The notes under the pieces were generated by a model. That model did no database searches. It was not told where the DNA came from and saw only the letters and a list, made by a program, of their open reading frames with translations. From NCBI GenBank assembly GCA_963750595.1, contig CAVVRG010000007.1, positions 84,182 through 148,181 of the forward strand: a stretch of 64,000 bases of DNA. The letters run 5' to 3'. Source of the DNA: an uncultured Actinomycetes bacterium. Its GTDB lineage: Bacteria > Actinomycetota > Thermoleophilia > Gaiellales > Gaiellaceae. The position numbers were made by a program, and so were the translations under genes. Shown here piece after piece: positions 1 to 64,000 of the stretch; the first letter of the stretch is position 1; every line of letters begins with the position of its first letter.

Positions 1-306
1 GACGAGGGCGCGTCGTTCGAGATCGAGGCCGCGCGCGAGGCGTTCGTGCGGCTCGGCGCGACGCCGGACCTCGTGCATCTCGACGCGCTCGCCGGTGCGA
101 CGCATGCGCCGACCCACGGCCTGACGGCGCGCGAGCTCGAGGTCCTCCGCCTCGTGGCCGCAGGCAGGAGCAACCGGGAGATCGCCGCAGGGCTCGTCAT
201 CAGCGAGCACACGGTCGCCCGGCACCTCCAGAACATCTTCGCCAAACTCGACGTCTCCTCGAGGACCGCGGCGAGCGCGTTCGCCTACGAGCACGACCTC
301 GTCTGA
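1..306 (+). CDS. LuxR/GerE-family transcriptional regulator, C-terminal HTH (5' end lies outside the window)
   Basis: Frame 1 is open from base 1. '[41 protein letters not shown]' is the GerE/LuxR HTH signature. Confidence 0.8.
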
Positions 307-420
307 GCGCACTGGTCAGTTCTGACCACGGACGCGTCTTCGACATTGGTGGATCCCTGCGATGCGGTCGCCCCGCAGCCGTCGTACGGTCGTCGTACGA
401 CACCGAAGGAGGAGGAGGAC

Positions 421-1611
421 ATGGACGCACGGAACGCAGAGCGATTCGAGACGGTGGTCGTGGGCGGCGCGCAGGCCGGGCTCGCGACGGGCTACTACCT
501 GAGTACGCGCGGGCGGTCCTTCGTGATCCTCGACGCGAGCGAGCGCGTCGGCGACTCCTGGCGGAAGCGGTGGCCCTCGCTGCGCCTGTACAGCCCGGCG
601 GGCATGGACGGGCTGCCCGGGATGTCCTTCCCGACGTCGAAGCACTCGTTCCCGACTGCGGCCGAGATGGCCGACTACCTCGAGGCGTACGCCGCGCGCT
701 TCGAGCTTCCCGTGCGGACAGGCGTCGCCGTCGACGGGCTCGAGCGCGACGCGGACGGGTTCGTCGTGACCGCCGGCGAGCGGCGCTTCGCGGCGGACAA
801 CGTCGTGGTCGCGACCGGTGTGTTCCAGCACGATCACCCGGTCGTCCCCGACTTCGCCGCCGACCTCGACCCGGGCATCACTCAGATCCACTCGGCGGAC
901 TACCGGAGCCCCGAGCAGCTCCAGCCCGGGGCGGTGCTCGTCGTGGGCGCCGCCCACTCCGGCGGAGACATCGCGTACGAGGTCGCCGGGGCCGGCTTCC
1001 AGACGATCCTCTCGGGCCGCGATACCGGGCAGATCCCGGTCGACATCGAGAGTCGCAAGGCGCGCCTGGGGTGGCCCGTGCTGCGCTTCCTGTGGACGCG
1101 CGTCCTGACCGTCTCGACGCCGCCGGGTCGCAAGATGAAGTCGGAGATTCGCACGCACGGCGGGCCGCTCCTGCGCGTCAAGCGCGCAGACCTCGAGGCG
1201 GCGGGAGTGGAGCGCGTGCTCGAGCGAACCGTCGGCGTCGAGAATGGGAAGCCCGTGCTGGCCGACGGTCGGGTCGTCGACGCAGCGAACCTCGTCTGGT
1301 GCACGGGGTTCCGGAACGACTACTCGTGGATCCGGTTCCCACTGCCCCTCGAGGACGACGGCTACCCGGCGCAGAAGCGCGGCGCGGTCGCGGCGATCCC
1401 CGGCCTGTACTTCGTCGGCCTCCCGTTTCTGCACTCGTTCAGCTCGATGCTCGTCCTCGGCGCAGGAAGGGACGCCCGGCGCGTTGCGGAGCAGATCGTC
1501 TCCTACCCGTCCAGGAACGGCACCGGAGACGCGGAAAGTCGCACGCTCGTCTGGAACGGGACGCTCGCCGATGTCGGCGTTCCGGCGGCGTCGGGAGAGC
1601 GCTCCGACTGA
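421..1611 (+). CDS. FAD/NAD(P)-binding flavin-containing monooxygenase-like oxidoreductase
   Basis: Two dinucleotide-binding motifs (VVVGGAQAGL and VVGAAHSGGD). ATG at 421 follows a GGAGGAGGAGG RBS. The track ORF 346..1611 starts further upstream. Confidence 0.8.
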   Translation: MDARNAERFETVVVGGAQAGLATGYYLSTRGRSFVILDASERVGDSWRKRWPSLRLYSPAGMDGLPGMSFPTSKHSFPTAAEMADYLEAYAARFELPVRTGVAVDGLERDADGFVVTAGERRFAADNVVVATGVFQHDHPVVPDFAADLDPGITQIHSADYRSPEQLQPGAVLVVGAAHSGGDIAYEVAGAGFQTILSGRDTGQIPVDIESRKARLGWPVLRFLWTRVLTVSTPPGRKMKSEIRTHGGPLLRVKRADLEAAGVERVLERTVGVENGKPVLADGRVVDAANLVWCTGFRNDYSWIRFPLPLEDDGYPAQKRGAVAAIPGLYFVGLPFLHSFSSMLVLGAGRDARRVAEQIVSYPSRNGTGDAESRTLVWNGTLADVGVPAASGERSD

Positions 1612-1655
1612 GGGCGTCGCCGGGGCTCCACCGCGCCGCCCGGTACCGTGCGCCG

Positions 1656-3302
1656 ATGCGCGCACGACGCCCACCACGGGGCCGCCAGAAGCGGCCGAGC
1701 CGGTCCGAGCGCGCGCGCCGGCCGGCGCAGGCGATCCGCCAGGCAGAGCGGAACGTCGACATCTCGCTGCCCGCACGCGGCGCGCCTCCCGAGCGCGTCG
1801 TCGCGCACCTCGGCCCCACGAACTCGGGCAAGACGCACGCCGCGCTCGAGGAGCTCGCGGCGCACGGGTCGGGCGTCTACGCCTGCCCGCTCCGAATGCT
1901 CGCCCAGGAGGCGCACCGGAGACTCGCCGCCCGGGTGGGAGAGGAGCGCGTCGGTTTGCTCACGGGCGAGGAGCGGGTGAACGAGCGGGCGCCGATCGTC
2001 TGCTGCACGGCCGAGATGGCCCCGCATGCCGGCGAGCTTCTCGTCCTCGACGAGATCCAGTGGGCCGACGACGACGAGCGCGGGTCCGCATGGACGCGAC
2101 TCCTGCTCGCGGGCGAGTACCGCCAGATCCTCCTGCTGGGCGCGCTCGACGCGCTTCCCCTCGTCGAGCGTGCGTTCCCGGAGGCCGAGCTCAAGGTCTT
2201 CGAGCGGAAGCTGCCCCTGGAGTGGGTGGGAGAGCGCACGCTGCGGTCGCTCGGCATGGGCACCGTCGTCGTCGCGTTCAGCCGCAAGGCCGTGCTCGCG
2301 CTCGCGGGCGAGGTGAACCGGCTGCACCCAGGACGCGTGGCGGTCCTGTACGGCGCGATGCCGCTCGCGTCGAGGAGGGAGGAGATCGACCGGTTCCTCT
2401 CCGGCGCCGCCGACGTGTGCGTCGCCACCGACGTCCTCGGGCACGGCGTGAACCTTCCGTGCGAGACGCTCCTCTTCGCGGAGACGACGAAGTTCGACGG
2501 CGAGTAGCGGCGCGACCTCCTTCCATGGGAGATCGCGCAGATCGCGGGGAGGGCAGGGCGCTTCGGCCTCGTCGAGCGGGGGCACGTGGGCGTTCTCGCC
2601 GGCCTCGGCTGGGGGGTCGCCGAGCCGGAACTCGTACGCGACGCGCTCGAGCCGCGCGTGGCGCTCCCCGGGGGCTTCTGGGGGTATCGAGTCGTCGACG
2701 AGGCGAGGATCCGCCCGAGGCTCTCGGACCTGGGGGTCGAGGACCCTGTCTATCTGGACGCCGCGCTCGTCGCCTGGCACCGGGTCGCGCTCAGGGAGTG
2801 GGCCTTCGAGAGCTGGCTTGCGGTCGAGTCGCTCCAGCCGCTGCGCATGCGGCTCGAGGCGGTCCAGAGACGGCTCGCCGAGCGGGGACGACGTCTGTCG
2901 CTGGGCGACACATGGACGCTCGTGAGCTCGCCGGTGGACGAGGACGGGCTCGAGCTCCTGGCCAGCCTCGCCCTGGCCCTCGCGGGGGACAAGGTCGCCC
3001 GCCCGCACCTCAACTTCCTCCTCGACACGGCCCGGCTCCGCGGGGCGTCCCTGGAGGACGCGGAGCAGGCCGGGCGCGAGGCGAGCATCCTCCGCTGGTT
3101 CGCGCTCCAGTATCCGGGCGTGGGCGGTGTCACCATCGAGCGCGCCGCCGCCCTCGAGGAGGCGGCCGCGGAGCGCGTCGTCGCCCGCCTCCGCGTCGAG
3201 GTGGAGTCACCCACCCTCGGCCGTTGCCGCTCGTGCGGGCGGTCCTGCCCGCCCTGGTATCCGCTGTGCGACCGGTGCGCGGGCATCGCCGCGCGGTCGT
3301 GA
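1656..3302 (+). pseudogene. SUV3-like superfamily-2 RNA helicase with C-terminal Cys4 zinc ribbon, interrupted by an in-frame TAG at 2505-2507
   Basis: Walker A 'GPTNSGKTH', 'DEIQ' box, 'VATDVLGHGVNLP', then 'KFDGE*RRDLLPWEIAQIAGRAGRFG' (motif VI) continues in the same frame. The two track ORFs (…2507 and 2586..3302) are both in frame 0. Confidence 0.7.
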
Positions 3303-3314
3303 TATGAAGGCCTC

Positions 3315-3719
3315 GTGACCCCGGACGAGGTTCGTGCCCTGCCGCTCTTCGAGGGGCTGAGCCCAGCGGGGCTCGAACGTGTCGCTGCGCACACGGCCGA
3401 GCTCATCTGCGAGCCCGGTCAGATCCTCGCGCTGCCGGGCGATCCCGGATCGGGAATGTACGTCGTCCTCGACGGGACGGTAAGCGTCGAGATGCGGGGC
3501 GGATGGCACACGGAGCTCGGCCGCGGGAACTTCTTCGGCGAGATCGCGCTCCTCGTCCCCGAGTCCGGCCGCGTCGCGCGGGTACGCGCAGCGACGCACG
3601 TCCGCTGCCTGAGCCTCCCACGCGACGACTTCATGGTCCTCGTCGAGAGCGAGCCCTCGTTCGCGCTCAAGATGCTCCACGAGCTCGCGAGGCGTCTGAG
3701 CAACTACGCGGCGGACTGA
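3315..3719 (+). CDS. stand-alone cyclic-nucleotide-binding domain protein
   Basis: cNMP-binding signature 'FFGEIALL…RVARVRAAT'; 134 aa with no attached output domain. Confidence 0.8.
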   Translation: MTPDEVRALPLFEGLSPAGLERVAAHTAELICEPGQILALPGDPGSGMYVVLDGTVSVEMRGGWHTELGRGNFFGEIALLVPESGRVARVRAATHVRCLSLPRDDFMVLVESEPSFALKMLHELARRLSNYAAD

Positions 3720-3734
3720 TGTTGTGCGCAGTAC

Positions 3735-3799
3735 GGGGAATCCGCGGGAGCGGATCCCCCATACGCGCGAAGACCCCTGAAGGCGGCCGCTTCGTGGCC
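3735..3799 (+). repeat. dispersed element copy A: hairpin1 - GCGCGAAGACCCCTGAAGG - hairpin2
   Basis: GGGGAATCCGC-GGGA-GCGGATCCCC stem-loop, conserved core at 3765-3783, then a GGCCGC-TTC-GTGGCC stem-loop. Lies directly 3' of the cNMP gene. Confidence 0.7.
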
Positions 3800-3878
3800 T
3801 GATCGCACCTTCACCAAGCGGAGAGGTCCACGAGGGCGACGGCCGCTTCATGGCCTGGTTGCTCCGTACACTCGATCC

Positions 3879-4343
3879 ATGGCCACCTCGACCGGAACGA
3901 AGCTGATCGCCGAGAACCGCCGCGCCCGGCGGGACTACGAGCTGCTCGAGCGCGTCGAGGCGGGCCTCGTACTGTCCGGGAGCGAGGTGAAGTCCGCGCG
4001 CGACGGGAAGGTGCAGCTCGGACAGGCATACGCGGACATCCGTGACGGCGAGGCGTGGCTCGTCGGCGCGTCCATCGCCGAGTATGCGCAGCGCGGTGCT
4101 TTCGGTCACGAGCCGGACCGCGACCGGAAGCTCCTCCTGCATCGTGGGGAGATCGACTCGCTGTACGGGAAAGTGCGTGAGAAGGGCCTGACGCTCGTCC
4201 CGACGCGGATGTACTTCAAGGACGGCCGCGTGAAGGTCGAGCTCGCGCTCGCCAAGGGCCGTGAGCGGGCCGACAAGCGCAGGGTCATCGCCGAGCGCGA
4301 CGCCCAGCGGCAGATCGAGCGGGCCCTCAAGCGCCGCCGTTGA
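3879..4343 (+). CDS. smpB: SsrA-binding protein SmpB
   Basis: Full-length match to the SmpB pattern: 'NRRARRDYELLERVEAGLVLSGSEVKS…KLLLHRGEI…GLTLVPTRMYFKDGRVKVELALAKG'. Confidence 0.95.
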   Translation: MATSTGTKLIAENRRARRDYELLERVEAGLVLSGSEVKSARDGKVQLGQAYADIRDGEAWLVGASIAEYAQRGAFGHEPDRDRKLLLHRGEIDSLYGKVREKGLTLVPTRMYFKDGRVKVELALAKGRERADKRRVIAERDAQRQIERALKRRR

Positions 4344-4371
4344 CCGGCCGGCCCGGCTCGAAGCCAACGTA

Positions 4372-4440
4372 GCGGCCGCGAAGCGGCCGCCTTCAGGGGT
4401 CTTCGCGCGAGCTGGGATCCGCGGGAGCGGATCCCAGCTC
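4372..4440 (-). repeat. dispersed element copy B (core inverted relative to copy A)
   Basis: GCGGCCGC-GAA-GCGGCCGC, then CTTCAGGGGTCTTCGCGC (reverse complement of the core), then a perfect 14-bp stem GAGCTGGGATCCGC-GGGA-GCGGATCCCAGCTC. Confidence 0.7.
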
Positions 4441-4490
4441 TGCGCATGACGTAGTACGCTCGCGGCTCACCCCTACGAGGAGAGGAGGGT

Positions 4491-4955
4491 GTGTTGCGAT
4501 CGGTGACGTTGACCGTGAACGGCACGCGCCACGAGCTCGACGTCGAGCCGCGCGAGCTTCTCGTGTACGTGCTCCGCGAGCGACTCCGGCTCACGGGCAC
4601 GAACGTCGGCTGCGACACGTCTTCGTGCGGGTCCTGCACCGTGCTCGTGAACGGCGAGTCGGTGAAGTCCTGCACGATGCTCGGCGTCCAGGCGGACGGG
4701 CTCGAGGTGACGACGATCGAAGGTCTCGCGACGAACGGCTCGCTCCACGCCGTCCAGCAGGCGTTCCACGACCAGCACGCGCTCCAGTGTGGCTTCTGCA
4801 CGCCGGGGATGGTGATGGCCGCAGTGAGCCTGATCGAGAGCGGTGAGGCAACCGACGAGGACACCATCCGCCTCGGCCTCGAGGGCAACCTCTGCCGCTG
4901 CACCGGGTACCACAACATCGTCCGGGCCGTCGCCTCTGCAGCGGGGGTGAGCTAG
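4491..4955 (+). CDS. (2Fe-2S)-binding small subunit of a CoxSLM/xanthine-dehydrogenase-family molybdoenzyme
   Basis: Both 2Fe-2S cysteine clusters are present: 'GCDTSSCGSCTV' and 'QCGFCTPG…CRCTGY'. GAGGAGAGGAGGG RBS lies before the GTG start. Confidence 0.9.
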   Translation: MLRSVTLTVNGTRHELDVEPRELLVYVLRERLRLTGTNVGCDTSSCGSCTVLVNGESVKSCTMLGVQADGLEVTTIEGLATNGSLHAVQQAFHDQHALQCGFCTPGMVMAAVSLIESGEATDEDTIRLGLEGNLCRCTGYHNIVRAVASAAGVS

Positions 4956-7310
4956 ATGGCCGTCGTCGAGTCGACCGAGAGCTACGTCGGCAGCTCCGTC
5001 CCGCGAAGGGAGGATGCATCGCTCCTGCGCGGCACGGGCACGTACATCGACAACCTCACGCTCCCCGGCACGGTCTACATGGCGGTCGTCCGCAGCCCCT
5101 ACCCGCGCGCACGCATCGTCGGCGTGAGTCTCGATGCGGCCAGGGCGGCCGAGGGCGTCGTCGCCGTGTTCAGCGGCGCCGACCTCGCCGACGACTGGGC
5201 CGGCTCGATGCCGTGCGCCTGGCCGGTGACCGAGGACATCAAGATGCCGCCGCACTTCCCGCTCGCCTCCGAGGAGTCCCGGTACCAGGGTGACGGCGTG
5301 GCCGTGGTCGTCGCGGAGAGCAGAGCGCTCGCGAAGGACGCGGCCGAGCTCGTGGAGGTGGAGTACGAGCAGCTCGACTCCGTGGCCGATGTGGCGGCCG
5401 CCCTCGAGGAGGGCGCGCCGCTCGTGCACACGGACCTGGGAACGAACGAGTGCTACGTCTGGAAGCTCGAGACCGACGACGTCCAGGCTGCGATCGACGC
5501 CGCCGACGTCGTCGTGACGCGACGCTACTACCAGCCACGCCTGATCCCGAACGCGATCGAGCCTCGGGGCGTTCTCGCCCAGCCCGGTCCCACGGGAGAC
5601 ATGACCCTGTGGACGTCCACGCAGGTCCCGCACATCCTGCGCTTCACGATGCAGCTCGTCCTCGGCATCCCCGAGTCGAAGATGCGCGTGATCGCGCCCG
5701 ACGTCGGTGGCGGCTTCGGGTCGAAGGTCGACGTCTACGCCGAGGAGTACCTCGCCGTCGCCCTCGCGAACCGGCTCGGACGGCCCGTGAAGTGGACGGA
5801 GGAGCGCGCCGAGGGGTACCAGGCGACGATCCACGGTCGCGACGTGCGGCACGACCTCACGCTCGCCGCGACGAAGGACGGCACGATCACGGCCGTCAAG
5901 TCCGAGGCGCTCTGCGCCATGGGCGCGTACCTCCAGCTCGTGACGCCCGGCATCCCGCTGCTCGGCGCGTGGCTGTACTCGGGCCCGTACGCGATCCCCA
6001 ACTATTCCGTGACGTTCACGGGCGTGTTCACGAGCACGACGCCGACGGACGCGTACCGCGGAGCCGGGAGGCCCGAGGCGACGTACGTCCTCGAGCGCAC
6101 GATGGACGCGCTCGCGGCGGAGCTCGGCATGGATCGCATCGAGCTCAGGCAAAAGAACTTCATCAAGGAGTTCCCGTACGCAATGGCATCGGGGCTCACG
6201 ATCGACTCCGGCGACTACGACGCGTCGCTCGAGCGCCTGCTCGAGCTCCTCGACCTGCCCGCCATCCAGGCGGACCAGGAGGAGCGCCGGGCGCGGAGCG
6301 ACGTGAAGCAGCTCGGCGTCGGCTTCTCGACGTACAACGAGATGTGCGGCCTCGCTCCGTCGAGGATCCTCGGGGCGATCCGCTACGCGGTCGGAGGCTG
6401 GGACAGCGCGACCATCCGGTTCCAGCCCCTGGGGTCCGTGCAGGTCGTGACCGGCACGTCGCCGCACGGCCAGGGCCACGAGACCGCGTGGTCGCAGATC
6501 GTCGCCGACGAGCTGGGCGTGCCCATCGACGACGTCGAGGTCCTGCACGGCGACACCGCCGTCTCGCAGCTCGGGATGGACACGTACGGGAGCCGCTCGC
6601 TGACCGTCGGCGGGATCGCGCTCTGGAACGCCGGCCAGAAGATCATCGAGAAGGCGCGGTCGATCGTCGCGCACCAGCTCGAGGTCTCGGAGGCCGACCT
6701 CGACTTCGCGGACGGGACGTTCACCGTGAAGGGGTCGCCGGACCGGAGCATGGGCATCAAGGACGTCGCCTTCCAGGCGCACTCCGCGCACAACCTCCCG
6801 GACGACATGGAGCCGGGGCTGGAGGCGACGGCCGTGTTCGACCCGCCGAACTTCTCGTGGCCGGGTGGCGCGCACGCCGCCGTCGTGGAGGTGGACACGG
6901 AGACCGGAGATACCCGGCTCGTGCGTTACGTCGCCGTCGACGACGTCGGCAATCCCGTCAACCCGATGATCGTCGACGGGCAGGTGCACGGAGGGATCAC
7001 CCAGGGGATCGCCGCGGCGCTCTACGAGGAGGGCGCGTACGACTCCGAGGGCAACCTCATGACGACGACCATGACCACGTACCTCGTCCCGTCGGCGGCC
7101 GAGGTCCCGTCCTACGAGACGGACCGGACGCTCACGGAGGCGGACAACCCGCTCGGAGTCAAGGGCGTGGGGGAGACCGGCACGATCGCCGCCGCCCCTG
7201 CGGTCATCAACGCCGTCGTCGACGCGCTCTCGCACGTCGGTGTCACCGACGTCCAGATGCCGGCGACGCCGGAGCGAGTGTGGAACGCGATCCAGGAGGC
7301 GACGTCATGA
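4956..7310 (+). CDS. molybdopterin-binding large subunit, form-II CoxL-like (AYRGAGR active-site loop)
   Basis: 784 aa. '[19 protein letters not shown]' is present; the form-I CO-dehydrogenase motif VAYRCSFR is absent. Confidence 0.9.
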
Positions 7311-8152
7311 TCCCCGCGCCGTTCGACTACGAGGTCGCCGAGAGCACCGAGCACGCGATTCAGCTCCTCGGGGAGCGGGAGGACGCGAAGCTCCTCGCCG
7401 GCGGGCACTCGCTCCTGCCGGCGATGAAGCTCCGCATCGCGCGCCCGGCGTGCCTGATCGACATCGGGGGGCTCGAGGAGCTCGACTACGTGCGTGACGA
7501 CGGCGACCGGATCGCGATCGGGGCGGTCACACGACACAAGGACGTCCGCGATGCCCCGCTTCTCCAGGAGCACTGCCCGATCGTCTCCTTCACCGCCGGC
7601 CAGGTCGGAGACCCACAGGTACGGCATCGCGGGACGATCGGTGGCTCGATCTCGCACAGCGACCCGGCCTCGGACCTCCCGACCGTGCTCTTCGCCATCG
7701 ACGCGGACATGGTCGTCCGAGGCGCAGGCGGCGAGCGGACGATCCCCGCGCTCGACTTCTGCACCGGCGTCTTCCAGACGGCGCTCGAGGAGGGAGAGAT
7801 GCTGGTGGAGATCCGCGTGCCCAAGCTCGCCCCCTCGACCGGCTGGTCGTACGTGAAGATGGCCCGGCGGGCGCAGGACTGGGCCACGGTCGGTGTGGCC
7901 GCGGTCGTGGAGCGCTCGAACGGAAGCATCTCCCGTGCGGCGATCGCGCTCACGAACATGGGCGCGACCGCGGTGCGGGCACGGGCCTCGGAGCAGGCGA
8001 TCGCGGACGGCGCCGGCATCGAGGAGGCGTCGAAGCTCGCCAGCGAAGGGCGGAACCCGCCGTCCGACCATGCCGCGAGCGCGGACTTCCGCAGGCATCT
8101 CGCGACCGTGCTGACACGGCGCGCGCTGGAGGACGCCTCCTCGGCGGGATAG
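7307..8152 (+). CDS. FAD-binding medium subunit (CoxM-like)
   Basis: 'LLAGGHSLLPAMKLR' FAD-binding motif. The ATG overlaps the coxL-like stop as ATGA. Confidence 0.9.
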   Translation: MIPAPFDYEVAESTEHAIQLLGEREDAKLLAGGHSLLPAMKLRIARPACLIDIGGLEELDYVRDDGDRIAIGAVTRHKDVRDAPLLQEHCPIVSFTAGQVGDPQVRHRGTIGGSISHSDPASDLPTVLFAIDADMVVRGAGGERTIPALDFCTGVFQTALEEGEMLVEIRVPKLAPSTGWSYVKMARRAQDWATVGVAAVVERSNGSISRAAIALTNMGATAVRARASEQAIADGAGIEEASKLASEGRNPPSDHAASADFRRHLATVLTRRALEDASSAG

Positions 8153-8216
8153 GCGATCCCGTGAGTCGAGACCGGGGCCGCCCGCTGCGGTGGTGCGGCT
8201 CCGGTCCTCCGCAAGA

Positions 8217-8282
8217 CCTCCGCTCGCTCACGCGAGCGGAGGTCGCGGACAACCCCTGAAGCGCGGACGCTCCGCGTCCGCG
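8217..8282 (+). repeat. dispersed element copy C
   Basis: CCTCCGCTCGC-TCAC-GCGAGCGGAGG, core TCGCGGACAACCCCTGAAG, then CGCGGACGC-TCC-GCGTCCGCG. Lies 3' of the coxM-like gene. Confidence 0.65.
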
Positions 8283-8323
8283 GCGGGCGAGGTTCGCCCG
8301 TGGGCCGCTCCACCCCTCCGGCG

Positions 8324-9361
8324 CTAGACGTACGTGAAGGTTGCGACCGGCACCGGCACGAGCGGAGCCGGCACCTGCTCGAGCGCCGTGGTGATGATCT
8401 CCTCGGCCGTGACGTCGTCCTGGAGGATCAGCCGGTGGCGGAGGACGTACGGGGCGACCTCCTGCACGTCGGCCGACGTCACGACCTCGCGCCCGCTCAG
8501 GCGTGCGTTCGCCTTGGCGGCACTCGCCAAGTGGATGATCCCGCGCGAGCTGACGCCGAGATCGACGCCCGGCAGCTCGCGGGTCTTCCGCGCGATCGCC
8601 ACCATGTAGCGTCCGACCTCCTCCGGAAGGTCGGTGCCGTCGAGCTCGACCCGGGCCTTGTCTAGGCCGACGACTCCGAGCAGCGGGCGCACCTCGCCGA
8701 GCATGTCCGGCGCGATGCCGCGGTGCGGAAGGTCGAGCATCGCGAACTCGCTGTCGGGGTCGGCGTAGTCGAGCTGGATCTTGAAGAGGAAGCGGTCGAG
8801 CTGCGACTCGGGGAGCTCGAAGACGTCGCGGTGCTCGAACGGGTTCTGCGTCGCGATGACGAGGAACGGGTCCGGAAGCTTGTGGCCCTTGCCCTCGACG
8901 GTGACCTGGCGCTCCTGCATCGCCTCGAGCAGGGCGGCCTGCGTGCGCGGGGGCGTGCGGTTGATCTCGTCCGCGAGGAGGACGTTGGTGAAGACGACGC
9001 CGGGCACGAACACCTTCTCGCCCGCGCGGATGACGTTGACGCCGGTCAGCTCGGCCGGGGTCGTGTCCGGCGTGAACTGGATCCGCTTGAACGTCGCGCC
9101 GAGCATGTGCGCGGTCGCGCGCGCAAGGAGGGTCTTCGCGCTTCCCGGCGGTCCCTCGAGGAGCACGTGTCCCCGCGCCAGTGCGGCGACGAGGAGCAGC
9201 TCGACCGCACGATCCTGGCCGAGGACGACCTTCGCGATCTCCGCCTTCGCGCGCTCGCGCAGGTCGGTGAGGTTCTCGTACGGCTCTTCCCAGATGATTG
9301 CCACGGTCCAGCCCCCTGTATCTGCGGTCCGGGCGATTCTAGCCCGTCCGGACGCGACCAT
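8324..9361 (-). CDS. MoxR-family AAA+ ATPase (CoxD-like), paralogue 1
   Basis: Walker A 'GPPGSAKTLLA', Walker B 'LLADEINR', and 'IATQNPFEH…LPESQLDRF'. Confidence 0.9.
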   Translation of the reverse strand: MVASGRARIARTADTGGWTVAIIWEEPYENLTDLRERAKAEIAKVVLGQDRAVELLLVAALARGHVLLEGPPGSAKTLLARATAHMLGATFKRIQFTPDTTPAELTGVNVIRAGEKVFVPGVVFTNVLLADEINRTPPRTQAALLEAMQERQVTVEGKGHKLPDPFLVIATQNPFEHRDVFELPESQLDRFLFKIQLDYADPDSEFAMLDLPHRGIAPDMLGEVRPLLGVVGLDKARVELDGTDLPEEVGRYMVAIARKTRELPGVDLGVSSRGIIHLASAAKANARLSGREVVTSADVQEVAPYVLRHRLILQDDVTAEEIITTALEQVPAPLVPVPVATFTYV

Positions 9362-9435
9362 CCCAGTTTTCCCCCGACCGCACTATCGGCGGAGCCCCGG
9401 CGGGCGTCAACCCCGGCGCGGGCGCGGGAGTGGGA

Positions 9436-10476
9436 TCAGGCGAGCTCGACGGCCGTCGGCGCCGCAGGCGCGACGGGCGTCGGCACCGAGCTCAGCGCGA
9501 GCTGGAGCACTTCGTCCGGCGTCGTCTCCGCGGTGACGACGAGGCGGTGCTTGAGCACGTACGGCGCCATCTCGCGGACGTCCTCGATCGTCACGAGCGA
9601 GCGTCCGTTCAGCCGCGCGTTGGCCTTCACGGCGTTGACGAGATGGATCATCGCCCGGGAGCTGACGCCGAGCTCGACGCCCGGGAGGTCGCGCGTACGC
9701 CGGCCGAGCGCGACGATGTAGCGCCCGACAGAGTCCGGGACCTCGGTGTGCTCGAGCTCCTGCCGCGCCTTGTCGAGGCCGACGACACCGAGCAGCGGCC
9801 GCACCTCGCCGAGCATGTCCGGCGCGATGCCCTTGTGGGGGAGGTTGAGCATCATGAGCTCGCTGTCGGCGTCCGCGTAGGTGAGCTCGATCTTGAACAG
9901 GAAGCGGTCGAGCTGGCCCTCCGGGAGCGGATACACGCCCTCGTGCTCGAACGGGTTCTGTGTCGCGATGACGAGGAAGGGGTCCGGGAGCTTGTGCGCC
10001 TTGCCGTCGACCGTGACCTGGCGCTCCTGCATCGGCTCGAACAGGGCAGCCTGGGTGCGCGGCATCGTGCGGTTGATCTCGTCCGCGAGGAGCACGTTCG
10101 TGAACACGGCGCCCGGCATGAACACGTGCTCGCCGGCGCGGATCGTGTTGACGCCGTTGAGCTCGCTCGGCGACGTGTCGGGCGTGAACTGGATGCGCTT
10201 GAAGGACGCGCCGAGCATGTGCGCGACGGCGCGCGCGATGAGCGTCTTCGCGCTGCCGGGAGGGCCTTCGATCAGCACGTGCCCGTGTGACACGGCGGCG
10301 ATGAGGAGCAGCTCGACGGTGCGGTCCTGGCCGATGACAACCTTTGAGACCTCACGCTTGGCCCGCTCTCGCAGGTCCGCGAGGTCGTCGTACTTCTCCT
10401 CCATCATCAGCGCCACAGGGATTGGTCCTTTCGCGGTAAGGGCTGGTTGTTCTTCCCGGTTCGTTCTCTTGGCCAT
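9436..10476 (-). CDS. MoxR-family AAA+ ATPase (CoxD-like), paralogue 2
   Basis: Collinear with 8324..9361: 'GPPGSAKTLIA', 'LLADEINR', 'IATQNPFEH'. Confidence 0.9.
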   Translation of the reverse strand: MAKRTNREEQPALTAKGPIPVALMMEEKYDDLADLRERAKREVSKVVIGQDRTVELLLIAAVSHGHVLIEGPPGSAKTLIARAVAHMLGASFKRIQFTPDTSPSELNGVNTIRAGEHVFMPGAVFTNVLLADEINRTMPRTQAALFEPMQERQVTVDGKAHKLPDPFLVIATQNPFEHEGVYPLPEGQLDRFLFKIELTYADADSELMMLNLPHKGIAPDMLGEVRPLLGVVGLDKARQELEHTEVPDSVGRYIVALGRRTRDLPGVELGVSSRAMIHLVNAVKANARLNGRSLVTIEDVREMAPYVLKHRLVVTAETTPDEVLQLALSSVPTPVAPAAPTAVELA

Positions 10477-10527
10477 CGCGGCCAGTGCGCTTATCGGCAG
10501 CTATCCTGCAAACCTGAAGACACATAC

Positions 10528-10892
10528 GGGGGCGACCAGGTCTCGACGTGGTCGGTTCTCCGGCAGAGCTGCGAGCCGAGGTCGCCGGTTGGCCTCGTAA
10601 ATCCACCGGCACCAAAGCAAGTGCGAACAAGAACGAACTCGCACTCGCCGCCTAGCACTAGCTAGGTAAGGCGACGCCGACCCGGATTCGGCCCGAGATC
10701 CGGGAGCCGGCGCCAACGATCGGGCTCGGCGCCGAGGGAGAGCCAATCGCCCGGAGCGCGACTCTTCAGGATGGCTGGCCCGTCGGTTGGTCGTCCGCGA
10801 ACCGGCCGCCGGGCGAGATCAAGCGCGGACTACGCTCGTAGATGCCCTGTTCGGTGCGGCCGCGGACGCGGGTTCGATTCCCGCCGCCTCCA
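10528..10892 (+). ncRNA. ssrA: tmRNA (SsrA), tag ORF 10617-10655 encoding ASANKNELALAA*
   Basis: The 5' GGGGGCG pairs with the 3' CGCCUCC, including the G3.U pair. T-arm is GACGCGGGTTCGATTCCCGC with discriminator A. The tag ends in the typical ALAA followed by TAG. Confidence 0.9.
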
Positions 10893-10995
10893 TGAAATCG
10901 CGATTAGCAGGGAAAACGTTCCGAGACGGGGGGAATGGATTCGGAAGGGTCATTCCCTGTCGTCGTCCGCGGCGAAGGTCTGAAGCTGGGACGAC

Positions 10996-11330
10996 TCCAA
11001 GCTGAACGTCCCAGTCGGTGTAGGTGTCAGCGGTCGTGCTGATCGACGCATGCCCAAGAAGCGCCTGAACAGCCTTCAGGTTGCCGGTGGCGTCCAAAAC
11101 ACAGTGCCCGGCGGTGTATGTAGCGGGTGCGGTGCATCTTCGCTCCGGAGGTCTGGCCTGAGGCGACGAGACCGGCGTTCCTGGCATCGGTACGACCAGT
11201 CGCGGGCACCGTGAGCACCCAGGTGAGGCTTCTCGGGGAATCGGTCGAGCCTCACCTGCCGCCGTCCATGCTCGCCCGGACGGCCGAACGGGACCGTCCT
11301 CTGGCCGCATGACCATGCCCACTGCCGCTG
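10996..11330 (-). pseudogene. tyrosine-recombinase (phage-type integrase) C-terminal remnant
   Basis: 'LDATGNLKAVQALLGHASISTTADTYTDW' sits in one frame, and an 'MHRTRY…'-like H-x-x-R box piece in another. No intact ORF. Lies immediately 3' of ssrA. Confidence 0.6.
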
Positions 11331-11434
11331 AGATAACTCATTCAGCGGTTCGAGTGTCGCCAGCTTCACCGTCCCGCGCGCGACTGCGCCGGGCTCAATC
11401 GGACGAAGCCGCGCATCCAGCTTCTAGTGTCGGA

Positions 11435-12043
11435 TCAGCTGGCGGCTCGTGCCGACCAGATCAGCAGATCGAAGATCCGCACCTCGGTGAGGTCGTGGCC
11501 TCGTCTCACGAGCTCCCGCCGAGTCGCGCGCAGCGCCCTGCGATTGAGGTCGAGGTCGCGTTTGTAGCCGCGAACAAGCGCGATCGCGCGTTCTCCGAAC
11601 TGAGCGTCTGCTCCGAGGTCATCGACGGCCAGGTACGTCTGGACGACGCTGTCGAGCATGGGGACGAGCGCGGGGCGCTTCGGATGAAGAGCCTTCGTCA
11701 TCTTCGAGAGACCGATCCCGCGGATGTCTGCGAACGCGTCGAAAAGTTGCCTCAATGGCTGCCAGGGCACCAGCCCTTCTGTCCCGGCCAGCGAGGCACC
11801 GGAAGCAAGCGCCTGCAGCGCGAGTTCGATCGCCCGGCGGCGCTCGAGGGTGGCCGCGATTTCAGCCGCCGAAATGCGAGCGCCTCCGCGGTTCGCCAAC
11901 CTCAAGTCAGACTCATCGAACGAGGACGAGGCATCGCCGGCCTCGAAGCGCCATGACTCGAGGTATCCCCTCACGACCTGCAGGGGATCGTGGATCTCGA
12001 TCTCGTCCCGGAGGCTGACTGGCGTGGTCGATCTCGTCTTCAC
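11435..12043 (-). CDS. hypothetical protein with helix-hairpin-helix-like 'IRGIGLSKMTKALHPKRPALVPMLD' motif (resembles the DUF6308 type)
   Basis: 202-aa ORF with balanced composition. The overlapping + strand ORF 11309..11956 is Arg/Ala-rich and looks spurious. Confidence 0.55.
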   Translation of the reverse strand: MKTRSTTPVSLRDEIEIHDPLQVVRGYLESWRFEAGDASSSFDESDLRLANRGGARISAAEIAATLERRRAIELALQALASGASLAGTEGLVPWQPLRQLFDAFADIRGIGLSKMTKALHPKRPALVPMLDSVVQTYLAVDDLGADAQFGERAIALVRGYKRDLDLNRRALRATRRELVRRGHDLTEVRIFDLLIWSARAAS

Positions 12044-12117
12044 ACAGGCAGGCTAGGCGGGCCCAGGGGCGTGCGCGGAGAGAAGTCGACCTCTCTCCGA
12101 GCGCGAACGTCCTCTTT

Positions 12118-12324
12118 GTGGGGGGATGGGCGAGTGGCGTCGTGAAAACCGACGACGGCGGCCGGAGCTGGTCGAAGCTGCGTCTCGACACGCGTGACGT
12201 TGGGATCATCGAGATCGCTCCCACACGTCCACAGACCGTCTACGCGGGTGGTGGCGACGGCCTCCGGAAGAGCATGGACGGCGGCGCGACATGGCAGCGC
12301 CTGCCGCTTCGCCCGTACCGGTAG
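12118..12324 (+). pseudogene. BNR/Asp-box repeat protein fragment
   Basis: Two Asp-box repeats ('TDDGGRSW' and 'SMDGGATW') in a 68-aa orphan ORF. Confidence 0.4.
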
Positions 12325-12617
12325 CGGGCCCCGAAGCAGGCCCCGACCCGACGAACTCGTCCGCGGGGGTGGGGTGCCGTCGTACCTTCCCATTCCGCGT
12401 GCGTGCGCGCGAGAGGCTGTGGCGGGCACGCGCGAGTGAGGGGTCCCCGACCAGGCCCGCGCCTCGCATCACGGTCGCGCGGGCGGGGGTACCCTCACAC
12501 CTCTTCTATTTCTATCCGCGTGCGCGCGCGTGCGGCGCGAGGTGTGAGCGCGGAGACTCGGCGAGGCGCGCATGGCTAACACCGTGGCCTCCCCGCGGAA
12601 ACGGACGTCGCGGCCTG

Positions 12618-13220
12618 TCACGACGTGGCGGCCGGGACGACCGCGCTCATCACGCAGTTGCCCTTGCCCTTGGAGCGCTCGTAGCTGAACCCGAGCCGCT
12701 CGTACATGGTCCGGGTGGCGTTGTAGAGGAACGATGCCGAGGTCTTCTTGCCCTCGGGCAGGTCGTGCGGGTACGCCTCGACGAGGCCGCCTCCCGCCGC
12801 GGCGATCAGCGCCAGCGCACCCCGTACTGCGACCGCGGCCATTCCCGCGCGCCGGTATCCGCGGTCCACGAACAGGCACGTGATCCGGTAGTCCGGCATC
12901 CGGGCGACGCCCTGCTCCCACTCCTTGCGGTGGTGGATGTTCGGTAGCTCTGGGACCGTCCCGAACTGGGCCCAGGCGACCGCGACATCACCGTCGAATA
13001 CCAGCGCCGCGTGCGCACGGCCGGTCTCGACGAGACGCCGCTTGAACTCAGGGTGGCCGAGCGCTCTGCGCTCCTCATCGGAATCCGGGTGGCGGTGGAA
13101 GTACGTGCACCAGCAACCGCCCCACACACCGTTGTGCCGCTCGGCCAGATCCGCGAACGCATCCCACGTCCGCATGCTCAGGGGTTCGATCCGGTAGCCG
13201 TCCACCATGAGGGTGCCCAT
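12618..13220 (-). CDS. GNAT-family N-acetyltransferase
   Basis: Acetyl-CoA-binding segment 'RITCLFVDRGYRRAGMAAVAVRGAL'. Start chosen at MGTLMVDGY. Confidence 0.8.
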   Translation of the reverse strand: MGTLMVDGYRIEPLSMRTWDAFADLAERHNGVWGGCWCTYFHRHPDSDEERRALGHPEFKRRLVETGRAHAALVFDGDVAVAWAQFGTVPELPNIHHRKEWEQGVARMPDYRITCLFVDRGYRRAGMAAVAVRGALALIAAAGGGLVEAYPHDLPEGKKTSASFLYNATRTMYERLGFSYERSKGKGNCVMSAVVPAATS

Positions 13221-13438
13221 GCGCAAACGGTATCGGCTGGTTGACACCCCCGCCGCGTGGGTATGTGAGGCGCGGCAGGTGTGTGTTCAGAGGCTTCTCG
13301 TGCCATCTGAGGGCAACATGTGCCCGCCGCTTACGGGCCGGTAGCATTTGAACCCCCGGCGCGTTTTGGTCGGGGTCTCGCTCTTTGGAGGGCTCGCGAC
13401 TCTCGAGATCTGTCGACAGCGCGACGCCTTCAGCTCGT

Positions 13439-13711
13439 TCACGCCGTAGACAGACCGTCCGGACCCCTGAACCGTCCCAGGTAGACGCGATAGAGCGTGG
13501 CCGTGTCGACCGTGACCTCGAGGTCGATGTCGAACCCGGGATGCTGCAGGCACACCGACACCTCCAAGGGCTCGAGCACCATCCAATAGCGCTTGACCGG
13601 ATTGCGAAAGTCGAACTTGAGCACAGTTCGGCCGGGGGGAAGCTCCTCGCGATGCACATTGCGGGCAATCCAGACGATCAAGAGGTCGGGGTCGAGCTCC
13701 GAGCACCCCAT
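13439..13711 (-). pseudogene. C-terminal fragment of a wHTH regulator with SCP2-like ligand domain (HTH part missing)
   Basis: 'LLIVWIARNVHREELPPGRTVLKFDF…RYWMVLEPLEVSVCLQHPGFDIDLEVTVDTATLYRVYLGR' matches the C-terminal half of such regulators. No N-terminal DNA-binding domain is present. Confidence 0.4.
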
Positions 13712-13813
13712 CGCTGCCAGCGGGCAACAAACCTACAAGGCTGACGTACGCCGGGGTGAAGAGGACCTGCGAGCATCGCCTCCACCGACGTCGCTGAGTC
13801 GACGCGCAACCCG

Positions 13814-15535
13814 ATGGGTTGCGCCATGCGAAGAAGGAGGCGGATGCTCGACTTGCGGAGACCGTTTCGCGCAGCGCTCTGCGTCGCCCTCGTCATCGGG
13901 GCGGCCGTGTCGCTCGCCTGGGCGCCCAACGCGCTGGCCCATGCGGAGCTCGAGTCGTCGACGCCGGCGAGTGAGGCGGTGCTTCGTCCTGCGCCGAGCC
14001 AGGTCGTGCTCCGCTTCAGCGAGCCGGTCGAGACCGCGTTCGCCTCCGTCCGGGTCTTCGACGGCAGCGCGCGGCGGGTCGACGACGGGAGGACGACCAG
14101 GCCGGACCCGGATGTCCTCGCCGTCGGCCTGCTGCCCGATCTGCCGCGCGGCACGTACACCGTCTCCTGGCACGTCGTGTCCGAGGACTCGCATCCGCTC
14201 AGCGGCGCGTTCGTCTTCCATGTCGGTGAGCCCGGCGTCGACGGTGCAGGTGTCGTCGATCAGGCGCTCGACGGCCGCGCGGGGTCGGGGGCGGTCGACA
14301 CCGCGTTCTGGCTCGTCCGCTTCCTGAGCTTGACGCTCCTCCTGCTCGGGGTCGGCGGCGCGATCGCCCTGGCGGTCGTGCTCACCGGCGAGGATCCGCG
14401 GGTCCGCAGGCCGCTGTGGGTCGTCCTCGCCCTCGCATCCGCGCTCCTGGCCCTCACCGCGCTCGCGGGCATCGGGCTCGAGGGCGCGAAAGCGACGGGG
14501 CTCGGACTCGACGCCGCCGTGAGGCCCTCGCTGGTACGCGACGTTCTCGACACGCGGTTCGGCGAGGTGTGGCTCGTACGGGCGGTGCTGGCCGCTCTCC
14601 TCGCGCTCGTCGCCGTGCTCGCCGCGAGGCGCTCCGCGGAGAGTCGCGTGCTCGGGTGGTCCGCGGTCGCCCTCGGCGCCGTCATCGCCGCGACGCCGGC
14701 GCTCTCGGGGCACGCGCGGGCCGACGGGGGCCTCGCGGTCGCGAGCGACTGGGCGCACGTGCTCGCCGGGGCGGCCTGGGCCGGAGGGCTGGCGTTCCTG
14801 CTCGTGGCGCTGTTGCGGGGCGGCGGCGAGCGATGGGGGATCGCCATGAGGAGCGTCCCGCGGTTCTCGGCGCTCGCCGTCGCAGCGATCGCGCTGCTGC
14901 TCGTCGCAGGCGTCGTCAACGGGCTCTACGAGGTCGGCTCGTGGAGCGGGCTCTGGGAGACGACGTACGGCCGTCTGCTCCTCGTCAAGGTCGCGCTCGT
15001 CGTGCCCATCCTCGGGCTGGGCCTGTTCAACAACCGCGTCTCGACGCCGAGGCTACGGGATGGCGTCACCTCGGCGCTCGAGCGGAGGCGGTTCCTCGTG
15101 TCGACCGGCGCCGAGCTCGTCATCGCGCTGGTGGTCGTAGGAGTGACGGCCGCCCTCGTCGCCGAGCCGCCCGCGAACGCGCAGCCCGCCGCTCAGGCGC
15201 GATCCGTCACCCGCGACGCCTTTGCCCACCCCTTCGCGGTCGAGGTCGTCGTCGACCCGGCCCGGACCGGCTCGAACGCGATCCACGTGCACCTCGTGAA
15301 CCACCTGACCGGCCGGCCGGCGAAGGCGGCCGAGGTCGGCGTGAGCGCCTCGCTGCCCGCGGCGGGGCTCGGGCCCACACGGCTCGAGACGGCGCCGGCC
15401 GGCCCCGGCGAGACCGTCGTGCCCGCGGCGAGGTTTCCGCTCGCCGGTCTCTGGACGCTCCGCCTCGACATCCGGGGAGGCCCGTCCGGCCGGAGCAGCA
15501 CCGAAGTCACCGTCCCCATCGCGGACGACACCTAG
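13814..15535 (+). CDS. copper-resistance CopC-CopD fusion protein (YcnJ-like)
   Basis: Signal peptide, CopC start 'HAELESSTPA…', then about 8 TM segments with the CopD-like 'SGHA' segment and a C-terminal extracytoplasmic domain. Confidence 0.85.
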   Translation: MGCAMRRRRRMLDLRRPFRAALCVALVIGAAVSLAWAPNALAHAELESSTPASEAVLRPAPSQVVLRFSEPVETAFASVRVFDGSARRVDDGRTTRPDPDVLAVGLLPDLPRGTYTVSWHVVSEDSHPLSGAFVFHVGEPGVDGAGVVDQALDGRAGSGAVDTAFWLVRFLSLTLLLLGVGGAIALAVVLTGEDPRVRRPLWVVLALASALLALTALAGIGLEGAKATGLGLDAAVRPSLVRDVLDTRFGEVWLVRAVLAALLALVAVLAARRSAESRVLGWSAVALGAVIAATPALSGHARADGGLAVASDWAHVLAGAAWAGGLAFLLVALLRGGGERWGIAMRSVPRFSALAVAAIALLLVAGVVNGLYEVGSWSGLWETTYGRLLLVKVALVVPILGLGLFNNRVSTPRLRDGVTSALERRRFLVSTGAELVIALVVVGVTAALVAEPPANAQPAAQARSVTRDAFAHPFAVEVVVDPARTGSNAIHVHLVNHLTGRPAKAAEVGVSASLPAAGLGPTRLETAPAGPGETVVPAARFPLAGLWTLRLDIRGGPSGRSSTEVTVPIADDT

Positions 15536-15568
15536 GAGACGCGGGCACATCTCTATGACCCGTGCGGG

Positions 15569-16148
15569 TCAGAGGAGGACGTGCTCGAGCACTGCGTCCA
15601 GGGGCCGCGGGACCCGGGAGAGGTCGAGCGCCTCGACGAGCAGGCGCCCGTAGCGGATCTTCCTGTTCGTCATGAAACCGCGGAGCTGCTGCTCGTGAGG
15701 CCGTCTTCCGATGCGCCTCCTGCTTCTGGTAGGTACGGAACGACCGGAGCTCGCCCTGCGCGGCGAGGACGCGCTCGACGGTCTCGGCGCCGAGCGCGCG
15801 GACCAGCTCGTCCTCGAGATCGGCGTCGCACACGTAGAAGCCGAGGCGCTCCATGTCTTCGCGCGTGAGGTCCGAGCCGAGCCCGGCGCGCTCGAGCGCC
15901 CGGCGGAAGGCGTGCTCCTCGCCCGCGTCGCACAGCCCTGCCAGCCGCACGCCCCGCTTCGCGCGCCCCAGCCGTCCGAGGAACGACCCGACCGCCTGCG
16001 CGCCGCCGATCGCCACGACGGAGACGCCCTCAGCGTCGAGGTTGTGCCGCCGCCGCTCCGCGAGCGCTTCGAGCGCCGCCTGGTCGCTCGGACCTTCCAC
16101 CAGCACGACGGCGCGTGGATCGGCGGGCAGATGGGACAGGTCGCGCAT
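15569..16148 (-). pseudogene. stand-alone TOPRIM (OLD-nuclease-type C-terminal) domain protein, one frameshift near 15715
   Basis: 'VVLVEGPSDQAALEAL…VVAIGGA…YVCDADLEDE' in one frame. The conserved tail 'GRRPHEQQLRGFMTNRKIRYGRLLVEALDLSRVPRPLDAVL' is in another frame (ORF 15569..16264). The junction is at the GGAAGA run. Confidence 0.7.
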
Positions 16149-16233
16149 GACGAGAGCGTAGGTGTGTAGAGGACGGCGGGGCCGAACGCTTGACGAGCGG
16201 GCGGCCGAGCGAGCACCCTAGACCTCAGCTGCC

Positions 16234-16866
16234 GTGCTCCGTCTTCTCGTCGTCCCGCTCGCACTCGTCGCCCTCCACGGATTCGACTCGGAGGCCAAGC
16301 CGTTGCCGGCGCCCCTCCGTGCGAGCCTCGCGGGCGGCTTCTGGCAGCCCGGATGCCCGGTGCCCATGTCCGATCTCCGTCTCCTGACGGTGACCCACTG
16401 GGGCTTCGACGGCCGCGCGCACACGGGCCAGCTCGTCGTGAACCGCGACGTCGCCGCGCCGCTCGCGAAGGTGTTCAGGCGGCTGTACCGGCTGCGCTTC
16501 CCGATCCGGCACATGGAGCTCGGCGATCTGTACGGGCCGAAGCGCGCACGCCCGGTGGACGGCGACGTCACCGGGTCGTTCCACTGCCGCCGCGCGGTCC
16601 CGTCCCCCTGCGGCAGCGGCAGCGGCAACTGGTCGAACCACGCGTACGGGCACGCTGTCGACCTGAACCCGAAGGAGAACCCCTACGTCGGGTGCGGCGC
16701 GGTCTACGACCCGCGGAGTCGGCCGTACGTCGACCGCACGCCGCTCCGCAAGGGCATGGTGACGCCGGAGGTCGTGCGGGCGTTCCGCTCGATCGGCTGG
16801 GGCTGGGGCGGCGACTGGACGGGCTCGACGAAGGACTACATGCACTTCTCCACGACCGGCCGCTGA
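16234..16866 (+). CDS. M15-family (VanY/D-Ala-D-Ala carboxypeptidase-like) metallopeptidase
   Basis: Zn ligand motifs 'HAYGHAVDLN' and 'DYMHFS'; hydrophobic N-terminus. Confidence 0.8.
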   Translation: MLRLLVVPLALVALHGFDSEAKPLPAPLRASLAGGFWQPGCPVPMSDLRLLTVTHWGFDGRAHTGQLVVNRDVAAPLAKVFRRLYRLRFPIRHMELGDLYGPKRARPVDGDVTGSFHCRRAVPSPCGSGSGNWSNHAYGHAVDLNPKENPYVGCGAVYDPRSRPYVDRTPLRKGMVTPEVVRAFRSIGWGWGGDWTGSTKDYMHFSTTGR

Positions 16867-16888
16867 GGCCGGAGGAGCGCAGCCGGGT

Positions 16889-18421
16889 TCAGCCGCCACG
16901 CTTGAGCAGCTCCGGGACGAGTGCGTCGGCGTCCGAGGCGACGGTGACGTGGATCGCGGCGGGCTCGCGGGCCCAGGCGATCAGCCCGCGGGCCGTCAGG
17001 TCGTCCAGCACGAACTGGAACGCCTGGGCCTGCGCGCCCGACTCGTACCGGCGCCTGACGTCGAACGCGTACCCGGTCGTGTGGAGCGAGTAGCGCTGGG
17101 CGGCCTCCGGGTTCGTCGCGCGGAGCAGGCTCTGGTACTCGTCGTCGCGCACCGCGCTCGTCACCTGCAGCGGTTGCGACGCGCCGCCGATCGCCTGCAC
17201 GCGAGAGCCGACGTAGACGAGCAGCGCGAGGGCCTCCTTGCGGAGCCCCCGGTAGAGATCGCGTGGCCGCCCGAGTTGTGACGCCAGCTCGCCCATGGAG
17301 GGATCGACCGTGAACCCGAGACGCTCGGGGTCCTCGGGCAGCGGCTGGAGCACGACGTCGTCCCAGGCTCGCTGGAGGTCGGCGCCGTCCGCGAAGCGGT
17401 CGGTCTCGGAGGGCGGGTGGAGCGCCTCCTCCGCGCTCGCCTTCGCGCCGTGCATCAGGTCGAGCTCCTGGAGGCGGTCGAAGTCGTCGCGGTACAGCCG
17501 CATGATCTCCGCCGCCGCGAGGACGCGCCAGTAGTACGTCGGTGAGTCGTCTCCCAGGCGCGAGAGGAGCCGATGCGCCGCCGCGTGCCAGTCGGGCGCA
17601 GTGTCGAAGAAGACGCGCGCCCACGAGAGGTCGTTCTCGTCCACCAGCTCCGGCACAGGCGTCTCCGTTCCCGAGCCCGTGTAGGCGCGGAGCACGTTCG
17701 TGAGGTTGCCGATGCCCATGTGGTACGAGACGACGGCCAGATCCTCCCGGCCGAGCCTCTCGAACGCCCTCGACAGGTAGCGGACGGTGCCGGCGAGGGC
17801 CTGCGCGGGATCGAAGCGGGCGTCGATCGCGCGCCGCTCCGCGCGGAGGCGCTCCGCCCGGGCGAGGTCCCCGCGGCGCTCCGCGCCCGCGATCCGGACC
17901 GTCAGCGCGCGGCTCCGGTCGAGGTCGACGGGCATCCCCAGGAAGCTCTGCGCGGTCTCGGCGAGGATCTGCGTGAGGCCCGAGGCGGCCTCGGGGTCGT
18001 CGCCTGCGATGACGTCGGGCCGGCCGCCGCTCTCGAGGAACACGATCGCCTCCAGGAGGTCCGCGTCGATCTCGGTGCCCTCGACGGCGGCTTCGACGAG
18101 CGGGCGGAACGCTTCCACCCGCCGCGCGGTCGCCAGCACGCCGCCGGGCGACCTCTCGTACAGCGGATGGCTCAGGCCGAACGCCGCCGTGCGCTCGAGC
18201 TCGTCCTCCTGGGACGGCTCGTAGGCGAGGACGTCGGTCGAGGGGAGCTGGTCGCGAGGGACGAGCAGCGCGTTGCCGCCGTCGTCGCCCGACGAGCGGA
18301 CGAGCACGGCGACCCCGACCGCCAGGGCGACGGCCACGAGGGCTCCGGCGAGGACGAGCAGGCGCCCCCGGTGGGAGCGCCGCTCGGACGGGGAGGGCCG
18401 ACGCCAGGGGAGGCTGCTCAT
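16889..18421 (-). CDS. membrane-anchored lytic transglycosylase (SLT domain) fused to a C-terminal M15/YcbK-like peptidase domain
   Basis: 'AIVFLESGGRPDV…ASGLTQIL' (SLT catalytic Glu-Ser) and 'SLHTTGYAFDV' near the C-terminus. Start at MSSLPWRR followed by a TM helix. Confidence 0.75.
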   Translation of the reverse strand: MSSLPWRRPSPSERRSHRGRLLVLAGALVAVALAVGVAVLVRSSGDDGGNALLVPRDQLPSTDVLAYEPSQEDELERTAAFGLSHPLYERSPGGVLATARRVEAFRPLVEAAVEGTEIDADLLEAIVFLESGGRPDVIAGDDPEAASGLTQILAETAQSFLGMPVDLDRSRALTVRIAGAERRGDLARAERLRAERRAIDARFDPAQALAGTVRYLSRAFERLGREDLAVVSYHMGIGNLTNVLRAYTGSGTETPVPELVDENDLSWARVFFDTAPDWHAAAHRLLSRLGDDSPTYYWRVLAAAEIMRLYRDDFDRLQELDLMHGAKASAEEALHPPSETDRFADGADLQRAWDDVVLQPLPEDPERLGFTVDPSMGELASQLGRPRDLYRGLRKEALALLVYVGSRVQAIGGASQPLQVTSAVRDDEYQSLLRATNPEAAQRYSLHTTGYAFDVRRRYESGAQAQAFQFVLDDLTARGLIAWAREPAAIHVTVASDADALVPELLKRGG

Positions 18422-18472
18422 CACGGGATGCTCGCACGCGCCCGCACTCCGCCGAACGGAGATGATTGCGTC

Positions 18473-18979
18473 TTGCCTGCGGACGTGACGATCAGGGAGC
18501 TCACGAGCGACGACCTCCCGTTCCTCCGGGAGATGCTGTACGCGGCGCTCGCATGGCGGCCGAATCCCGAGCTGCCGCCCTTCGAGGTCGTCATGGACCA
18601 CCCGCAGCTCGTCATCTTCCACGCAGGTTGGGGTCGAGAGGGGGATGCCGGGCTCGTCGCGGAGGAGGGGGGCTGGCGCATCGGCGCGGTGTGGTGGCGC
18701 TTCTTCACCGATGCCGAGCACGGCGAGGGCTTCGTCGAGGAGTCCACGCCGGAGCTCGCGATCGCCGTCCTCGACGGCTACCGGGGACGCGGCGTCGGCC
18801 GTGCGCTCATGCTGGCGATGCACGACCTCGGTCGGAGCCGGGGGATCCGCAGGGTCTCCCTCACCGTGGACGCGGAGAACCCGGCGAAACGGCTGTACGC
18901 GGCCCTCGGGTACGTCGACCACGAGCCGGGTGACGACCTCGGGCGGATGGTGCTAGAGCTGGACGACGGCCGTGGCTGA
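18473..18979 (+). CDS. GNAT-family N-acetyltransferase
   Basis: 'IAVLDGYRGRGVGRALMLAM…NPAKRLYAALGY' (motif A). TTG 18473 and GTG 18485 are both possible starts. Confidence 0.8.
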   Translation: MPADVTIRELTSDDLPFLREMLYAALAWRPNPELPPFEVVMDHPQLVIFHAGWGREGDAGLVAEEGGWRIGAVWWRFFTDAEHGEGFVEESTPELAIAVLDGYRGRGVGRALMLAMHDLGRSRGIRRVSLTVDAENPAKRLYAALGYVDHEPGDDLGRMVLELDDGRG

Positions 18980-19743
18980 CCCCTTACGCCCGGACCCGGA
19001 GGAGCCCCCGCTGGAGCGGCTCGTCCCCCGTCCGTCCGTGGGCAGGACGTTCGGCACCACCTACCGCGTCCGGCTCTCCGACACGGACGCGCTGGGCCGT
19101 CTGCGGCTCGACGCGGTCGCCCGCTACCTCCAGGACGCCGCGACGGACGACGTGGACGAGACCGGCTGGGGCGCCCCGGAGCATCTCTGGGTGCTCCGCG
19201 CGATCCGCATCGACGTGCCCGCGCCGTTCCTGCGCGACACGAGCGTCGAGATCGTCACGTGGGGGAGCTCGTTCTCGTCGCTCGCGGCCGGCCGGCGGTG
19301 GTCGCTCGCGGGAGACGCCGGGGGCTCGATCGAGGTGGACAGCGTCTGGGTCCATCTCGGGCCGGACGCGCGCCCGGCCCGGATCGGCGACGGGTTCGAC
19401 GACTACGCGCAGGCGGCCGTGGGCCGGGCCGCCTCGACGCGGCTCACGCTGCGAGGGCCCGTCCGTCGACGCGCCCCGGGTGTCGTGGCCGCTCAGGGCG
19501 ACCGACGTCGACCTGATGGGCCACGTGAACAACGCGGCGTACTGGAGTGCCGTCGAGCATCGCCTGCCGGGGCGCGGCCCCGATCCTCGCCGCCCGGCAC
19601 GTGCGCGCCTCGACTACCGCCACCCGCTCGATCTCGAGGAGCGCGTCGAGCTCGCCGAGGCCTGGAGCGGGGACCGGTACGAGGTCGGGTTCGTCGTGGG
19701 CGAGACCGTGAAGGCGGTCGCGTGCGTGGAGGCGATCCTCTAG
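18972..19743 (+). pseudogene. acyl-ACP thioesterase (double hot-dog), frameshift at the GGGCCC run near 19455-19462
   Basis: The N-terminal hot-dog is in frame 0 ('YRVRLSDTDALGRLRLDAVARYLQD'). The second hot-dog is in frame 1 ('WPLRATDVDLMGHVNNAAYW', ORF 19480..19743). Confidence 0.75.
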
Positions 19744-19744
19744 C

Positions 19745-20553
19745 TCACGGCGTCCGGAGGTCGCGGCGCTCGACGAGCAGCGCGCCCGCGAGGAGGATCG
19801 CGACGGCGGCGGCGATCACGACCGCGGCCCCCCACGGGTCGGCGCCGCCTTGCAGCGGGGACGAGCCGACCAGCCAGAACGGGGAGACGAAGCGGAACGG
19901 GTCGAGCCAGCCCGCGATCCGCGTGCAGCCCGTTGACGAGGTAGCCGGCCGCGGCGAGGCCGACGGGCACGCCGATGGCGAGCGCACGACTCGCCGTCGC
20001 GGCGCCGACCGCGAGCGCGAGCCAGCCGTGCAGGAGCCCGAGCGCGGCGAGAGACGCGACGGCCGCCGCGATGTTCCTCGTGGAGAGGTCGAGGCCGAGG
20101 AGCGGGTCGAGGACGAGCATCGCGACACCGGCGGCGGCGCACAGGACGAGCACCTCGGTCCCGACCGCGAGGCTCTTCGCGAGCACCGCATTTCGTCGCC
20201 GGATCGGATACGAGAGCAGGAGCTCGAGCCGGCCCGCGTCCTCCTCGCCCGCGAACGTCCGCGCGCCCGAGCCGATCGCGAGCACGAGGACGAAGAGCGG
20301 CAGCATGAAGCTGAAGAGCTCCGCGTCGAGATAGCCCGGGCCCGAGGTGATGCTGCTCCCCTCGGCGATGCCGAAGAGCGACTTGAGCACCTCGGGGTAG
20401 CTCGCGAGCGAGCTCGTCGAGCTCGGGCGAGCCCTCGATCGAGGGGAAGATCGCCGCGATCAGCCCGACGTAGGCGACGACGCCGAGACACCAGGCGACG
20501 AGCGCGCGGCGGTGGTCGAGCAGCCCGCGGCGGAAGAGCTCAGCGGCCGTCGT
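19745..20553 (-). pseudogene. ABC-2-type transporter permease, at least 2 frameshifts and no start codon
   Basis: The protein is spread over three frames: 'AELFRRGLLDHRRALVAWCLGVVAYVGLIAAIFPSIEG', then 'LKSLFGIAEG…LLSYPIRRRNAVLAK…', then 'IAGWLDPFRFVSPFWLVGSSPLQGG…'. Confidence 0.7.
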
Positions 20554-21454
20554 CGTTCCTCCCGGTACAGCTCGAGGAAGATCTCCTCGAGATCGGCGGG
20601 CTGGGAGACGAGGTCGACCACCTCGTGGCGCGCCGCCGCCTTCACGACGGCGTCCATCGCCGTCTCGGGCGCCGAGAGGCGGACGTGCGGCCCGTCGCCG
20701 ACGTGACGCGCACGCCGTCGAGCCGCGGCCAGCTCGGCTGCGTCGACCGGCGCTCCGAAGGTGATCGAGACGTGCCGGAGCGAGCGCTCGCGGAGGCTCT
20801 CGACGGCGTCCACGTCGACGAGGCGACCCGTTCGGATGATCCCGACGCGGTCCGCCACGTGCTGCACCTCGTCGAGCGAGTGCGAGGAGAGGAACACCGT
20901 GCGCCCGTCCGTCGCCGTCTCGCGCAGCAGCGCGCGGACCTCCGCCTGGAGCAGCGGGTCGAGCCCGGAGGTCGGCTCGTCGAGGACGACGACTCGCGGC
21001 CGGTGCATGAACGCCTGCACGATCCCGAGCTTCTGGCGGTTGCCCTTCGAGAGCTGGCGGATCGGCCGGTCGAGGACGACGTCCAGGCGCTCGCACAGCT
21101 CGTCCCGCAGCCGCGCGTCGACGCCCCCGCGGAGACGTGCGAGCGACTCGAGCTGCTCGCGGCCGGTCAGGCGGTCGGCCAGGCGGAGGTCGCCGGGGAG
21201 GTAGCCGGCGAGCCCTGCGAGCCGCGACGCCGTTCGTCCGCGTGTCCAGCCCGTGGACGGACGCGCGGCCGGACGTCGGGCGGATGAGGCCCGAGGAGGA
21301 GCCGGATCGTGGTCGACTTCCCGGCGCCGTTGGGGCCGAGGTAGCCGAAGACCTCGCCCTGCTCGACGCGGAGGTCGAGGTCGACGAGCGCTCGCACGCC
21401 GCCTCCGTACGTCTTGGACAGCCCGATGGTCTCCACCGCGGGCGTGTCGGCCAT
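20460..21454 (-). pseudogene. ABC transporter ATP-binding protein, 2 frameshifts (near 21290 and near 21215)
   Basis: Walker A '[10 protein letters not shown]' in frame A, '[15 protein letters not shown]' in frame B, and 'LSKGNRQKLGIVQAFMHRPRVVVLDEPTSGLDP…LSSHSLDEV' in frame C. Confidence 0.75.
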
Positions 21455-21520
21455 GCGGCGATCTCGTAGTCGCGCGTCGCTCTCAGGCGGCTCTCAGGTC
21501 GGCGAGCTAGCCTCGCGGAC

Positions 21521-22231
21521 ATGGACGACGAGGCCCGTCTCAGCCGACGCGAGTCGCTGGTCAAGCTGGGCGGGCTGCTCGCGGGAGCGGCCGCGGTCAC
21601 CGGCATCGAGATCGCGGACTCGGCGGGCGCGACGGACGCGGCCTTCGGCGGCTCCGGCCCGGCTGGCGTGGCGTCCGGCGCCGTCGCGTGCGTCCTGGCT
21701 CCCGAGCAGACGGAGGGCCCGTACTACCTCGACGACCAGAAGGTCCGCCGCAACATCACCGAGGGAAGCCGGGGACGCCGATGATCCTGCCGGCTCACCG
21801 TCGTCGACGCATCGAGCTGCCGTCCGCTCAGGGGCGCGGTGGTGGACGTCTGGCACTGCGACGCGGGCGGCGCGTACTCGGGCGTCCAGGGCTCGAGCGG
21901 CACGTTCCTCCGCGGCATCCAGCGCACCGACGCGAAGGGGCTCGCGACGTTCAGGACGATCTATCCCGGCTGGTATCCGGGTCGTACCGTGCACGTCCAC
22001 GTGAAGGTCGCCCTCGGCGGCAACGTCGTGCACACGGGGCAGCTCTACTTCCCGGACGCGGTGACCGACGCCGTGTACCGGCGCGCTCCGTACAACCGCC
22101 GGCCGAACCGCGACCCGCGAAACCCGGGCGACAGCATCTACCGGAACGGCGGCAAGCGCTCGACGCTCAGGCTCGGGAGGAGCTCTTCGGGGTACGTCGC
22201 GTCGATCACGATGGGCGTGCTCCGCTCGTAG
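21521..22231 (+). pseudogene. Tat-signal intradiol ring-cleavage dioxygenase-like protein with two compensating frameshifts (near 21765 and 21795)
   Basis: 'CVLAPEQTEGPYYLD' and 'VVDVWHCDAGGAYSG…GWYPGRTVHVHVKV' are both in frame 2. The linking 'GKPGTPMIL' is in frame 1, and a TGA occurs in frame 2 at 21782. Confidence 0.75.
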
Positions 22232-22340
22232 CTGCCCGCCCTGCCCGGCCGCCGCCCGACCGGAACCGTGCGGTTTCACCTAAAACTTAGGTTCCGCTGC
22301 TTTCGTATATCCCCACATCCGACCGAGAAAAGGGGGCCCA

Positions 22341-23361
22341 GTGACCGTCGAGAGCACCGGCCAGGCCGGTCCGAAGCCGGAAGAGGCACGGGAGCAGCTC
22401 GAGCAGGCGCTCTTCGAGATACGGCGGGTGATCGCGGGCCAGGATGCGATGCTCGAGCGCGTGCTCGTGTGCCTGCTCGCGCACGGGCATCTCCTGATCG
22501 AGGGCGTGCCGGGCCTCGCGAAGACCCTGACCGTCAAGACGACGGCCGGGGTCCTGGGCGGCACGTTCGCCAGGGTGCAGTTCACGCCCGATCTCGTGCC
22601 CTCCGACCTGGTCGGGACGCGCATCTACCGCGCCGGCGACGCGACCTTCGACACCGAGCTCGGCCCCGTCTTCTGCAACTTCCTGCTAGCGGACGAGATC
22701 AACCGCGCGCCGGCCAAGGTCCAGTCCGCGCTCCTCGAGGTGATGCAGGAGCGGCAGGTCACGATCGGGCACGACACCCATCCCGTACCCGACCCGTTCC
22801 TCGTGATGGCGACGCAGAACCCGATCGAGTCCGAGGGGACATACCCGCTGCCCGAGGCGCAGGTCGACCGCTTCATGCTCAAGGTCGTGATCGGCTACCC
22901 GCAGCACGACGAGGAGCTCACCGTAGTCCAGCGCCAGCTCGTCGACTCCTCCCGAGCTGCGCCAGGTGCTCTCGCTCGACGACCTGCAGGCGTTGCAGCG
23001 CGCGGTCTACGACATCTACGTCGACCCCTCGCTGGTCAGCTACGCGGTGGCGCTCGCCACGGCGACGCGCGAGCCCGCCGAGCACGGCCTCGCCGACCTG
23101 GCGCCGTACATCTCGTACGGGGCGAGCCCGAGAGGGCCGATCAGCCTCGTGCAGGCGACGCGCGCGCTCGCGCTCATCCGCGGCCGCGAGTACGCGATCG
23201 TGGACGACCTCCAGGCCCTGGTGCGGGACGCCATGCGGCACCGCCTCGTCCTCTCGTACCAGGCGCTGGCCGAGGAGGTGAGCCCGGACGCCATCCTCGA
23301 CCGCGTCGTCGCTGCCGTGCCAGTCCCGCAGCTCGACCTCCAGCACGTGACCGCCGCATGA
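22341..23361 (+). pseudogene. MoxR-family AAA+ ATPase (first gene of the Bat-like operon), frameshift near 22945-22960
   Basis: 'GVPGLAKT', 'LLADEINRAP' and 'MATQNPIESEGTYPLPEAQVDRF' are in frame 0. The C-terminal 'LSLDDLQALQRAVYDIYV…YISYGASPRG' is in frame 1 (ORF 22966..23361). Confidence 0.8.
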
Positions 23362-23396
23362 CCGGCGCTCGAGCCCACCTCTTGTCGAAGGCGCGC

Positions 23397-23586
23397 GGCG
23401 CATGAGCAACGCTCGCCTCCGGCTGGCGTTCGCGGGGGAGACCATGGTTCCCCAGGCTCTTTCGCGATCGGAGTGCGCGCGAGCGCACTTCGATCTTGCG
23501 AGAGGAACGCGCGTCCACTTCTTCCCGAGAGCGTTGCGGTTCCCCACGCCCCTCCCCGCTCATGCGCCACGGAGTGGCGCATGAGC
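23397..23586. repeat. ~170-bp hairpin-rich insert bounded by an 11-bp direct repeat GGCGCATGAGC
   Basis: GGCGCATGAGC occurs at 23397-23407 and 23576-23586. Its reverse complement at 23558-23568 forms an 11-bp stem around the DUF58 start codon. The interior carries palindromes GGGGAGACCATGGTTCCCC and AGTGCGC-GCGA-GCGCACT. Confidence 0.55.
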
Positions 23587-24507
23587 TCCGCGAGCGCGCT
23601 CCTCGCGCAGCCGACTCCGGTCAGGCCGGGGCCGGGACCGATGGCCGAGGGGCTGCTGCGCGCGCTCGACGTGGCGATCGGAAGGCGGATGGAGGGTCTG
23701 CTCGCGGGAGACTTCCGCTCGAACCACCTCGGGGCGGGGTCCGAGCTCGCCATGGTGCGACCGTACGAGCCCGGAGACGACGTCCGGCGCATCGACTGGG
23801 CCGTGACCGCGCGCACGAACGAGACCCACGTGCGCGTCGACCTCGCCGAGCGCGTCCTCGTGTCGTGGCTCGTGCTGGACTCGTCCCCGTCGATGCAGTT
23901 CGGGACCGCCGACCGGCGGAAGGCCGACGTGGCCGAAGGCGTCGCGATCGCGATCGGTCACCTCGCAACGCGCCGCGGCAACCGGCTGGGGGTCGTCACC
24001 TTCGGCGACGAGAGCACCTACGCGCTGCCGCCCCGCCAGGGCCGGGTCGCGCTGCTCGGACTGCTCGGAGCGCTGCGGGAGGCACGCCCGGGGCCGGGCA
24101 CCGGCGCCCCGTCGCTCGACGCCGCGCTCGCCCGTGCGGGGAGCCTCGCCCATCAGCGGTCGCTGGCTGTGGTCGTATCCGACTTCCGCGGGCCGCGGGA
24201 GTGGCGCGGGCCGCTGCTCGAGCTCGCGGGGCGACACGACGTCGTCGCGGTCGAGATCCGCGACCCGCGCGAGCAGGAGCTCCCCAACGTCGGGCAGCTC
24301 TGGCTCGTCGACCCGGAGACCGGCCGTCAGCTGCACGTCAACACGCGCAGCCGGAAGCTCCGGGAGCGGTTCGCGGTGGCCGCGTCGGCCGAGCGCGCGC
24401 AGGTGGCGCGGATCTTCGCCGCCGCCGGCGTCCGCCACGTGGTGCTCACGACGTCGGGGGACTGGCTGCGTGCGCTCGTCGTGTTCCTGCGCCGGAGCCG
24501 CGGATGA
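23581..24507 (+). CDS. DUF58-family protein (MoxR/VWA-associated)
   Basis: 'VRPYEPGDDVRRIDWAVTAR' is the DUF58 hallmark. It sits in the typical position after moxR. Confidence 0.85.
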   Translation: MSSASALLAQPTPVRPGPGPMAEGLLRALDVAIGRRMEGLLAGDFRSNHLGAGSELAMVRPYEPGDDVRRIDWAVTARTNETHVRVDLAERVLVSWLVLDSSPSMQFGTADRRKADVAEGVAIAIGHLATRRGNRLGVVTFGDESTYALPPRQGRVALLGLLGALREARPGPGTGAPSLDAALARAGSLAHQRSLAVVVSDFRGPREWRGPLLELAGRHDVVAVEIRDPREQELPNVGQLWLVDPETGRQLHVNTRSRKLRERFAVAASAERAQVARIFAAAGVRHVVLTTSGDWLRALVVFLRRSRG

Positions 24508-25463
24508 GCTTCGGCTGGCCGATCGCGCTCGTCGGGCTCGTGGCGATACCGCTGCTCGTCGCGCTCTGGGTCTGGAACGACGGGCGCCGCAAGGCGTCGC
24601 AGGCGGCGTTCGGGAACCCCGACCTGCTCCCCAACGTCGTCGACCGCGAGCCTGGCCGGATCCGCTACGTCCCGCTCGTCCTGCTCCTCGTCGGCCTCGG
24701 GATGATGATCCTCGGGGTCGCTCGTCCGCACGCGATGGTGAGCGTGCCGCGCGAGGAGGCCACGGTCGTGCTCGCGCTCGACGTCTCGCGCTCGATGAAG
24801 GCCGAGGACGTGGAGCCGACACGACTCGACGCGGCGCGGGCGGCGGCGAAGGCGTTCCTCGCGGAGGTGCCCGAGAAGTACCGTGTCGGCGTGGTCTCGT
24901 TCGCCACGCGGGCAGCCGTCGGCGTCCCGCCGACGGAGGACCGGGAGCTCGTCCACGCGGCCCTCGACTCGCTCGCGCCCGGCGAGGGAACCGCGATCGG
25001 GGACGCCGTCGCCCTCGGGGTGCAGCTCGGACGAACGGAGCGAGAAGTCACGGAGCGCATTCCGCGATCGGTTCTCCTCATTTCCGACGGCGCCCAGGAC
25101 GGAGGGCGGATCGAGCCGTCGGCGGCGATCGAGGAGGCCAAGAAGCAGGGAGTGCCGGTGTACACGGTGCTCGTCGGCACTTCGGACGGCGTCGTCGAGG
25201 AGGAGCTCACGGGCGGGTACAAGCGGATCATCCGCGTGCCGCCGAACCCGGAGACCCTCGAGCAGATCGCCGCCGGGACCGGTGGCGAGTTCTTCGCGGC
25301 GCTCGACGCCGAGCAGCTCCGCACCGTCTACGAGAACCTCGGCTCACGGCTCGGCACCCGCGACGAGAGCCGCGAGATCACCGACGTGTTCTCCGCGGGC
25401 GCGGTCGCGTTCCTGCTCGTGGGAGGAGCGCTCTCGGCGTTCCTGTTCCGGCGGGTGCCGTGA
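24504..25463 (+). CDS. VWA-domain membrane protein (BatA-like)
   Basis: N-terminal TM pair, MIDAS 'LDVSRSM', a C-terminal TM, and an ATGA overlap with the DUF58 gene. Confidence 0.85.
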   Translation: MSFGWPIALVGLVAIPLLVALWVWNDGRRKASQAAFGNPDLLPNVVDREPGRIRYVPLVLLLVGLGMMILGVARPHAMVSVPREEATVVLALDVSRSMKAEDVEPTRLDAARAAAKAFLAEVPEKYRVGVVSFATRAAVGVPPTEDRELVHAALDSLAPGEGTAIGDAVALGVQLGRTEREVTERIPRSVLLISDGAQDGGRIEPSAAIEEAKKQGVPVYTVLVGTSDGVVEEELTGGYKRIIRVPPNPETLEQIAAGTGGEFFAALDAEQLRTVYENLGSRLGTRDESREITDVFSAGAVAFLLVGGALSAFLFRRVP

Positions 25464-26167
25464 CGGCTGCCCTGCGTGCCCTGGCGCTCGTCGCGACGCT
25501 CGCGGCAGCCCTCGTCGCCGCCCTTCCCGCCGGCGCGGCGGACGAGTGTGACGGGCTGATGGTCTGCGTGCCGGTTGCGGGGCCCTGGGTCGTGGTGTCG
25601 ACGAGCGGCGTCGTCCCGCGCAAGCAGGTCGAGTACCAGGTCACGTGCCCGCGCGGCCACGTCGCCGGCGGCCTCGACGCACGGCTCAGCCGTCGCGCGA
25701 TCGACGTCTCGTTCCTCGGGACGCTCGGGAGCCCGGTGAACCCGGGCATCTCGACCTCGCGCTCGACCGTGTTCGTCGCCGCGTACGTCGGCAGCGGCGC
25801 GGCGAACGCGACCTTCCGCCCGTTCGTCGGCTGCGTTCCCGCCACGGGCGGCGGCGGGCGCGTCCCGACCTCCGCCTCCGCCTTCGAGCCGGGACGCCCC
25901 ACGGTACGGCGCGTTCGCACGGTTCGCGTGCGGCCCGGGACCGCGACGGTCGTCCAGGGCTGCGCTGCAGGAGAGCGCCTCGTCGGCGCGGCGCACGCGA
26001 TCGGCTTCTACACGCCGCGCCCGCCCGACGCGAGCCTCGTCTCGAGCGTCACCGACACGCGCGCGGTCCGAGGCGGACGGGTCAGCGTCACGGTGCGCGG
26101 CGACGCGGAGATCGGCAACGTGCGGGCGGTCGTCCAGGTCCAGGCCGTGTGCTCGAGGGTGGCGTGA
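25460..26167 (+). CDS. secreted hypothetical protein inside the Bat-like operon
   Basis: Signal peptide 'ALALVATLAAALVAALPAGAAD' and several Cys residues. GTGA overlap upstream and TGATG overlap downstream. Confidence 0.6.
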   Translation: MTAALRALALVATLAAALVAALPAGAADECDGLMVCVPVAGPWVVVSTSGVVPRKQVEYQVTCPRGHVAGGLDARLSRRAIDVSFLGTLGSPVNPGISTSRSTVFVAAYVGSGAANATFRPFVGCVPATGGGGRVPTSASAFEPGRPTVRRVRTVRVRPGTATVVQGCAAGERLVGAAHAIGFYTPRPPDASLVSSVTDTRAVRGGRVSVTVRGDAEIGNVRAVVQVQAVCSRVA

Positions 26168-27231
26168 TGAGCTTCCAGAGCCCGTGGTTGCTCCTGGCGC
26201 TGCCGTTGCTCGGGGTCGCGGCAGCGATCTGGCTCTTCGCCGAGCGGCGCCGCATGCGCTACGCGGTGCAGTTCCCGAACCTCGACGTACTCGCCACCGT
26301 CGTCTCGGGCCGTTCGTGGCTCAGGCTCGTCCCGCCGGCGCTCTTCGGCCTCGCGCTCGCGTGCCTCCTTGTCGCCCTTGCCCGCCCCCAGGTCTCGCGA
26401 ACCTTCCTGAAGGAGCGCGCCACCGTCATCCTCGTGATCGACACCTCGCGCTCCATGCAGGCGGAGGACGTGCCGCCGACGAGGCTCGCGGCGGCGCAGG
26501 CGGCGGTGCGCTCGTTCCTCGACCAAGTGCCGGACAAGCTCCGCGTCGGGCTCGTGGTCTTCGCGGGGGAGGCGCAGGTCGCGACCCCGCCCACGCAGGA
26601 CCACGACCTCGTACGCACGGCCATCGACGAGATCGACTCGTTCCTCATCTACGGCGGCACCGCGATCGGCGACGCCCTCCAGACCGCCGTCGAGATGGGA
26701 AAGCGGGTGGAGGACGAGGAACCTCCGGACGGCGAGGAAGTCGTCCTGCGGACTCCGGTTCCAGTGAGCGACACGCGCACGCTGGCACAGGCTGGTGGCA
26801 TGGAGGAGGACGAGGAGGACAGCCCGGTCTCGATTCTGTTCCTGTCCGACGGTGCGCAGACGCGGGGAATCCTCCAGCCGGCGGAGGGCGCCGCGCTCGC
26901 CAAGGATGCGGGCTTCCCCGTCTACACCGTCGCGCTCGGCACCCCGAGCGGGACGATCGAGCGCGGGCCGTTCGGGTTCGGTGGCACGGAGCAACGGATC
27001 CCGGTTCCTCCCGACCCGGAGACGCTGCGTGCGATCGCCGAGGCGACGGGCGGCGAGTTCACCGAGGCACGGACCGCGAACGCGCTCGAGGGCGCGTATG
27101 AGAACCTGGGCTCCAAGCTCGGGCGCGAGCCGGGGGAGAGTGAAGTGACGTTCCTGCTCGTCGCCGCGGCCGCCCTGCTGCTCGTCGCCGCCGGTGTCTT
27201 CTCGGCGTTCGTCTCGCCCCGGCTCCCCTGA
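26167..27231 (+). CDS. VWA-domain membrane protein (BatB-like) with an acidic insert
   Basis: MIDAS 'IDTSRSM', TM helices at both ends, and an inserted 'EDEEPPDGEE…MEEDEEDS' segment. Confidence 0.85.
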   Translation: MSFQSPWLLLALPLLGVAAAIWLFAERRRMRYAVQFPNLDVLATVVSGRSWLRLVPPALFGLALACLLVALARPQVSRTFLKERATVILVIDTSRSMQAEDVPPTRLAAAQAAVRSFLDQVPDKLRVGLVVFAGEAQVATPPTQDHDLVRTAIDEIDSFLIYGGTAIGDALQTAVEMGKRVEDEEPPDGEEVVLRTPVPVSDTRTLAQAGGMEEDEEDSPVSILFLSDGAQTRGILQPAEGAALAKDAGFPVYTVALGTPSGTIERGPFGFGGTEQRIPVPPDPETLRAIAEATGGEFTEARTANALEGAYENLGSKLGREPGESEVTFLLVAAAALLLVAAGVFSAFVSPRLP

Positions 27232-27252
27232 TCGACGCGGACGAGCCCTCGC

Positions 27253-27286
27253 GACGACCGCTCGCGTGAGCGAGCGGTCGTCTTTG
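27253..27286 (+). terminator. intrinsic terminator of the Bat-like operon
   Basis: 13-bp perfect stem GACGACCGCTCGC-GTGA-GCGAGCGGTCGTC followed by TTTG. Confidence 0.7.
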
Positions 27287-27346
27287 CGCAGGACAGGACG
27301 CGGGCGTGCGCGGCGCGTGAGCGGCGGCGCAGATCTCAGCGAACCG

Positions 27347-27808
27347 TCAGACCGCGACGATGGTGAAGCCCAGGTCCGCCTTGTCGTCCCGGCCGGCCGG
27401 GTGGATGGTTACGCGGAACACGCCCCCACCGATCGGCTCGACGTCCGCGTAGGCGTCGTTGAGCGCGCTCCCGACCGCGCTCGACGCGGCGTTCCCGGCG
27501 AACCGCACCTCGAAGACCCCGGCCTCCGCACGGCGGGCGAGCACCGCCTTGCCGTTGCAGTTGAACTTCCGCGTGAAGAGGCTCCCGGCGCTCGTGAACT
27601 TGTCCGGGAAGTTGGCCATGCCCTTGCTCGGATCGCCCGTCACCGCTGCGATACCCCGTACCGCGCCGTTCGTGCAGCGCTGCTGCGCCGCGGACGGGGC
27701 CTGGATGCGCTCGCCCACGGCGAAGGCCGAGCCGCCGAGCGCGAAGAAGAGTGCGACGAGCGCGATCGCCGTCGCAGGGCTGAACGTGAGGCGTCTGCCG
27801 ACTTTCAT
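27347..27808 (-). CDS. secreted/anchored hypothetical protein
   Basis: N-terminal 'AIALVALFFALGGSAFAV' signal/anchor; 153 aa; AGGAGA RBS upstream. Confidence 0.6.
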   Translation of the reverse strand: MKVGRRLTFSPATAIALVALFFALGGSAFAVGERIQAPSAAQQRCTNGAVRGIAAVTGDPSKGMANFPDKFTSAGSLFTRKFNCNGKAVLARRAEAGVFEVRFAGNAASSAVGSALNDAYADVEPIGGGVFRVTIHPAGRDDKADLGFTIVAV

Positions 27809-27866
27809 CAGGATCTCCTTTCGGTCGCTCCCCGTCGACGTCCGGGGCCGCGATAGGTTCCCTCCG

Positions 27867-28928
27867 ATGCCGGACGATATCGCCGAGCCGAGACGGCGGT
27901 TCCTGGGCTCGTGGCGCCGTCTCCTCGGAGGAGGCGTCTCGGTGGCCGTGCTCGTCGCGGTGTTCGTGTTCTTCCTCCCGCGGATAGCCGACTACCGCGA
28001 CGTCTGGGAGGTCATCCGCGAGCTCACCTGGCGGGAGGGGCTGCTCCTCGCCGCAGTGACCGCACTCAACCTCGTTACGTTCGCGCCTCCGTGGATGGCC
28101 GCCCTGCCGGGCCTGCACTTCCGTCAGGCCATGGTGCTGACCCAGGCCTCGACGGCGCTCTCGATCGTCTCCCCGGCCGGCGCGGCCGTCGGTGTCGCCG
28201 GCTCGTACTCGATGCTCCGGTCGTGGGGGTTCGGCCGAAGCGAGGTGGGGCTCGCGGTCGGCGTCGCCGGGATCTGGAACCAGCTCGTCAACCTCGCGTT
28301 CCCGATCGTCGCGCTCGCGCTCCTCACGAGCATCGACGAAAATCACCCGGCGCTGCAAACGGCTGCGGTCGTGGGCGTCGTCGTCCTCGCCGTCGTCCTC
28401 GTCGCCTTCGCGCTCGCGCTCTCCGCCCCGCGCCGCGCGCGGAGGATCGGGGACCTGGCGGCGCGCATCGTCGGCCGGGTGCGTGGCGTTTTCCGGCGAG
28501 GGCCAGTCGCGTGGGGAGGCGAGGATCTCGCGGACTTCCGGTCGCGGGCGCTCGAGCTCCTTCGGCGTCGATGGCACGTGATCACGGTGGCGACCCTGGT
28601 CGGGCACCTGACGGTCTTCCTCCTGCTGCTGACCTGCCTGCGTGTCGTCGGTGTCGGCGGCGCAGAGGTCTCGGTGATCGAGGCCTTCGCGGCGTGGGCG
28701 CTCATCCGGGTTCTCGGCGTGATCCCGCTGACCCCAGGCGGCCTGGGGATCGTGGAGCTCGGCCTGAGCGGTGCCCTCGTCGCGTTCGGCGCGTCCAACG
28801 CGGACGCGGTCGCGGCGACGCTCCTGTACCGCGCGCTCTCGGTGCTCCCGACGCTGGCCCTCGGGTTGCTCGCCGCCGCCACTTGGCGCACGCACCATCC
28901 AGGGGAGCATCTAGACTCCCCCGCGTGA
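27867..28928 (+). CDS. UPF0104 / lysylphosphatidylglycerol-synthase-TM-domain (flippase-like) membrane protein
   Basis: About 8 TM helices and the family-typical 'PLTPGGLGIVE' motif. Confidence 0.75.
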   Translation: MPDDIAEPRRRFLGSWRRLLGGGVSVAVLVAVFVFFLPRIADYRDVWEVIRELTWREGLLLAAVTALNLVTFAPPWMAALPGLHFRQAMVLTQASTALSIVSPAGAAVGVAGSYSMLRSWGFGRSEVGLAVGVAGIWNQLVNLAFPIVALALLTSIDENHPALQTAAVVGVVVLAVVLVAFALALSAPRRARRIGDLAARIVGRVRGVFRRGPVAWGGEDLADFRSRALELLRRRWHVITVATLVGHLTVFLLLLTCLRVVGVGGAEVSVIEAFAAWALIRVLGVIPLTPGGLGIVELGLSGALVAFGASNADAVAATLLYRALSVLPTLALGLLAAATWRTHHPGEHLDSPA

Positions 28929-29010
28929 CCCTGACGAGGGGCGGGATCACTGCCTCGAGGGACGTGCGTCCTCGGGCAGCCAGAGAGAACAGCCGGCGGA
29001 GCGTTCAACG

Positions 29011-29598
29011 GTGAGAGCCGTGACCTCCGTGCCGGCGTCAGCGACGATCCGGGTCGCGCTGGCCATGCTCCTCACGGCGTCGTTCCTGGCGTTCCTCGTC
29101 GCCGGCCGCGCGGACGGCGCTGGCTCGTGGGCGTCGTACCTGGCCCCGGCGTCCGCGTGCCCGGGGTCGACGGATCGGAATGCATCGGCCGCCGTGCAGG
29201 AACGGGCCGCCGCGTGCCTCGTCAACTGGGCGAGGGCCCGCGCTCGCGTCTCCCGACTCCGTCGCCCCGCCAAGCTCGGACGGGCCGCGGCCCTGAAGGG
29301 GGGCAAGGTCGCCTCGTGCGGCGACTTCTCGCACACGCCGTGCGGAAGCGACCCCCGGGCCTCGGTGCGGGCGGTCGGCTACCGGTACACACGTTTCGGC
29401 GAAAACCTCTTCCTCGGGACGTGGGGCACGGTGACAGCGCGGGACGCGGTCGCGGCCTGGCTCGGGTCACCGCCCCACCGCCAGAACATGCTACGTCGGG
29501 GGTATCGGCATCTCGGGGCAGCGCTCGTCCGGGCACGGGGGATGCGCCGCGACGGTGACGGCGCGCTCTGGGTCACCGAGTTCGCGACACCTCGCTGA
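29011..29598 (+). CDS. secreted CAP/SCP/PR-1-like domain protein
   Basis: Signal/anchor, then 'GENLFLG…WLGSPPHRQNML…RHLGAA' (CAP motifs). Confidence 0.75.
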   Translation: MRAVTSVPASATIRVALAMLLTASFLAFLVAGRADGAGSWASYLAPASACPGSTDRNASAAVQERAAACLVNWARARARVSRLRRPAKLGRAAALKGGKVASCGDFSHTPCGSDPRASVRAVGYRYTRFGENLFLGTWGTVTARDAVAAWLGSPPHRQNMLRRGYRHLGAALVRARGMRRDGDGALWVTEFATPR

Positions 29599-29646
29599 GC
29601 ACCTCGGCGGGCAGGACTCGCCGCGCGAGCCGGGAACCAGCGCCTG

Positions 29647-30009
29647 ATGAGGGAGGAGAGCCACCTCGACGACATGCGCTCCGCCATCCGCGGAGACTTC
29701 GAGCGGCTGGCCGAGCGGCGTGGAGGCCAGGAGCTGATGAGCGTCGCTCCCGATACGGCGCAGCTCGACGCCGCATCCGGGGAGCCTGCCCCGGATCCCG
29801 TCGAGCCGACGGGCCTCGAGCCGGCGAACGTGCCCGCGGCCGAGCTAGAGCAGCCGTCCGAGGAGCGTGAGGCCCCGCCTCCGGCCGCCGACGAGCCCGT
29901 CGCGGAGGACGATGCCGAGCCCGAGCCGGCCGAGGAAGCGGCCGAGCTCGCAGAGGAGCCCGAGGCTCCCGTGCGCCGCTCGTGGCTCGACCGCCTGCTC
30001 GGCCGCTGA
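29647..30009 (+). CDS. acidic Pro/Glu/Ala-rich hypothetical protein
   Basis: ORF only, with low-complexity acidic composition. Confidence 0.35.
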   Translation: MREESHLDDMRSAIRGDFERLAERRGGQELMSVAPDTAQLDAASGEPAPDPVEPTGLEPANVPAAELEQPSEEREAPPPAADEPVAEDDAEPEPAEEAAELAEEPEAPVRRSWLDRLLGR

Positions 30010-30061
30010 GCGAGGCCTTCTCGGTCGCGCCGACGCGTGTCGCGTCCGCTGTAATGCGGGC

Positions 30062-30613
30062 GTGAAGAAGGCCGAGCGCGACGCGATCATGCGCCAGGGT
30101 GTCGTCCTCCCCGAGACGCCGCGAGACCGCCGCGAGCGCGCAGCCCTCGAGGAGGACCTCCGGGCCAACCCCTCGCGAGGCAGGCCGCTCCCGCTTCGCC
30201 TGCGCAACTTCCGGCCGCGGGCGGACTCGTATCTCGCGGCAGCACGCGGGCCGCTCCACTACATGCGTCGTCTCCACGACATCGAGCGGCGGCTCGAGGA
30301 ACACGAGAACGCGCTCCGCGAGGCGTGGCGGGCCCTGGCGGACGACTGCCTCGGCGACGCGCGCGGCTTCCGCCGACGCTGGGTCGCCGCGGCCCAGGTC
30401 GTCGACTTCACGGACGTGAACGACCTGATCGAGCGCCACGATCGCTGGTACCCGATCGAGTCCCGGCTTCCGATGGATCCCGGTACGGGCGACTTCGCGC
30501 TCGTGAATGGTCGCGACTACCGTCTCGGACCGCGCGACGAGTCGTGGGTCCTCGAGCGCTTCCCGCCGGAGATCGAGGCCGCCCTACCGGTTGCGCCGAC
30601 GGCCCGAGCCTGA
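30062..30613 (+). CDS. hypothetical protein
   Basis: 183-aa ORF with a balanced, non-GC-artefact composition ('HYMRRLHDIERRLEEHENALREAW…'). No family recognised. Confidence 0.5.
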   Translation: MKKAERDAIMRQGVVLPETPRDRRERAALEEDLRANPSRGRPLPLRLRNFRPRADSYLAAARGPLHYMRRLHDIERRLEEHENALREAWRALADDCLGDARGFRRRWVAAAQVVDFTDVNDLIERHDRWYPIESRLPMDPGTGDFALVNGRDYRLGPRDESWVLERFPPEIEAALPVAPTARA

Positions 30614-30677
30614 AGCCCGCCGTCACCGGTCGGCGGCTCGCACGGCGCGGGACGACGAGGCAGGGGAGAATGGGCGC

Positions 30678-31859
30678 ATGACGCTCGGCGAGCTCGCGCT
30701 GACGGTCGGAGTGCTGGCCGTTCTCGGGCTCGGGGCGCGGCGCTTCGGCCTCTCGGCGATCCCCGCGTACCTGCTTGCGGGGCTCCTCCTCGGCCCCAAC
30801 GAGCCGACGGAGCTCTACCTCATCAGCCCCTCCGAGGTCACGGAGTTCGTGGCGGAGCTCGGGATCGTCTTCCTCCTCTTCTTCCTCGGGCTCGAGTTCA
30901 GCCTCGCCCGGCTCATGCGGACGGGCCGTCACGTCGGGCTCGGGGGCACGATCGACCTCGTCGTGAACGCGGCGCTCGGCCTCGTCGTTGGGATCGCCGC
31001 GTTCGGCGTGTCGACCGCGGCGGTCGTCCTGGCCGCCTGCATCTACGTCTCGTCCAGCGCGATCGCGGTGAAGGGCCTCATCGACTTCCGGCGGCTGGCC
31101 GACGACGAGACCGACCTCATCCTCGCGATCCTCGTCTTCGAGGACATCGTCATCGCGTTCATGCTCGGCTTCGCGGCCGCGGGTGGGGGCGAGCCCTCGG
31201 ACACGCTCGTCCTCGTCGCCAAGGCCCTCGCCTTCGTCACGGCCGGCCTGGCGGCTTCCCGCTGGCTCGCGAGACCGCTCGACCGGCTGCTCGACCGGCT
31301 GCCCCTGGAGTTCTTCCTGCTCGTCGTCTTCGGCTTCCTCGTGGGCAGTGCCGCGATCGCCGACGCGCTCGGGCTCTCCGAGGCGATCGGCGCCCTCATG
31401 GCCGGGATCGTGCTCTCGGAGACGTCCGTCCGGGAACAGATCGAGGAGCGCTTCTTCAGCTTCCGCGACATCTTCGCGGCCCTGTTCTTCTTCGTGTTCG
31501 GCCTGTCCATCGACCTCTCGGCGCTCGGCGAGGTCGGCTGGATCGTGGCGCTCGCCGTGCTCGTGACGCTCGTCGGCAAGATCGCCGGCGGCCTCGCTGC
31601 CGGGCGCGTCGGCGGGTTCACGAGCCGGCAGAGCCTGAACGCCGGCGTCGCGCTCGTCGCGCACGGCGAGTTCACCGTCATCCTCGCCCAGCTCGCCTCC
31701 GACAACCCCGCGATCCACCCCGAGGACAGCGCCGACCTCGTGGCGTTCGCCGGCCTCTACGTCCTCGTCACGGCCACGATCGGCATCGTCCTGATGAAGG
31801 AGTCGAAGCGGCTGGGACGCGCCCTGTTCTCGACCCCTAGACTGACTGGAGAGACCTGA
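30678..31859 (+). CDS. CPA2-family cation:proton antiporter (Kef/KhtU-like)
   Basis: About 11 TM helices, with 'GLLLGP', 'ELGIVFLLFFLGLEFS' and 'EAIGALMAGIVLSE'. Confidence 0.85.
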   Translation: MTLGELALTVGVLAVLGLGARRFGLSAIPAYLLAGLLLGPNEPTELYLISPSEVTEFVAELGIVFLLFFLGLEFSLARLMRTGRHVGLGGTIDLVVNAALGLVVGIAAFGVSTAAVVLAACIYVSSSAIAVKGLIDFRRLADDETDLILAILVFEDIVIAFMLGFAAAGGGEPSDTLVLVAKALAFVTAGLAASRWLARPLDRLLDRLPLEFFLLVVFGFLVGSAAIADALGLSEAIGALMAGIVLSETSVREQIEERFFSFRDIFAALFFFVFGLSIDLSALGEVGWIVALAVLVTLVGKIAGGLAAGRVGGFTSRQSLNAGVALVAHGEFTVILAQLASDNPAIHPEDSADLVAFAGLYVLVTATIGIVLMKESKRLGRALFSTPRLTGET

Positions 31860-32362
31860 TGCCCCTCGACGTCCGAGAGACTCGCCTTCCCGGCGTGGGT
31901 TTCAAGTACGCCTTCCACCTCGCTCACGGTGGTCGGCTGTCCGTGATCCTGCACATGGACGGTCAGCGGGACATCTACTACTACCGGCGCGCAACGGACG
32001 ACGACCCGACGAGCGTCCTCGAGCTCCAGGACGACGAGGCTCGCCAACTGGGGGCGATCCTCGGCGGCGCGTACGAGCGCCCGAAGATCGTCGAGGAGCT
32101 CGAGATGGCGCTCGGCGAGCTCCAGATCGAGTGGATCCCGGTTCCCGACTCGAGCCCGGCGATCGGGCGCACGCTCGCCGAGTGCGGGTTGCGCGCGAGG
32201 ACGGGCGTGACCGTGATCGCGATCCTCCGCGAGCCGGAGCCGATCAGCGGCGCACAGCCGGAGGACGTGATCCAGCAAGGCGACACGCTGGTCGCGGTCG
32301 GGAAGGCCGGCCAGTTCGCCCAGTTCCGGAAGCTTCTCGCCGAGGGCCCGTACGACTCTTAG
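31859..32362 (+). CDS. TrkA-C/RCK_C regulatory subunit of the antiporter (KhtT-like)
   Basis: 'ETRLPGVGFKYAF…' N-terminal domain plus RCK_C 'IGRTLAECGLRARTGVTVIAILRE…GDTLVAVG'. Its start overlaps the antiporter stop. Confidence 0.8.
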   Translation: MPLDVRETRLPGVGFKYAFHLAHGGRLSVILHMDGQRDIYYYRRATDDDPTSVLELQDDEARQLGAILGGAYERPKIVEELEMALGELQIEWIPVPDSSPAIGRTLAECGLRARTGVTVIAILREPEPISGAQPEDVIQQGDTLVAVGKAGQFAQFRKLLAEGPYDS

Positions 32363-32370
32363 TCCGCAAG

Positions 32371-32437
32371 CATTCCCGGCTCGCTCGCGCGAGCCGGGAA
32401 TGCGGCAAGATCCCTGAAGGCGTCCGCTTCGCGGCCG
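32371..32437 (+). repeat. dispersed element copy D
   Basis: 14-bp stem CATTCCCGGCTCGC-TCGC-GCGAGCCGGGAATG, core CGGCAAGATCCCTGAAGG, then CGTCCGC-TTC-GCGGCCG. Confidence 0.7.
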
Positions 32438-32465
32438 CATGTGTGCCTCGAGCTCGATCGCCTGG

Positions 32466-32507
32466 GCCGGGAGTGCGGCAAGACCCCTGAAGCAGGGCCT
32501 TCGGGCT
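32466..32507 (+). repeat. dispersed element copy E (core plus UUCG hairpin only)
   Basis: CGGCAAGACCCCTGAAG followed by GGGCC-TTCG-GGCTC. Confidence 0.55.
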
Positions 32508-32977
32508 CACCAGAAGCCGTCGTGCACGGCCCACGCCTCGTCCTCGAAGTGCGGTCCGCTCACCGCCACGCTGCGCCCACCGCGGGAGAGGACGTCCCGG
32601 CACGAGAGCGCGAGCTTGCCACTGTCCTCGCCGATGCCCGCGAGCTCGCGGAACCGCTCGGCGCCGAGCGCGAACACGATCCGCCCGACTCCCGCCCAGT
32701 ACGCGGCCGACGTGCACATCGCGCACGGCTCGGTGCTTGCGTAGAGCGTGTACGCGCCGAGGTCCACGAGTCCGAGAGCGGCGCCCGCCGCACGCACGGC
32801 GTTCAGCTCCGCATGCCCCGTCCAGTCCGTGTCCGTCACGAGCGTGTTCTGCGCTTCCACGACCGACCCCTGCCCGTCGGCGAGAAGCGCGCCGAAGGGG
32901 TGGTTGCCGCGCTCGCGTGCGAGGCGCGCAAGCTCGAGCGTGCGCCGAAGCTGACGCTCGTCCTGAGGCGGGATCAC
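32507..32977 (-). CDS. CMP/dCMP-type zinc deaminase (nucleoside/guanine deaminase-like)
   Basis: 'HAELNAV' and 'PCAMC' zinc motifs. The GTG start overlaps the upstream stop as GTGA. Confidence 0.85.
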   Translation of the reverse strand: MIPPQDERQLRRTLELARLARERGNHPFGALLADGQGSVVEAQNTLVTDTDWTGHAELNAVRAAGAALGLVDLGAYTLYASTEPCAMCTSAAYWAGVGRIVFALGAERFRELAGIGEDSGKLALSCRDVLSRGGRSVAVSGPHFEDEAWAVHDGFW

Positions 32978-33570
32978 CGGTGTGGCCGTGTCGCTCGTAC
33001 CAGGGCGTCGATCGCCGGTCGCTCCTCGTCCTCGACGTCGCGATGGACGCGCTCGGCCTTCTCGATCTCGAGCCCGGGGAGCTCGGCGATGATGTCGTCC
33101 GGCGTGCACAGGACGTCCGGATCGCTCGGGCCGCCCACGCCCTCGGTCAGGTTGAGCAGGTCGTGGCCGACGAGCAGGAACGTCCCACCCGGTGCGACGG
33201 CGCCGGCCGCCTTCTCCAGGACGAGCCTGCGCTCGCGGGCGGGGATGTGGAGGTAGAGGACGAGGACGAGGGCGTGGCCGCGCGCCTCGGGCTCGAAGTC
33301 GACGAGGTCGCCGACGCGGAAGTCGACCTCGACCCCCTCCTCGGCGGCACGAGCTCGCGCCTTCGCGATCGCCACGTCGGAGTAGTCGACGGCGGTCACG
33401 TCCCAGCCGACGCTCGCCAGCCAGATCGCGTTCCGGCCCTCGCCGCAGGCGAGGTCGAGCGCTCGGCCCGGCGCGAGCCCCGCCGCTTCGGCGACGAGGA
33501 AGCGGTTCGGCGCCAGGCCCCAGAGCGAGTGCGCGTGCGCGTAGTGCCGGTTCCAGTCCTCACGCTTCAC
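32974..33570 (-). CDS. class I SAM-dependent methyltransferase
   Basis: Motif I 'ALDLACGEGRNAIWLA', with 'VTAVDYS' after it. Confidence 0.85.
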   Translation of the reverse strand: MKREDWNRHYAHAHSLWGLAPNRFLVAEAAGLAPGRALDLACGEGRNAIWLASVGWDVTAVDYSDVAIAKARARAAEEGVEVDFRVGDLVDFEPEARGHALVLVLYLHIPARERRLVLEKAAGAVAPGGTFLLVGHDLLNLTEGVGGPSDPDVLCTPDDIIAELPGLEIEKAERVHRDVEDEERPAIDALVRATRPHR

Positions 33571-34720
33571 GTGGTCTCACCCCCCGACCGACGACGCGCT
33601 GGCTCGCGAGGAGGGTCAGCGCGCAGAGCCCGGCTCCGAGCAGGTACGGAGCCGCGTCGCCGAACGCCGACGCGAGCGCGCCGCCCGCGATCGGTCCCGT
33701 CATGTTCCCGAGCGCCCACGCGCTGTTCATGATCCCGAAGGCGAGGCCCTGCGCGAGGCCGGCCGTCTCGGCGCGGTGCGAGGTCAGGGCCATGCCCGGC
33801 GCGTAGAAGCCGCCGAAGCTCAACGCCGCGGCGCCGACGAGGAACGCGATGGCCGCGGGTTGCGACGCGAGTGCGAGCAGGCTCGCGACGACGATCGACG
33901 CTCCGAGAGCCGCGCGGATGGGGAGGAGCCGGCCGCGCCGGTCGCTGGCACGCCCGAGAATCGGGCTGATGACTACCTCGAGCAGGCCGGCGGCGAAAAA
34001 GACGGATCCGATCGCGAGGGTGGTCCAGCCGGCGTCGTCGAGGGCGAGCGGCGCCAGGACCGCCAGCGTCCCGAAGAGCAGCGCGGGGAGGGTGTTGAGC
34101 CAGAGCCCTCCGAGGAAGCGGGTGTCTCCGAGGGCGCGCGCGATGCCGCTGCGGGTGAGCGGCTCGCCGACCGACGAGCGGGGGAGGAGCGCGAGCCCGG
34201 CGAAGCCGAGGGCGACGACACCGAGTGTCCCGAACGCGAGCCGGATCCCCACCGCCTCGGCCACGCCGCCGAACATCGGCCCGATGATCGCACCGAACAC
34301 CGCGGCGCCGAAAGCCGTCCCGATTACCTCACCGCGTCTCGAAGCCGGCGCCGTGACGGTGATCCAGGCAAGAGCCCCAGCCCAGGTGGTGGTGCTCGAG
34401 AAGCCCTGGAGGAACCGTGCGATCCCGAGCGTCGCCGCGGTGTCGGCGGCCGCGAACGCGAAGCTCGCGACGCCGAGCAGGACGAGGCCACCCACCACCG
34501 CGGTCCTGGGCCCGAGCCTCGACGCGGCGATCCCGCCCGGGATCCCGCCGAGGAGCGCGCCCGCGCCGAACGCTCCGAGGAGGAGGCCCGCGCCGGTCTT
34601 CGACAGGTCGAACTCGTCCGCGTAATCCGGCACGAGCGGTGTCAGGGCGGTGAAGAGCATCGCGTCTACGAAGATCACCGCGGAGACGAGAACGAGGAGC
34701 CGTCGCACGTCTTCGAGCAT
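33560..34720 (-). CDS. MFS transporter
   Basis: 12 TM-like segments. Start chosen at MLEDVRRLLVLV (34720); the longer track ORF runs into the repeat region. Confidence 0.85.
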   Translation of the reverse strand: MLEDVRRLLVLVSAVIFVDAMLFTALTPLVPDYADEFDLSKTGAGLLLGAFGAGALLGGIPGGIAASRLGPRTAVVGGLVLLGVASFAFAAADTAATLGIARFLQGFSSTTTWAGALAWITVTAPASRRGEVIGTAFGAAVFGAIIGPMFGGVAEAVGIRLAFGTLGVVALGFAGLALLPRSSVGEPLTRSGIARALGDTRFLGGLWLNTLPALLFGTLAVLAPLALDDAGWTTLAIGSVFFAAGLLEVVISPILGRASDRRGRLLPIRAALGASIVVASLLALASQPAAIAFLVGAAALSFGGFYAPGMALTSHRAETAGLAQGLAFGIMNSAWALGNMTGPIAGGALASAFGDAAPYLLGAGLCALTLLASQRVVGRGVRPREA

Positions 34721-34772
34721 ACGCACGCCTGCTCGAACCGAGTCTGTCTCGACGCGCGACTGCGGCGCGACA

Positions 34773-34964
34773 GCGCCCGCGGAGCGGGCGCCTACAGGGA
34801 TCTTCGCGCTCGGTGCTCCGCGAGTGCGGAGCGCCGAGCTGCGGAAGAAAGAGCAAAGAAATGCACCGAGCCGGTGGCGCCTTCGTCCGGCTTTCCGACT
34901 GACCGCCGCCGAAACGGCTGCCGCTCGGAGAACCATCAACCTCGGACGCTCCGTACTCGGTGCA
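34773..34964 (-). ncRNA. structured RNA unit U1 (core 34862-34964 plus hairpins), probably the 5' leader of the MFS mRNA
   Basis: Closed by UGCACCGAG…CUCGGUGCA. Internal GCCGU-UUCG-GCGGC and GUCGG-AAAG-CCGGAC hairpins. Followed by 14-bp and 8-bp hairpins with no U tract before the MFS ATG. Confidence 0.5.
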
Positions 34965-34969
34965 TCCCC

Positions 34970-34999
34970 ACTCTATGCAGGCGGGGGGCTTGGGGTCAA
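34970..34999 (-). promoter_or_regulatory. predicted promoter of U1: TTGACC - 18 nt - TAGAGT
   Basis: The -10 ends 5 nt before the first base of the closing stem. The same layout is seen in U2 and U3. Confidence 0.5.
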
Positions 35000-35021
35000 G
35001 CACGCCGCGGAACGAACTTCG

Positions 35022-35032
35022 CGCAAATTGCG
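35022..35032. promoter_or_regulatory. palindrome CGCAA-A-TTGCG, 22 nt upstream of the U1 -35
   Basis: Conserved in sequence and spacing in all three units. Confidence 0.45.
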
Positions 35033-35041
35033 GAGGTTGAC

Positions 35042-35276
35042 AAAAGGCGACAGCGACGCGCTCCCGTCCTGTCGTATCGAGGCGGTCCCGACGCGCGACA
35101 GCAGGGGTCTTCGCGCTCGGTGCTCCGCATCCGCGGAGCACCGAGCTGCGGGGAGGAACGCGGAAAAGAAAATGCACCGAGCGGGTGACACCTTCGTCCA
35201 GTTTTCCGACTGACCGCCGCCGAAGCGACTGCCGCTCGGAGAAACCTTCAACCTCCGGTGCCCCATACTCGGTGCA
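35042..35276 (-). ncRNA. structured RNA unit U2 (core 35173-35276), candidate stand-alone sRNA
   Basis: Closing stem UGCACCGAG…CUCGGUGCA; GUCGC-UUCG-GCGGC and GUCGG-AAAA-CUGGAC; perfect 14-bp hairpin at 35115-35146. The final hairpin (35048-35074) is followed by a UUUU tract. Confidence 0.5.
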
Positions 35277-35282
35277 AGCCGC

Positions 35283-35311
35283 ACACTAGGGGCCCTCGCG
35301 GGGGGCGTCAA
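35283..35311 (-). promoter_or_regulatory. predicted promoter of U2: TTGACG - 17 nt - TAGTGT
   Basis: Same position relative to the closing stem as in U1 and U3. Confidence 0.5.
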
Positions 35312-35331
35312 GGCGCCCGAAAGTGAACATG

Positions 35332-35344
35332 TCGCAAATTGCGA
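35332..35344. promoter_or_regulatory. palindrome TCGCAA-A-TTGCGA upstream of the U2 promoter
   Basis: 6-bp arms, 21 nt from the -35. Confidence 0.45.
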
Positions 35345-35400
35345 AGTTTTCTTTTCGCACAGGGTCGAACTGCGCTATCCAGCGCGTGTTCTGGTGCTCG

Positions 35401-35548
35401 AAGAGAGAAAACGGCCGGGCGCGAGGGCCCGGCCGCAAGAGAATTCGCCGAGCCGGGAACGCTTTTGTCGACCTTCCCGACGAGCGTTCCGCTTCCGCGT
35501 AGTGCTCCTCGGGGGGCTTCGTCCTACCGGCGCCCCGTGCTCGGCGCA
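35401..35548 (-). ncRNA. structured RNA unit U3 (core 35446-35548) with canonical intrinsic terminator, candidate stand-alone sRNA
   Basis: The closing stem CGCCGAG…CUCGGCG carries a compensatory A-U to G-C change relative to U1 and U2. CGC-GGAA-GCG and GUCGG-GAAGG-UCGAC hairpins. The 9-bp GC hairpin at 35412-35435 is followed by UUUUCUCUCUU on the minus strand. Confidence 0.55.
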
Positions 35549-35553
35549 GCGGC

Positions 35554-35583
35554 ACTCTATGCACATAGGGCCACGTCCTTCAA
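35554..35583 (-). promoter_or_regulatory. predicted promoter of U3: TTGAAG - 18 nt - TAGAGT
   Basis: Same architecture as U1 and U2. Confidence 0.5.
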
Positions 35584-35605
35584 GGGCAGGCCCGGAGGAA
35601 TTCGG

Positions 35606-35616
35606 CGCAATTTGCG
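35606..35616. promoter_or_regulatory. palindrome CGCAA-T-TTGCG upstream of the U3 promoter, about 65 nt upstream of the divergent DMG-oxidase-like start
   Basis: 22 nt from the U3 -35. It lies in the shared divergent control region. Confidence 0.45.
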
Positions 35617-35679
35617 GCGGCGGGCCCCGCTCGCCGCGTCGAACCGCCGCCCCGCGTGCGGCCGGATTACTGTCTCCGC

Positions 35680-38091
35680 ATGCGTGACCGCGCGCGGGCG
35701 GTGGTGATCGGAGGCGGCGTCGGCGGGTGCTCGGTGCTCTACTGGCTGGCGCGACTCGGCTGGGAGGACGTCGTGCTCGTCGAGCGCGCGGAGCTCACGA
35801 GCGGCTCCACGTTCCACTCCGCGGGCCTCGTCGGTCAGCTGCGAAGCTCGCTCTCCCTGACGCGGATGATGATGGCGAGCGTCGACCTCTACCGCTCGCT
35901 GGAAGCGGAGGTCGGGCTCGAGACCGGATGGCGGGAGGTGGGGTCGCTCCGGCTCGCGTCGTCGGAGGAGCGGATGGAGGAGATCGCGCGGCAGGCGGGC
36001 TGGGCGAAGACGTTCGGCCTGCCCCTCGAGCTGATCTCGCCGGCGGAGGCGCAGGGGCTCTTCCCGCCCATGTCGACCGACGGCGTGCTCGGAGCCGCGT
36101 TCCTCCCGACGGACGGCTACGTCGACCCGAGCCAGCTCACGTTCGCCCTGGCCGAGGGGGCGCGTCGCCGCGGGGCCGAGATCGAGCAGCGCACCCGCGT
36201 GACCGGCCTTCGCGTACGGAGCGGTCGCGTCGAGGCGGTCGAGACCGATCGCGGCGAGATCGAGACGGAGACCGTCGTCGACGCGGGGGGGATGTACGCG
36301 CGCGAGATCGGCGACCTCGCGGGAGTGAACGTGCCGATCGTCCCCATGGCGCACGAGTACCTCGTGACGAAGCCGGCCGGGCTCCCGCTGGAGATGCCGA
36401 CGATGCGCGATCCGTCGCTCCTCGTCTACTTCCGCCCCGAGTCCGGCGGCCTCGTCATGGGCGGCTACGAGCGGCAGTGCGCGCCGTGGGGCCTCGAGGG
36501 GATCCCGGCCGACTTCAACGCTCAGCTCCTGGAGGAGGACTGGCCGCGCTTCGAGGAGCTCATGGAGAACGCCCTCGTCCGCGTGCCCTCGCTCGGCGAG
36601 ATGGAGGTCGTCCGGCTGATAAACGGCCCCGAAGCCTTCACGCCCGACGGCGAGTTCATTCTCGGCCCCTCGGACGTACGCGGCTTCTGGGTCGCGGCCG
36701 GCTTCTGCGCCCACGGTCTGGCAGGCGCCGGAGGCCTGGGGAAGCTCGTCGCGGAGTGGATCGTGGAGGGCACGCCGTCGCTCGACGTGTGGCACATGGA
36801 CTCCCGCCGCTTCGGGGCGGCCTACCGGAGCCCGGAGTACACCCTCGCGCGCGCGAAGGAGGTGTACGAGACCTACTACGACGTCACGTACCCGGGCCAC
36901 GAGCGCGTGGCCGGCCGGCCGCTCCGGCTCTCGCCCGCCTACCCGCGGCTCGTCGAGCTCGGAGCCGTTTTCGGCGAGAAGGCGGGCTGGGAGCGCGCGA
37001 ACTGGTTCGAGCCCAACGCCGCTCGCGGGGACGAGGCACTGCGCCCGCGCGGGTGGGCAGGCAAGCACTGGTCGGCCGCGATCGGCGCCGAGCACACGGC
37101 GTGCCGCGAGGCCGCCGCACTGTTCGACGAGTCCTCGTTCGCCAAGATCGAGGTCGCGGGCGAGGGCGCCGCGGGCCTGCTCGAGCGCCTCTGCGCGAAC
37201 CGCGTCGCCCGCGACGTCGGGCAGGTCACCTACACGCAGATGCTCAACCCGCGGGGCGGGATCGAGTGCGACTTCACGGTCACGCGGCTCGCGGACGACC
37301 GCTTCCGGATCGTCACGGGTACCGCGTTCGGCCAGCACGACCTCGCCTGGATCCGGCAGCACGAGCCCGAGGACGGGTCGGCGCGGGTCAGCGACGTCAC
37401 CTCGCAGTACGCCTGCCTGGGGCTCTGGGGCCCGAAGTCGCGCGCGATCCTCCAGCCGCTGACGCCCGAGGACCTGTCCAACCGGTCGTTCCCGTACATG
37501 CGCGCCCGCGAGCTCGCCATCGGGCACGTCCCGTGTCTTGCGCTGCGCGTGACGTACGTCGGCGAGCTCGGCTGGGAGCTCTACTGCCCGACGGAGTACG
37601 GCCTCGCGCTCTGGGACACGCTGTGGGAGGCCGGGCGCCCTCACGATCTGGTGCCCGGCGGCTACAAGGCGATCGACTCGCTGCGGCTGGAGAGGGGCTA
37701 CCGGGTCTGGGGCGCGGACATCACGACCGAGGACACACCACTCGAGGCGGGGCTTGGCTTCGCCGTGAAGCTGGACAAGGGCGCGTTCACGGGGAGGGAG
37801 GCGCTAGCGGGCGCCGGCGAGCCCGAGCGCCTGCTCCGCTGCCTCGTGCTCGACGACCCGGGGGCGGTTGCCCTCGGGTCGGAGCCCGTGCGCGCGAGCG
37901 GGGAGCTCGTCGGGCGCGTGACGAGCGGAGGCTACGGCTACACGGTCGAGCGCTCGATCGCGTACGCGTACCTGCCCGCGGAGCACGACGTCGGGACGGA
38001 GGTCGCGGTGGAGATCTTCGGAGAGTGGGTGGGGGGCGAGGTCGCGGCCGAGCCGCTCTACGACCCGCGCGGCGAGCGGATCCGGGCGTGA
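35680..38091 (+). CDS. dimethylglycine/sarcosine oxidase-dehydrogenase-like FAD enzyme fused to a GcvT (folate-binding aminomethyltransferase) domain
   Basis: 'AVVIGGGVGGCSVLYWLA' dinucleotide fold, DAO domain, and a C-terminal GcvT-like 'GYKAIDSLRLERGY…' segment. TACTGT lies 6 nt before the ATG with no SD, so the gene may be leaderless. Confidence 0.9.
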   Translation: MRDRARAVVIGGGVGGCSVLYWLARLGWEDVVLVERAELTSGSTFHSAGLVGQLRSSLSLTRMMMASVDLYRSLEAEVGLETGWREVGSLRLASSEERMEEIARQAGWAKTFGLPLELISPAEAQGLFPPMSTDGVLGAAFLPTDGYVDPSQLTFALAEGARRRGAEIEQRTRVTGLRVRSGRVEAVETDRGEIETETVVDAGGMYAREIGDLAGVNVPIVPMAHEYLVTKPAGLPLEMPTMRDPSLLVYFRPESGGLVMGGYERQCAPWGLEGIPADFNAQLLEEDWPRFEELMENALVRVPSLGEMEVVRLINGPEAFTPDGEFILGPSDVRGFWVAAGFCAHGLAGAGGLGKLVAEWIVEGTPSLDVWHMDSRRFGAAYRSPEYTLARAKEVYETYYDVTYPGHERVAGRPLRLSPAYPRLVELGAVFGEKAGWERANWFEPNAARGDEALRPRGWAGKHWSAAIGAEHTACREAAALFDESSFAKIEVAGEGAAGLLERLCANRVARDVGQVTYTQMLNPRGGIECDFTVTRLADDRFRIVTGTAFGQHDLAWIRQHEPEDGSARVSDVTSQYACLGLWGPKSRAILQPLTPEDLSNRSFPYMRARELAIGHVPCLALRVTYVGELGWELYCPTEYGLALWDTLWEAGRPHDLVPGGYKAIDSLRLERGYRVWGADITTEDTPLEAGLGFAVKLDKGAFTGREALAGAGEPERLLRCLVLDDPGAVALGSEPVRASGELVGRVTSGGYGYTVERSIAYAYLPAEHDVGTEVAVEIFGEWVGGEVAAEPLYDPRGERIRA

Positions 38092-38966
38092 CCGCGTTGG
38101 CGGACGCCGTCGAGCGCGTCTGGCCCGGTCGCGGCGCGCGGTTCGAGGTTCTCGGGGGCGGGATCACGAACCACAACCTCAAGGTCGAGCTCGACGACGG
38201 GACGTATGTCCTCCGGGTCGCGGGCAAGGACACGGAGCTCCTGGGGATCGACCGCGGCGTGGAGCTCGCGGCCACCCGCGCGGCCGCCTCGCTGGGGATC
38301 GGGCCGGAGGTCGTGCAGTTCGTGGAGCCGGAGGGCTGGCTCGTAACCCCGTTCGTGCGCGGCGAGATCCCCCCTCTCGAGCGGATGCGCGAGCCGGAGA
38401 CACTCGAGCGCGTCGCCCATGCGCTTCGGCTCTTCCACGGCGGCGCACCGATCCCCGGCCGCTTCGACGCGTTCCGCGTCGTGGAGGAGTACCGGGACAC
38501 CGCGCTCTCCCGCGGGGGCGCGATCCCGGGCGACTACGAGTGGGCCCACGAGGTCGCCGAGCGGATCGAGGGACTGCGCGCGGCCGACTCCCCGGTGCCC
38601 TGCCACAACGACCTCCTGAACGCGAACTTCCTCGACGACGGCGTACGGCTCTTCGTCGTGGACTGGGAGTACGCCGGGATGGGCGATCGCTTCTTCGACC
38701 TCGCGAACTTCGCTATCAACCACGAGCTGGACGCGGACGGTCGGCGCCGGCTCCTCGAGTGCTACTTCGGCGAGGCGCGAGCCGAGGACGAGGGAGCGCT
38801 CGAACTCATGCGCTTCATGTCCGACTTCCGCGAGGCGATGTGGGGCGTCGTGCAGTCCACCGTGTCCGAGCTCGACTTCGACTTCGCCGGCTACTCCTCC
38901 GAGCACTTCGCGCGGCTCCGCCGAACCGCCGAGGATCCGGCGTTCGGTCGCGCGCTCGAGGTCTGA
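38088..38966 (+). CDS. choline/ethanolamine-kinase-type (APH-fold) phosphotransferase
   Basis: 'CHNDLLNANFL' catalytic loop and 'VVDWEYAGMGDRFFDLAN'. GTGA overlap with the upstream gene. Confidence 0.8.
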   Translation: MTALADAVERVWPGRGARFEVLGGGITNHNLKVELDDGTYVLRVAGKDTELLGIDRGVELAATRAAASLGIGPEVVQFVEPEGWLVTPFVRGEIPPLERMREPETLERVAHALRLFHGGAPIPGRFDAFRVVEEYRDTALSRGGAIPGDYEWAHEVAERIEGLRAADSPVPCHNDLLNANFLDDGVRLFVVDWEYAGMGDRFFDLANFAINHELDADGRRRLLECYFGEARAEDEGALELMRFMSDFREAMWGVVQSTVSELDFDFAGYSSEHFARLRRTAEDPAFGRALEV

Positions 38967-39018
38967 ACATGCGAGAGGCGCCTCGCGGCGCCTCTCGCGA
39001 ACCGGATCGGCGGCGTGC

Positions 39019-40653
39019 CTACGCGCCCGCCTCGGTCGGCAGCTCGAAGTCGGCGAGCTGCTCCTCCTCCATCCGCTCGAGCTCCTCCTCGGTGCCCATG
39101 CGCACGGGGCCCTTGAACCAGTTCTTGGCCGAGAGGAACCACCAGCCGCCGAACACGAGGCCGATCCCAGCGAACCAGAGGATCGTGTAGTTCGTGAACC
39201 GCCAGTCGAAGCCGTCCTCCCACGGGAGGCCGACCTTGTACAGGGGAATCACGAAGATGATCGTGATCAGGGCGACCCACGCGATGGAGAGCGGGTCGAT
39301 CCACTTGTAGTGCTTGCCGAGGCTCCACGCCCGCGGCTCGTCCCAGCTGTCCCCGAGCCTCCAGCGGAGGTAGACCGGGATGATGAACGCGATGTACAGC
39401 CCGATCACCGCGATCGCCGTCCCGACGGCGTAGCCGACGAAGTAGTTCCACACCGCCGGGATCATCAGCACAGCCGCGAAGAACCAGATGCCGACGACCG
39501 ACCATCTCGGGACGCGGTTCCGTGCGACGCGCCTCCAGAGCTGGTGGCCGGGAACCGCGCGGTCGCGCGAGAAGGCGAACATCATCCGCGAAGCCGACGT
39601 CACCGAGGCGGTGACGCAGAAGAACTGCGCCACGACGCAGATGAACAGCAGGGCCTCTGCCCAGTCCTGGCTCATCGAGTTGGCCCAGATCCAGGGCACG
39701 AGGAGCCCGAGTGCGTTGACGGTTTCGAGTGCGCCCTCGGTGCTCGGGATTGCGAACGTCACTGCGACCAGGAGAATCCAGCCGAAGATCACGGAGACGA
39801 CGACCGAGGTCCACATACCCACCGCCGCGCCGCGCGATGCGTTCTTCGTCTCCTCGGCGGTGTGGGCGGACGCGTCGAAGCCTGTGATCGTGTACTGCGG
39901 AAGCAGCATGCCGAGCCCGAGCACGAGCAGGAACGCGAGGCCGAGCGAGGTCGTCCCGTCCCCGAATCCCGAGTTGTTGATGGTCTGCTTGAACACGTAC
40001 GAGGCGGACTGGTGCTGATCCGGGACGATGATGAGGATCGCGACGATGACGACGACCCCGACCATGTGCCACCACGCCGAGATCATGTTCAGGCCCGACG
40101 TGAGGCGGATGTTGAGGAAGTTGATGAGAGCCGCCGCGGTCAGGAAGATCGCGTACAGGATGTAGGTCGAGGCGTCGAAGGACGCGCCGAACCAGTCGTT
40201 CATGTGCTCCGAGTAGGAGAACCAGAAGTCGAAGAGCGCCTGCCCGAAGAGCGCGAGGCCGTACCCGATCGCGGCGGTGACCGCGACCTGGCCGATGAGG
40301 TTGAACCAGCCGGTCGCCCAGCCCCACCCGGGTCCGCCCATCTTCGAGGCCCAGTAATAGAGGCCGCCTGCGGTCGGATAGGCGGAGGCGATCTCGGCCA
40401 TGGCGAGCGCGATGATCGTCGCCATGAGCCCCACGAGCAGCCAGCCCCACGTGACCCACATCGGGCCGCCGTGCTCGAAGCCGATGTTGTACGAGGTCAG
40501 GCACCCCGCGAGGATCGAGATGATCGTGAAGCTGATCGCGAAGTTGCGGAACCCGCCCATCGCGCGGAAGAGCTCCTGCGCGTAGCCGAGCTTGTGGAGG
40601 ATCTTCTCGTCCTCCGAGGTGTGGTAGCCGCCCCCCTCAGGAGCCGTGCTCAT
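39019..40653 (-). CDS. APC-superfamily amino-acid/amine permease
   Basis: 12+ TM helices, 'AEIASAYPTAGGLYYW', and a GGAGGA RBS before ATG 40653. Confidence 0.85.
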   Translation of the reverse strand: MSTAPEGGGYHTSEDEKILHKLGYAQELFRAMGGFRNFAISFTIISILAGCLTSYNIGFEHGGPMWVTWGWLLVGLMATIIALAMAEIASAYPTAGGLYYWASKMGGPGWGWATGWFNLIGQVAVTAAIGYGLALFGQALFDFWFSYSEHMNDWFGASFDASTYILYAIFLTAAALINFLNIRLTSGLNMISAWWHMVGVVVIVAILIIVPDQHQSASYVFKQTINNSGFGDGTTSLGLAFLLVLGLGMLLPQYTITGFDASAHTAEETKNASRGAAVGMWTSVVVSVIFGWILLVAVTFAIPSTEGALETVNALGLLVPWIWANSMSQDWAEALLFICVVAQFFCVTASVTSASRMMFAFSRDRAVPGHQLWRRVARNRVPRWSVVGIWFFAAVLMIPAVWNYFVGYAVGTAIAVIGLYIAFIIPVYLRWRLGDSWDEPRAWSLGKHYKWIDPLSIAWVALITIIFVIPLYKVGLPWEDGFDWRFTNYTILWFAGIGLVFGGWWFLSAKNWFKGPVRMGTEEELERMEEEQLADFELPTEAGA

Positions 40654-40736
40654 CCCATCCTCCTTGTCGCTGACGGGGTATTCAGCAACGACCGAGGGTG
40701 TCATGTCAAGTCGCGCGGCGCATTAGGATCGCGCGC

Positions 40737-42080
40737 ATGCCGAGCTTCGACGAGCTGAAGGCGCTGATCGGCCGCGGCGAGATCGACACCGTCATCGTCG
40801 CGTTCGCCGACATGCAGGGGCGCCTCCTCGGGAAGCGCCTCCAGGCGGACTTCTTCCTCGAGGAGGTCGAAGCGGGTCACGAGGTCGAGGGCTGCAACTA
40901 CCTGCTCGCGCTCGAGATGGAGATGGACCCGGTGCCGGGCTACGAGATCGCGAGCTGGGAGCAGGGCTACGGCGACTTCGGGATCCAGCCCGACCTCTCG
41001 ACGCTGCGGCTCGTCCCCTGGCTCGAGGCGACCGCGCTCGTCCTCGGCGACGTGCAGTGGCACGACGGCTCGCCGGTCGCCCCGTCACCCAGGCAGGTCC
41101 TGCGGGCGCAGGTCGCGCGGGCGGAGGCGCTCGGCCTCACGCCCATGGTCGGCTCCGAGCTCGAGTTCTTCCTGCTGCGCGAGACGTACGAGGAGGCATG
41201 GGCGCAGGGCTACGAGGATCTCACGCCCTCTGTTCCGTACATCCTGGACTACCACATCCTCGCCTCGACCTACGACGAGCCATTGCTGCGTCAGATCCGC
41301 AACGGGATGCAGGCCGCCGGCATGCGCGTCGAGACCTCGAAGGGCGAGGCGTGGCCAGGACAGCACGAGATCAACTTCCGCTTCACGGACGCCGTGCGCA
41401 TGGCGGACGACCACGTGATCTACAAGAACGGAGCGAAGGAGATCGCGCATCTGAACGGGTGCGCAATCACGTTCATGGCGAAGCCGTTCGAGAGCTGGAT
41501 CGGGAGCTCGTGCCACATCCACGCGAGCCTCTGGCAGGGCGGCCGGAACGGGTTCGCGCGCGGGGAGCGGGAGACACCGCTCTTCCGACGCTTCCTCGCG
41601 GGGCAGATCGCCTGCGCGAAGGAGCTCGCGATCTTCTTCGCCCCGACCATCAACTCGTACAAGCGCTACGCGGCGGGAAGCTGGGCGCCGACGACCCTCG
41701 CGTGGGGGCACGACAACCGGACGTGCGGGTTCCGGATCGTCGGGCACGGACAGTCGCTCCGGGTGGAAACGCGTATCCCCGGCGGGGATGTCAACCCGTA
41801 CCTCGCGTTCGCCGCGATGATCGCCTCCGGCCTGTACGGGATCGAGAACGAGCTCCGCCTCCCGCGGCCGCTCGAGGGGAACGCCTACGAGTCCGGCGCG
41901 GACCGCTTCCCGTCCTCGATGCGCGACGCGATCACCGCGCTCGACGCAAGCACGATGGCCCGGGCTGCGTTCGGCGACCAGGTCGTCGACCACTACCTGA
42001 ACTACGCGCGCACCGAGCAGGCGCTCTACGACAAGACCGTCACGGACTGGGAGCGCAAGCGCTACTTCGAGAGAGGGTAG
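40737..42080 (+). CDS. glutamine-synthetase-family gamma-glutamyl-amine ligase (PuuA/GlnA4-like)
   Basis: 'GSELEFFL', 'KGEAWPGQHEIN', 'MAKPF…GSSCHIHASLW' and 'NSYKR' GS-fold motifs. Confidence 0.85.
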   Translation: MPSFDELKALIGRGEIDTVIVAFADMQGRLLGKRLQADFFLEEVEAGHEVEGCNYLLALEMEMDPVPGYEIASWEQGYGDFGIQPDLSTLRLVPWLEATALVLGDVQWHDGSPVAPSPRQVLRAQVARAEALGLTPMVGSELEFFLLRETYEEAWAQGYEDLTPSVPYILDYHILASTYDEPLLRQIRNGMQAAGMRVETSKGEAWPGQHEINFRFTDAVRMADDHVIYKNGAKEIAHLNGCAITFMAKPFESWIGSSCHIHASLWQGGRNGFARGERETPLFRRFLAGQIACAKELAIFFAPTINSYKRYAAGSWAPTTLAWGHDNRTCGFRIVGHGQSLRVETRIPGGDVNPYLAFAAMIASGLYGIENELRLPRPLEGNAYESGADRFPSSMRDAITALDASTMARAAFGDQVVDHYLNYARTEQALYDKTVTDWERKRYFERG

Positions 42081-42084
42081 ACCT

Positions 42085-42900
42085 GTGCGGGTTGTCCTGA
42101 TCTCGCAGGTCGCACCGGCGGTGCACGGGTACGCGAGCCTCCTGCGGAGCCTCGGGCACGAGCCGGTCGCCCTCCTCTGCACGCGCGAGGGCGCCGATCG
42201 CTACGGGCGGGTGGCCGAGGTGGTCGCGGGCGCGCCCGGCGAGCTCGACGTCGTGATGCCCGCGACCCGGGCGAGGATCGCGCCGCTCCTCGAGTTGTAC
42301 GAGCCGGACCTCGCTCTCTGCGCCGGCTTCCCCTGGAAGATCCCGGCGGACGCCATCGGGGTCCCGAGGCGCGGGATCGTGAACGGGCACCCCTCGCTGC
42401 TGCCGCGCTACCGGGGCCCGAGCCCGGTCTCCTGGGCGATTCGGAACGGCGAGACCGAGATCGGCTTCACGCTCCACTACATGGACGCGGAGCTCGACAC
42501 GGGCGCGATCCTCGCCCAGGCGTCGATCCCTCTCGGTGACGAGCACTCCTGGGAGGAGCTCGAGCCGAAGCTCGTCACGGCGGTCGGGGGGACTCTCCCC
42601 TCGGCGCTCGAGCGGGCGGAGCTCGGGGACCCCGGCGACGAGCAGCAGGGAGAGGGGACGTACTTCTCGTTCTTCGAGCCCGAGTACACCTGGATCGATC
42701 GCTCGAGGACGGTGGACGAGGTCGAGCGCCAGGTGCGCGCCTGGCGCTTCCACTCCCCGACGAGCAGTGACCGCGGGGCGCTGACCGAGCTCGACGGCGA
42801 GCAGGTGCGTGTCCTGCGCGTCAGCCGCGAGCTCGTGGACGGTCCGGCGCTCGAGTGCGCTGACGGCACACTCCGGATCGTGGAGACTGAGCCCGTATGA
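42085..42900 (+). CDS. formyltransferase-family protein (Fmt/PurN-like catalytic core)
   Basis: 'GIVNGHPSLLPRYRGPSPVSWAI' and 'MDAELDTGAIL' (Asn-His-Asp triad), plus a C-terminal Fmt-like domain. Confidence 0.8.
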   Translation: MRVVLISQVAPAVHGYASLLRSLGHEPVALLCTREGADRYGRVAEVVAGAPGELDVVMPATRARIAPLLELYEPDLALCAGFPWKIPADAIGVPRRGIVNGHPSLLPRYRGPSPVSWAIRNGETEIGFTLHYMDAELDTGAILAQASIPLGDEHSWEELEPKLVTAVGGTLPSALERAELGDPGDEQQGEGTYFSFFEPEYTWIDRSRTVDEVERQVRAWRFHSPTSSDRGALTELDGEQVRVLRVSRELVDGPALECADGTLRIVETEPV

Positions 42901-43613
42901 GACCCGTGATCGGGATCACGACCTACGCCCAGGAGGCGAGCTGGGGCGTCTGGCGGCTGCCGGCTGCGCTCATCCCGCTCGCGTACGTCGAGGCGGTGGA
43001 GCAGGCGGGCGGTCGTCCAGTCCTCGTCCCGCCGAGCGAGGAAGGGGTCGAGGAGACGATCCACGCGCTCGACGGGATCGTGTTCTCGGGCGGCGCGGAC
43101 GTCGATCCCGCTCACTACGGCGCCGACGCGCATCCCGAGACCGACTCGCCGCAGGCGCAACGCGACGCGGGCGAGCTCGCACTGTTGCGCTCGGCGCTCG
43201 AGCGCGACCTCCCGGTGCTCGCCGTTTGTCGCGGGTTCCAGCTCCTGAACGTCGCGCGGGGCGGCGACCTCGTCCAGCACCTGCCGGAGGCGGTCGGTCA
43301 CGACGCGCACAAGGAGATCCCCGGCACCTTCTCCCGGCACCCGGTCGACGTGAAGGAGGGCACACGGCTCGCGTCACTGATCGGGGCGCGCTCGGACGTC
43401 GCGTCCCACCACCACCAGGCGCTCGGCCAGGTCGGCGAGGGGCTGGCTGAGACCGCCTGGGCGCAGGACGGCACGCTGGAGGCGGTCGAGGACCCGTCGC
43501 GTCGCTTCGCGGTCGGCGTCCAGTGGCATCCCGAGGCGGGCGAGGACCAGGCGCTCTTCGAGGGGCTGGTGCGCGAGGCGCGGGCGTACCGCGCCGCCAG
43601 AGAGGACGGTTGA
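42897..43613 (+). CDS. gamma-glutamyl-amide hydrolase, class-I glutamine amidotransferase / peptidase C26 (PuuD-like)
   Basis: 'LAVCRGFQLLNV' nucleophile elbow and 'GVQWHPE' His-Glu motif. Confidence 0.85.
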   Translation: MRPVIGITTYAQEASWGVWRLPAALIPLAYVEAVEQAGGRPVLVPPSEEGVEETIHALDGIVFSGGADVDPAHYGADAHPETDSPQAQRDAGELALLRSALERDLPVLAVCRGFQLLNVARGGDLVQHLPEAVGHDAHKEIPGTFSRHPVDVKEGTRLASLIGARSDVASHHHQALGQVGEGLAETAWAQDGTLEAVEDPSRRFAVGVQWHPEAGEDQALFEGLVREARAYRAAREDG

Positions 43614-43650
43614 CCGCATCGGCGCGAGCCGGTCGGCGGAAAGGAGACGC

Positions 43651-43842
43651 ATGTACTGGGGGCTGGGGATCATCTACGTGGTTCTGTCGATCGTCTTCGT
43701 CGCGGACGTGCTGCGCAACCGGGCGCTGTCCGGAGGCGGGAAGGCGCTGTGGATCGTCGGGCTGCTCGTCGTGCCCGTCTTCGCGTGGGTCGTCTACGCG
43801 ATCTTCCGGATGCGCCAGAACCGAGGGCTGTACGGCGCGTGA
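43651..43842 (+). CDS. small membrane protein, PLD-nuclease N-terminal (PLDc_N) type
   Basis: Two TM helices with 'VFVADVL…KALWIVGLLVVPV'. Its stop overlaps the ALDH GTG start. Confidence 0.6.
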   Translation: MYWGLGIIYVVLSIVFVADVLRNRALSGGGKALWIVGLLVVPVFAWVVYAIFRMRQNRGLYGA

Positions 43843-45191
43843 CGTTGACGGTCCTCAACCCGGCGACCGAGGAGCCGATCGCCGAGCTGGAGCAGGCGGG
43901 CGTCGAGGAGACGGACGCGGCGGTCGCCCGTGCCAGGGACGCGCTTCCCGCCTGGCGCGCGGTCGCGCCGGCCGACCGCGCGCGCCTGCTCCGCCGGCTG
44001 GCAACGCTGGTGGAGGAGAACGCGGAAGACCTCGCGCGCATCGAGTCGCGCAACGTCGGCAAGCCGATCTCGGGCGCGCGCGGCGAGGTCGGCATGGTCG
44101 CCCAGGTCTTCCACTTCTACGCGGGTGCGGTGGACAAGCACTACGGGGACACGATCCCGGTGGCCGGTGGCGTGGCCGCGACGTTCCGCGAGCCGCTCGG
44201 CGTCGTCGGTCTCATCGTCCCGTGGAACTTCCCGCTCAACATCGCGAGCTGGAAGATCGGCCCCGCTCTCGCCTGCGGGAACACGGTCGTCCTGAAGCCC
44301 GCCGAGCTAACGCCGCTCTCCGCTCTGCGCCTCGCCGAGCTCGCCCTCGAGGCAGGCATCCCCGAGGGGGTCCTGAACGTCCTCGTGGGGAAGGGCTCCG
44401 TGGTCGGGCAGCGCCTCGTCGAGCACCCGGACGTGGCCAAGATCGGCTTCACCGGCTCGACCGAGGTCGGCCGGCTCGTGATGCAGGGCGCGGCCGGCAC
44501 GATCAAGCGCGTCACGCTCGAGCTCGGCGGGAAGTCCGCCAACGTCGTCTTCGAGGATGCCGACCTGGAGCGCGCGGCCGCCATGGCGCCCTATGCCGTG
44601 TTCGACAACGCCGGACAGGACTGCTGCGCTCGCTCGCGCATCCTCGTGGAACGCTCGGTCTACGACCGCTTCCTGGAGCTCCTCGTGGAGTCGACCGGGA
44701 CGCTCGTCGTGGGCGACCCGGAGGACGAGGCCACGGAGATGGGCCCGCTCGTCTCGGCGGCGCACCGAGAGCTCGTCGCGTCCTTCGTCGAGGGCGAGCC
44801 ACGCTTTCGTGGCCCGGTCCCCGACGGCCCCGGATTCTGGTACCCGTGCACCCTCGTGGAGGCGGCGAACGAGGATCGGATCGCGCGCGAGGAGGTCTTC
44901 GGGCCTGTTGCCGCCGTCATCCCCTTCGAGGGCGAGGCGGAGGCGATCCGGATCGCCAACGACACCCCCTACGGTCTCTCCGGCTCGATCTGGACGCGCG
45001 ACGGCGCGCGCGCCCTGCGGGTCGCGCGTGCGCTCGAGACGGGCGTGCTGTCCGTGAACTCGAACTCGTCCGTGCGGGTGCAGACGCCGTTCGGGGGCTT
45101 CAAGCAGTCGGGGTTCGGCCGCGAGCTCGGGATGCAGGCGCTCGACGGCTACTCCGAGGTCAAGAGCGTCTTCGTCTCGACGGAGGTCTAG
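43839..45191 (+). CDS. NAD(P)-dependent aldehyde dehydrogenase
   Basis: 'ELGGKSANVV' and 'GQDCCARSR' catalytic Glu/Cys motifs. Confidence 0.9.
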   Translation: MTLTVLNPATEEPIAELEQAGVEETDAAVARARDALPAWRAVAPADRARLLRRLATLVEENAEDLARIESRNVGKPISGARGEVGMVAQVFHFYAGAVDKHYGDTIPVAGGVAATFREPLGVVGLIVPWNFPLNIASWKIGPALACGNTVVLKPAELTPLSALRLAELALEAGIPEGVLNVLVGKGSVVGQRLVEHPDVAKIGFTGSTEVGRLVMQGAAGTIKRVTLELGGKSANVVFEDADLERAAAMAPYAVFDNAGQDCCARSRILVERSVYDRFLELLVESTGTLVVGDPEDEATEMGPLVSAAHRELVASFVEGEPRFRGPVPDGPGFWYPCTLVEAANEDRIAREEVFGPVAAVIPFEGEAEAIRIANDTPYGLSGSIWTRDGARALRVARALETGVLSVNSNSSVRVQTPFGGFKQSGFGRELGMQALDGYSEVKSVFVSTEV

Positions 45192-45193
45192 GC

Positions 45194-45973
45194 ATGGGCA
45201 GGCTCGACGGGAAGGTGTGCGTCATCACCGGCGCCGGAGGCGGGATGGGGCGCGAAGCGGCGATCGTCTTCGCGGCCGAGGGAGCGAGCGTCTGCGTCGC
45301 CGACGTCGAGGCCGAGCTCGCGCAGGAGACCGTCGGGCTGTGCTCCGGCGAGGCGCTCGCGCAGCGCGTGAACGTGGCCGACGAGCAGGACGTCGAGCGC
45401 CTGTACGCCGCGACTGCAGAGCGCTTCGGCGGGGTCGACGTCCTCTACAACAACGCCGGGATCTCGCCGGCCGACGACGCCTCGGTGCTCGACACGTCGG
45501 AGGAGGCGTGGCAGCGCGTCCAGGACGTGAACGCAAAGGGTGTCTTCCTCTGCTGCAAGCACGGCATCCCCTACCTCCTGGGGCGCGGCGGCGGCTCCGT
45601 GATCAACGTCGCGTCCTTCGTCGCCATCCTCGGCGCGGCGACGTCGCAGATCTCGTACACGGCGTCGAAGGGCGCCGTCCTCGCGATGAGCAGGGAGCTC
45701 GGCGTCCAGTTCGCGCGGCAGGGAGTTCGGGTGAACGCGCTCTGCCCGGGGCCGGTGGAGACGCCGCTCCTGCTCGCGATCTACGGGGACGATCCGGCTG
45801 CGTTCGCGCGGCGCCAGGTGCACTGGCCCACGGGACGGCTGGGGAAGCCGCGCGAGATCGTCGACGCCGCGCTCTTCCTCGCCAGCGACGAGTCGTCGTT
45901 CGTGAACGGTGCGACGTTCGTCGTGGACGGCGGGCTCACCGCCGCTTACGTGACCCCCGAGCAGTCGAGGTGA
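45194..45973 (+). CDS. SDR-family oxidoreductase
   Basis: 'ITGAGGGMG', 'NNAG' and 'YTASK' motifs. Confidence 0.9.
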   Translation: MGRLDGKVCVITGAGGGMGREAAIVFAAEGASVCVADVEAELAQETVGLCSGEALAQRVNVADEQDVERLYAATAERFGGVDVLYNNAGISPADDASVLDTSEEAWQRVQDVNAKGVFLCCKHGIPYLLGRGGGSVINVASFVAILGAATSQISYTASKGAVLAMSRELGVQFARQGVRVNALCPGPVETPLLLAIYGDDPAAFARRQVHWPTGRLGKPREIVDAALFLASDESSFVNGATFVVDGGLTAAYVTPEQSR

Positions 45974-46087
45974 TTGTCCCCATAGGGACGTCAACCGCTT
46001 GAATGGTGACTGTCCTTGTAGGGACCCTCGCCGGTCTGAGAGTGGTGACTGTCACCGAAGGTGACTGTCACCGGCTTTTCCGGTGAC
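45969..46087. repeat. array of GGTGA(C/T)TGTC(ACC) repeats ending in a GTCACCGG-CTTTT-CCGGTGAC hairpin
   Basis: Copies start at 45969, 46005, 46044 and 46060; the last two are the perfect palindrome GGTGACTGTCACC. The hairpin is at 46067-46087, between two convergent gene ends. Confidence 0.6.
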
Positions 46088-46540
46088 CTACACCCCCACG
46101 ACCTGAACGGTCCAGCGCCGATCGCGCTCGCGGTCGAGCTCCATGAAGAGGATGCGCTGCCACTGGCCGAGCTGGAGCTCTCCGCCGCGGACCGGGATGG
46201 ACTCGCCGGCGGGGCCGAGGAGCATCGACATGCAGTGCGCGTGGCCGTTGCCCACATCCATGTCCTCCTCGCAGACGTTCTCCGTCCGGCGGTCCCAGTC
46301 GTCGTGCGCGTAGTAGTGCTCGGACGGGACGAGGCGCTTGAGCAGCACCGCGAAGTCCTCGAGGAACCCCCGCTCCCACTCGTTCACGCGGACCTGACAG
46401 GTCGTGTGCGGCGAGTAGATGCAGCAGATGCCGTCGCTGATCCCGCTCTGGCTCACTGCATCCTGGACCTCGTCCGTGATGTCGGTGACGGTCAGCCCGC
46501 CCGCCGTTCGCAGGTGCGCCTCGTACTGGTACGTCTTCAC
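46088..46540 (-). CDS. YjbQ/UPF0047-family (secondary thiamine-phosphate synthase-like) protein
   Basis: 'HTTCQVRVNE…' and 'NGHAHCMSMLLGPAGESIPV…LQLGQWQRILFMELD' are family hallmarks. Confidence 0.85.
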   Translation of the reverse strand: MKTYQYEAHLRTAGGLTVTDITDEVQDAVSQSGISDGICCIYSPHTTCQVRVNEWERGFLEDFAVLLKRLVPSEHYYAHDDWDRRTENVCEEDMDVGNGHAHCMSMLLGPAGESIPVRGGELQLGQWQRILFMELDRERDRRWTVQVVGV

Positions 46541-46607
46541 GCGCCACCATTCTGTCAGCAGCGGTCGCGCTCGGCTCGCCGGAACCGTCGGTTACGCTCG
46601 AGGCGGC

Positions 46608-46681
46608 GGGCCCGTAGCTCAGCTGGTCAGAGCAGCCGACTCATAATCGGTTGGTCCCTGGTTCGAGTCCAGGCGGGCCCA
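46608..46681 (+). tRNA. tRNA with CAU anticodon (elongator Met or lysidine-modified Ile2; overall closer to the Ile2 type); CCA not encoded
   Basis: Cloverleaf: GGGCCCG/CGGGCCC acceptor, GCTC/GAGC D stem, GCCGA-CTCATAA-TCGGT anticodon arm, CCTGG-TTCGAGT-CCAGG T arm. Confidence 0.9.
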
Positions 46682-46786
46682 TCGCATGTCACGAGCCTGC
46701 GCGGAAGTCCGCATGTCTATGCGAGTCGCTTGTGAACGAGACGGAAGAGCTCGCTCGGTGCCTACCTCGGTATGTCCCCGCACTTG

Positions 46787-47068
46787 TTACGTCCTAACTG
46801 GGCGCGCACCTCGCCTGTCGGCAATGAAGCGGTAGATGGCAAGCAGGATGACCGCTCCGACAATCGCCGTGAGCCACGACGAGATGTCGAAGAACTCATC
46901 GAGCGGGTCAGCGCCGAAGAGGGCACCCGCTAGAAAGCCTCCGAGCAGCGCTCCGGCAACGCCGATGAGCGTCGTGACGATCCAGCCGCCCGGGTCATCG
47001 CCGGGCATCAGAGCTTTGGCAATGGCACCAGCGAGCAGGCCGAGAATGATGAACGCAATGATTCCCAT
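46787..47068 (-). CDS. GlsB/YeaQ/YmgE-family stress-response membrane protein
   Basis: 'MGIIAFIILGLLAGAIAKALMPGDDPGG…TLIGVAGALLGGFL'. Confidence 0.8.
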   Translation of the reverse strand: MGIIAFIILGLLAGAIAKALMPGDDPGGWIVTTLIGVAGALLGGFLAGALFGADPLDEFFDISSWLTAIVGAVILLAIYRFIADRRGARPVRT

Positions 47069-47229
47069 GGCTTCTCCCTTGTCGAGTCGTTCCACATCGT
47101 TCCCCTTGCAGGGGGCGACTCAAACCGGCGGATGGCTACCGACCCGCGCATGGACAGTTCGTCCAGGTACGCGTAAGGTCGAGTGCCCACGTCTGTGCGG
47201 AAGCGCTGGAATCAGATGTTGCAAACGGC

Positions 47230-47628
47230 ATGACCGACCGCGAGGACTTCCTGGCGTGGGTGAAGACGACGCTGTACGAAGCGGAGCTCGCGCTGCACAA
47301 CGGCGACGCGGCTCCACGCCGGGCACTCTGGTCGCGCAACGAGCCCGTGAGTGTCCTCGGCGCGTGGCGCAATGCCAGAGGGCAGGAGGAGCTGGACGAA
47401 CTCTTCGCTGCCCTCGGGAGGAGCTTCTCCGACTGCACGGCATACGCGTTCGAGCTGCACGCGTATGACGTGGTAGGCGACATGGCGTATACCGCCGGCC
47501 TCGAACACACGTCGGCCTCCGTCGACGGTCAGCCGCGCAGCTATACCTTGCGGGCCACGCAGGTGTACCGCCGGGAGGGTGGCGAGTGGAAGGTGGCCCA
47601 TCGCCATGGCGACACCGTAAGTGCCTGA
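47230..47628 (+). CDS. SnoaL/NTF2-like (DUF4440-type) protein
   Basis: 132 aa ending in '…MAYTAGLEHTSASVDGQPRSYTLRATQVYRREGGEWKVAHRHGD', typical of the NTF2-like fold. Confidence 0.7.
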   Translation: MTDREDFLAWVKTTLYEAELALHNGDAAPRRALWSRNEPVSVLGAWRNARGQEELDELFAALGRSFSDCTAYAFELHAYDVVGDMAYTAGLEHTSASVDGQPRSYTLRATQVYRREGGEWKVAHRHGDTVSA

Positions 47629-47871
47629 CGCAGCGCCGTGGTGTTCAGCGGCGACGTCGGAGCGCCGCACGTAGACCGTCCGCAGCCCCTCGATCTGCAC
47701 CACCGGAAGCCGACGCATGATCGCCTCAGCAGCCGCCCGAGTGACGCCGAGCTCTGAACGTAGGGCCTTCGCGTCGAGGAGCTCGGGCAGACGCTCGTTC
47801 AGCACGCGGTCGGTCACCATCAAGTGCCATAGTCCTGTGGTGACGACAAAGACCTTCAGCGTCTCGCTCAC
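47629..47871 (-). CDS. possible excisionase/MerR-like HTH protein (3' end uncertain; the ORF reads on antisense into the SnoaL-like gene)
   Basis: 'LLDAKALRSELGVTRAAAEAIMRRLPVVQIEGLRTVYVRRSDV' resembles Xis-type HTH proteins. Confidence 0.35.
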
Positions 47872-48216
47872 CTCGAGTGATCCGTCGCACGCGGTCGACC
47901 GCTTCTACAAGCTCCAGGCGGAGCGTGTTCCGCGGGTGGGCGAGGTCATCGAGATCGTTCGCTTCCTCCGTGGCCGCGTGATCCGCGCTCGTGTAACCCG
48001 CATCGACCCCTACACCGACCCGCCACAAATCGCGGCGACGCAGATCGAATAGCGCCGGGGCGCGGAGGAGCCGCTCGAGCTCCGCGTCGTGCTGCTTCGA
48101 CGGGCACGAGTGGCGGGTGCGCGAGGGGCTCGTTTGACCTCGGCCGACTGCGGGCTGTCGGGTGACGGACCGGTACGCCGGATTCGCAAGATCCGGCAAG
48201 TAGACTCCGGCAAAAG

Positions 48217-48483
48217 GTGACGACTCGAGAGGACATCGCCAGTGTCGCCGAGCAGTTAGCTGAGCTCACTCGCACGGTCGAGGCGATGGCGGAAGATCTC
48301 AAGGCGATGACCGAGCGCGCTGATCGCCAACAAGCGCGCGCCGACAGCCAGCAAGACCTCGTTGACCACCAGCAAGAGCGTGCGCAGTCGCAGCAAGAGC
48401 GCATTGACCTGGCTGCGCGAGAACTGGCCGACGTCAGTGATCGTCTGCAAGCCGCGGCGAACGCGCTTCGAGATTCGGTCTGA
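48217..48483 (+). CDS. small coiled-coil hypothetical protein (Gln-rich heptads)
   Basis: 88 aa with 'QQ…QQ…QQ…QQ' periodicity. No family recognised. Confidence 0.45.
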   Translation: MTTREDIASVAEQLAELTRTVEAMAEDLKAMTERADRQQARADSQQDLVDHQQERAQSQQERIDLAARELADVSDRLQAAANALRDSV

Positions 48484-48743
48484 CCGTCTCGGAAGTACCT
48501 ACGACGGCAATGAGCGCGGCTGCACGCACGCCTGCGATGCTCTCACGGCGCCTCTGCGCTCTACAGCAGCCTTCGCGGCGAGTCTTGCGACCTGCTCGAG
48601 TGACAACTCAGCACTGGCTACCGGGAATGCCGCGGAGTGCGCCGTCATACTGAGCCGATGATGCGTGTGGCAATCGCGCCGGCCGGCGCTCCTGCCCTGA
48701 TGCGGGCGGCCGAGACTGTGGCGCCGTCTCCGTCGGAGTAGGC

Positions 48744-49022
48744 GTGTTCGACGCGGCTTTCTTCTTCGGCACGGACTTCGTCGAGACCGTCCGGGAGTTC
48801 AGCCGGGACCACGAGGACATGAATCTGCGCCTCGAGGTGGTGACGCTCAACGGGGACCGGCTCGACACGTTGCGCCTCACGGCCGTCGAGAGCGGGGCGA
48901 GGCTGGCCACACGCGACGAGCGCCTCGTCTTTCTGCCGTACTCGCACATCGTGTACATCGACGTCTCGCTCTTGCAGGATCACCGCATCGCCGGTTTCCA
49001 GCTCTCGACGAAGTCGGAGTAG
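48744..49022 (+). CDS. small hypothetical protein
   Basis: 92 aa with balanced composition. The antisense ORFs over this region are Arg-rich. Confidence 0.45.
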   Translation: MFDAAFFFGTDFVETVREFSRDHEDMNLRLEVVTLNGDRLDTLRLTAVESGARLATRDERLVFLPYSHIVYIDVSLLQDHRIAGFQLSTKSE

Positions 49023-49452
49023 ATCCGGCGCAAGTTTTCGGTACTGCGCGCGTCGTACTCGGAGGGGGGAGGTGGGCCGGGCGGAGCGGCGGCGCTATCG
49101 CGGTGCAGCGGCCGCTTCGCCCGGTTTAGCCCCTGGCCATGGCGACAGTCGGCTCCTGTTCGTGAACGAGAGCGAGAACGGCCAGGCCGGAACCCATCCT
49201 CGCCCCAGGGGAGGGGGGAAGAACGAGGACGCCAGAGACCGACCCGGCCGCGCATCTGGCTTCGGCACCCGGCGGATGCCTCCTCTGTGCTCCCAGTCGA
49301 CATGAGCGCGCGACCACCCCGCGGCGCGCGAGGTCGGAATCAACCAGGCGGGGTACAGCCAATCACCCGCTCTCTGGATAAGGATCGCACCGACCGAGGG
49401 GAATCGCCCGCGGACTTGCCGCCATCTCGGGCCTGACAGGTGAGGAGGTCCC

Positions 49453-49881
49453 ATGAAGGCAGCAAGGCTGTTCTTCGCAGCGGTCGTCGTCGCAGCGATC
49501 GCGGTAGGGACTGCGGCGGCAGGAGCGGACAAGTTCGAGCTTCTCGGCCCGGACGGGAATGCGTTGTGCGATGGCTCCGGCGTGATCACCGGCGCTCCGG
49601 GTGGCTTCGGGTTCGCCGTCATCAACGCCTCGGCCGACGGCAGCGTCTCGGCCGCGGTCTCGCTGAAGAAGCAGACGCCGAACACGACGTACGTCGTCCG
49701 GCTCGTCCAGGGCGTCGCGGACTGCTCCACGGTGGACGCCGAGATGACGACCAACGGGAAGGGCAACGCGACCGTTCACGTCTCGGAGCCGAGCGTCAGC
49801 TCGCACGCCCTCGTCGCCGTCGACGAGGGCTCGCTCACCACGGGCGACGACGAGTTCGTGACGGAGACGTACAACCACTGA
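49453..49881 (+). CDS. secreted hypothetical protein
   Basis: Signal peptide 'FFAAVVVAAIAVGTAAAGA' and a GAGGAGG RBS. Confidence 0.6.
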   Translation: MKAARLFFAAVVVAAIAVGTAAAGADKFELLGPDGNALCDGSGVITGAPGGFGFAVINASADGSVSAAVSLKKQTPNTTYVVRLVQGVADCSTVDAEMTTNGKGNATVHVSEPSVSSHALVAVDEGSLTTGDDEFVTETYNH

Positions 49882-49991
49882 CGTCCACCCCGATCGAGAG
49901 CGTCCGCCCGGGCCTCGGGCGGGCGCTCCCCGTCGCGAGCTTCGCGCCACGGCGCCTCGACCGAGCCGCTGCGGCGTGCGAACATACGTTC

Positions 49992-50255
49992 GTGACGTCC
50001 GAGCCGACCGCGCAGGCCCGGTTCCGCCGCGCGATAGAGCGCCGTGCCCTGTGGATGGCGGAAGACGCCGCGCGCGAGCTTCCGAACCTGTCGCTCGGGG
50101 ACGCGCTGCAGCTCGTGCGTCTCTATGCCGAGCGCGGCTCTCCGAAGTACGAGAAGGCCGCACTCCGCTGGCTCGAGCGGTACCTCACCGAGGGGGACCC
50201 GAGCCTCGAGCGCGTCGCCGAGGTCGCCGTCGCGCTGTCGAGAAGGGCGCACTGA
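49992..50255 (+). CDS. small helical hypothetical protein
   Basis: 87-aa ORF from a GTG start. No family recognised. Confidence 0.4.
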   Translation: MTSEPTAQARFRRAIERRALWMAEDAARELPNLSLGDALQLVRLYAERGSPKYEKAALRWLERYLTEGDPSLERVAEVAVALSRRAH

Positions 50256-50308
50256 CGACCCGAGCGCGACCGGGCGGGCGCGCCCGCGCCCGCGTGTAGC
50301 GTGGCGGC

Positions 50309-51349
50309 GTGGCCGAGCGCGTCCTCTCGCTGCGCGAGCTGAATCGCGCGACGCTCGCGCGCCAGGTCCTGCTCGAGCGGCGGCGGCTCTCGCCGAGGGC
50401 GGTGGTCGAGCGCCTGGTCGGGATGCAGGCGCAGTCGCCGTCGGCTCCGTACGTGGGCATCTGGGCGCGGACGACGAGCTTCCGGCGGGAGTCGCTCGAA
50501 CGCGAGCTCGCGCGAGGGGACGTCGTCAGGGCGACCATGATCCGGCAGACGCTCCATCTCGTCACGCGGCGCGACTACGCGCTCGTCCGTGCCGCCATGA
50601 GCGAGACGAACGTCCCGTGGGAGTCGTCCCAGGCGAAGCGACTCGCGCCCGGTGTTCGTGCGCTCGCCGCCTCGGGCCCGGTCACGACGGAGGATGCGCT
50701 CGCACATCTCGAGCGCGAGCACGGCCTCACCGGGCTCGCCGCGCGCCGCGCCTGGCGCGCTGCTCGCGTCAAAGCACATCTGGTGCACCACGCTGAGGCG
50801 GCGCTCTGGCGTGCGGGGCCGGAAAGACGGTTCGTCGCGCTCGACGAGCCCGAGCCGCACGACCCCGCCGAGGCCCGTGCCGAGCTCGTGGGCCGCTATC
50901 TCGCCGCGTTCGGGCCTGCGACGCGGCGTGACATCGGCGCCTGGAGCATGATGCACGTCCCCGAGATCGACCGTGCCCTGGAGCGCCTCGAGCCGCTCCG
51001 TCGCTTCCGCGACGAGCAGGGACGCGAGCTCCTCGACCTCCGGCGGGCGCCGCTGCCGGGCGCCGAGGTGCTGGCGCCCGTCCGCTTCCTGCCGAAGTGG
51101 GACAACGTGCTGCTCGCCTGGACGGATCGGACGCGCGTGCTTCCCGAGGAGCACAGGAAGAAGGTGATCCGCATGAACGGCGACGTCGCCCAGACGTTCC
51201 TGGTCGACGGGCTCGTCGCCGGCACCTGGAGCGTGGAGGACGGACGCGTCGCGATCGAGCCTCTTGCGCCGCTGCCACGCTCGGCCGGCGGCGAGCTCGA
51301 GCACGAGAGGAGCCGTCTGGAGACGTTCCTGGCAGACTCGTCCGCATGA
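50309..51349 (+). CDS. winged-helix DNA-binding protein of the AlkZ/YcaQ interstrand-crosslink glycosylase family (DUF1006)
   Basis: 'LNRATLARQ…VERLVGMQAQ' N-terminus (Q-phi-Q motif) and 'FLPKWDNVLLAW' near the C-terminus. Confidence 0.75.
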   Translation: MAERVLSLRELNRATLARQVLLERRRLSPRAVVERLVGMQAQSPSAPYVGIWARTTSFRRESLERELARGDVVRATMIRQTLHLVTRRDYALVRAAMSETNVPWESSQAKRLAPGVRALAASGPVTTEDALAHLEREHGLTGLAARRAWRAARVKAHLVHHAEAALWRAGPERRFVALDEPEPHDPAEARAELVGRYLAAFGPATRRDIGAWSMMHVPEIDRALERLEPLRRFRDEQGRELLDLRRAPLPGAEVLAPVRFLPKWDNVLLAWTDRTRVLPEEHRKKVIRMNGDVAQTFLVDGLVAGTWSVEDGRVAIEPLAPLPRSAGGELEHERSRLETFLADSSA

Positions 51350-51578
51350 GCTGCGAGCTCGGGCGGAGAAGGGGCCACCGACGTGCCAGAGCGCCGGTCG
51401 CGCCCCTCCCCACGTGTGGCGTACCCCGAGGGGCGCCGGGAAAACCTGGCCGCCGGCACGTCCCGGGAACAGCGGAGGACCGTCTCGCGTTGAGGCGTCT
51501 GGAGAACAGGGTGACTCGAGCGCGGGGCGGTCCCGCGCGCCCATGATGTGGGGCCCCGCGGCCCCGGAGGAGGACGAC

Positions 51579-52250
51579 ATGAGCCTGAGAATCGGCGACA
51601 CCGCACCTGACTTCACGGCCGAGACCACGGAAGGCACCATCAGGTTCCACGAGTGGATCGGCGACTCGTGGGCGGTGCTCTTCTCCCATCCGAAGGACTT
51701 CACGCCGGTGTGCACCACCGAGCTCGGCTACATGGCGAAGATCAAGCCCGAGTTCGACCGGCGGAACGTGAAGATCATGGGCCTGTCCGTCGACTCGACG
51801 GGCGACCACCAGGGGTGGGTCAAGGACATCGAGGAGACGCAGGGCTACGCGCCCAACTACCCGATCATCGGCGACGCGGGCTTCGAGGTCTCGAAGATGT
51901 ACGGGATGCTTCCCGCCGAGGTCGGCGGCGAGGCGAAGGACCGCACGGCTGCCGACAACCAGACGGTGCGCAACGTCTTCGTCGTCGGCCCCGACAAGAA
52001 GGTGAAGCTCATCCTCGTCTACCCGATGACGACCGGGCGCAACTTCGACGAGGTGCTGCGCGTGATCGACTCGCTCCAGCTCACGGCGGAGCACCGGGTC
52101 TCGACCCCGGTGAACTGGAAGCAGGGCGACGACGTCATCATCGCCGGGTCCGTCTCGAACGACGAGGCTCGCGAGATCTGGCCCGACGGCTGGGAGGAGC
52201 CGAAGCCGTACATCCGGATCGTGCAGCAGCCGGATCTGGTGAACGTCTGA
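51579..52250 (+). CDS. 1-Cys peroxiredoxin (Prx6-type)
   Basis: 'FSHPKDFTPVCTTE' peroxidatic Cys motif and a GGAGGAGGA RBS. Confidence 0.9.
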   Translation: MSLRIGDTAPDFTAETTEGTIRFHEWIGDSWAVLFSHPKDFTPVCTTELGYMAKIKPEFDRRNVKIMGLSVDSTGDHQGWVKDIEETQGYAPNYPIIGDAGFEVSKMYGMLPAEVGGEAKDRTAADNQTVRNVFVVGPDKKVKLILVYPMTTGRNFDEVLRVIDSLQLTAEHRVSTPVNWKQGDDVIIAGSVSNDEAREIWPDGWEEPKPYIRIVQQPDLVNV

Positions 52251-52298
52251 CCGCGCTCGCTTGACGCACGCCGTTCGATAGGGGAGGGTGCGCGGGGC

Positions 52299-52586
52299 AT
52301 GTGCTGCCTCGCGCTCCTGACCCTCGGCCTCGGCCCGCGAATCGCGCTGCTTGCCTGGTGGATCTTCGGCGACAAGGTCGACGTCGCGTTCGACACCTGG
52401 GTGTGGCCGTTCCTGGGGCTGCTGCTCCTCCCCTGGACGACGCTCTTCTACGTGATCGCGTGGTCGTTCCCGGAGGGTGTCGAGGGCGCCGACTGGCTGA
52501 TCGTCGCGCTCGGAGTGGCGCTCGACGTCATGACGTACAGCGCGCGCTCGGCGAAGGCGCGCTACTCCGGCTCCAGCTCGTACTAG
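52299..52586 (+). CDS. small membrane protein
   Basis: Three hydrophobic segments; 95 aa. Confidence 0.45.
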   Translation: MCCLALLTLGLGPRIALLAWWIFGDKVDVAFDTWVWPFLGLLLLPWTTLFYVIAWSFPEGVEGADWLIVALGVALDVMTYSARSAKARYSGSSSY

Positions 52587-52655
52587 GCCCGGTCGCGCGC
52601 ATGCGCCGGGTGGCCGGCTGTCCTTCGGCCGCCTTCGTGGTTACGCTCCCCTCCG

Positions 52656-53831
52656 ATGGGTGAGGCAACCCTCGAGTACGCGTCGACGCCCGAGACGCCG
52701 AGGAGGCGATTCGTTCGCATCGCCGCGTGGGTCGTCGGGATCCTCGTGCTCGTCGTCGCCCTGCGGATCGCCGGGATCGACGTCTGGGGCTGGTTCCAGC
52801 AGCTCTGGAGCGCGGTCACCGACATCTCGCTCCGCTACGTCGTGCTCGGCTGCCTCCTGCAGGGAGCTCAGACCGTGCTCACCGCGCTCGGCTGGTACGG
52901 GATCCTGCGCTACGCCTACCCGGGCGGCGTCACCTTCATGCCGGTGCTGGCGTCCTACGCGGCCGGGGTCGCGCTGAACAACTACGTGCCGGCGAACATG
53001 GGCACGTTCGTGATGCTCCTCATGTTCGTGGCCGTCGTGCAGGGATCGACATTCCCGGGCGTCCTCGCCGGCTACGTCGTGCAGAAGATCTTCTACTTCC
53101 TGATCGGAACGCTCATCTACGTCTACCTCTTCTCGCAGGTGGCGGGCTCGTTCGAGTTCCAGTTCGGGAACGAGCGCGACGCGCTCGAGAACCATCCGCT
53201 GCTCACGCTCGGGATCATCGCGGGCGGGATCTTCCTGGTCGTCCTGCTCGTGCGTGTCTTCTGGCGCTGGTTCAAGGTCATGTGGGCGAAGGCGAAGCAG
53301 GGGGCGGCGATCCTCGGCGACGTCCGCGCGTACCTGAAGTGGGTCCTGCTTCCGCAGATCGGCGGGTACGCGGCGAAGGTCGGCGTGATCGTGGTCTTCC
53401 TGGCGGCGTACGGGATCCCCGTCACGTTCGGCTCGGTGATGAGCGTGCTCGGCTCGAACCAGCTCGCCAACCTGCTCTCGTTCACGCCCGGGGGCGTCGG
53501 TGTCAACCAGGCGTTCAACACCTTCGCGCTCGACAGCTACACGGATCCAGGGACAGCGACCGCCTACTCGACGGGACAGCAGCTCATCACGACGGCCTTC
53601 AACACGGGCTTCGCGATCCTGATCATCTGCCTGGTGTTCGGCTGGAGCGGTGGCACGCAGCTCGTGAAGGAGTCCTACGGCGAGGCGAAGGTGAAGAAGG
53701 ACGAGATGAGCGAGCAGCGGCGGGGGAAGCGCGAACAGAAGCGGGCAGCGCGGGCCGAGGAGGCGCGGGGCGGCGGCGGGCTTCTCGCCGTCTTCCGGCG
53801 GGACCGCCGCGACGAGCCTCCGGAAGAGTGA
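52656..53831 (+). CDS. UPF0104 / flippase-like membrane protein with Lys/Arg/Glu-rich tail (paralogue of 27867..28928)
   Basis: Multi-TM protein with the same 'TPGGVGV' motif. Confidence 0.75.
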   Translation: MGEATLEYASTPETPRRRFVRIAAWVVGILVLVVALRIAGIDVWGWFQQLWSAVTDISLRYVVLGCLLQGAQTVLTALGWYGILRYAYPGGVTFMPVLASYAAGVALNNYVPANMGTFVMLLMFVAVVQGSTFPGVLAGYVVQKIFYFLIGTLIYVYLFSQVAGSFEFQFGNERDALENHPLLTLGIIAGGIFLVVLLVRVFWRWFKVMWAKAKQGAAILGDVRAYLKWVLLPQIGGYAAKVGVIVVFLAAYGIPVTFGSVMSVLGSNQLANLLSFTPGGVGVNQAFNTFALDSYTDPGTATAYSTGQQLITTAFNTGFAILIICLVFGWSGGTQLVKESYGEAKVKKDEMSEQRRGKREQKRAARAEEARGGGGLLAVFRRDRRDEPPEE

Positions 53832-54134
53832 CGCCGACCGCAGCCGCATCCGCCTGGTTGCGGTAGCTCTCACGTCTCGAGACGTGGAAACCGGGCCCTG
53901 GGATGACAAGAGGCCCGGGTGGGCGGGCCCCTTGTCGAGGGTGGCGCAACTTCGGGCCAGGCGAGTCGCCTGCGGGGAGAGGAGTCGCGCCGGTAGGTCG
54001 ATATCTCTTCCACACGCGCCGACGCGGTCGAGCTTTTCCAGCGGATTTCCACAGGCGGAATGCCGCAATTTCGGACAACTACGTCCGGACTATCCACAGG
54101 CCGGCGAGCTGTCGCGCGCGGCTACACTCAGCCC

Positions 54135-55019
54135 GTGGCGGAGTACGGGACGCTTCGGGTCAAGACCGGCCTCGCGGAGATGCTCAAGGGCGGCGTCATC
54201 ATGGACGTCGTCGACGCCGAGCAGGCGCGCATCGCGGAGGACGCCGGGGCCTGCGCCGTCATGGCGCTCGAGCGTGTCCCCGCGGACATCCGGCGCGACG
54301 GCGGCGTCGCCCGCATGAGCGACCCGCAGAAGATCCGCGAGATCCAGGAGGCCGTCTCCATCCCGGTCATGGCCAAGTGCCGGATCGGGCACTTCGCCGA
54401 GGCCCAGATCCTGGAGGCGCTCGAGGTCGACTACATCGACGAGTCCGAGGTGCTGACGCCCGCCGACGTCGAGCACCACGTGGACAAGTGGCAGTTCACC
54501 GTCCCGTTCGTGTGCGGCGCGACGAACCTCGGCGAGGCGCTCCGGCGAATCTCCGAGGGCGCCGCCATGATCCGCACGAAGGGCGAGGCGGGCACGGGCG
54601 ACATCGTGAACGCGGTCACGCACATGCGGGCCGTCTTCGGCGCGATCCGCCAGCTCGGCGCGCTGCGCGAGGACGAGCTGTACGCGGCCGCGAAGGAGCA
54701 CCGCGCGCCGTACGAGCTCGTGCACTGGGTCGCGGAGAACGGACGGCTCCCGGTCGTGACGTTCACCGCGGGCGGCATCGCCACGCCGGCCGACGCGTCG
54801 CTCTGCATGCAGCTCGGCGCCGACGGCGTGTTCGTCGGCTCGGGGATCTTCAAGTCCGGCGAGCCGGAGACGCGCGCGAAGGCCATCGTCGAGGCGACGA
54901 CGCACTTCGACGACGCGAAGGTGCTCGCCGACGTGTCCACGGGGCTCGGCCAGCCGATGGTCGGTGTCTCGGCGAGCTCGCTCCCGGAGGAGGAGCGGCT
55001 CGAGGTGCGCGGCTGGTAG
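54135..55019 (+). CDS. pdxS: pyridoxal 5'-phosphate synthase lyase subunit PdxS
   Basis: Near-invariant PdxS sequence: '[11 protein letters not shown]…[17 protein letters not shown]…GVARM'. Confidence 0.95.
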
Positions 55020-55030
55020 CACACCCCTCG

Positions 55031-55597
55031 ATGGAGAGGCAGCCGAGGATCGGAGTGCTCGCGTTGCAGGGCGCGTTCCGCGAGCACGCCCGGGTGCTCC
55101 GGGGTCTCGGCGCCGAGGTCGCCGAGGTCCGGCTCGCGGACGAGGTCGACGGGCTGGACGGGCTCGTGATACCGGGCGGGGAGTCCACCACGATCCTGCG
55201 ACTCGCGCGACGCTACGGGCTGGACGAGGCGATCACGGGGTTCGACGGGCCGATCTTCGGCACGTGCGCCGGGATGATCCTCCTCGGCCGCGATCATCTC
55301 GGGCTCGCCGACCTCGACGTCGACCGCAACGCCTACGGCCGCCAGGTCAGGAGCTTCGAGGCGGACGTGCGCCTGGTGTGGGACGCGACGCCCTTGCGAG
55401 GCGTGTTCATCCGCGCGCCACGCATCCGCGACGCAGGCCCCGACGTCGAGGTGCTGGGCGAGCTCGACGGCGAGCCCGTGCTCGTGCGGGACGGCCGGCT
55501 GCTGCTCGCGGCGTTCCACCCGGAGCTGACGGACGACCCGCGCGTGCACGAGCGCTTCCTGGAGCTGGTGGAGGAGAAGCGGCGTGTCCGGGCATAG
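55031..55597 (+). CDS. pdxT: pyridoxal 5'-phosphate synthase glutaminase subunit PdxT
   Basis: 'IGVLALQGAFREH', 'GTCAGMILL' and 'FHPELT'. Confidence 0.9.
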   Translation: MERQPRIGVLALQGAFREHARVLRGLGAEVAEVRLADEVDGLDGLVIPGGESTTILRLARRYGLDEAITGFDGPIFGTCAGMILLGRDHLGLADLDVDRNAYGRQVRSFEADVRLVWDATPLRGVFIRAPRIRDAGPDVEVLGELDGEPVLVRDGRLLLAAFHPELTDDPRVHERFLELVEEKRRVRA

Positions 55598-56339
55598 CAA
55601 GTGGTCGAGCATCAAGCACAAGAAGGGCGCCGCGGACGCGAAGCGGGGGAAGCTCTTCTCGAAGCTGTCGCGGGCGATCATCGTCGCCGCGAGGGAGGGC
55701 GGGGCGGACCCCGCCGCCAACCTCGCGCTCCAGAACGCGATCGAGAAGGCGCGCTCCTACTCGATGCCCAAGGACAACATCGAGCGCGCGATCGCGAAGG
55801 GCGGGGGAGCCGACGCGGAGGGGTCGGGCTTCGAGACGGTGGTGTACGAGGGCTACGGGCCGGAGGGCGTCGCCGTCCTCGTCGAGGCGCTGACCGACAA
55901 CCGCAACCGCACGGCGTCGGAGGTGCGCCACCTCTTCGCGAAGCACGGCGGCAACCTGGGGGCGACCGGAGCGGTCGCCTGGCAGTTCGAGCGCCGCGGG
56001 CTCGTGCTCGTGAGCGCCGAGGGCGCGGACGAGGAGGCACTGCTGCTCGCGGCGGCCGATGCGGGCGCGGACGACGTGTCCTCCGACGGGTCCACGTTCG
56101 AGGTCTCGAGCGCCCCGGAGAGCCTCGCGGCGGTGCGAGCGGCGCTCGAGGAGGCCGGCTTCCGCGCCGAGTCGGCCGAGCTCGCGATGGTACCCAAGGC
56201 GACGGTCGCGATCGCGGACGAGCCGACCGCCCGCAAGGTGCTGCGCCTCGTCGAGGGGCTCGAGGAGGCCGACGACGTCCAGGACGTCTACGCGAACTTC
56301 GACATCCCCGAGGCGATGCTCGAGACGGTAGCCTCCTGA
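55584..56339 (+). CDS. yebC: YebC/PmpR-family DNA-binding regulator
   Basis: 'MSGHSKWSSIKHKKGAADAKRGKLFSKL'. Confidence 0.9.
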   Translation: MSGHSKWSSIKHKKGAADAKRGKLFSKLSRAIIVAAREGGADPAANLALQNAIEKARSYSMPKDNIERAIAKGGGADAEGSGFETVVYEGYGPEGVAVLVEALTDNRNRTASEVRHLFAKHGGNLGATGAVAWQFERRGLVLVSAEGADEEALLLAAADAGADDVSSDGSTFEVSSAPESLAAVRAALEEAGFRAESAELAMVPKATVAIADEPTARKVLRLVEGLEEADDVQDVYANFDIPEAMLETVAS

Positions 56340-56353
56340 CGTCTGTGGCGACG

Positions 56354-58279
56354 ATGACCGAGTCTGCGGGCCTGCGGGCGAAGCGCATCGAGGCGCTCCT
56401 CTCGGCGCGCCTGTTCGTGGAGCCCCAGCTGGCGGCGGATCGCCTCTACTTCATCTCGAACCTGTCCGGGCACCTGTCCCTGTACGGCATGGACGTCTCC
56501 GGAGGCGTTCCCGAGCCGCTGCTCCCGCCCGGCATCGCCCTCCAGAATCCCGAGCTCGCGGGCGGTCATCTCTTCTTCGTGCTTCCCGCGCTCGACCGGA
56601 TCGTCGTGATGGTCGACCGCGACGGCGACGAGAACTACGAGCCGTGCGTGATCCCGCTCGAGGGCGGGTTCCCGGAGCCGCTCGTCCCCGAGGCCTTCGA
56701 GGGCCGGCGGTCGCACCTCCTCGACGTCGTCCTCCCGACCTCGACCGCGTACTTCTCCGTCGAGTCGCGGGAGGAGTCGATCCGGTCCGGGGTCCGGGTG
56801 GATCTCGCGCACGGCGTCGCCGAAGCGCTGCACTCGAGCACGTACGGCGCGTTCCCGATGGCCTGGGCGCCCGACGGCTCGCGCGTGGTGCTCGCCGACG
56901 GGTACACGGCGGGGGACACGGTCCTCTACGAGCTCGACGGAGAGGGCGAGCGCCGCATGCTCCACGGCACGCCGATCGAGGAGCGCGAGCCCGGCGGGGA
57001 GTATCCGCTCAGCGGCTTCAGGGAGAGCCACGTCACCTCCGGTGGGGCGGGGATGCTCGTCGGGACGGCCCTCTTCGACGACGGCGGCGCGCCCGCGTAC
57101 CTCGACTTCGAGCGGCCGGGGGATCTGGAGCCGGTCCTGATCGAGGGGCTCGCGCACGACGGCGCCGGCGAGCTGGAGAGCATCCGGCAGCTCGAGGGCG
57201 ACCGGTTCGCGCTGATCTACAACATCGACGGCTGCTCCTGGGCCTACGAGGCCCGGCTCGACGAGCCCGGCCGCCGGCTCCGTGTCGATCGCGTGCTGGT
57301 CGGCCGCGGCGCGCTCGAGGGCGGGATCCTGCACGGGCTGCACTTCGACGAGGAAAGCGGCCGCTACGCGCTCTCGTACTGCACCGCCACGGATCCCACG
57401 CAGCTCTGGGTGCTGGAGGCCGACGCCGTGCGGGAGCCGGCAGCGAAGACACGGGAGCGGGTTCTCGGCGTGGCGCCGGCGCTCCTCTCGGCGGGCGAGG
57501 ACGCGTCGTTCGAGTCGCACGACGGGCTGCGCGTCTCGGCGCGCCTCTACCTGCCCTCGGCCGAGCTCGGGCACGAAGGCCCGCGGCCGCTCGTGTACTA
57601 CGTCCACGGCGGGCCGCAGAGCCAGGAGCGCCCCAACTTCGCCTGGTTCTCGATGCCGCTCGTCCAGGTCCTCGCGCTCGAGGGCTTCGCCGTGTTCGTC
57701 CCGAACGTCCGCGGGTCGTCCGGCTACGGGCTCGAGTACATGAAGCGGGTCGACCACGACTGGGGTGGGCTCGACCGCCTCGACCACGTCCACGCGATGA
57801 CCGAGGTGCTCCCGCACGACGACCGCGTCGACGTGTCCCGGGCGGGTGTCGTGGGTCGCTCCTACGGCGGCTACATGACGCTCATGCTCGCCGCGATGCA
57901 CCCCGAGCTGTGGGGCGCTGCGGTGGACATGTTCGGCCCGTACGACCTGCTGACGTTCATGGAGCGGATACCCGAGACGTGGAAGCCGTACTTCGAGCTC
58001 GCCGTCGGCCATCCCGAGCGCGACCGCGAGTTCCTCGTCGAGCGGTCCCCGAAGACGCACATCGAGGGTGTCTCGAGCCCGCTGCTCGTGATCCAGGGGC
58101 AGAACGACCCCCGCGTCGTGGAGCGGGAGTCGCACGACCTCGTGGAGCACCTCCGCGGGGTCGGCAAGACCGTCGACTACCTCGTCTTCGAGGACGAGGG
58201 CCACGACGTGCTCAAGCTCGCGAACCGCGTCCGCTGCTACGAGCGGATCGTCGGGTTCTTCGCAGAGCATCTGGCCTAG
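56354..58279 (+). CDS. S9-family serine peptidase (prolyl oligopeptidase / acylaminoacyl peptidase-like) with beta-propeller N-domain
   Basis: 'GRSYGGYM' nucleophile elbow, with 'QGQNDPRV' and 'EGHD' triad elements. Confidence 0.85.
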   Translation: MTESAGLRAKRIEALLSARLFVEPQLAADRLYFISNLSGHLSLYGMDVSGGVPEPLLPPGIALQNPELAGGHLFFVLPALDRIVVMVDRDGDENYEPCVIPLEGGFPEPLVPEAFEGRRSHLLDVVLPTSTAYFSVESREESIRSGVRVDLAHGVAEALHSSTYGAFPMAWAPDGSRVVLADGYTAGDTVLYELDGEGERRMLHGTPIEEREPGGEYPLSGFRESHVTSGGAGMLVGTALFDDGGAPAYLDFERPGDLEPVLIEGLAHDGAGELESIRQLEGDRFALIYNIDGCSWAYEARLDEPGRRLRVDRVLVGRGALEGGILHGLHFDEESGRYALSYCTATDPTQLWVLEADAVREPAAKTRERVLGVAPALLSAGEDASFESHDGLRVSARLYLPSAELGHEGPRPLVYYVHGGPQSQERPNFAWFSMPLVQVLALEGFAVFVPNVRGSSGYGLEYMKRVDHDWGGLDRLDHVHAMTEVLPHDDRVDVSRAGVVGRSYGGYMTLMLAAMHPELWGAAVDMFGPYDLLTFMERIPETWKPYFELAVGHPERDREFLVERSPKTHIEGVSSPLLVIQGQNDPRVVERESHDLVEHLRGVGKTVDYLVFEDEGHDVLKLANRVRCYERIVGFFAEHLA

Positions 58280-58341
58280 CCCCCTGTTACGCTCGCGCGC
58301 GGCCGGATACCCGTGCCGTCGAAGCGAGAGGAGACAGGCGC

Positions 58342-58864
58342 ATGCGCTGGTTGACGATCGTCGTAGCCGTCCTCGGGCTCGCCCTGGTGGGGGCCGGGTG
58401 CGGAGGAGGGGACGACGAAGCCGCAGGAGATGACACCACGATCGTCACCGAGACGACCGACACCGACGCGACCGAGACGACGGAGGACACGGAGACCGAT
58501 ACGGACTCGACGGGGATCGGCGACCTCACCGAGGATTGCCTCGCCGCGGTGGGCGCGTTCGCGACCTTGGCCAGGCCGTTGCCAGCGCCTTCACCGGCGC
58601 CCAGGGAGCGGACGAATCGGCCGAGCTCTTCGGCGAGTTCGCCGAGAAGGCGCCTGACGAGATCCAGGACGACATCCAGGTGATCGCGGAGGCGTACGCC
58701 GCGTACGTCCAGGAGCTGAGCGACCTGGACCTGAAGCCGGCGCGACGCCGAGCACCGAGCAGATCGAGCAGCTCACAGCGGCCTCGGAGAAGCTCGACAC
58801 GCCCGAGATCCGAGCGGCCTCGGAGAACTTCAACAGCTGGGCGACCGCGAACTGCCCCCGCTGA
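58342..58864 (+). pseudogene. acidic Thr/Asp/Glu-rich lipoprotein, two frameshifts (near 58565 and 58745)
   Basis: Lipobox 'LVGAGCGG' in frame 1, 'LGQAVASAFTGAQGADESAELFGEFAEKAPDEIQDDIQVIAEAYAAYV' in frame 0, and 'TPSTEQIEQLTAASEKLDTPEIRAASENFNSWATANCPR*' in frame 2. Confidence 0.55.
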
Positions 58865-58886
58865 CGGGGCCAGCCCTGCACGTCGA

Positions 58887-58926
58887 CGAAGGCGGCCGCT
58901 TCGCGGCAGCCGCCTTCGCGCTTCAG
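58887..58926 (-). repeat. dispersed element copy H (CTGAAG plus hairpin only)
   Basis: On the minus strand, CTGAAGCG is followed by a 10-bp stem CGAAGGCGGC…GCCGCCTTCG, directly 3' of the collagen-like gene. Confidence 0.5.
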
Positions 58927-58933
58927 AGCAGCG

Positions 58934-59507
58934 TCACGGCGCGACGGTCGCGCAGATCGCGTGCACGACGAGCTTCCAGGTCGAGCTCGTGGCGACGGCC
59001 TCGAACGCCTCGCCCTCCCAGGCGTTGTCGCCGCTCGGCTTGTTCTCGACGACGGTGACGCGGTTCCTGCCGGCCCCGCTGATCTCCACGCCACCGCCCA
59101 GGACCTTCTTCCCGACCGGGCAGGTCACCGTGAGGTTCTTCGGCCCTACGGCGGTGAGGGGCGTCTCGCTGGCGAGCTGCTCCCGCCCGCTCAGGCCGGC
59201 CGGGCCGGCCGGGCCCTGCGGCCCCGTCGGGCCGTGCGGCAGCTGCCCGGGCCTGAAGTCCACCCTGCGCAGGGCGCCGTTCCTGACGTCGGAGGAGGTG
59301 ACGCCGCCGTCGGCGATGTCGGCGGACGTCACCTGCCCGTTCCGGATCTTGACCGTCGTGACGGCGCCGTTCTCGAGCTCCGCCGTCCCGACGCTCGCCC
59401 TCGGGAACCGCGGAGACGGCGGCGATGCTGGTCCCGCCGAGCGCGACGACGAGGGCGCCGGAGGCGAGCACGGTTCCCGGTGACGGAAGCTTCCAGAGCG
59501 TTCGCAT
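58934..59507 (-). pseudogene. secreted protein with a short collagen-like GPTGPQGPAGPAG repeat, frameshift at the CCC run near 59400
   Basis: The signal/anchor 'ASGALVVALGGTSIAAVSAVP' (ORF 58923..59507) joins 'SVGTAELENGAVTTVKI…GPTGPQGPAGPAG…' (ORF 58934..59704) only after a 1-nt correction. Confidence 0.6.
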
Positions 59508-59592
59508 GACGACTCCTCTCGTGTCGTTCTCCGTCCGGCCGACGGTACCTCCGGCGCGGAGGAACGTCCGAAGCCCCGCATAACTTCTTTAC

Positions 59593-60081
59593 GTGAAGGT
59601 CCTCGGCATCGACCCAGGAACGGCTGCGTGCGGGTACGGGATCGTCCACGAAAGCGACGGGCGCCTCCGGGCGGGGGGCTTCGGGTGCTGGCGGACGTCG
59701 GCACGCGAGCGGCCCGACGCGCGGCTGCTCGTGATCTTCGAGGGTGTGCGGGAGCTCATTGCGGAGCACGAGCCGGACGCCGTCGCGCTCGAGGAGTCCT
59801 TCGTGGGTGCCGACGCCCGCATCGCGCTCTCCGTCGGGCAGGCACGCGGCGCCGTGCTCGTCGCGGCCGCGTCCGTCGGGGTCGACTGTGCCGAGTACGC
59901 TCCGGCGCGGGTCAAGCAGACCGTGTGCGGGTACGGACGCGCCGAGAAGGACCAGGTGCAGCGCATGGTGAAGCTCGTCCTGGGGCTCGAGGCCGAGCCG
60001 TCGTCGTCCCACGAGGCCGACGCGCTCGCGGTGGCGATCTGCCATGCGCTCGCGCCTCCCCTGCTCGAGGTCGCGCGATGA
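59593..60081 (+). CDS. ruvC: Holliday junction resolvase RuvC
   Basis: '[16 protein letters not shown]' and '[11 protein letters not shown]'. Confidence 0.9.
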
Positions 60082-60648
60082 TCTCGCGCCTCCGCGGGGT
60101 CCCCGCGGGACGATCGGCGGACGGTCTCGTCCTCGACGTGGGAGGCGTCGGGTATCTCGTCGCCGCCACGCCGGGCGCGCTCGCGCGAGCCGACGGTGCA
60201 CGCGAGGTCACGCTCGAGACGTACCTCCACGTCCGTGAGGACGCGCTCCAGCTCTACGGGTTCGCCGACGCGGAGGAGCGTGAGCCTCTTCGTCAGCCTG
60301 CTCGGCGTCAGCGGGATCGGCCCGAAGGTGGCGCTCGCCGTCGTCTCGGGCTCGGCGGCCTCCGAGCTGCGGCGGGCGATCGCCCTCGGCGACGCCGCTC
60401 GCTTCCAGGCGATCCCGGGAATCGGCAAGAAGACGGCGGAGCGGATCGTGCTCGAGCTGAAGGGATCGCTGCCCGACACGCTCGAGCACCGTGGTGACGC
60501 TGGTCCGGCCTCGGCCGAGCTCACCGCGCGTGACGCTCTCGTGGAGCTCGGCTACTCGATCGTGGAGGCCGAGCGCGTGCTCGCCGGCGTGGATCCGGGC
60601 CTCTCGGCGGAGGAACGGGTGCGCGAGGCCCTGAAGAGGGCGGCCTGA
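60078..60648 (+). pseudogene. ruvA: Holliday junction helicase subunit RuvA, apparent 1-nt insertion near 60285 (probably a sequence error)
   Basis: 'MISRLRG…VGGVGYLV…[12 protein letters not shown]' in one frame. '[22 protein letters not shown]…[17 protein letters not shown]' is in the next frame (ORF 60196..60648). The junction is at GAGCCTCTTC. Confidence 0.85.
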
Positions 60649-60650
60649 CG

Positions 60651-61661
60651 GTGAGCTCCCAGTTCCTCGCTCCCGCGCTCGTCGAGGGCGACGAGGAGGT
60701 CGAGCGCTCCCTGCGCCCGCGCCGCCTCGACGACTTCGTCGGGCAGCACCGCACCAAGGAACAGCTCCAGATCGCGCTCGACGCGGCAGGCGGACGGGGG
60801 GAGGCGCTCGACCACGTCCTCCTCGTCGGGCCGCCGGGGCTCGGGAAGACGACGCTCGCGACGATCATCCGGGAGGAGCTCGGGGTCGGCATCCGGACGG
60901 TGGCGGGCCCCGCGCTCGAGCGAAAGGGCGACATGGCCGCGATCCTCACGGGCCTCGACGCGCGCGACGTCCTCTTCATCGACGAGATCCACCGCGTGAA
61001 CCGCGCGATCGAGGAGATCCTCTACCCGGCGCTCGAGGACTTCCGGCTGGACATCATCGTCGGCCAGGGTGCCGCGGCGCGCACGCTCACGCTCGACCTT
61101 CCGCCGTTCACCCTCGTCGGCGCCACGACCCGGACGGGCCTCCTCACGACGCCGCTCCGCGACCGCTTCGGCATGACCTTCCGTCTCGGCTACTACGAGC
61201 CCGCCGAGCTCGCCTCCATCGTCCGCAGGTCGGCGGGGATCCTCGGGGTGGAGATCGAGGACTCGGCCTCCGACGAGATCGCGGGGAGGGCCCGTGGCAC
61301 GCCCCGGGTCGCGAACCGCATCCTGCGCCGCGTCCGGGACGTCGCGGAGGTGCGTCACACGGGCGCCGTCACGCTCGACGTGGCCCGCGAGGCGCTCGAG
61401 CTGCTCGAGGTGGACGAGGCGGGGCTCGAGCGCATCGACCGGGAGCTGCTGTCGGCGATCGCGGACAAGTTCGGAGGCGGGCCGGTCGGGCTGTCGACCC
61501 TGTCCGTGACGCTCGGCGAGGAGCCGGACACGATCGAGGACGTGTACGAGCCGTATCTCCTCCAGCTCGGGTTCCTCCAGCGGACGCCGCGGGGCCGCGT
61601 GATCACCGCGCTCGGGCGCGACCACATCGGGGTGGCTGCCCCGGCCGACGGCCTCTTCTGA
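60651..61661 (+). CDS. ruvB: Holliday junction ATP-dependent helicase RuvB
   Basis: '[11 protein letters not shown]', 'LFIDEIHR' and '[18 protein letters not shown]'. Confidence 0.95.
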
Positions 61662-61978
61662 TGTCGTCCCAGATCTGGACTCCCGGCATGGCGGGTCCGC
61701 TGGACGAGTTCGTGGCTCGGCTCGCGCGCATGGTCGGGGCGTTCGCCGAGGAGCACGAGCTCGAGCAGGCGGAGGTGCGGATCGAGCTCGCGGACGGCTC
61801 GCGCCACGTCCTGGCGACCGCGACGGCCGAGCCGGGGTTCGGGTTCTTCTCCTTCACGCCGCACCCGGAGGACGGGGGAGACCCGCGGCGGGTCATCATC
61901 CCGATCGGCGCGGTGAAGACAATCGAGATCTCCGCGCCCGACCCGGCATCGCCGTTCGGGTTCGCGACACCAGAGTAA
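61661..61978 (+). CDS. small hypothetical protein translationally coupled to ruvB
   Basis: TGATG overlap with the ruvB stop; 105 aa; no family recognised. Confidence 0.5.
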   Translation: MSSQIWTPGMAGPLDEFVARLARMVGAFAEEHELEQAEVRIELADGSRHVLATATAEPGFGFFSFTPHPEDGGDPRRVIIPIGAVKTIEISAPDPASPFGFATPE

Positions 61979-61990
61979 CGCCGGACGGCG

Positions 61991-62704
61991 CTACGCCCCG
62001 CCGCTGGATGGCGGCGACGGGAACCGCGCGTCGAGCTGCTCGGCGAACTTCGGGATCGCATGGTTCGCCCAGGCGAAGAACGAGGCGATCGAGAGAAGGA
62101 AGAAGACGCCTCCGACGGCCAGGCATCCGGCAAGCCCGAGGTCCAGACCGACCCCTGCGATGCCAGCCGTCGCGCCGGCGACGACGGAGTTGACGACAGC
62201 CACCGCGCCGGGGGCCGCGATGAACGCTTGCACTCGCCCCGGCGGTCGGCGTATGGCCATGGCGGATTGGAGGACGCCGGCTCTGTCGTCGTAGGGGCTC
62301 GTGACGAAGTACGGCTCGAGCTCCGGTGCGAGCTCGAGATATGCGTGGCGGATCCGGTTCATCCCCTGCACCCAACGAGCGTCCTCGCGGTTCACCTGGG
62401 AGAGGCGGGCGATCGTCACGACGCCGAGGAAGTACACGACCGGGAGGAGCACGAGCGCGAACACGACGAACCCGGTGTCGAACTCAGTTGCCTGCCCGAC
62501 GAGCGCCAGCGCGACCACGGAGCCCGTGAGGGCCGCGACGAAGATCGCCGTCCGGCTCATGGCCTCGGTGTAGGCGAGGCTGCGGGCTGCGAGCAGGCTC
62601 CAGTGCTCGGTTGTCAGGATCTGCAACGCGTGCGGCCCGAGCGCCGAGGGTGGCGCTCCGGCGTGCGCCGTCGGGACGCGGGACGTGGGATCGGGCTCCA
62701 GCAC
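61991..62704 (-). CDS. hypothetical integral membrane protein
   Basis: 4-5 hydrophobic helices; 237 aa. Confidence 0.55.
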   Translation of the reverse strand: MLEPDPTSRVPTAHAGAPPSALGPHALQILTTEHWSLLAARSLAYTEAMSRTAIFVAALTGSVVALALVGQATEFDTGFVVFALVLLPVVYFLGVVTIARLSQVNREDARWVQGMNRIRHAYLELAPELEPYFVTSPYDDRAGVLQSAMAIRRPPGRVQAFIAAPGAVAVVNSVVAGATAGIAGVGLDLGLAGCLAVGGVFFLLSIASFFAWANHAIPKFAEQLDARFPSPPSSGGA

Positions 62705-62756
62705 GGGCGCTGGCCGCAGTCTACGGCCGCCTGGAAGCGCGCGACCGCCTGCGGCC

Positions 62757-63212
62757 TCATGCGCGGTACTGGTGGTCGTGCCAGGAGGGCACGGGCGCCA
62801 GCTCGAGCAGCGTCCGGCCGCCCTGCGGCTCGGCGTAGCCGAAGTCGCCCGTGTCGTCCTCGAACGCGACGTCGAGCAGCCCCTCCTTGACGCGGTGGTC
62901 GAGCCAGGCTCCGCGGAACACGAGCTTGCGGAGCCAGTAGACGAGCGACTCCCCGTTGACGAGCGACACGAGCTCCCAGTGCCGCAGGAGGTAGAGCCCG
63001 AGGCCGCTGCGCGGATCGACGATGCGGCCGTCCGCCGCGAGCTCGACGAGGTCCGCCGCCTCGTCCCCGTCGAGGTCGTTGGAGGCGACGAGGCCGAGCC
63101 GCACCGCCGCGGCGGTGACGCGCTCCTCGAAGTCCTCCACGCTGAACTCGAACCGGTGGCCGAGGAACTCGACGACGAAATCGTCCCCGGAGCGATAGTT
63201 GGCAGCGAGCAT
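62757..63212 (-). CDS. hypothetical protein
   Basis: Start chosen at MLAANYRSG. The upstream part of the track ORF is Thr/Ala-rich and overlaps the + ORF. Confidence 0.45.
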   Translation of the reverse strand: MLAANYRSGDDFVVEFLGHRFEFSVEDFEERVTAAAVRLGLVASNDLDGDEAADLVELAADGRIVDPRSGLGLYLLRHWELVSLVNGESLVYWLRKLVFRGAWLDHRVKEGLLDVAFEDDTGDFGYAEPQGGRTLLELAPVPSWHDHQYRA

Positions 63213-63444
63213 CGCGATCAGCGTATCTACGCTTACCGACGTGAAGGACAGGCGGATCTGGGCGGTGATGATCGTCGTAGTGGCCGCGGTCTGGCTCGTC
63301 GGCGCCGCGGTCACGAAGTACACGCTGGAGCAGATGGCCTTCGTCACGCCCATCGCGATGGTGGTTGTCGGCGCCTCGATCGGGATCGTCCTGCTGTGGG
63401 TCAAGGTCGTCCTCGATTCCGTCCGCAGGCGCCGCGAGTCGTAG
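63199..63444 (+). CDS. possible small two-TM membrane protein
   Basis: ORF only. Hydrophobic 'VMIVVVAAVWLVGAAV' and 'IAMVVVGASIGIVLLWV'. Confidence 0.3.
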   Translation: MAASIAISVSTLTDVKDRRIWAVMIVVVAAVWLVGAAVTKYTLEQMAFVTPIAMVVVGASIGIVLLWVKVVLDSVRRRRES

Positions 63445-63519
63445 CCTCACCGGGCGCTAGATTCGTAGCCTCGCCGGGCGCGAGAAACGCCGTCCGAGCC
63501 CGTCCGTACCGTCCTTCGG

Positions 63520-64000
63520 GTGACGAGTGCCTGGACGATCGCCCCCCTCGAGCCCGACCGCGTCGCCGCGCTCGCGCGTGAGCTCGGCGTGAGCGACGTG
63601 GCCGCGTCGGTCCTCGTCCGCCGCGGGTACGGTGATCCCGACGACGCGCGTCGCTTCCTCGACGCAGCGTTGCCGGGCCACGATCCCGACCTCCTCGGCG
63701 ACGTGGCCACCGCCGTGGAGCGGATCCGGGCTGCGGTCGAGGACGGCAGGCGCATCTGCGTGTACGGCGACTACGACGTCGACGGAATCTGCGCGACCGC
63801 CCTCGCAGTCCTGATCCTCCGCGAGCTCGACGCCGATGTCGTCTGGCATCTCCCGAGCCGGTTCGAGGAGGGCTACGGCGTCTCCAGCGACACGCTCGCC
63901 AGGCTGATCGACGAGGGAGTCGGCCTGGTGGTGACGGTCGACTGCGGGATCACCGCGGTCACGGAGATCGCGGAGGCGCGAGAGCTCGGCCTCGAGGTCG
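63520..64000 (+). CDS. recJ: single-stranded-DNA-specific exonuclease RecJ (N-terminal part; runs out of the window)
   Basis: 'ICVYGDYDVDGICATALAV' (DHH motifs I and II) and 'VVTVDCGITA' (motif III). GTG start at 63520. Confidence 0.85.
   Translation, partial: MTSAWTIAPLEPDRVAALARELGVSDVAASVLVRRGYGDPDDARRFLDAALPGHDPDLLGDVATAVERIRAAVEDGRRICVYGDYDVDGICATALAVLILRELDADVVWHLPSRFEEGYGVSSDTLARLIDEGVGLVVTVDCGITAVTEIAEARELGLEV

Follow-up and report, generated by a model that had tools for sequence, protein, structure and literature searches.

A dispersed hairpin-box-hairpin repeat of Gaiellaceae as a candidate REP/BIME-like intergenic insertion element

REP and BIME sequences of Enterobacteria and Pseudomonas are short, GC-rich, extragenic palindromes of high copy number, with REPIN doublets and mobilization by RAYT. 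RAYT on REPs, the TnpA of IS200/IS605, and relaxases at nic sites are all HUH/Y1-type nucleases, which use substrates made of a hairpin and a single-stranded site. We describe here a small element that recurs through a 64-kb window (the whole stretch of DNA that was analyzed) and that resembles REP/BIME sequences in these general respects. It also shares with them occurrence in both orientations, tandem clusters, a mosaic of modules, proximity to stop codons and terminators, a kept structure, and conservation across a bacterial family. However, it lacks the GTAG or GTGG head, having instead GCGC-A(A/G)(G) as its 5' foot. It differs further in the 18-nt unpaired box between its hairpins, the free sequence of its stems, and its actinobacterial host. 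RAYT genes are typically flanked by REPs. There was no RAYT homologue in the 1.3 Mb sampled here. A separate repeat with a GTAG head (GTAGGGGC..GCCCCTAC) is present in related metagenome contigs and absent from the window.

Other small repeats share some of these properties. The ends of the element are not inverted copies of each other, and it has no terminal inverted repeats, which distinguishes it from MITEs. Subterminal hairpins with neither terminal inverted repeats nor an obvious target duplication are found in the miniature elements of IS200/IS605 (PATEs) and in HUH substrates. PATEs and relaxase nic sites also have a hairpin adjoining a conserved single-stranded sequence, as well as strand-asymmetric features. 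Unlike in PATEs, the two hairpins here are mutually dissimilar, there is no fixed 4- to 5-nt 5' target, and no TnpA was seen in the loci sampled. Orientation also has no bias with the replication direction inferred from GC skew: 4 copies in the window are on the plus strand and 5 on the minus strand, while the skew is positive throughout. Pneumococcal BOX, Neisseria Correia, and enterobacterial ERIC elements are likewise modular, co-transcribed, hairpin-forming intergenic repeats with possible effects on mRNA processing or stability. However, Correia elements carry a TA duplication and inverted repeats at their termini, BOX and ERIC show sequence conservation over their whole length, and the hairpin-box-hairpin design is absent from all three. 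Integron attC sites, which are recognized as a folded single strand, are similar in that short conserved boxes clamp a hairpin of variable sequence and kept structure with extrahelical bases (here, an AAG bulge). Unlike attC sites, the element is dispersed among housekeeping genes in both orientations, with no cassette arrays and no intI nearby, and its boxes are unrelated to R''/R'. We dropped the attC reading, together with ribozyme and riboswitch readings, for want of a model match or a cassette context. Intrinsic terminators share the stable GC hairpins near gene ends but not the conserved nonstructural box, the missing U-tract, or the placement of copies in operon spacers and 5' leaders. 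Finally, terminator-like inverted repeats also contain the DUS of Neisseria and the USS of Haemophilus, whose conservation extends across the family. They occur at ~1 per kb and also inside genes, whereas the tag of our element is essentially confined to the element.

The unit is ~75 to 90 nt long and consists of a first hairpin, an unpaired conserved box (GAAGAYCCCTGAAG), and a second hairpin. Its parts follow in the order GCGC-AAG, a perfect hairpin of 13 to 14 bp, C-GCGC(G/C)AAGAYCCCTGAAG, and a GC hairpin with a TTC loop. The 5' GCGC forms a clamp (P1) with a second GCGC that immediately follows the first hairpin, and the AAG between this clamp and P2 is a bulge of unpaired, extrahelical bases in what is then a long first hairpin. 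The sequence of the first hairpin is free and its pairing is preserved, while the box, (GCGC)GAAGAYCCCTGAAG, is near-invariant. First hairpins were perfect in 67 of 128 cases, with a modal stem of 13 to 14 bp, and their loops were GNRA in 45%, counting one strand or the other. The loop of the second hairpin is TTC in ~75% of copies by alignment column counts, so that the complement reads GAA; DNA triloops of the d(GCGAAGC) type are very stable. The two hairpins are dissimilar except for a common CCGC/GCGG top. The box is 18 nt long and nonpalindromic, the first hairpin is followed by CGCGCGAAGA and not by a U-tract, and the element runs from 5' GCGCAAG... to 3' ...GCGGCCGC or other 3' modules. 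RNAfold predicted GAAGAYCCCUGAA to be single stranded between two helices, with z-scores of -3.8 to -7.3, and the predicted folding energy of the GC-rich hairpins was -44 to -57 kcal/mol. These results agree with a preliminary description of this DNA, in which the box was likened to a recognition site.

We also considered a fold in which CGCGAAG of the core pairs with CTTCGCG of the second hairpin. This was rejected because the G-to-C change of subfamilies b and c is uncompensated there. The compensating base is instead the one that precedes GCGC (columns 11-72: UG 43, GC 13, CG 10), and thus an extension of the clamp is favored over the alternative fold. Mismatches in the stems were strand asymmetric, with 46 A.C/C.A versus 8 G.T/T.G on the core strand, and folding energy was asymmetric as well. 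This speaks for folding of one particular strand. The strand favored by wobble pairing is the complement of the one co-oriented with tRNAs.

A covariance model (R1), run on the window with filters off, found 9 copies in the 64 kb: 6 full copies (E values of 7e-19 to 5e-9), 1 degenerate copy, 1 fragment with core and hairpin, and 1 half copy with a hairpin only. They are spread fairly evenly, at a density of ~1 per 7 to 15 kb. The motif CCCTGAAG occurs 8 times in the window versus 1.29 expected, a count that 0 of 100 shuffles reached, and a 19-nt degenerate core, searched with at most 3 mismatches, gave 6 matches versus 0.16 expected. Three occurrences of CCCTGAAG, at 29291, 57016, and 60629, are due to chance, since they lack the hairpins and lie inside coding sequence.

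The first full copy (E1; 3726 to 3801, plus strand; model match 3718 to 3804; 70.3 bits, E 8.9e-15) lies between the stop (3719) of a gene with a cNMP-binding domain (Pfam) and smpB (3879). The preliminary description had begun this copy at 3735; the element is there, but its true start is the conserved GCGC ~9 nt upstream, as in other copies. In E1, the 5' GCGC of P1 is at 3726 to 3729, P2 at 3731 to 3764 (arms GTACGGGGAATCCGC and GCGGATCCCCCATAC, loop GGGA), the core GCGCGAAGACCCCTGAAGG at 3765 to 3783, and the second hairpin at 3784 to 3801. E2 (4372 to 4445, minus strand; model match 4369 to 4453) had the highest score, at 88.1 bits (E 7.2e-19; fold of -55.2 kcal/mol, z-score of -6.4), and is antisense to both of its plus-strand neighbors, smpB and a coxS-like gene. 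Its second hairpin (4372 to 4389), the reverse complement of the core (4390 to 4408), P2 (4409 to 4441), and P1 GCGC (4442 to 4445) are all in place. E3 (8209 to 8282, plus strand; model match 8201 to 8284; 58.8 bits, fold z-score of -7.3) is between convergent genes, after the stop of a coxM-like gene at 8152 and before the end of a minus-strand gene at 8324. It consists of CCGCAAG (8209 to 8215), P2 (8215 to 8244), the core variant GCGGACAACCCCTGAAG (8245 to 8261), and the second hairpin (8262 to 8282).

E4 (32364 to 32438, plus strand; model match 32356 to 32441; 75.0 bits) starts 2 nt after the TAG stop (32360 to 32362) of a gene with a TrkA_C domain (Pfam). It has P2 at 32371 to 32402, the core CGGCAAGATCCCTGAAGG at 32403 to 32420, and a second hairpin with a T.C mismatch at 32421 to 32437. 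The fragment E5 (32475 to 32510, plus strand; model match 32450 to 32513; 20.5 bits, E 0.0027) follows 37 nt past E4 and is a core (GCGGCAAGACCCCTGAAG) with a weak hairpin and without the first hairpin. E6 (34773 to 34844, minus strand; model match 34770 to 34852; 68.7 bits) is directly preceded by the U-rich tail of the RNA unit U1; its second hairpin is at 34773 to 34791, its core (reverse complement, CCCTGTAG variant) at 34792 to 34809, and its P2 at 34810 to 34838. E7 (35079 to 35151, minus strand; model match 35079 to 35159; 45.2 bits), after the RNA unit U2, is counted among the full copies. Its P2 and the 5' half of its core are intact, but the core carries mutations at its 3' end (CCCTGCTG), followed by a degenerate second hairpin. 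A suspected degenerate copy within 23440 to 23520 proved real (23432 to 23509, minus strand; 35.6 bits, E 8.8e-7), with P1 and P2 intact (GATCGAAGTGCGC/GCGCACTCCGATC), an eroded core, and a different second hairpin. A half copy at 27250 to 27288 (minus strand; 25.4 bits, E 2e-4, model positions 10 to 47) had not been listed before. It has the form CGCAAAGAC-hairpin-GTCGCG, which is P1 and P2 with no core, and its stem differs from that of E3 by three compensated pairs. The earlier list of copies thus stands for the 6 full copies, E5, and the degenerate copy. Its entry at 58887 to 58926 is not a member: the only feature there is a solitary GC hairpin (GGCGGCCGCTTCGCGGCAGCCGCC, 58888 to 58911; 12.8 bits, E 0.16) that resembles a second hairpin and lies between convergent genes.

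At least 78 related genomes carry the same element. Among 119 loci with the exact pattern, 107 came from 78 MAGs of Gaiellaceae/Gaiellales, and the best reading is that the element is a previously undescribed family specific to Gaiellaceae/Gaiellales (Thermoleophilia, Actinomycetota). No copy had a match in Rfam 15 at the gathering threshold; the best lax matches were noise (gyrA, 22 bits, and ROSE, 18 bits, each against a cutoff of 45). Literature searches on the core sequence and on repeats of Gaiella/Thermoleophilia had no relevant result. Viral contigs contain 5 exact matches to the core, which were attributed to chance, as there was no covariance-model match; the element is absent there. 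Chance also accounts for a 7-nt complementarity between the core and the tmRNA of the window, which is not conserved in the tmRNA of locus L197. In 99 copies, 86.9% of stem cells were paired versus 75.2% after shuffling, and 289 stem cells had double changes versus 82, a number that 0 of 500 shuffles reached. The core (A9-G18) was 84 to 98% conserved in 43 copies that had not been selected by the pattern. Thus, the composite structured element is real, and its stems differ while the core is kept, as the preliminary description had proposed. There are three subfamilies, each with a different 3' module. Tandem arrays occur in loci L097, L110, L118, and L066, and the modules are separable, with core-plus-hairpin units that lack the first hairpin and vice versa. 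We found no near-identical dispersed copies within a MAG (2 to 6 copies sampled per genome; mean best within-genome identity, 0.74), and recent bursts are therefore not indicated.

We then compared the position of the copies with that of genes. About 94% of 157 copies were outside called genes, and all four context classes were occupied: 40 copies between convergent genes, 33 antisense and 30 sense between co-directional genes, and 22 between divergent genes, with 9 within called genes. With 30 sense and 33 antisense copies, orientation is unbiased at protein genes, an outcome that the preliminary description had named among those that would tell against its reading. In the window, 5 of 8 copies do have the orientation of the gene or RNA upstream, as had been claimed for most, but those at 4372 to 4445, 23432 to 23509, and 27250 to 27288 do not. 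At least 10 copies occupy an entire co-directional spacer, in either orientation, with less than 15 nt to spare on each side. In L152, a copy separates the -10 box of smpB from its start codon, and other copies are found in the spacer that joins tRNA-Tyr and tRNA-Thr. At these sites, transcription must read through the element.

The smpB locus provided a view of gain and loss. The element lies on one or the other side of the gene in only ~14 of 80 orthologous smpB loci. Among the upstream copies, those of L152, L155, L162-164, L173, and L177 are in the plus orientation and those of L136/137 (two copies), L167, and L169 in the minus orientation. The insertion point varies: the copy precedes the -10 box in L162 and follows it in L152. 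The site is empty in L133, L142, and L149. In L120/121, whose SmpB is 97% identical to that of the window, only deletion remnants of both window copies are left. Presence and absence, both orientations, differing points, and remnants are the behavior of REP/MITE-like insertions. Most relatives have an empty site, others have a copy in one or the other orientation, and the closest ones retain a decayed copy, which indicates that the element is dispensable at a given gene. Similarly, the site after copy 1 of the U RNA is empty in L116, and sites are filled in L111. Comparison of an empty smpB site (L149, TGAgcgt|ccctacact) with a filled one (L162, TGAgttgt[E]gtgct|ccctacact) gave no clear duplication, although the divergence of this pair could hide one. 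We rejected CTAG at both ends as a target duplication: TAG stop codons explain it, and its co-occurrence (6 observed versus ~4 expected) is that of independent ends. The 5' flank is T-rich, A-poor, and enriched in TAG (22 TAG versus 12 TGA; 39% TAG overall), with no fixed word. The preliminary description had favored a terminator or 3'-end module over a REP. This reading is for the most part not borne out, given the smpB polymorphism, the filled spacers, the lack of a U-tract, the 22 divergent copies, and the even split between sense and antisense.

Our preferred explanation, to which we give about even weight, is that the element is a small, nonautonomous, REP/BIME-like intergenic insertion element recognized as a folded single strand. 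The unit would be recognized and copied in this form, with the hairpin as a binding handle and the adjoining single-stranded box as the site of sequence-specific recognition or cleavage, possibly by an enzyme of the HUH type. New copies may enter short spacers by stop codons, tRNA 3' ends, and terminator T-tracts, and resident copies would persist and then decay through palindrome deletion. Any effects on transcripts, such as 3'-end protection or processing, would be secondary. Searches with E. coli RayT gave a best tblastn E value of 1.3 and no phmmer match at an E value of ≤10 in the window and ~1.24 Mb of related element-bearing loci, a small part of each genome. Neither a Y1 enzyme nor TnpA was seen in the sampled loci, and Pfam found only housekeeping domains, and no transposase, in 20 neighboring or element-flanked genes. 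The preliminary description had allowed that the core might belong to a known family with an associated transposase, and none was found in the DNA sampled. The absence of terminal inverted repeats, of a clear target-site duplication, and of near-identical copies within a MAG counts against insertion, as do the lack of a mobilizing enzyme in the sampled loci and the disagreement between the strand favored by wobble pairing and the strand co-oriented with tRNAs.

An unlikely alternative is that the core strand acts in RNA as a 3' trailer or processing module: its helices would block 3' exonucleases, an RNA-binding protein or RNase peculiar to the clade would bind or cut at GAAGAYCCCUGAAG, and the 3' ends of tRNAs, sRNAs, and mRNAs would be defined or stabilized, with dispersal being the means of spread. 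The copies beside RNA genes agree with this idea and with the co-orientation noted earlier. All 12 copies located 4 to 20 nt downstream of a tRNA, at 5 different loci (tRNA-Tyr, Pro, Leu, Arg, and Ala), have the orientation of that tRNA; those at tRNA-Tyr and tRNA-Pro are retained across 4 to 5 species with compensatory changes, and the copies after the U RNAs are co-oriented as well. Co-orientation and retention fit an RNA-level role better than random insertion. Many copies also stand in sense orientation immediately 3' of canonical terminators with a hairpin and T-tract (T-rich tails before the 5' end in 18 of 83, A-rich tails after the 3' end in 2 of 83), and in convergent contexts the element starts a median of 7 nt after a co-oriented stop codon. 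The unpaired, conserved core, the covarying stems of resident copies, and the frequent GNRA loops would suit such a module too. Entirely different but compensated stems with a kept core within one genome are also expected from purifying selection on each resident copy, which would mean a host function. However, half of the copies at protein genes are antisense, and 22 are found between divergent genes. The type of loop does not follow which strand is transcribed: the ratio of GNRA on the top to the bottom strand was 7:2 for sense and 3:4 for antisense copies between co-directional genes, which is not significant. On the core strand the stem mismatches read A.C, and only the complement would turn them into G.U. 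The smpB site is mostly empty, filled in either orientation, or decayed.

We hold it doubtful that the unit of two hairpins around unpaired GAAGAYCCCUGAAG is the substrate of an undescribed protein specific to Gaiellales. This could be a new single-strand nuclease or recombinase that moves such elements with no need of RAYT or IS200-type enzymes, or an RNA-binding protein or RNase for which the box serves as a family-wide tag on tRNA, sRNA, and mRNA trailers. If the RNA-binding protein or RNase is correct, the element would not be junk but a 3' module that has been domesticated and is kept under active maintenance.

A host function in DNA, as a cruciform or hairpin site whose sequence tag is read by a host protein (of the nucleoid, gyrase, or IHF type, as for BIMEs, or as an uptake signal of the DUS/USS type), seems improbable. 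Placement independent of orientation at protein genes, a short nonpalindromic tag conserved family-wide in hundreds of copies, fairly even spacing in the window, and a second-hairpin loop whose complement is of the stable triloop type are all consistent with it. However, the tag is almost never found outside the element, with the 3 stand-alone CCCTGAAG matches fitting chance, its density is far under that of DUS/USS, and the element has the character of an insertion of 85 nt, of which fragments and half copies also occur. Plain intrinsic terminators, possibly bidirectional, that share sequence by chance are very improbable: the hairpins are GC-rich, strongly folding, near stop codons, and often fill convergent spacers, but neither is followed by a U-tract on either strand (3' of the second hairpin, TTTT in 0 of 83 and T-rich in 1 of 83), many copies would be redundant with the canonical terminator directly before them, others fill tight co-directional spacers or sit between the smpB promoter and start or between tRNA-Tyr and tRNA-Thr, and termination needs neither the 18-nt box nor the GCGC-AAG clamp.

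Gaiellaceae are among the most abundant soil actinobacteria and are almost uncultured, and we know of no prior study of their noncoding DNA. The covariance model is ready for use in annotation of sites that may number in the hundreds per genome, as extrapolated from the density in the window; without it, they would be mistaken for terminators, sRNAs, or small ORFs. A hairpin conserved only as structure, next to a box conserved as sequence, is a design that suggests that a folded single strand is what is recognized. The element therefore offers a concrete means of tracking down the enzyme or binding protein behind it in a lineage in which no RAYT was seen. If the co-orientation with tRNAs and terminators is functional, it would bear on how transcripts are finished and protected in high-GC actinobacteria.

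The cited copy of the element, E1 (3726-3801, plus strand), reads tgttgt-GCGC-AG-[GTACGGGGAATCCGC-GGGA-GCGGATCCCCCATAC]-GCGCGAAGACCCCTGAAGG-[CGGCCGC-TTC-GTGGCC], that is, a GCGC clamp and first hairpin, an unpaired core, and a second hairpin. We saw the composite plan of this copy again at the other sites listed in the preliminary description, with the exception of 58887-58926, which was taken there for a partial copy but scored 12.8 bits (E 0.16) with R1, our covariance model of the element, and is merely a hairpin like the second module. In the window, whose G+C content is ~71%, CCCTGAAG occurred 8 times (1.3 expected) and a 19-nt degenerate core 6 times (0.16 expected). The CCCTGAAG matches at 29291, 57016, and 60629 lie within coding sequence without hairpins and were rejected as chance. 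With filters off, R1 detected six copies in full across the window, together with a degenerate one at 23432-23509 (minus strand), a fragment of the core at 32450-32513, and, at 27250-27288, a half copy consisting of the hairpin only. Lone hairpins without a core that resemble the second hairpin, at 3843-3857 (GGCCGCTTCATGGCC) and 58888-58911 (GGCGGCCGCTTCGCGGCAGCCGCC), suggest either that this hairpin can stand alone as a module or that terminator-like hairpins of this kind are common. The window also carries smpB (3879-4343), the tmRNA gene (10528-10895), and a single tRNA-Met gene. Copies E2 (4372-4445, minus strand) and E3 (8209-8282, plus strand) bracket a coxS/coxL/coxM-type (2Fe-2S, molybdopterin, FAD) dehydrogenase operon at 4503-8152, and a pair of neighboring paralogs, each 326 codons long, lies at 8324-9304 and 9436-10416 (minus strand; 76% identity across 300 nt).

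We tested covariation in a 99-sequence alignment (A2) against a structure that we specified: the GCGC/GCGC clamp, a 13-bp stem, and the second hairpin. In this structure 86.9% of cells paired, versus 75.2% after shuffling, and there were 289 double-change cells versus 82, a number reached by none of 500 shuffles. Slid controls brought pairing down to 31-56%, and compensated changes at single stem pairs were found in up to 49 of the 99 sequences. The base 5' of GCGC covaried with the G/C after the 3' GCGC (UG 43, GC 13, CG 10). Thus, the clamp is longer by at least one pair. When each copy was parsed separately, 67 of 128 first hairpins were perfect, with a modal stem of 13-14 bp and loops of 4 nt, 45% of them GNRA on one or other strand. 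RNAfold left GAAGAYCCCUGAA unpaired between the two helices (z -3.8 to -7.3), and the box A-Y-CCC-T-G-A-A-G was 84-98% conserved per position in the 43 copies outside the pattern selection. Between the paralogous window copies at 8215-8244 (GACCTCCGCTCGC/GCGAGCGGAGGTC) and 27250-27288 (GACGACCGCTCGC/GCGAGCGGTCGTC), all three stem differences were compensated; the differences among orthologous copies after tRNA-Tyr (L010, L037, L080) were compensated pairs too. Such symmetry can arise via selection on pairing or when quasipalindromes are corrected through template switching in replication. Therefore, the covariation establishes that the palindrome is prone to hairpin formation but does not by itself prove a function as RNA.

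An exact scan for GCGSSAAGAYCCCTGAAG with one genome per species gave at least 119 loci. Among the matches listed, 107 of 119 came from MAGs (at least 78) of Gaiellaceae, Gaiellales, Thermoleophilia, or unclassified Actinomycetota, and all 107 had the identical architecture; the remaining 12 were from other phyla and lacked the hairpins. The copies fall into three subfamilies: a, with GCGCGAAG... then GGCGGCCGC-TTC-GCGGCCGC; b, with GGCGCAATCGG-hairpin-GCGCCAAG... then GGGTCGC-TTC-GCTCCC; and c, in which the 5' part of b is followed by another 3' module, CTGCGTGGGTCG..GGGGCTCGCTC. The core and second hairpin occur without the first hairpin in L026, L074, L039, L098, and at window position 32475, and the first hairpin occurs without the remainder at 27250-27288. 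No Rfam family matched the element, and we found no paper on its sequence. A different palindromic repeat, GTAGGGGC(C/G)...(G/C)GCCCCTAC, with a GTAG head as in classical REPs, is common in soil Gaiellaceae contigs, including smpB flanks (L134, L152, L162, L163, L176), and is absent from the window.

Among 80 orthologous smpB loci from a metagenome scan (SmpB protein identity, 74-97%), only ~14 had an R1 match near smpB. The element lies 5' of smpB co-oriented in L152, L155, L162, L163, L164, L173, and L177, and reversed in L136/137 (two tandem copies), L167, and L169. The insertion point is before a conserved TACACT box in L162 and between the box and the start codon in L152. Sites are empty in L133, L142 (TAGTG stop/start overlap), L144, and L149; L162 differs from L149 by an insertion of ~85 nt with no clear duplication. 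In the loci with the closest SmpB (L120/121, 97%), the upstream remnant GCCGCAG-CACGGAAT|CCCTGAAG reflects a 33-nt deletion from inside the 5' arm to the core, and downstream the core and second hairpin remain while the first hairpin is gone. At the U RNAs, tandem structured units of the window and its relatives, the site behind the tail is empty at the first L116 copy and filled at the second L116 copy and at both L111 copies. This turnover is the behavior of an insertion element and not what a conserved cis-acting regulator of smpB would show. The TACACT box itself lies 6-9 nt before the smpB start in most relatives (window 3862-3881; loci L120-L199), a position that points to a leaderless mRNA for smpB.

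In the window and beside multicopy loci, we found genes for ordinary enzymes and transporters and no candidate mobilizing gene, and neither tblastn nor phmmer gave a match to E. coli RayT in the window or in a further ~1.24 Mb of loci. Terminal inverted repeats are lacking, and the viral contigs did not carry the element. Nonadjacent copies within one MAG (2-6 per MAG) had a mean best identity of ~74%, and thus no recent burst is apparent. Two stretches of lower G+C (0.65-0.68), at 10900-13300 directly after the tmRNA gene and at 46700-48700 after tRNA-Met, may be integrated elements at these classical attachment sites; their ORFs at 11309-11956, 12618-13220, and 46836-47468 had no Pfam match.

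The most economical reading is that the element is a new REP/BIME-like family. It would be a nonautonomous unit recognized as a folded single strand, in which the hairpin, conserved in structure only, would serve as a handle and the neighboring single-stranded sequence as a tag, by analogy with REPs, IS200/IS605 ends, and nic sites, which HUH nucleases read as a hairpin plus adjacent single strand. Of the defining features of REPs, the element lacks the GTAG head, and no RAYT was found in our sample (window plus ~1.24 Mb); of those of MITEs, terminal inverted repeats are lacking, and no clear target-site duplication was seen. Therefore, we file it as a member of neither class, though working like them.

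The main rival is a role as a trailer at the RNA level, for which the conserved core and the co-orientation with tRNAs and terminators both speak. In an ARAGORN survey (62 tRNAs in the loci), 12 elements started 4-20 nt past a tRNA 3' end, and 12/12 were co-oriented with the tRNA (Tyr in five species, Pro in four; also Leu, Arg, and Ala); the tRNA-Tyr/tRNA-Thr spacer was occupied in L037 and L080. In one Gaiellaceae MAG contig (L081, 379-4315), ~30 tRNA genes lie in ~4 kb, and the array includes a copy that follows tRNA-Tyr. Of 83 copies, 18 had a T-rich and none an A-rich 10-nt 5' flank; the 10-nt 3' flank was A-rich in 2. Many of the 5' T-runs are tails of canonical terminator hairpins (L062, L105, L115, L082, L106, L053, L028, L064), and others are U RNA tails. 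Judging from column pair 11-72 and flank composition, pairing of the flank with the core GAAGA, extending the clamp, may explain part of the T-richness.

The U RNAs form three tandem units of ~110 nt at ~34855-35570 (minus strand): U1, U2, and a third at ~35400-35570 with a canonical terminator at its end. In every unit there is a TTGAC-17-TAGnnT-like promoter, the palindrome GCAATTTGCG lies upstream, GCACCGAG...CUCGGUGC forms a closing helix, and the tail is rich in U. Other Gaiellaceae retain related units (L111, 5680-6110; L116, 2690-3020; L197, ~2330-2470) 5' of the orthologous gene for an MFS transporter or, in L197, 5' of smpB. Rfam has no match for the units. They probably belong to an undescribed family of sRNAs or riboswitch-like RNAs.

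The two strands of the element are not equivalent. On the GAAGAYCCCTGAAG-bearing strand, stem mismatches were 35 A.C and 11 C.A versus 8 G.T/T.G, and 34 of the 35 A.C mismatches fell at positions 6-8 from the loop. On the complement, A.C and C.A would read as G.U/G.T wobbles, and the conserved TTC loop of the second hairpin becomes GAA; GCGAAGC-type triloops are very stable. The complement was predicted to be stabler in 103 of 144 copies (mean difference, 2.4 kcal/mol), yet the core strand is the sense strand in the tRNA/terminator association. The mismatch may be a conserved feature for recognition; alternatively, one strand may count in copying and the other in transcripts.

There is little support for a host site at the DNA level or an uptake tag, although either is possible. 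Placement at protein genes bears on the terminator reading. Genes were called by a codon-usage model whose training set was these same loci, and the calls are crude and uncertain at starts. Against these genes, whose direction relative to the element (E) is given by arrows, 157 copies found by nhmmer were convergent (>E<) in 40 cases, tandem antisense (<E<) in 33, tandem sense (>E>) in 30, divergent (<E>) in 22, within a called gene in 9, and at a locus edge in 23. Thus, next to protein genes neither orientation is preferred, and the element does not avoid spacers between divergent genes. The element hugs gene ends, at a median of 7 nt from the co-oriented stop in convergent spacers, and TAG stops were over-represented beside its 5' end (22 TAG versus 12 TGA; 39% TAG overall). 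At least 10 copies, in either orientation, filled a whole co-directional spacer with <15 nt on each side, and no T-run followed either hairpin (TTTT in 0/83 copies); therefore, the terminator reading, one of the two offered in the preliminary description, is unlikely.

Dispersed palindromic repeats are an already known kind of sequence. What is new here is the design of the element (a clamp, a hairpin of free sequence, an invariant unpaired box, and a second hairpin that can be exchanged), the lineage that hosts it, and the fact that no enzyme was found for it. The element family is real, family-wide, and undescribed, and the functions considered here are candidate roles only.

Follow-up and report, generated by a model that had tools for sequence, protein, structure and literature searches.

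The RsmX/RsmY/RsmZ and CsrB/CsrC RNAs of Gammaproteobacteria (GacA/UvrY) are highly structured RNAs encoded by paralogous genes that are sometimes arranged in tandem, each with its own promoter, an intrinsic terminator and, at about -60 to -80, an upstream palindrome almost exclusive to these RNA genes. Several other bacterial RNAs are rods. The 4.5S SRP RNA, encoded in a housekeeping neighbourhood, is a rod of ~100-115 nt whose ends pair and whose internal loops, close to a GNRA (GGAA) tip, are conserved, and 6S RNA, the product of a stand-alone gene, consists of a closing stem, a central bubble, an upper stem and a terminal loop. The bacterial Y RNAs, partners of Rsr/Ro, measure ~100-130 nt, have paired ends and conserved bulged helices, and are sometimes encoded in tandem. 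Among regulatory elements, the rod-shaped aptamers nhaA-I (Li+) and NMT1 (xanthine) and the tandem glycine riboswitches combine conserved internal loops with a covarying hairpin, and their kind is found as tandem units upstream of a transporter gene. In each of these respects the locus described here bears a likeness to the known systems, and the differences are given below.

Thermoleophilia, and Gaiellales especially, are a little-studied soil lineage, for which no described regulatory RNA was found in Rfam 15 or in the literature searched. We analyzed a 64-kb stretch of DNA from this lineage (the window), in which an earlier note had described three tandem minus-strand modules of promoter, structured RNA and terminator in the ~960-bp gap between an MFS transporter gene and a dimethylglycine-dehydrogenase-like gene. 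The modules are present: between 34721 and 35620, the minus strand carries three paralogous units (U3, U2 and U1), with start-to-start distances of 311 and 271 bp. The -35 boxes, spacers, -10 boxes and following 5-6 nt matched that description exactly, and the RNA cores, put at ~103 nt with a closing stem, measured 103-105 nt. That the gap contains no credible ORF was upheld by the non-coding look of its ORFs, with a GC3 of 0.64-0.73 compared with 0.90-0.95 in the flanking genes. We hold with moderate confidence that each of three paralogous small structured RNAs has a gene of its own at the locus, and that these RNAs are independently transcribed, trans-acting, co-regulated and probably protein-binding. 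Its features are as follows.

35680: start codon (ATG) of the dimethylglycine-dehydrogenase-like gene
34721-35679: gap between the two genes
35606-35616: U3 palindrome CGCAATTTGCG, putative transcription-factor site, centre ~-62 from the RNA start
35554-35583, minus strand: U3 promoter; -35 box TTGAAG (35578-35583), 18-nt spacer, -10 box TAGAGT (35554-35559), then 5 nt
35444-35548, minus strand: U3 RNA core, A-type; rod with a CGC-GGAA-GCG tip; 49.8 bits with the covariance model
35401-35436, minus strand: U3 canonical intrinsic terminator, a GC hairpin followed by UUUUCUCUCUU
35346-35356: A-rich stretch GAAAAGAAAAC, just upstream of the U2 palindrome on the minus strand
35333-35343: U2 palindrome CGCAAATTGCG
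35283-35311, minus strand: U2 promoter; -35 box TTGACG (35306-35311), 17-nt spacer, -10 box TAGTGT (35283-35288), then 6 nt
35173-35276, minus strand: U2 RNA core, B-type; 104.5 bits with the covariance model
35162-35172, minus strand: U2 U tract UUUUCUUUUCC, immediately 3' of the closing stem
35115-35146: perfect 14-bp hairpin after U2, whose arms GCUCGGUGC / GCACCGAGC repeat the closing-stem sequence
35022-35032: U1 palindrome CGCAAATTGCG
34970-34999, minus strand: U1 promoter; -35 box TTGACC (34994-34999), 18-nt spacer, -10 box TAGAGT (34970-34975), then 5 nt
34862-34964, minus strand: U1 RNA core, B-type; 121.3 bits with the covariance model
34843-34861, minus strand: U1 U-rich tail AUUUCUUUGCUCUUUCUUCC / UUUCUUUGCUCUUUCUUCC, straight after the closing stem, flagged by the terminator scan
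34808-34839: near-perfect hairpin after U1, paralogue of 35115-35146
34716-34721, minus strand: -10-like box TATGCT of the MFS gene, followed by 7 nt and the GTG start codon (34706-34708); leaderless-type geometry

A search for homologous copies and covariation yielded 184 copies, 169 of them distinct, from 129 loci in genomes and metagenomes, with strong compensatory changes. The named hosts all belonged to Gaiellaceae, Gaiellales or Thermoleophilia, and each locus contained one to three RNA copies. All 20 complete arrays had the order A-B-B on a single strand beside the same MFS gene, and wherever the neighbour was visible the A-B-B arrays lay upstream of that gene. Outside these arrays the B-type was found as one single copy (locus L091). 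The arrangement of dehydrogenase-like gene, three RNAs and MFS gene was kept among genomes whose flanking proteins are merely 55-89% identical, and a second locus has likewise undergone tandem amplification, giving AA and AAA arrays. Other members were followed by smpB, a UvrD-like helicase gene, a FUSC-family gene or a gene for a 62-aa membrane protein, or faced convergent genes. A single copy was located next to bacA. Seven pattern matches on viral contigs were judged to be due to chance, none of them being confirmed by nhmmer.

We determined the fold by alignment folding and from manually drawn structures. The RNA is one long irregular hairpin (rod) with its two ends paired, consisting of a closing stem of ~15 pairs, a 12 x 8-nt bubble, an upper stem and a terminal loop. 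The three cores folded far better than shuffled sequences (z = -4.2 to -5.5), with a rod stability of -56 to -59 kcal/mol. In a gap-free alignment of 61 distinct A-type copies, 94.6% of the cells were paired and 17 pairs showed compensatory change, with 195 cells changed on both sides; none of 500 shuffles scored as high, and slid controls gave 20-49 such cells. The B-type showed 10 pairs with compensatory change, a number likewise reached in none of 500 shuffles. The A-U to G-C change reported for the closing stem proved real. The multi-hairpin fold proposed with it did not hold, however: covariation favours the single rod, and the hairpins GUCGG/CCGGAC and CGGAG/CUCCG show no compensatory change, whereas the alternative long-rod pairing is backed by such changes. 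On the plus strand, many of the conserved G-U pairs would turn into A-C mismatches, and the model scored 121 bits on the minus strand compared with 28 on the plus strand, indicating minus-strand transcription, as had been suggested. Conservation was strongest in the lower stem (CCGAG-C-A-CGG / CCG-G-CUCGG), where 8 of the 15 pairs never varied among the 61 distinct copies, and in the loops, whose bases were invariant. The central loop, UAGGnCGAAG opposite GGACGAAAG, is roughly two-fold symmetric, and each RNA has two facing GGnCGAA strands.

These results bear on a rival idea, in which the units are not RNA genes but a repeat that is non-functional or selfish, for example a terminator cluster or a miniature inverted-repeat element. 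The tandem arrangement of the units, their inverted-repeat ends (UGCACCGAG...CUCGGUGCA) and their variable copy number would suit such a repeat. Mobile repeats, however, are scattered as non-orthologous insertions, whereas the covariance model found just three copies in the 64-kb window, all adjacent, and the family occupies orthologous positions across genomes despite the divergence of the flanking proteins. Target-site duplications and scattered copies were not seen, promoter geometry is conserved, and the compensatory changes, with their G-U asymmetry, are signs of selection acting on the RNA. We find this explanation scarcely credible.

The two types of unit are distinguished by the tip of the rod. 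In the A-type (U3), an NNUA/GAAN internal loop, mostly AGUA/GAAG, lies below a 3-bp stem with a GNRA cap; in the B-type (U1 and U2), this tip is replaced by a UUCG hairpin. As part of the explanation that we prefer, the A-type is rather probably the ancestral, widespread form and the B-type a derived one. The SRP RNA has the internal loop AGG/AGCA, whereas the rod RNA carries NNUA/GAAN, is present in one to three copies and ends, in the B-type, in the UUCG hairpin; the Rfam SRP models gave no match even at E<=10. Unlike the Y RNAs, the rod RNA lacks a tRNA-like module, has no match to Rfam Y_RNA or YrlA, and was not accompanied by an rsr gene in the neighbourhoods inspected.

Rfam 15 (4227 models) was used to scan the window, covering glycine, ykkC/guanidine-I to -IV, ZTP, TPP, SAM, cobalamin, ydaO, SRP, 6S, Y RNA and tmRNA. 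At gathering scores, the scan returned only the tmRNA (10528-10895) and a tRNA (46608-46681), and at E<=10 only chance matches were found in the region, of which the best, a weak 'gyrA RNA' match to the spacer hairpin at 34808-34839, scored 22 bits where the cutoff is 45. Two typical A-type members of the family gave nothing relevant even at E<=10. The earlier failure to match the known riboswitch classes was confirmed. The literature searched on RNAs of Gaiella, Thermoleophilia and Conexibacter and two surveys from the Breaker laboratory contained no mention of this RNA. The rod RNA family was absent both from Rfam 15 and from the literature that was searched. A few short strings shared with SRP, 6S and Y RNA, ykkC/guanidine-III, glycine, hammerhead and kink-turn RNAs were noticed by eye, and none of these families passed a model test.

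The layout of the rod, with its closing stem, bubble, upper stem and terminal loop, might mimic an open promoter, in which case the RNA would be a miniature 6S-like decoy of RNA polymerase. Single copies have a housekeeping neighbourhood, and at 16 loci the RNA lies ~1.2 kb from a gene cluster in which the longest gene resembles, by eye, a primary sigma factor, a closeness that may be plain synteny. However, known 6S RNAs are ~150-200 nt long, and the rod RNA, at 105 nt and about half their size, falls far below them; its stems are invariant in sequence, unlike those of 6S RNA; the Rfam 6S models gave no match; and several copies stand under a putative dedicated regulator site. A 6S-like function is therefore very improbable.

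The promoters were near-invariant in geometry, with TTGnnn, a 16-19-nt spacer, TAnnnT and 4-6 nt to the closing stem in 169 of the 172 family copies examined; the spacer was 17 nt in 148 copies, and the distance from the -10 box to the stem was 6 nt in 150. In a strict promoter scan of the locus, the U1 promoter was the sole site that passed. The promoter is of a housekeeping type (TTGAnn, 17-18 nt, TAGnGT), and its predicted start is the first base of the closing stem, which would give a transcript of ~105 nt with the rod fold described above. Each -35 box is preceded, at a distance of about 21 nt, by an 11-bp palindrome, CGCAAWTTGCG, that the earlier note had overlooked. It occurs three times in the whole window, compared with 0.45 expected by chance, and all 90 exact palindromes in the 1.64 Mb examined were located upstream of an RNA copy; in 139 of the 172 copies it lay 20-23 nt upstream of the -35 box. 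Since its centre, ~62 bp upstream of the start, is at an upstream activator position, one dedicated DNA-binding regulator presumably serves all copies, with the putative site TCGCAAWTTGCGA / TCGCAAATTGCGA, a palindrome of the CGCAAWTTGCG type, before each RNA gene. A possible lead for the palindrome is the ClgR-type operator, CGC-N5-GCG. The idea of a shared site serving both the RNA and the divergent dehydrogenase-like gene was abandoned because the distances, measured by hand in five arrays, varied from ~70 to ~320 bp. With at least 169 distinct members, clear covariation, a near-invariant promoter and, in the 1.64 Mb examined, an exclusive upstream site, the family is among the better-supported orphan RNA classes recognized from sequence alone. 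It offers a handle on the palindrome-binding regulator and on an RNA-binding factor, both of which could be sought in a cultured relative, for instance Gaiella occulta.

The U1 unit had been thought to lack a U tract; the terminator scan placed a U-rich tract directly 3' of its closing stem, and all three units thus finish in terminator-like signals. Across the family, 143 of 174 copies had at least four T within 10 nt after the stem, and other copies had a separate hairpin and U tract. In U1 and U2, the base of the hairpin and the U-rich tract would double as an intrinsic terminator; in U3, the predicted terminator is a separate GC hairpin with a U tract, and this type is retained after the A-type units of orthologous arrays. 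The hairpin at 35115-35146 is specific to the window, being missing from orthologous arrays. A pairing of the tail, in which a conserved GGUCC after the U tract would join a loop GGAC, was rejected: it showed no covariation, and tails like UUUAACC do not fit it.

The proposal that U2 and U3 are stand-alone small-RNA genes is supported by their own predicted promoters and terminators. The proposal that U1 is a cis leader of the MFS gene fared differently. U1 has the same promoter, palindrome and stem with U-tract end as the other units, and the MFS start, which had been placed ~50 nt after U1, is assigned by orthologues to the GTG at 34708, 153 nt past the U1 end. In all 16 orthologous arrays, the MFS start codon lies 6-7 nt after a TAnnnT box of its own, a spacing typical of leaderless mRNAs. 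U1 is unlikely to be a cis leader. Throughout the family, a promoter and an intrinsic terminator form a conserved unit with an RNA that shows compensatory changes; a leader shares the promoter of its gene, whereas 169 of 172 copies have their own, and the consistent class of downstream gene expected of a riboswitch was not found across the family.

The units might nevertheless be tandem riboswitch-like attenuators, in which ligand binding by a rod aptamer, with termination at the closing stem and U tract, would determine how much transcription continues into the methyltransferase and MFS genes. The conserved bases cluster in internal loops and the helices covary, as in aptamers; the U tract is directly 3' of the closing stem; and the last unit is always separated from the MFS start downstream by 27-153 nt. 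The smpB gene comes close behind the RNA in some lineages: in five loci it starts ~20 nt past the RNA with no obvious promoter by eye, and read-through therefore has to take place at those five loci at least, which also weighs against the explanation that we prefer. Against attenuation, a separate promoter and upstream palindrome accompany every copy, and in all 16 arrays the MFS gene carries a leaderless-type -10 box of its own; its start codon, which lacks a Shine-Dalgarno sequence, would be buried in any transcript reading through. Upstream of the stem no alternative pairing could act as an anti-terminator, and no Rfam riboswitch matched. A riboswitch-like sensor for the amine and MFS genes, as had been envisaged, is also at odds with the other members, which precede functionally unrelated genes or face convergent ones. 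Unlike the rod aptamers and glycine riboswitches, each rod unit has its own promoter and terminator, the family has no shared gene context, and the transporter here has a predicted promoter at its own start site. We therefore regard attenuation as improbable.

Gene architecture, fold, strand and independence from the MFS gene are established by sequence comparison. We infer that the RNAs act in trans, most likely by binding, and perhaps titrating, a protein, possibly a dimer. The putative binding surface would be the invariant lower stem together with the invariant, roughly two-fold symmetric central loop, and the circuit would resemble that of a regulator driving multi-copy decoy RNAs, as GacA does with RsmX/Y/Z. 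A CsrA-type partner is not known in the host actinobacterial lineage. In the neighbourhoods inspected, we found neither a partner protein nor a gene for the regulator, and no RNA-binding protein gene recurred beside the RNA. Instead of protein contact, the invariance of the lower stem might result from constraints that act on the terminator and on the initially transcribed sequence.

The same gene architecture would serve trans-acting base-pairing small RNAs, whose purine-rich loops (GGACGAAAG, UAGGnCGAAG and GGAA) would pair with pyrimidine-rich mRNA and control translation or stability. The conserved unpaired segments are long enough to be seeds, and the leaderless MFS genes have many CUC and GUC codons in their 5' coding regions. 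Such a match of Leu/Val codons, however, is expected in any high-GC membrane-protein gene, and a conserved target site was not identified. The most invariant part of the RNA is the paired lower stem, not a single-stranded seed, and the loop strands face each other within a stable rod. We consider this reading unlikely. Purine-rich loops could nevertheless pair with pyrimidine-rich mRNA segments, and a base-pairing mechanism keeps some probability beside protein binding.

Returning to the protein-binding RNAs that we favour, we tentatively suggest, as a possibility, that in a dedicated circuit of Gaiellales one regulator acting on the palindrome drives one to three rod RNAs, whose invariant stem and two-fold symmetric loop capture a dimeric protein, an actinobacterial counterpart of Gac/Rsm built of unrelated parts, with the B-type near MFS and amine-catabolism genes as a specialized offshoot. 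Only in its logic does the circuit resemble Gac/Rsm: the Rsm/Csr RNAs have repeated GGA hairpin-loop motifs, whereas the RNA described here has none and forms a single rod in which two GGnCGAA strands face each other. The design is compact, in that nearly the entire RNA would be the functional rod and its own terminator at once.

The interval between the MFS transporter gene and the divergent dimethylglycine-dehydrogenase-like gene contained three paralogous units (U1 to U3) on the minus strand (34721-35620), and the common layout reported in the earlier note was borne out. Each unit consisted of an 11-bp palindrome (CGCAAWTTGCG), ~21 nt, a -35 box, a 17-18-nt spacer, a -10 box, 5-6 nt and a 103-105-nt element with the closing stem UGC(A/G)CCGAG...CUCGG(U/C)G. 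The palindrome occurred only three times in the 64-kb window, against a chance expectation of 0.45.

33560-34708, minus strand: MFS_1 transporter gene
34808-35032, minus strand: U1; palindrome at 35022, -35 box TTGACC, -10 box TAGAGT, RNA core 34862-34964
35115-35356, minus strand: U2; palindrome at 35333, -35 box TTGACG, -10 box TAGTGT, RNA core 35173-35276
35401-35616, minus strand: U3; palindrome at 35606, -35 box TTGAAG, -10 box TAGAGT, RNA core 35444-35548
35680, divergent: ATG of the gene for an 803-aa protein of the dimethylglycine/sarcosine-dehydrogenase type (DAO, FAO_M and GCV_T domains)

Since GC3 was 0.64-0.73 in the ORFs of the gap and 0.90 and 0.95 in the flanking genes, the gap appears to be non-coding, as had been proposed from its lack of a credible ORF. 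The cores gave far more stable folds than shuffles did (z = -4.2 to -5.5) and were the only significant matches of the family model within the window. A weak match (22 bits, E ~0.007) at 8181-8287 on the minus strand, with no palindrome nearby, is probably a chance GC-rich hairpin.

We searched for relatives of the three units. A degenerate pattern scan of species-representative genomes returned at least 120 stretches, mostly chance matches, and nhmmer with a profile of U1-U3 found true copies in 19 loci among the matches listed; 15 of these were tandem, with three copies in 13 and two copies in 2, at least one of the latter (L033) being cut by a contig end. All named hosts among these matches were Gaiellaceae, Gaiellales, Thermoleophilia or unclassified Actinomycetota metagenome-assembled genomes. 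A tighter second pattern gave at least 120 matches in metagenome contigs; seven pattern matches in viral contigs were also considered, none of which was confirmed as an RNA copy. Genomes and metagenomes together yielded at least 184 copies (at least 169 distinct cores) in at least 129 loci, and among the 129 loci listed the RNA was single in 96, double in 11 and triple in 22. Searches with tblastn showed that the order of dehydrogenase-like gene, three RNAs directed away from it and MFS gene was kept at loci whose proteins were only 55-89% identical to those of the window; a Gaiellaceae origin of the window is therefore very probable.

No Rfam 15 family matched the window units or typical members, consistent with the earlier failure to place the core in a known class; the only gathering-level matches in the window were a standard one-piece tmRNA at 10528-10895 (+; 140 bits) and a tRNA at 46608-46681 (+). 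For Gaiella, Thermoleophilia and Conexibacter, full-text literature searches brought up no account of a small RNA or riboswitch, and these taxa are not mentioned in the large bacterial non-coding RNA surveys that were checked. We therefore treat the family as undescribed, within the known kind of regulator-controlled structured small RNA.

Upstream sequence of 100 nt was available for 172 copies, and 169 of them were preceded by TTGnnn, 16-19 nt (17 nt in 148) and TAnnnT, and in 150 of these 169 the closing stem began 6 nt past the -10 box, which places the predicted transcript start at the first base of the stem. In 139 of the 172, a palindrome-like site, often with an A-rich stretch before it, was located 20-23 nt 5' of the -35 box. 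The exact sequence CGCAAWTTGCG occurred 90 times in 1.64 Mb of DNA, ~1 Mb of which came from unrelated loci, and each occurrence had an RNA copy 40-110 nt downstream. All three units ended in terminator-like signals: U1, said earlier to lack a U tract, was directly followed by a U-rich tract (34843-34861) that a terminator scan flagged together with the stem base; U2 was directly followed by UUUUCUUUUCC; and U3 was followed by a classic GC hairpin and UUUUCUCUCUU (35401-35436). In most copies of the family, either AAUUUUUUU came right after the stem or a U tract followed a separate hairpin. Immediately 3' of the U tract, 94 of 174 copies carried the pentamer GG(U/A)CC (AAUUUUUUUGGUCC; e.g., L199:8037-8055, L186 and L161), which in some lineages made up the basal part of an additional terminator hairpin and in others had no evident partner. 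On this comparison, the window very probably contains three independent small-RNA genes.

The view of U1 as a cis leader of the MFS gene was not supported. Orthologue comparison placed the MFS start at a GTG at 34708, 153 nt after U1 rather than ~50 nt, and in all 16 arrays (tandem copies beside the MFS gene) with a placeable start the codon had its own TAnnnT box (mostly TATCCT or TATGCT) 6-7 nt upstream, a layout typical of leaderless mRNAs in actinobacteria. The MFS start lay 27-153 nt after the last RNA in the 16 arrays, and no Shine-Dalgarno sequence preceded the MFS gene in the array examples inspected. Riboswitch-like attenuation is improbable, because a read-through transcript would bury the MFS start codon and because the genes downstream of other family members are unrelated or convergent. 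The leaderless appearance was seen in the window for both the MFS gene (TATGCT, 7 nt, GTG; 34706-34721) and, by eye and with approximate coordinates, the dehydrogenase-like gene (TACTGT, 6 nt, ATG at 35680; 35665-35682). The same geometry (TAGGAT, 7-8 nt, ATG) was seen at a gene for a small membrane protein that lies downstream of single-copy RNAs.

Two forms of the RNA were distinguished. The widespread A-type, which includes U3, is usually 106 nt and sometimes ~120 nt with an extended tip; its consensus is UGCGCCGAGCACGGAGCGCGAGUAGGUCGAAGC, a variable helix, GUA-CGC-GGAA-GCG-GAA, a second variable helix and GUGGACGAAAGCGCCACCGGCUCGGCGAA. The B-type, which includes U2 and U1, has AGGUUGAUGG as its 5' loop strand and a plain UUCG, sometimes GCAA, hairpin at its tip. 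The minimum-energy fold of every window unit was a single long irregular hairpin, or rod, not the multi-hairpin junction proposed earlier. Compensatory changes were seen in both the B-type and the A-type alignment. In 29 distinct B-type copies, 96.1% of cells were paired and 10 pairs had changed on both sides, a number reached by 0/500 shuffles; in an alternative close to the fold proposed earlier, the two hairpins that depart from the rod (GUCGG/CCGGAC and CGGAG/CUCCG) had no both-side change. The A-type alignment of 61 distinct 106-nt copies was gap-free and hence free of alignment bias. Its rod had 94.6% of cells paired versus 84.7% in shuffles, and both-side changes in 17 pairs (195 cells; 0/500 shuffles; 20-49 cells in slid controls). 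Conserved G-U pairs were frequent (e.g., 57/61 and 51/61 copies at two positions), which fixes the strand as minus, as previously deduced.

The A-type upper helices and 3-bp tip stem covaried freely (CGC/GCG, GGC/GCC, CCC/GGG). In the lower stem, 8 of 15 pairs never varied and one more was always either G-C or A-U. The unpaired bases that did not vary were U23 A24 G25 G26, G29 A30, A50, A62, G80 G81 A82 C83, A86 A87 and the GNRA positions. Two GGnCGAA strands faced each other in the central loop, giving it a rough two-fold symmetry. At the tip, an NNUA/GAAN loop (most often AGUA/GAAG) lay below a short stem and GNRA loop, a module that we take to resemble a bulged-G (loop E-like) motif.

Among the matches listed, B-type copies were confined to arrays apart from one solitary copy (L091), and all 20 complete arrays had the order A-B-B on one strand; the MFS gene was downstream in every locus with that neighbour visible. 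A second locus type carried one, two or three A-type copies, with bacA/uppP divergent and a 62-aa membrane-protein gene downstream, indicating that tandem amplification occurred more than once. In another lineage, the RNA was flanked by smpB and a gene that, judged by eye from its sequence, is RNase R-like; the interval between the two is a frequent site of tmRNA genes. In metagenome contigs of this kind (L158, L213, L127 and L224), the RNA followed the RNase R-like gene by ~80 nt and the smpB start was only 17-22 nt past the U tract; no smpB promoter was obvious by eye.

The invariant base-paired stem, the symmetric and invariant loop, the repeated amplification of copy number and the apparently reserved upstream site are best explained by an RNA that would act in trans by binding a protein. 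We somewhat favour the combined reading of three co-regulated, independently transcribed small structured RNA genes with such a role. That the RNA might serve as a protein decoy, close in logic to the GacA-driven RsmX/Y/Z decoys, is a tentative suggestion. Regulation by base pairing is unlikely, a mini-6S role highly improbable, and a selfish repeat, for all the tandem copies, the least probable reading.

Other conserved sequences were found between the A and B units of arrays, at the same positions in orthologous arrays. One block, just after the A terminator, reads CUAGAGCA(C/U)G..., with the degenerate form CGAGCACCAGAACACGCG in the window (35383-35400); the other, just before the B palindrome (35346-35372), reads CUGUG(C/U)GAAAAGAAAA. 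U1 and U2 are each followed, in the spacer, by a near-perfect 14-bp hairpin (34808-34839 and 35115-35146). Their arms reuse closing-stem sequence (GCUCGGUGC / GCACCGAGC) and cause a weak Rfam match to 'gyrA RNA'; they lacked a U tract in either orientation and were absent from orthologous arrays. A TehB/TPMT-like methyltransferase gene follows the MFS gene. Downstream of the dehydrogenase-like gene (38100-45200) are amino-acid permease, glutamine-synthetase-like, formyltransferase-domain (PurU-like) and aldehyde dehydrogenase genes, a set that looks like methylated-amine catabolism.

Follow-up and report, generated by a model that had tools for sequence, protein, structure and literature searches.

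Ethanolamine catabolism of the GlnA4 type has been described in S. coelicolor (SCO1610-1615; PMC6529630), and ethanolamine operons are known from Phaeobacter (MED193_10026-10056) and from C. salexigens and A. tumefaciens (cited in PMC10132767). We analyzed a stretch of 64,000 nucleotides from an uncultured Gaiellaceae bacterium (hereafter, the window), in which an initial annotation had recognized a gamma-glutamylation-type amine catabolic cluster with a formyltransferase-like gene (FT) and a linked DMG-oxidase/kinase pair. The locus is a mosaic of modules inherited separately, flanked by an MFS transporter gene and yjbQ. Its core operon is probably the known GlnA4-type ethanolamine pathway, which proceeds via gamma-glutamyl intermediates, and the FT would be an optional lineage-specific accessory of one soil Gaiellaceae genus; we give this explanation as a whole a probability of about 0.6.

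Searches with Pfam and NCBIfam profiles recovered all the genes named in the initial annotation at 35680-45973, so that its gene list stands, apart from some start codons that were corrected and one extra gene (Table 1). The ALDH gene was found to start ~90 nt downstream of the longest-ORF start, which corrects the initial assignment and was confirmed; the start and RBS of the SDR gene were identified, and the sequence points to position 40653, behind an AAGGAGG site, as the likely permease start. The overlooked gene lies between the C26 and ALDH genes. Its ORF is preceded by a GGAAAGGAG site and linked through GTGA to the ALDH gene that follows, and it is kept in 40 loci of the genus; the loci from other Actinomycetota, which have short flanks, showed none. 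The oxidase and kinase genes share a GTGA overlap, 4 nt separate the ligase stop from the FT start, and the FT and C26 genes overlap by ATGA. Upstream of the oxidase gene, the RNA/palindrome region matched no Rfam family.

Table 1. Genes of the analyzed locus, with positions in the window and supporting matches
Product	Position	Strand	Match
DMG-oxidase-like FAD enzyme fused to folate-binding GcvT, 803 aa	35680..38091	+	Pfam DAO, FAO_M, GCV_T, GCV_T_C
Choline/ethanolamine-kinase-family small-molecule kinase	38088..38966	+	Pfam Choline_kinase, APH; PDB 3dxq
APC-family amino acid/amine permease	39019..40704 or 39019..40653	-	Pfam AA_permease_2
GS-like ligase, putative gamma-glutamylethanolamide synthetase	40737..42080	+	Pfam Gln-synt_C, E 2e-100
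Fmt/ArnA-fold formyltransferase (FT), 271 aa	42085..42900	+	Pfam Formyl_trans_N
Peptidase C26, putative gamma-glutamylglycine amidohydrolase	42897..43613	+	Pfam Peptidase_C26, E 3e-67
PLDc_N-family two-helix membrane protein, 63 aa	43651..43842	+	Pfam PF13396, 29.9 bits
NAD(P)-dependent ALDH, putative gamma-glutamyl-aminoacetaldehyde dehydrogenase	43839..45191	+	Pfam Aldedh, E 3e-167
Classical SDR, putative gamma-glutamylethanolamide dehydrogenase	45194..45973	+	NCBIfam PRK06057, 356 bits

The ligase is indeed GS-like and not a standard glutamine synthetase. On the GlnA model it reaches 229-233 bits (cut-off 429), it falls under all NCBIfam GS cut-offs, and a true GlnA (619 bits) is encoded at another place in the genome. 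The best solved relatives are PDB entries 11zs (452 bits) and 5dm3 (412 bits), an EFI target from C. salexigens, whereas true GS structures match with at most 187 bits. A single ortholog of the ligase with 50-63% identity was identified in 50 of 200 Actinomycetota. Among the orthologous loci are ones ordered ligase-C26-ALDH or ligase-ALDH, with C26 directly after the ligase in 13 of the other actinobacterial loci, and several possess the same divergent permease (e.g. L134 and L136); in the genome G132 the permease gene shares its strand with the kinase and oxidase genes. In other Actinomycetota, the ALDH encoded next after C26 or the ligase shares 57-73% identity with that of the window, and G085 and G192 likewise have an SDR gene behind the ALDH gene. 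The ligase is thus accompanied by genes for a hydrolase, an ALDH, a dehydrogenase and a permease, as in a GlnA4-type system, in this operon and at orthologous loci elsewhere in the Actinomycetota. The C26 domain is full length (PF07722 covers positions 1-219 of 219), its Cys-His-Glu triad (C111, H211, E213) is invariant among 25 orthologs, and its PDB matches include PuuD, 7d4r of P. aeruginosa and Lin1909.

Domain content, ligase relatives and orthologous loci therefore confirm the gamma-glutamylation amine pathway proposed initially, and specify it as the GlnA4 type. The accompanying claim that no such route had been described fails for the core (PMC6529630, PMC10132767) and holds only for the add-ons. 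By homology, the amine would be imported by the APC permease and converted by the ligase, with ATP and glutamate, to gamma-glutamylethanolamide; the SDR would then oxidize the alcohol to the aldehyde, the ALDH would oxidize the aldehyde to the acid, giving gamma-glutamylglycine, and the C26 hydrolase would free glycine and glutamate. That the ligase acts on ethanolamine is suggested by its orthology to ligases of the GlnA4/5dm3 type. For Gaiellaceae, a lineage that is abundant in soil and has hardly been cultured, it is now fairly safe to label the core operon as one for ethanolamine breakdown.

The FT gene was reported initially as complete, with an intact Asn-His-Asp triad, situated between ligase and hydrolase and coupled to the latter by 4 nt, and all of this was confirmed. 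The triad (N100/H102/D138) is invariant among 29 family members, which share 32-73% identity with the window's protein, and dN/dS is 0.12-0.22 in close pairs. The AF2 model has a pLDDT of 93.7 and aligns in Foldseek with TM ~0.8 to Fmt, ArnA-FT and the FDH hydrolase domain at 21-29% identity. The triad, an SLLP motif and the Formyl_trans_N fold assign the FT to the N10-formyl-THF-dependent formyltransferase superfamily, and it is predicted to be a catalytically intact N10-formyl-tetrahydrofolate enzyme. It was rejected as Fmt: the TIGR00460 score is 96 bits (cut-off 201.5) and there is no basic tRNA-binding C-terminal domain. The protein is acidic (pI 4.8, two lysines; pI 4.4 in the C-terminal part), thus tRNA binding is unlikely, and a better Fmt candidate (191 bits) is encoded on another contig of the same genome. 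Membership in the PurU family was likewise rejected (32 bits on TIGR00655, cut-off 286; no ACT domain); a PurU-like activity would nevertheless be compatible with these failures. Our best guess is that the FT would N-formylate a small amine or amino acid, and a role as a PurU-like formyl-THF hydrolase is nearly as likely.

The initial annotation considered the FT atypical for such operons, and it is absent from between ligase and hydrolase in all 29 orthologous loci of other Actinomycetota. Members of its family were found in 400 Actinomycetota only in the window's genome and in one other genome of the same taxonomic family. The FT belongs to a narrow, uncharacterized Thermoleophilia family of formyltransferases, the usual partner of which is an unrelated SDR: in relatives at ~50% identity the SDR and FT genes overlap and lie in unrelated genomic contexts, and the window's genome has retained this SDR (70% identity), which has no neighboring FT there. 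The 28 good genomes of the genus possess ligase and FT (12), ligase only (5), FT only (5), C26 only (5) or none of these (1). Ligase and FT were gained or lost independently within the genus, C26 is nearly always retained (27 of 28 good genomes), and the FT is absent from otherwise complete operons. On the ligase tree, a quick tree with several weak forks from which repeated FT loss was deduced, genomes without FT nest among FT-bearing ones. Most of the genomes are MAGs, and some absences could be assembly gaps; however, the reduced loci contain deletion relics, with the FT truncated and C26 spared in some genomes, and these relics and the direct ligase-C26 junctions argue that the absences are not mere gaps.

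The expected co-conservation of the FT with the gamma-glutamyl genes thus largely fails within the genus, in view of independent presence, losses and truncations. The FT may have joined the operon before this Gaiellaceae genus diversified, leaving its usual SDR partner, and would be co-expressed with the operon through translational coupling. Rather than catalyzing a step of the pathway, it would be an optional accessory, since it was lost several times from complete operons and is under purifying selection in genomes without the ligase. In FT-bearing loci with contiguous assembly the gene is tightly coupled to both neighbors, except for an 820-nt gap in G468, and this coupling would also be consistent with the FT having a genuine role in the pathway there. 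The case illustrates that a census within one genus can expose a seemingly integrated operon gene as an optional add-on.

The oxidase has the DAO, FAO_M, GcvT and GcvT_C architecture of DMG oxidases/dehydrogenases. It matches rat and human DMGDH structures with 555-561 bits and A. globiformis DMGO with 505-510 bits, and is a putative folate-dependent N-demethylase. The kinase was rejected as the guanitoxin kinase GntI (NF041256, 322 bits; cut-off 357), and no guanitoxin gene other than this GntI-like kinase was seen in the stretch. Kinase and oxidase genes are adjacent at 13 of 20 places in at least seven sampled actinobacterial families. The pair adjoins the ligase cluster in only two sampled lineages, this one and the family of G085, and is located away from it in seven other families; it is a separate conserved module. 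The module may turn N-methylated amino-alcohols into something usable by the core pathway, and a feed of N-methylated ethanolamines into the latter would be plausible. Recurrent across Actinomycetota, the pair of a kinase and a folate-dependent demethylase is the better target for new amine chemistry.

A more inclusive model, suggested by the initial annotation, unites ligase, FT, hydrolase, ALDH, SDR, kinase and demethylase into one new route for methylated amino-alcohols with N-demethylation and N-formyl handling. In its favor, the genes lie side by side with tight coupling, synteny of the entire block extends over most of the genus, and the kinase/oxidase pair adjoins the ligase cluster in the second family, but the modules are inherited independently: complete operons without FT exist, the loci L050 and L054 lack the kinase, oxidase and permease genes and retain the remaining operon, some loci keep the FT without ligase, ALDH and SDR, the FT is found in no locus outside the genus, and the kinase/oxidase pair stands alone in the seven families mentioned. 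With modules that come and go in this way the single route is unsupported, and we consider it very improbable. Two new readings taken jointly, a formyl-dependent amine branch served by the FT and an N-methylethanolamine route composed of the kinase/demethylase pair and the GlnA4 operon, are unlikely. In one version of the former, N-formylation would act on the C26 product, an amine or amino acid, or on an amino-aldehyde, the formyl group serving as an alternative to gamma-glutamyl protection. In the latter, pair and operon would form a complete uncharacterized path from choline-derived N-methylethanolamines to glycine.

There is a minor though real chance that the FT functionally replaces PurU, converting 10-formyl-THF to formate and THF and regenerating the cofactor when glycine cleavage and N-demethylation flood the one-carbon pool. 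In known clusters, for example the sox operons and that of mabO on the nicotine plasmid, demethylating oxidases occur together with PurU genes. The FT shares its fold and triad with the hydrolase domain of 10-formyl-THF dehydrogenase, the cluster would yield glycine and adjoins the putative folate-dependent demethylase, and a housekeeping role would account for survival of the FT without the ligase. PurU above the cut-off was found neither in the window's genome nor in four of the five congeners searched, the exception being a split gene in G009; however, the distribution is not complementary, as two congeners without FT (G004, G012) also lack PurU. Moreover, the usual partner of the FT family is the SDR and no folate enzyme, and in one relative the FT domain follows NRPS adenylation and carrier domains in a fusion protein, an arrangement that favors transfer over hydrolysis. 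It is also quite doubtful that the FT works together with C26 as a two-gene unit acting on a gamma-glutamyl or N-formyl compound unrelated to ethanolamine. Their ATGA overlap is kept in 24 of 24 genus loci with both CDS coordinates extracted, loci with only these two genes arose in at least four lineages and show dN/dS of 0.15-0.18 for both, and the genus census contains no FT without C26. This last observation is the chance expectation, given the near-universal presence of C26, and C26 occurs alone in 5 of the 28 good genomes, in two of which a deletion cut the FT and spared only its 3' end.

Each module can be compared with known systems. The oxidase resembles A. globiformis DMGO and mammalian DMGDH in its FAD and GcvT architecture along the full length and differs from them in its pairing with a choline-kinase-family kinase. 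The FT shares the two-domain fold, the SLLPxxRG motif and the Asn-His-Asp triad with Fmt, the ArnA N-terminal domain and the hydrolase domain of 10-formyl-THF dehydrogenase, but is under every NCBIfam cut-off and has a catabolic genomic setting. Similarly to the E. coli Puu pathway, the amine would be protected by gamma-glutamylation, oxidized at the far end and then released by hydrolysis, and C26 matches PuuD. In contrast to Puu, the putative substrate is an amino-alcohol rather than a diamine, an SDR replaces the PuuB oxidase, and the scores are far below the respective cut-offs for gamma-glutamylputrescine synthetase (PuuA; ligase, 209 versus 650 bits) and PuuD (C26, 101 versus 266 bits). 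With the GlnA4 pathway the locus shares the GS-like gamma-glutamylase, gamma-glutamylethanolamide dehydrogenase, aldehyde dehydrogenase, gamma-glutamylglycine amidohydrolase and a dedicated importer. It departs from the described GlnA4 systems in that an APC permease takes the place of a TRAP system as importer, the hydrolase is a C26 peptidase where S. coelicolor has one of the formylglutamate-amidohydrolase family, the FT and PLDc_N genes are inserted in the operon, and the kinase/demethylase pair adjoins it.

The window covers C7:84182-148181 of a genome of 2.94 Mb with ~71% G+C and 91% completeness, whose nearest relatives are soil MAGs that carry the labels Gaiellaceae, Thermoleophilia or 'uncultured Actinomycetes'. 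All genes named in the initial annotation were recovered with Pfam and NCBIfam, their coordinates were corrected by reading the junction sequences, and one ORF of 63 aa was added. A strong ribosome-binding site precedes this ORF, which is kept in 40 loci of the window's Gaiellaceae genus. The ORF is also kept in loci of the genus without the formyltransferase-family gene (FT) and in reduced loci, and was not seen in the ethanolamine loci elsewhere in Actinomycetota. Upstream of the oxidase gene, no Rfam family reached its gathering score. Short exact matches to the locus are present in two rhizosphere RNA libraries (Logan contigs from complex communities, with DNA carry-over possible), and cover the kinase gene, the permease/ligase promoter region, FT (42549-42730), the junction of C26 and the small ORF (43500-43682) and the aldehyde dehydrogenase gene (ALDH); no Logan contig in these two libraries spans the operon.

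Genes and RNA features of the window (window positions)
Feature	Position	Strand	Remarks
tmRNA gene	10528-10895		140 bits
MFS gene	33560-34939		one edge of the variable locus
DMG-oxidase-like gene (oxidase)	35680-38091		Pfam/NCBIfam
Kinase	38088-38966		GTGA overlap with the oxidase gene
Permease	39019-40653 or 39019-40704	minus
GS-like ligase	40737-42080
FT	42085-42900		starts 4 nt past the ligase stop; ATGA overlap with C26
C26 (gamma-glutamyl hydrolase)	42897-43613
PLDc_N-family two-helix membrane protein, 63 aa	43651-43842	+	between C26 and ALDH; Pfam PLDc_N
ALDH	43839-45191		GTGA overlap with the 63-aa ORF
Short-chain dehydrogenase (SDR)	45194-45973
yjbQ	46088-46540		other edge of the variable locus
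tRNA gene	46608-46681		just past yjbQ; borders the variable locus

The initial annotation had described FT as a complete formyltransferase-family gene that is atypical between ligase and hydrolase, and this description stands. The protein carries the motif SLLPRYRG, and its residues N100, H102 and D138 are invariant in 29 family members that share 32-73% identity with it. Its AlphaFold model has high confidence (pLDDT 93.7) and matches the two-domain fold common to Fmt, ArnA-FT and the hydrolase domain of 10-formyl-THF dehydrogenase, with TM ~0.8. FT falls under every NCBIfam cut-off. It is acidic (pI 4.8) and has only two lysines, so that tRNA binding is unlikely. Identity with the housekeeping Fmt was ruled out, as a better candidate is found on another contig of the same genome (C6:290867-291574, 191 bits against a cut-off of 201.5, within a 449-aa open frame). 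A prediction of the complex of FT with C26 (score 0.00) speaks neither for nor against an interaction.

A first sample of loci in the genus was found through FT and hence was biased towards FT-C26 pairing. At least four lineages of this sample are reduced to FT-C26 or FT-C26-SDR, one of these lineages retaining a remnant of the 3' end of the ligase gene, and in the reduced loci the dN/dS of both FT and C26 is 0.15-0.18. Because of the bias, we took a census in which all 108 genomes of the genus were queried separately for C26, FT and the ligase; these were found in 92, 60 and 73 genomes, respectively. Of the 28 genomes with a completeness of at least 90%, 12 possess ligase, FT and C26, five ligase and C26, five FT and C26, and five C26 alone; one has none of the three. 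The initial annotation had linked FT to the gamma-glutamyl pathway through a substrate that would need N-demethylation or N-formyl handling; in the census, ligase and FT come and go separately, and this distribution indicates that they are inherited independently of each other. The view of FT and C26 as an indivisible pair was likewise dropped after the census, given the C26-only loci and truncated FT relics.

In the genomes that lack FT, 35-121 nt separate the ligase from C26 and the remaining block is complete. On a quick ligase tree these genomes nest among the FT-bearing ones, from which we infer that FT is probably ancestral to the genus and was lost two or three times. Two loci depart from the usual spacing. 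In G004 (L140:8952-9710) the ligase-C26 slot lacks FT and is a gap of 803 nt, in which an ORF of 252 aa runs on the opposite strand; no Pfam or NCBIfam match was found for this ORF. In G468 (L179:4620-5440), ~820 nt are inserted between FT and C26, which have the ATGA overlap in all other loci. One of the five FT-less genomes with ligase and C26 (G451) is flagged unpublished, as are G128 (one ligase match and one kinase-oxidase adjacency) and G160 (one ligase match); the conclusions do not rest on these genomes.

The C26-only loci contain relics of the FT 3' end (G475, G471) and of the oxidase 5' end (G488), as well as of ALDH and SDR, and from two loci (L050 and L054) the genes for kinase, oxidase and permease are gone, the rest of the block being kept. 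Genus-wide, at least 4-6 independent deletions with gene relics were found between the MFS gene and yjbQ. All of them spare C26, which is present in 27 of the 28 genomes at least 90% complete, even without its partner genes. The relics and reduced loci argue that this region is eroding by many independent deletions and is a deletion hotspot. In three loci of congener MAGs (L017, L026 and L027 of G005, G001 and G017, respectively), matches to the ligase, FT, C26, ALDH or oxidase are split or truncated, which could reflect assembly frameshifts or early pseudogenisation.

Outside the genus, no gene lies between ligase and C26 in any of the 29 orthologous loci. Among 400 Actinomycetota, an FT-family profile found members only in the window's genome and in one other of its family, all remaining matches being at the Fmt level. 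Relatives with ~50% identity, from other Gaiellaceae and Solirubrobacterales, are each paired with an overlapping gene for a YdfG-like SDR, and this pair is surrounded by unrelated genes (FtsH-like, M48 protease, cation efflux and a convergent MFS_3). The contexts of the distant relatives are either short or give little information besides the recurring SDR-FT pair. Common ancestry of the MFS gene in the window with the MFS_3 gene beside the sister-clade FTs was rejected, the two being unrelated. An orthologue of the YdfG-like SDR is kept in the window's genome (70% identity), followed by a GDE-like gene and no FT, and the operon FT is the sole family member there; in the window's genus, FT therefore appears to have moved to its place in the ethanolamine operon.

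Purifying selection on FT where it is present implies that it does something useful, and its distribution indicates that the gamma-glutamyl pathway does not require it as a step. In one relative, NRPS adenylation and carrier domains precede the FT-family part in a fusion, which points to formyl transfer to amino groups by at least some family members. Given that FT has transferase relatives and lies in an amine operon, we lean slightly towards its being a small-molecule N-formyltransferase. It could also act as a 10-formyl-THF hydrolase in the manner of PurU and free THF under a glycine and N-methyl one-carbon load: a search of the whole genome found no PurU above cut-off, and PurU is also missing in four of the five congeners searched, but PurU absence and FT presence show no complementary pattern.

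The oxidase has the complete domain architecture of DMGDH/DMGO. The kinase is a member of the choline/ethanolamine kinase family, and the structure nearest to it is 3dxq. On the NCBIfam model of the guanitoxin kinase GntI the kinase scores 322 bits against a cut-off of 357; accordingly, GntI appears to be an offshoot of a widespread kinase family paired with DMGDH-like enzymes. Kinase homologues were found in 17 of 200 Actinomycetota genomes, and an oxidase homologue immediately adjoins the kinase in 13 of 20 places, in at least seven families. In G132 the permease, kinase and oxidase genes lie in this order on one strand, on a contig other than that of its ligase. A divergent position of the pair right beside the ligase cluster is confined to the window's genus and G085, from another family of the same class. 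The pair is best described as a conserved, uncharacterised module that may act on N-methylated amino-alcohols and is only loosely linked to ethanolamine catabolism. Two loci (L183 in G184 and L188 in G210) contain two kinase-oxidase pairs back to back. Identity to the window's genes is 45-65% for one pair and 35-47% for the other, and this suggests that the module was duplicated and diverged in specificity.

The comparative evidence does not support a single route uniting gamma-glutamylation, N-demethylation and N-formyl handling, as proposed in the initial annotation; the gamma-glutamylation part of that proposal is upheld by the ligase and by the orthology of the operon. The FT insertion is a genus-specific variant of uncertain function, and our literature search found no link between a formyltransferase and GS-like gamma-glutamyl clusters.

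The ligase is no glutamine synthetase: its score on the GlnA model is 229-233 bits (cut-off 429), and a true GlnA of 619 bits is encoded elsewhere in the genome. Its best solved relatives, 11zs (452 bits) and 5dm3 (412 bits), score far above any true GS. 5dm3 is a Chromohalobacter salexigens protein, from an operon for which EFI/Vetting et al. reportedly showed ethanolamine use. Exactly one ligase orthologue, with 50-63% identity, is present in 50 of 200 sampled Actinomycetota genomes. In 13 of the 29 loci inspected outside the genus the ligase is followed by C26 and then ALDH, and in the others directly by ALDH; several share the divergent permease. One genome (G192) has the complete order permease | ligase-C26-ALDH-SDR, presumably the same as in glnA4-Rv2859c-aldC-Rv2857c of M. 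tuberculosis. From its gene content, the core operon is the already known GlnA4-type ethanolamine pathway: it has the same enzyme set as the pathway set out in S. coelicolor, with ethanolamine gamma-glutamylase, gamma-glutamylethanolamide dehydrogenase, gamma-glutamyl-aldehyde dehydrogenase and gamma-glutamylglycine amidohydrolase (PMC6529630), and in Phaeobacter, where the C. salexigens and A. tumefaciens operons are cited (PMC10132767).
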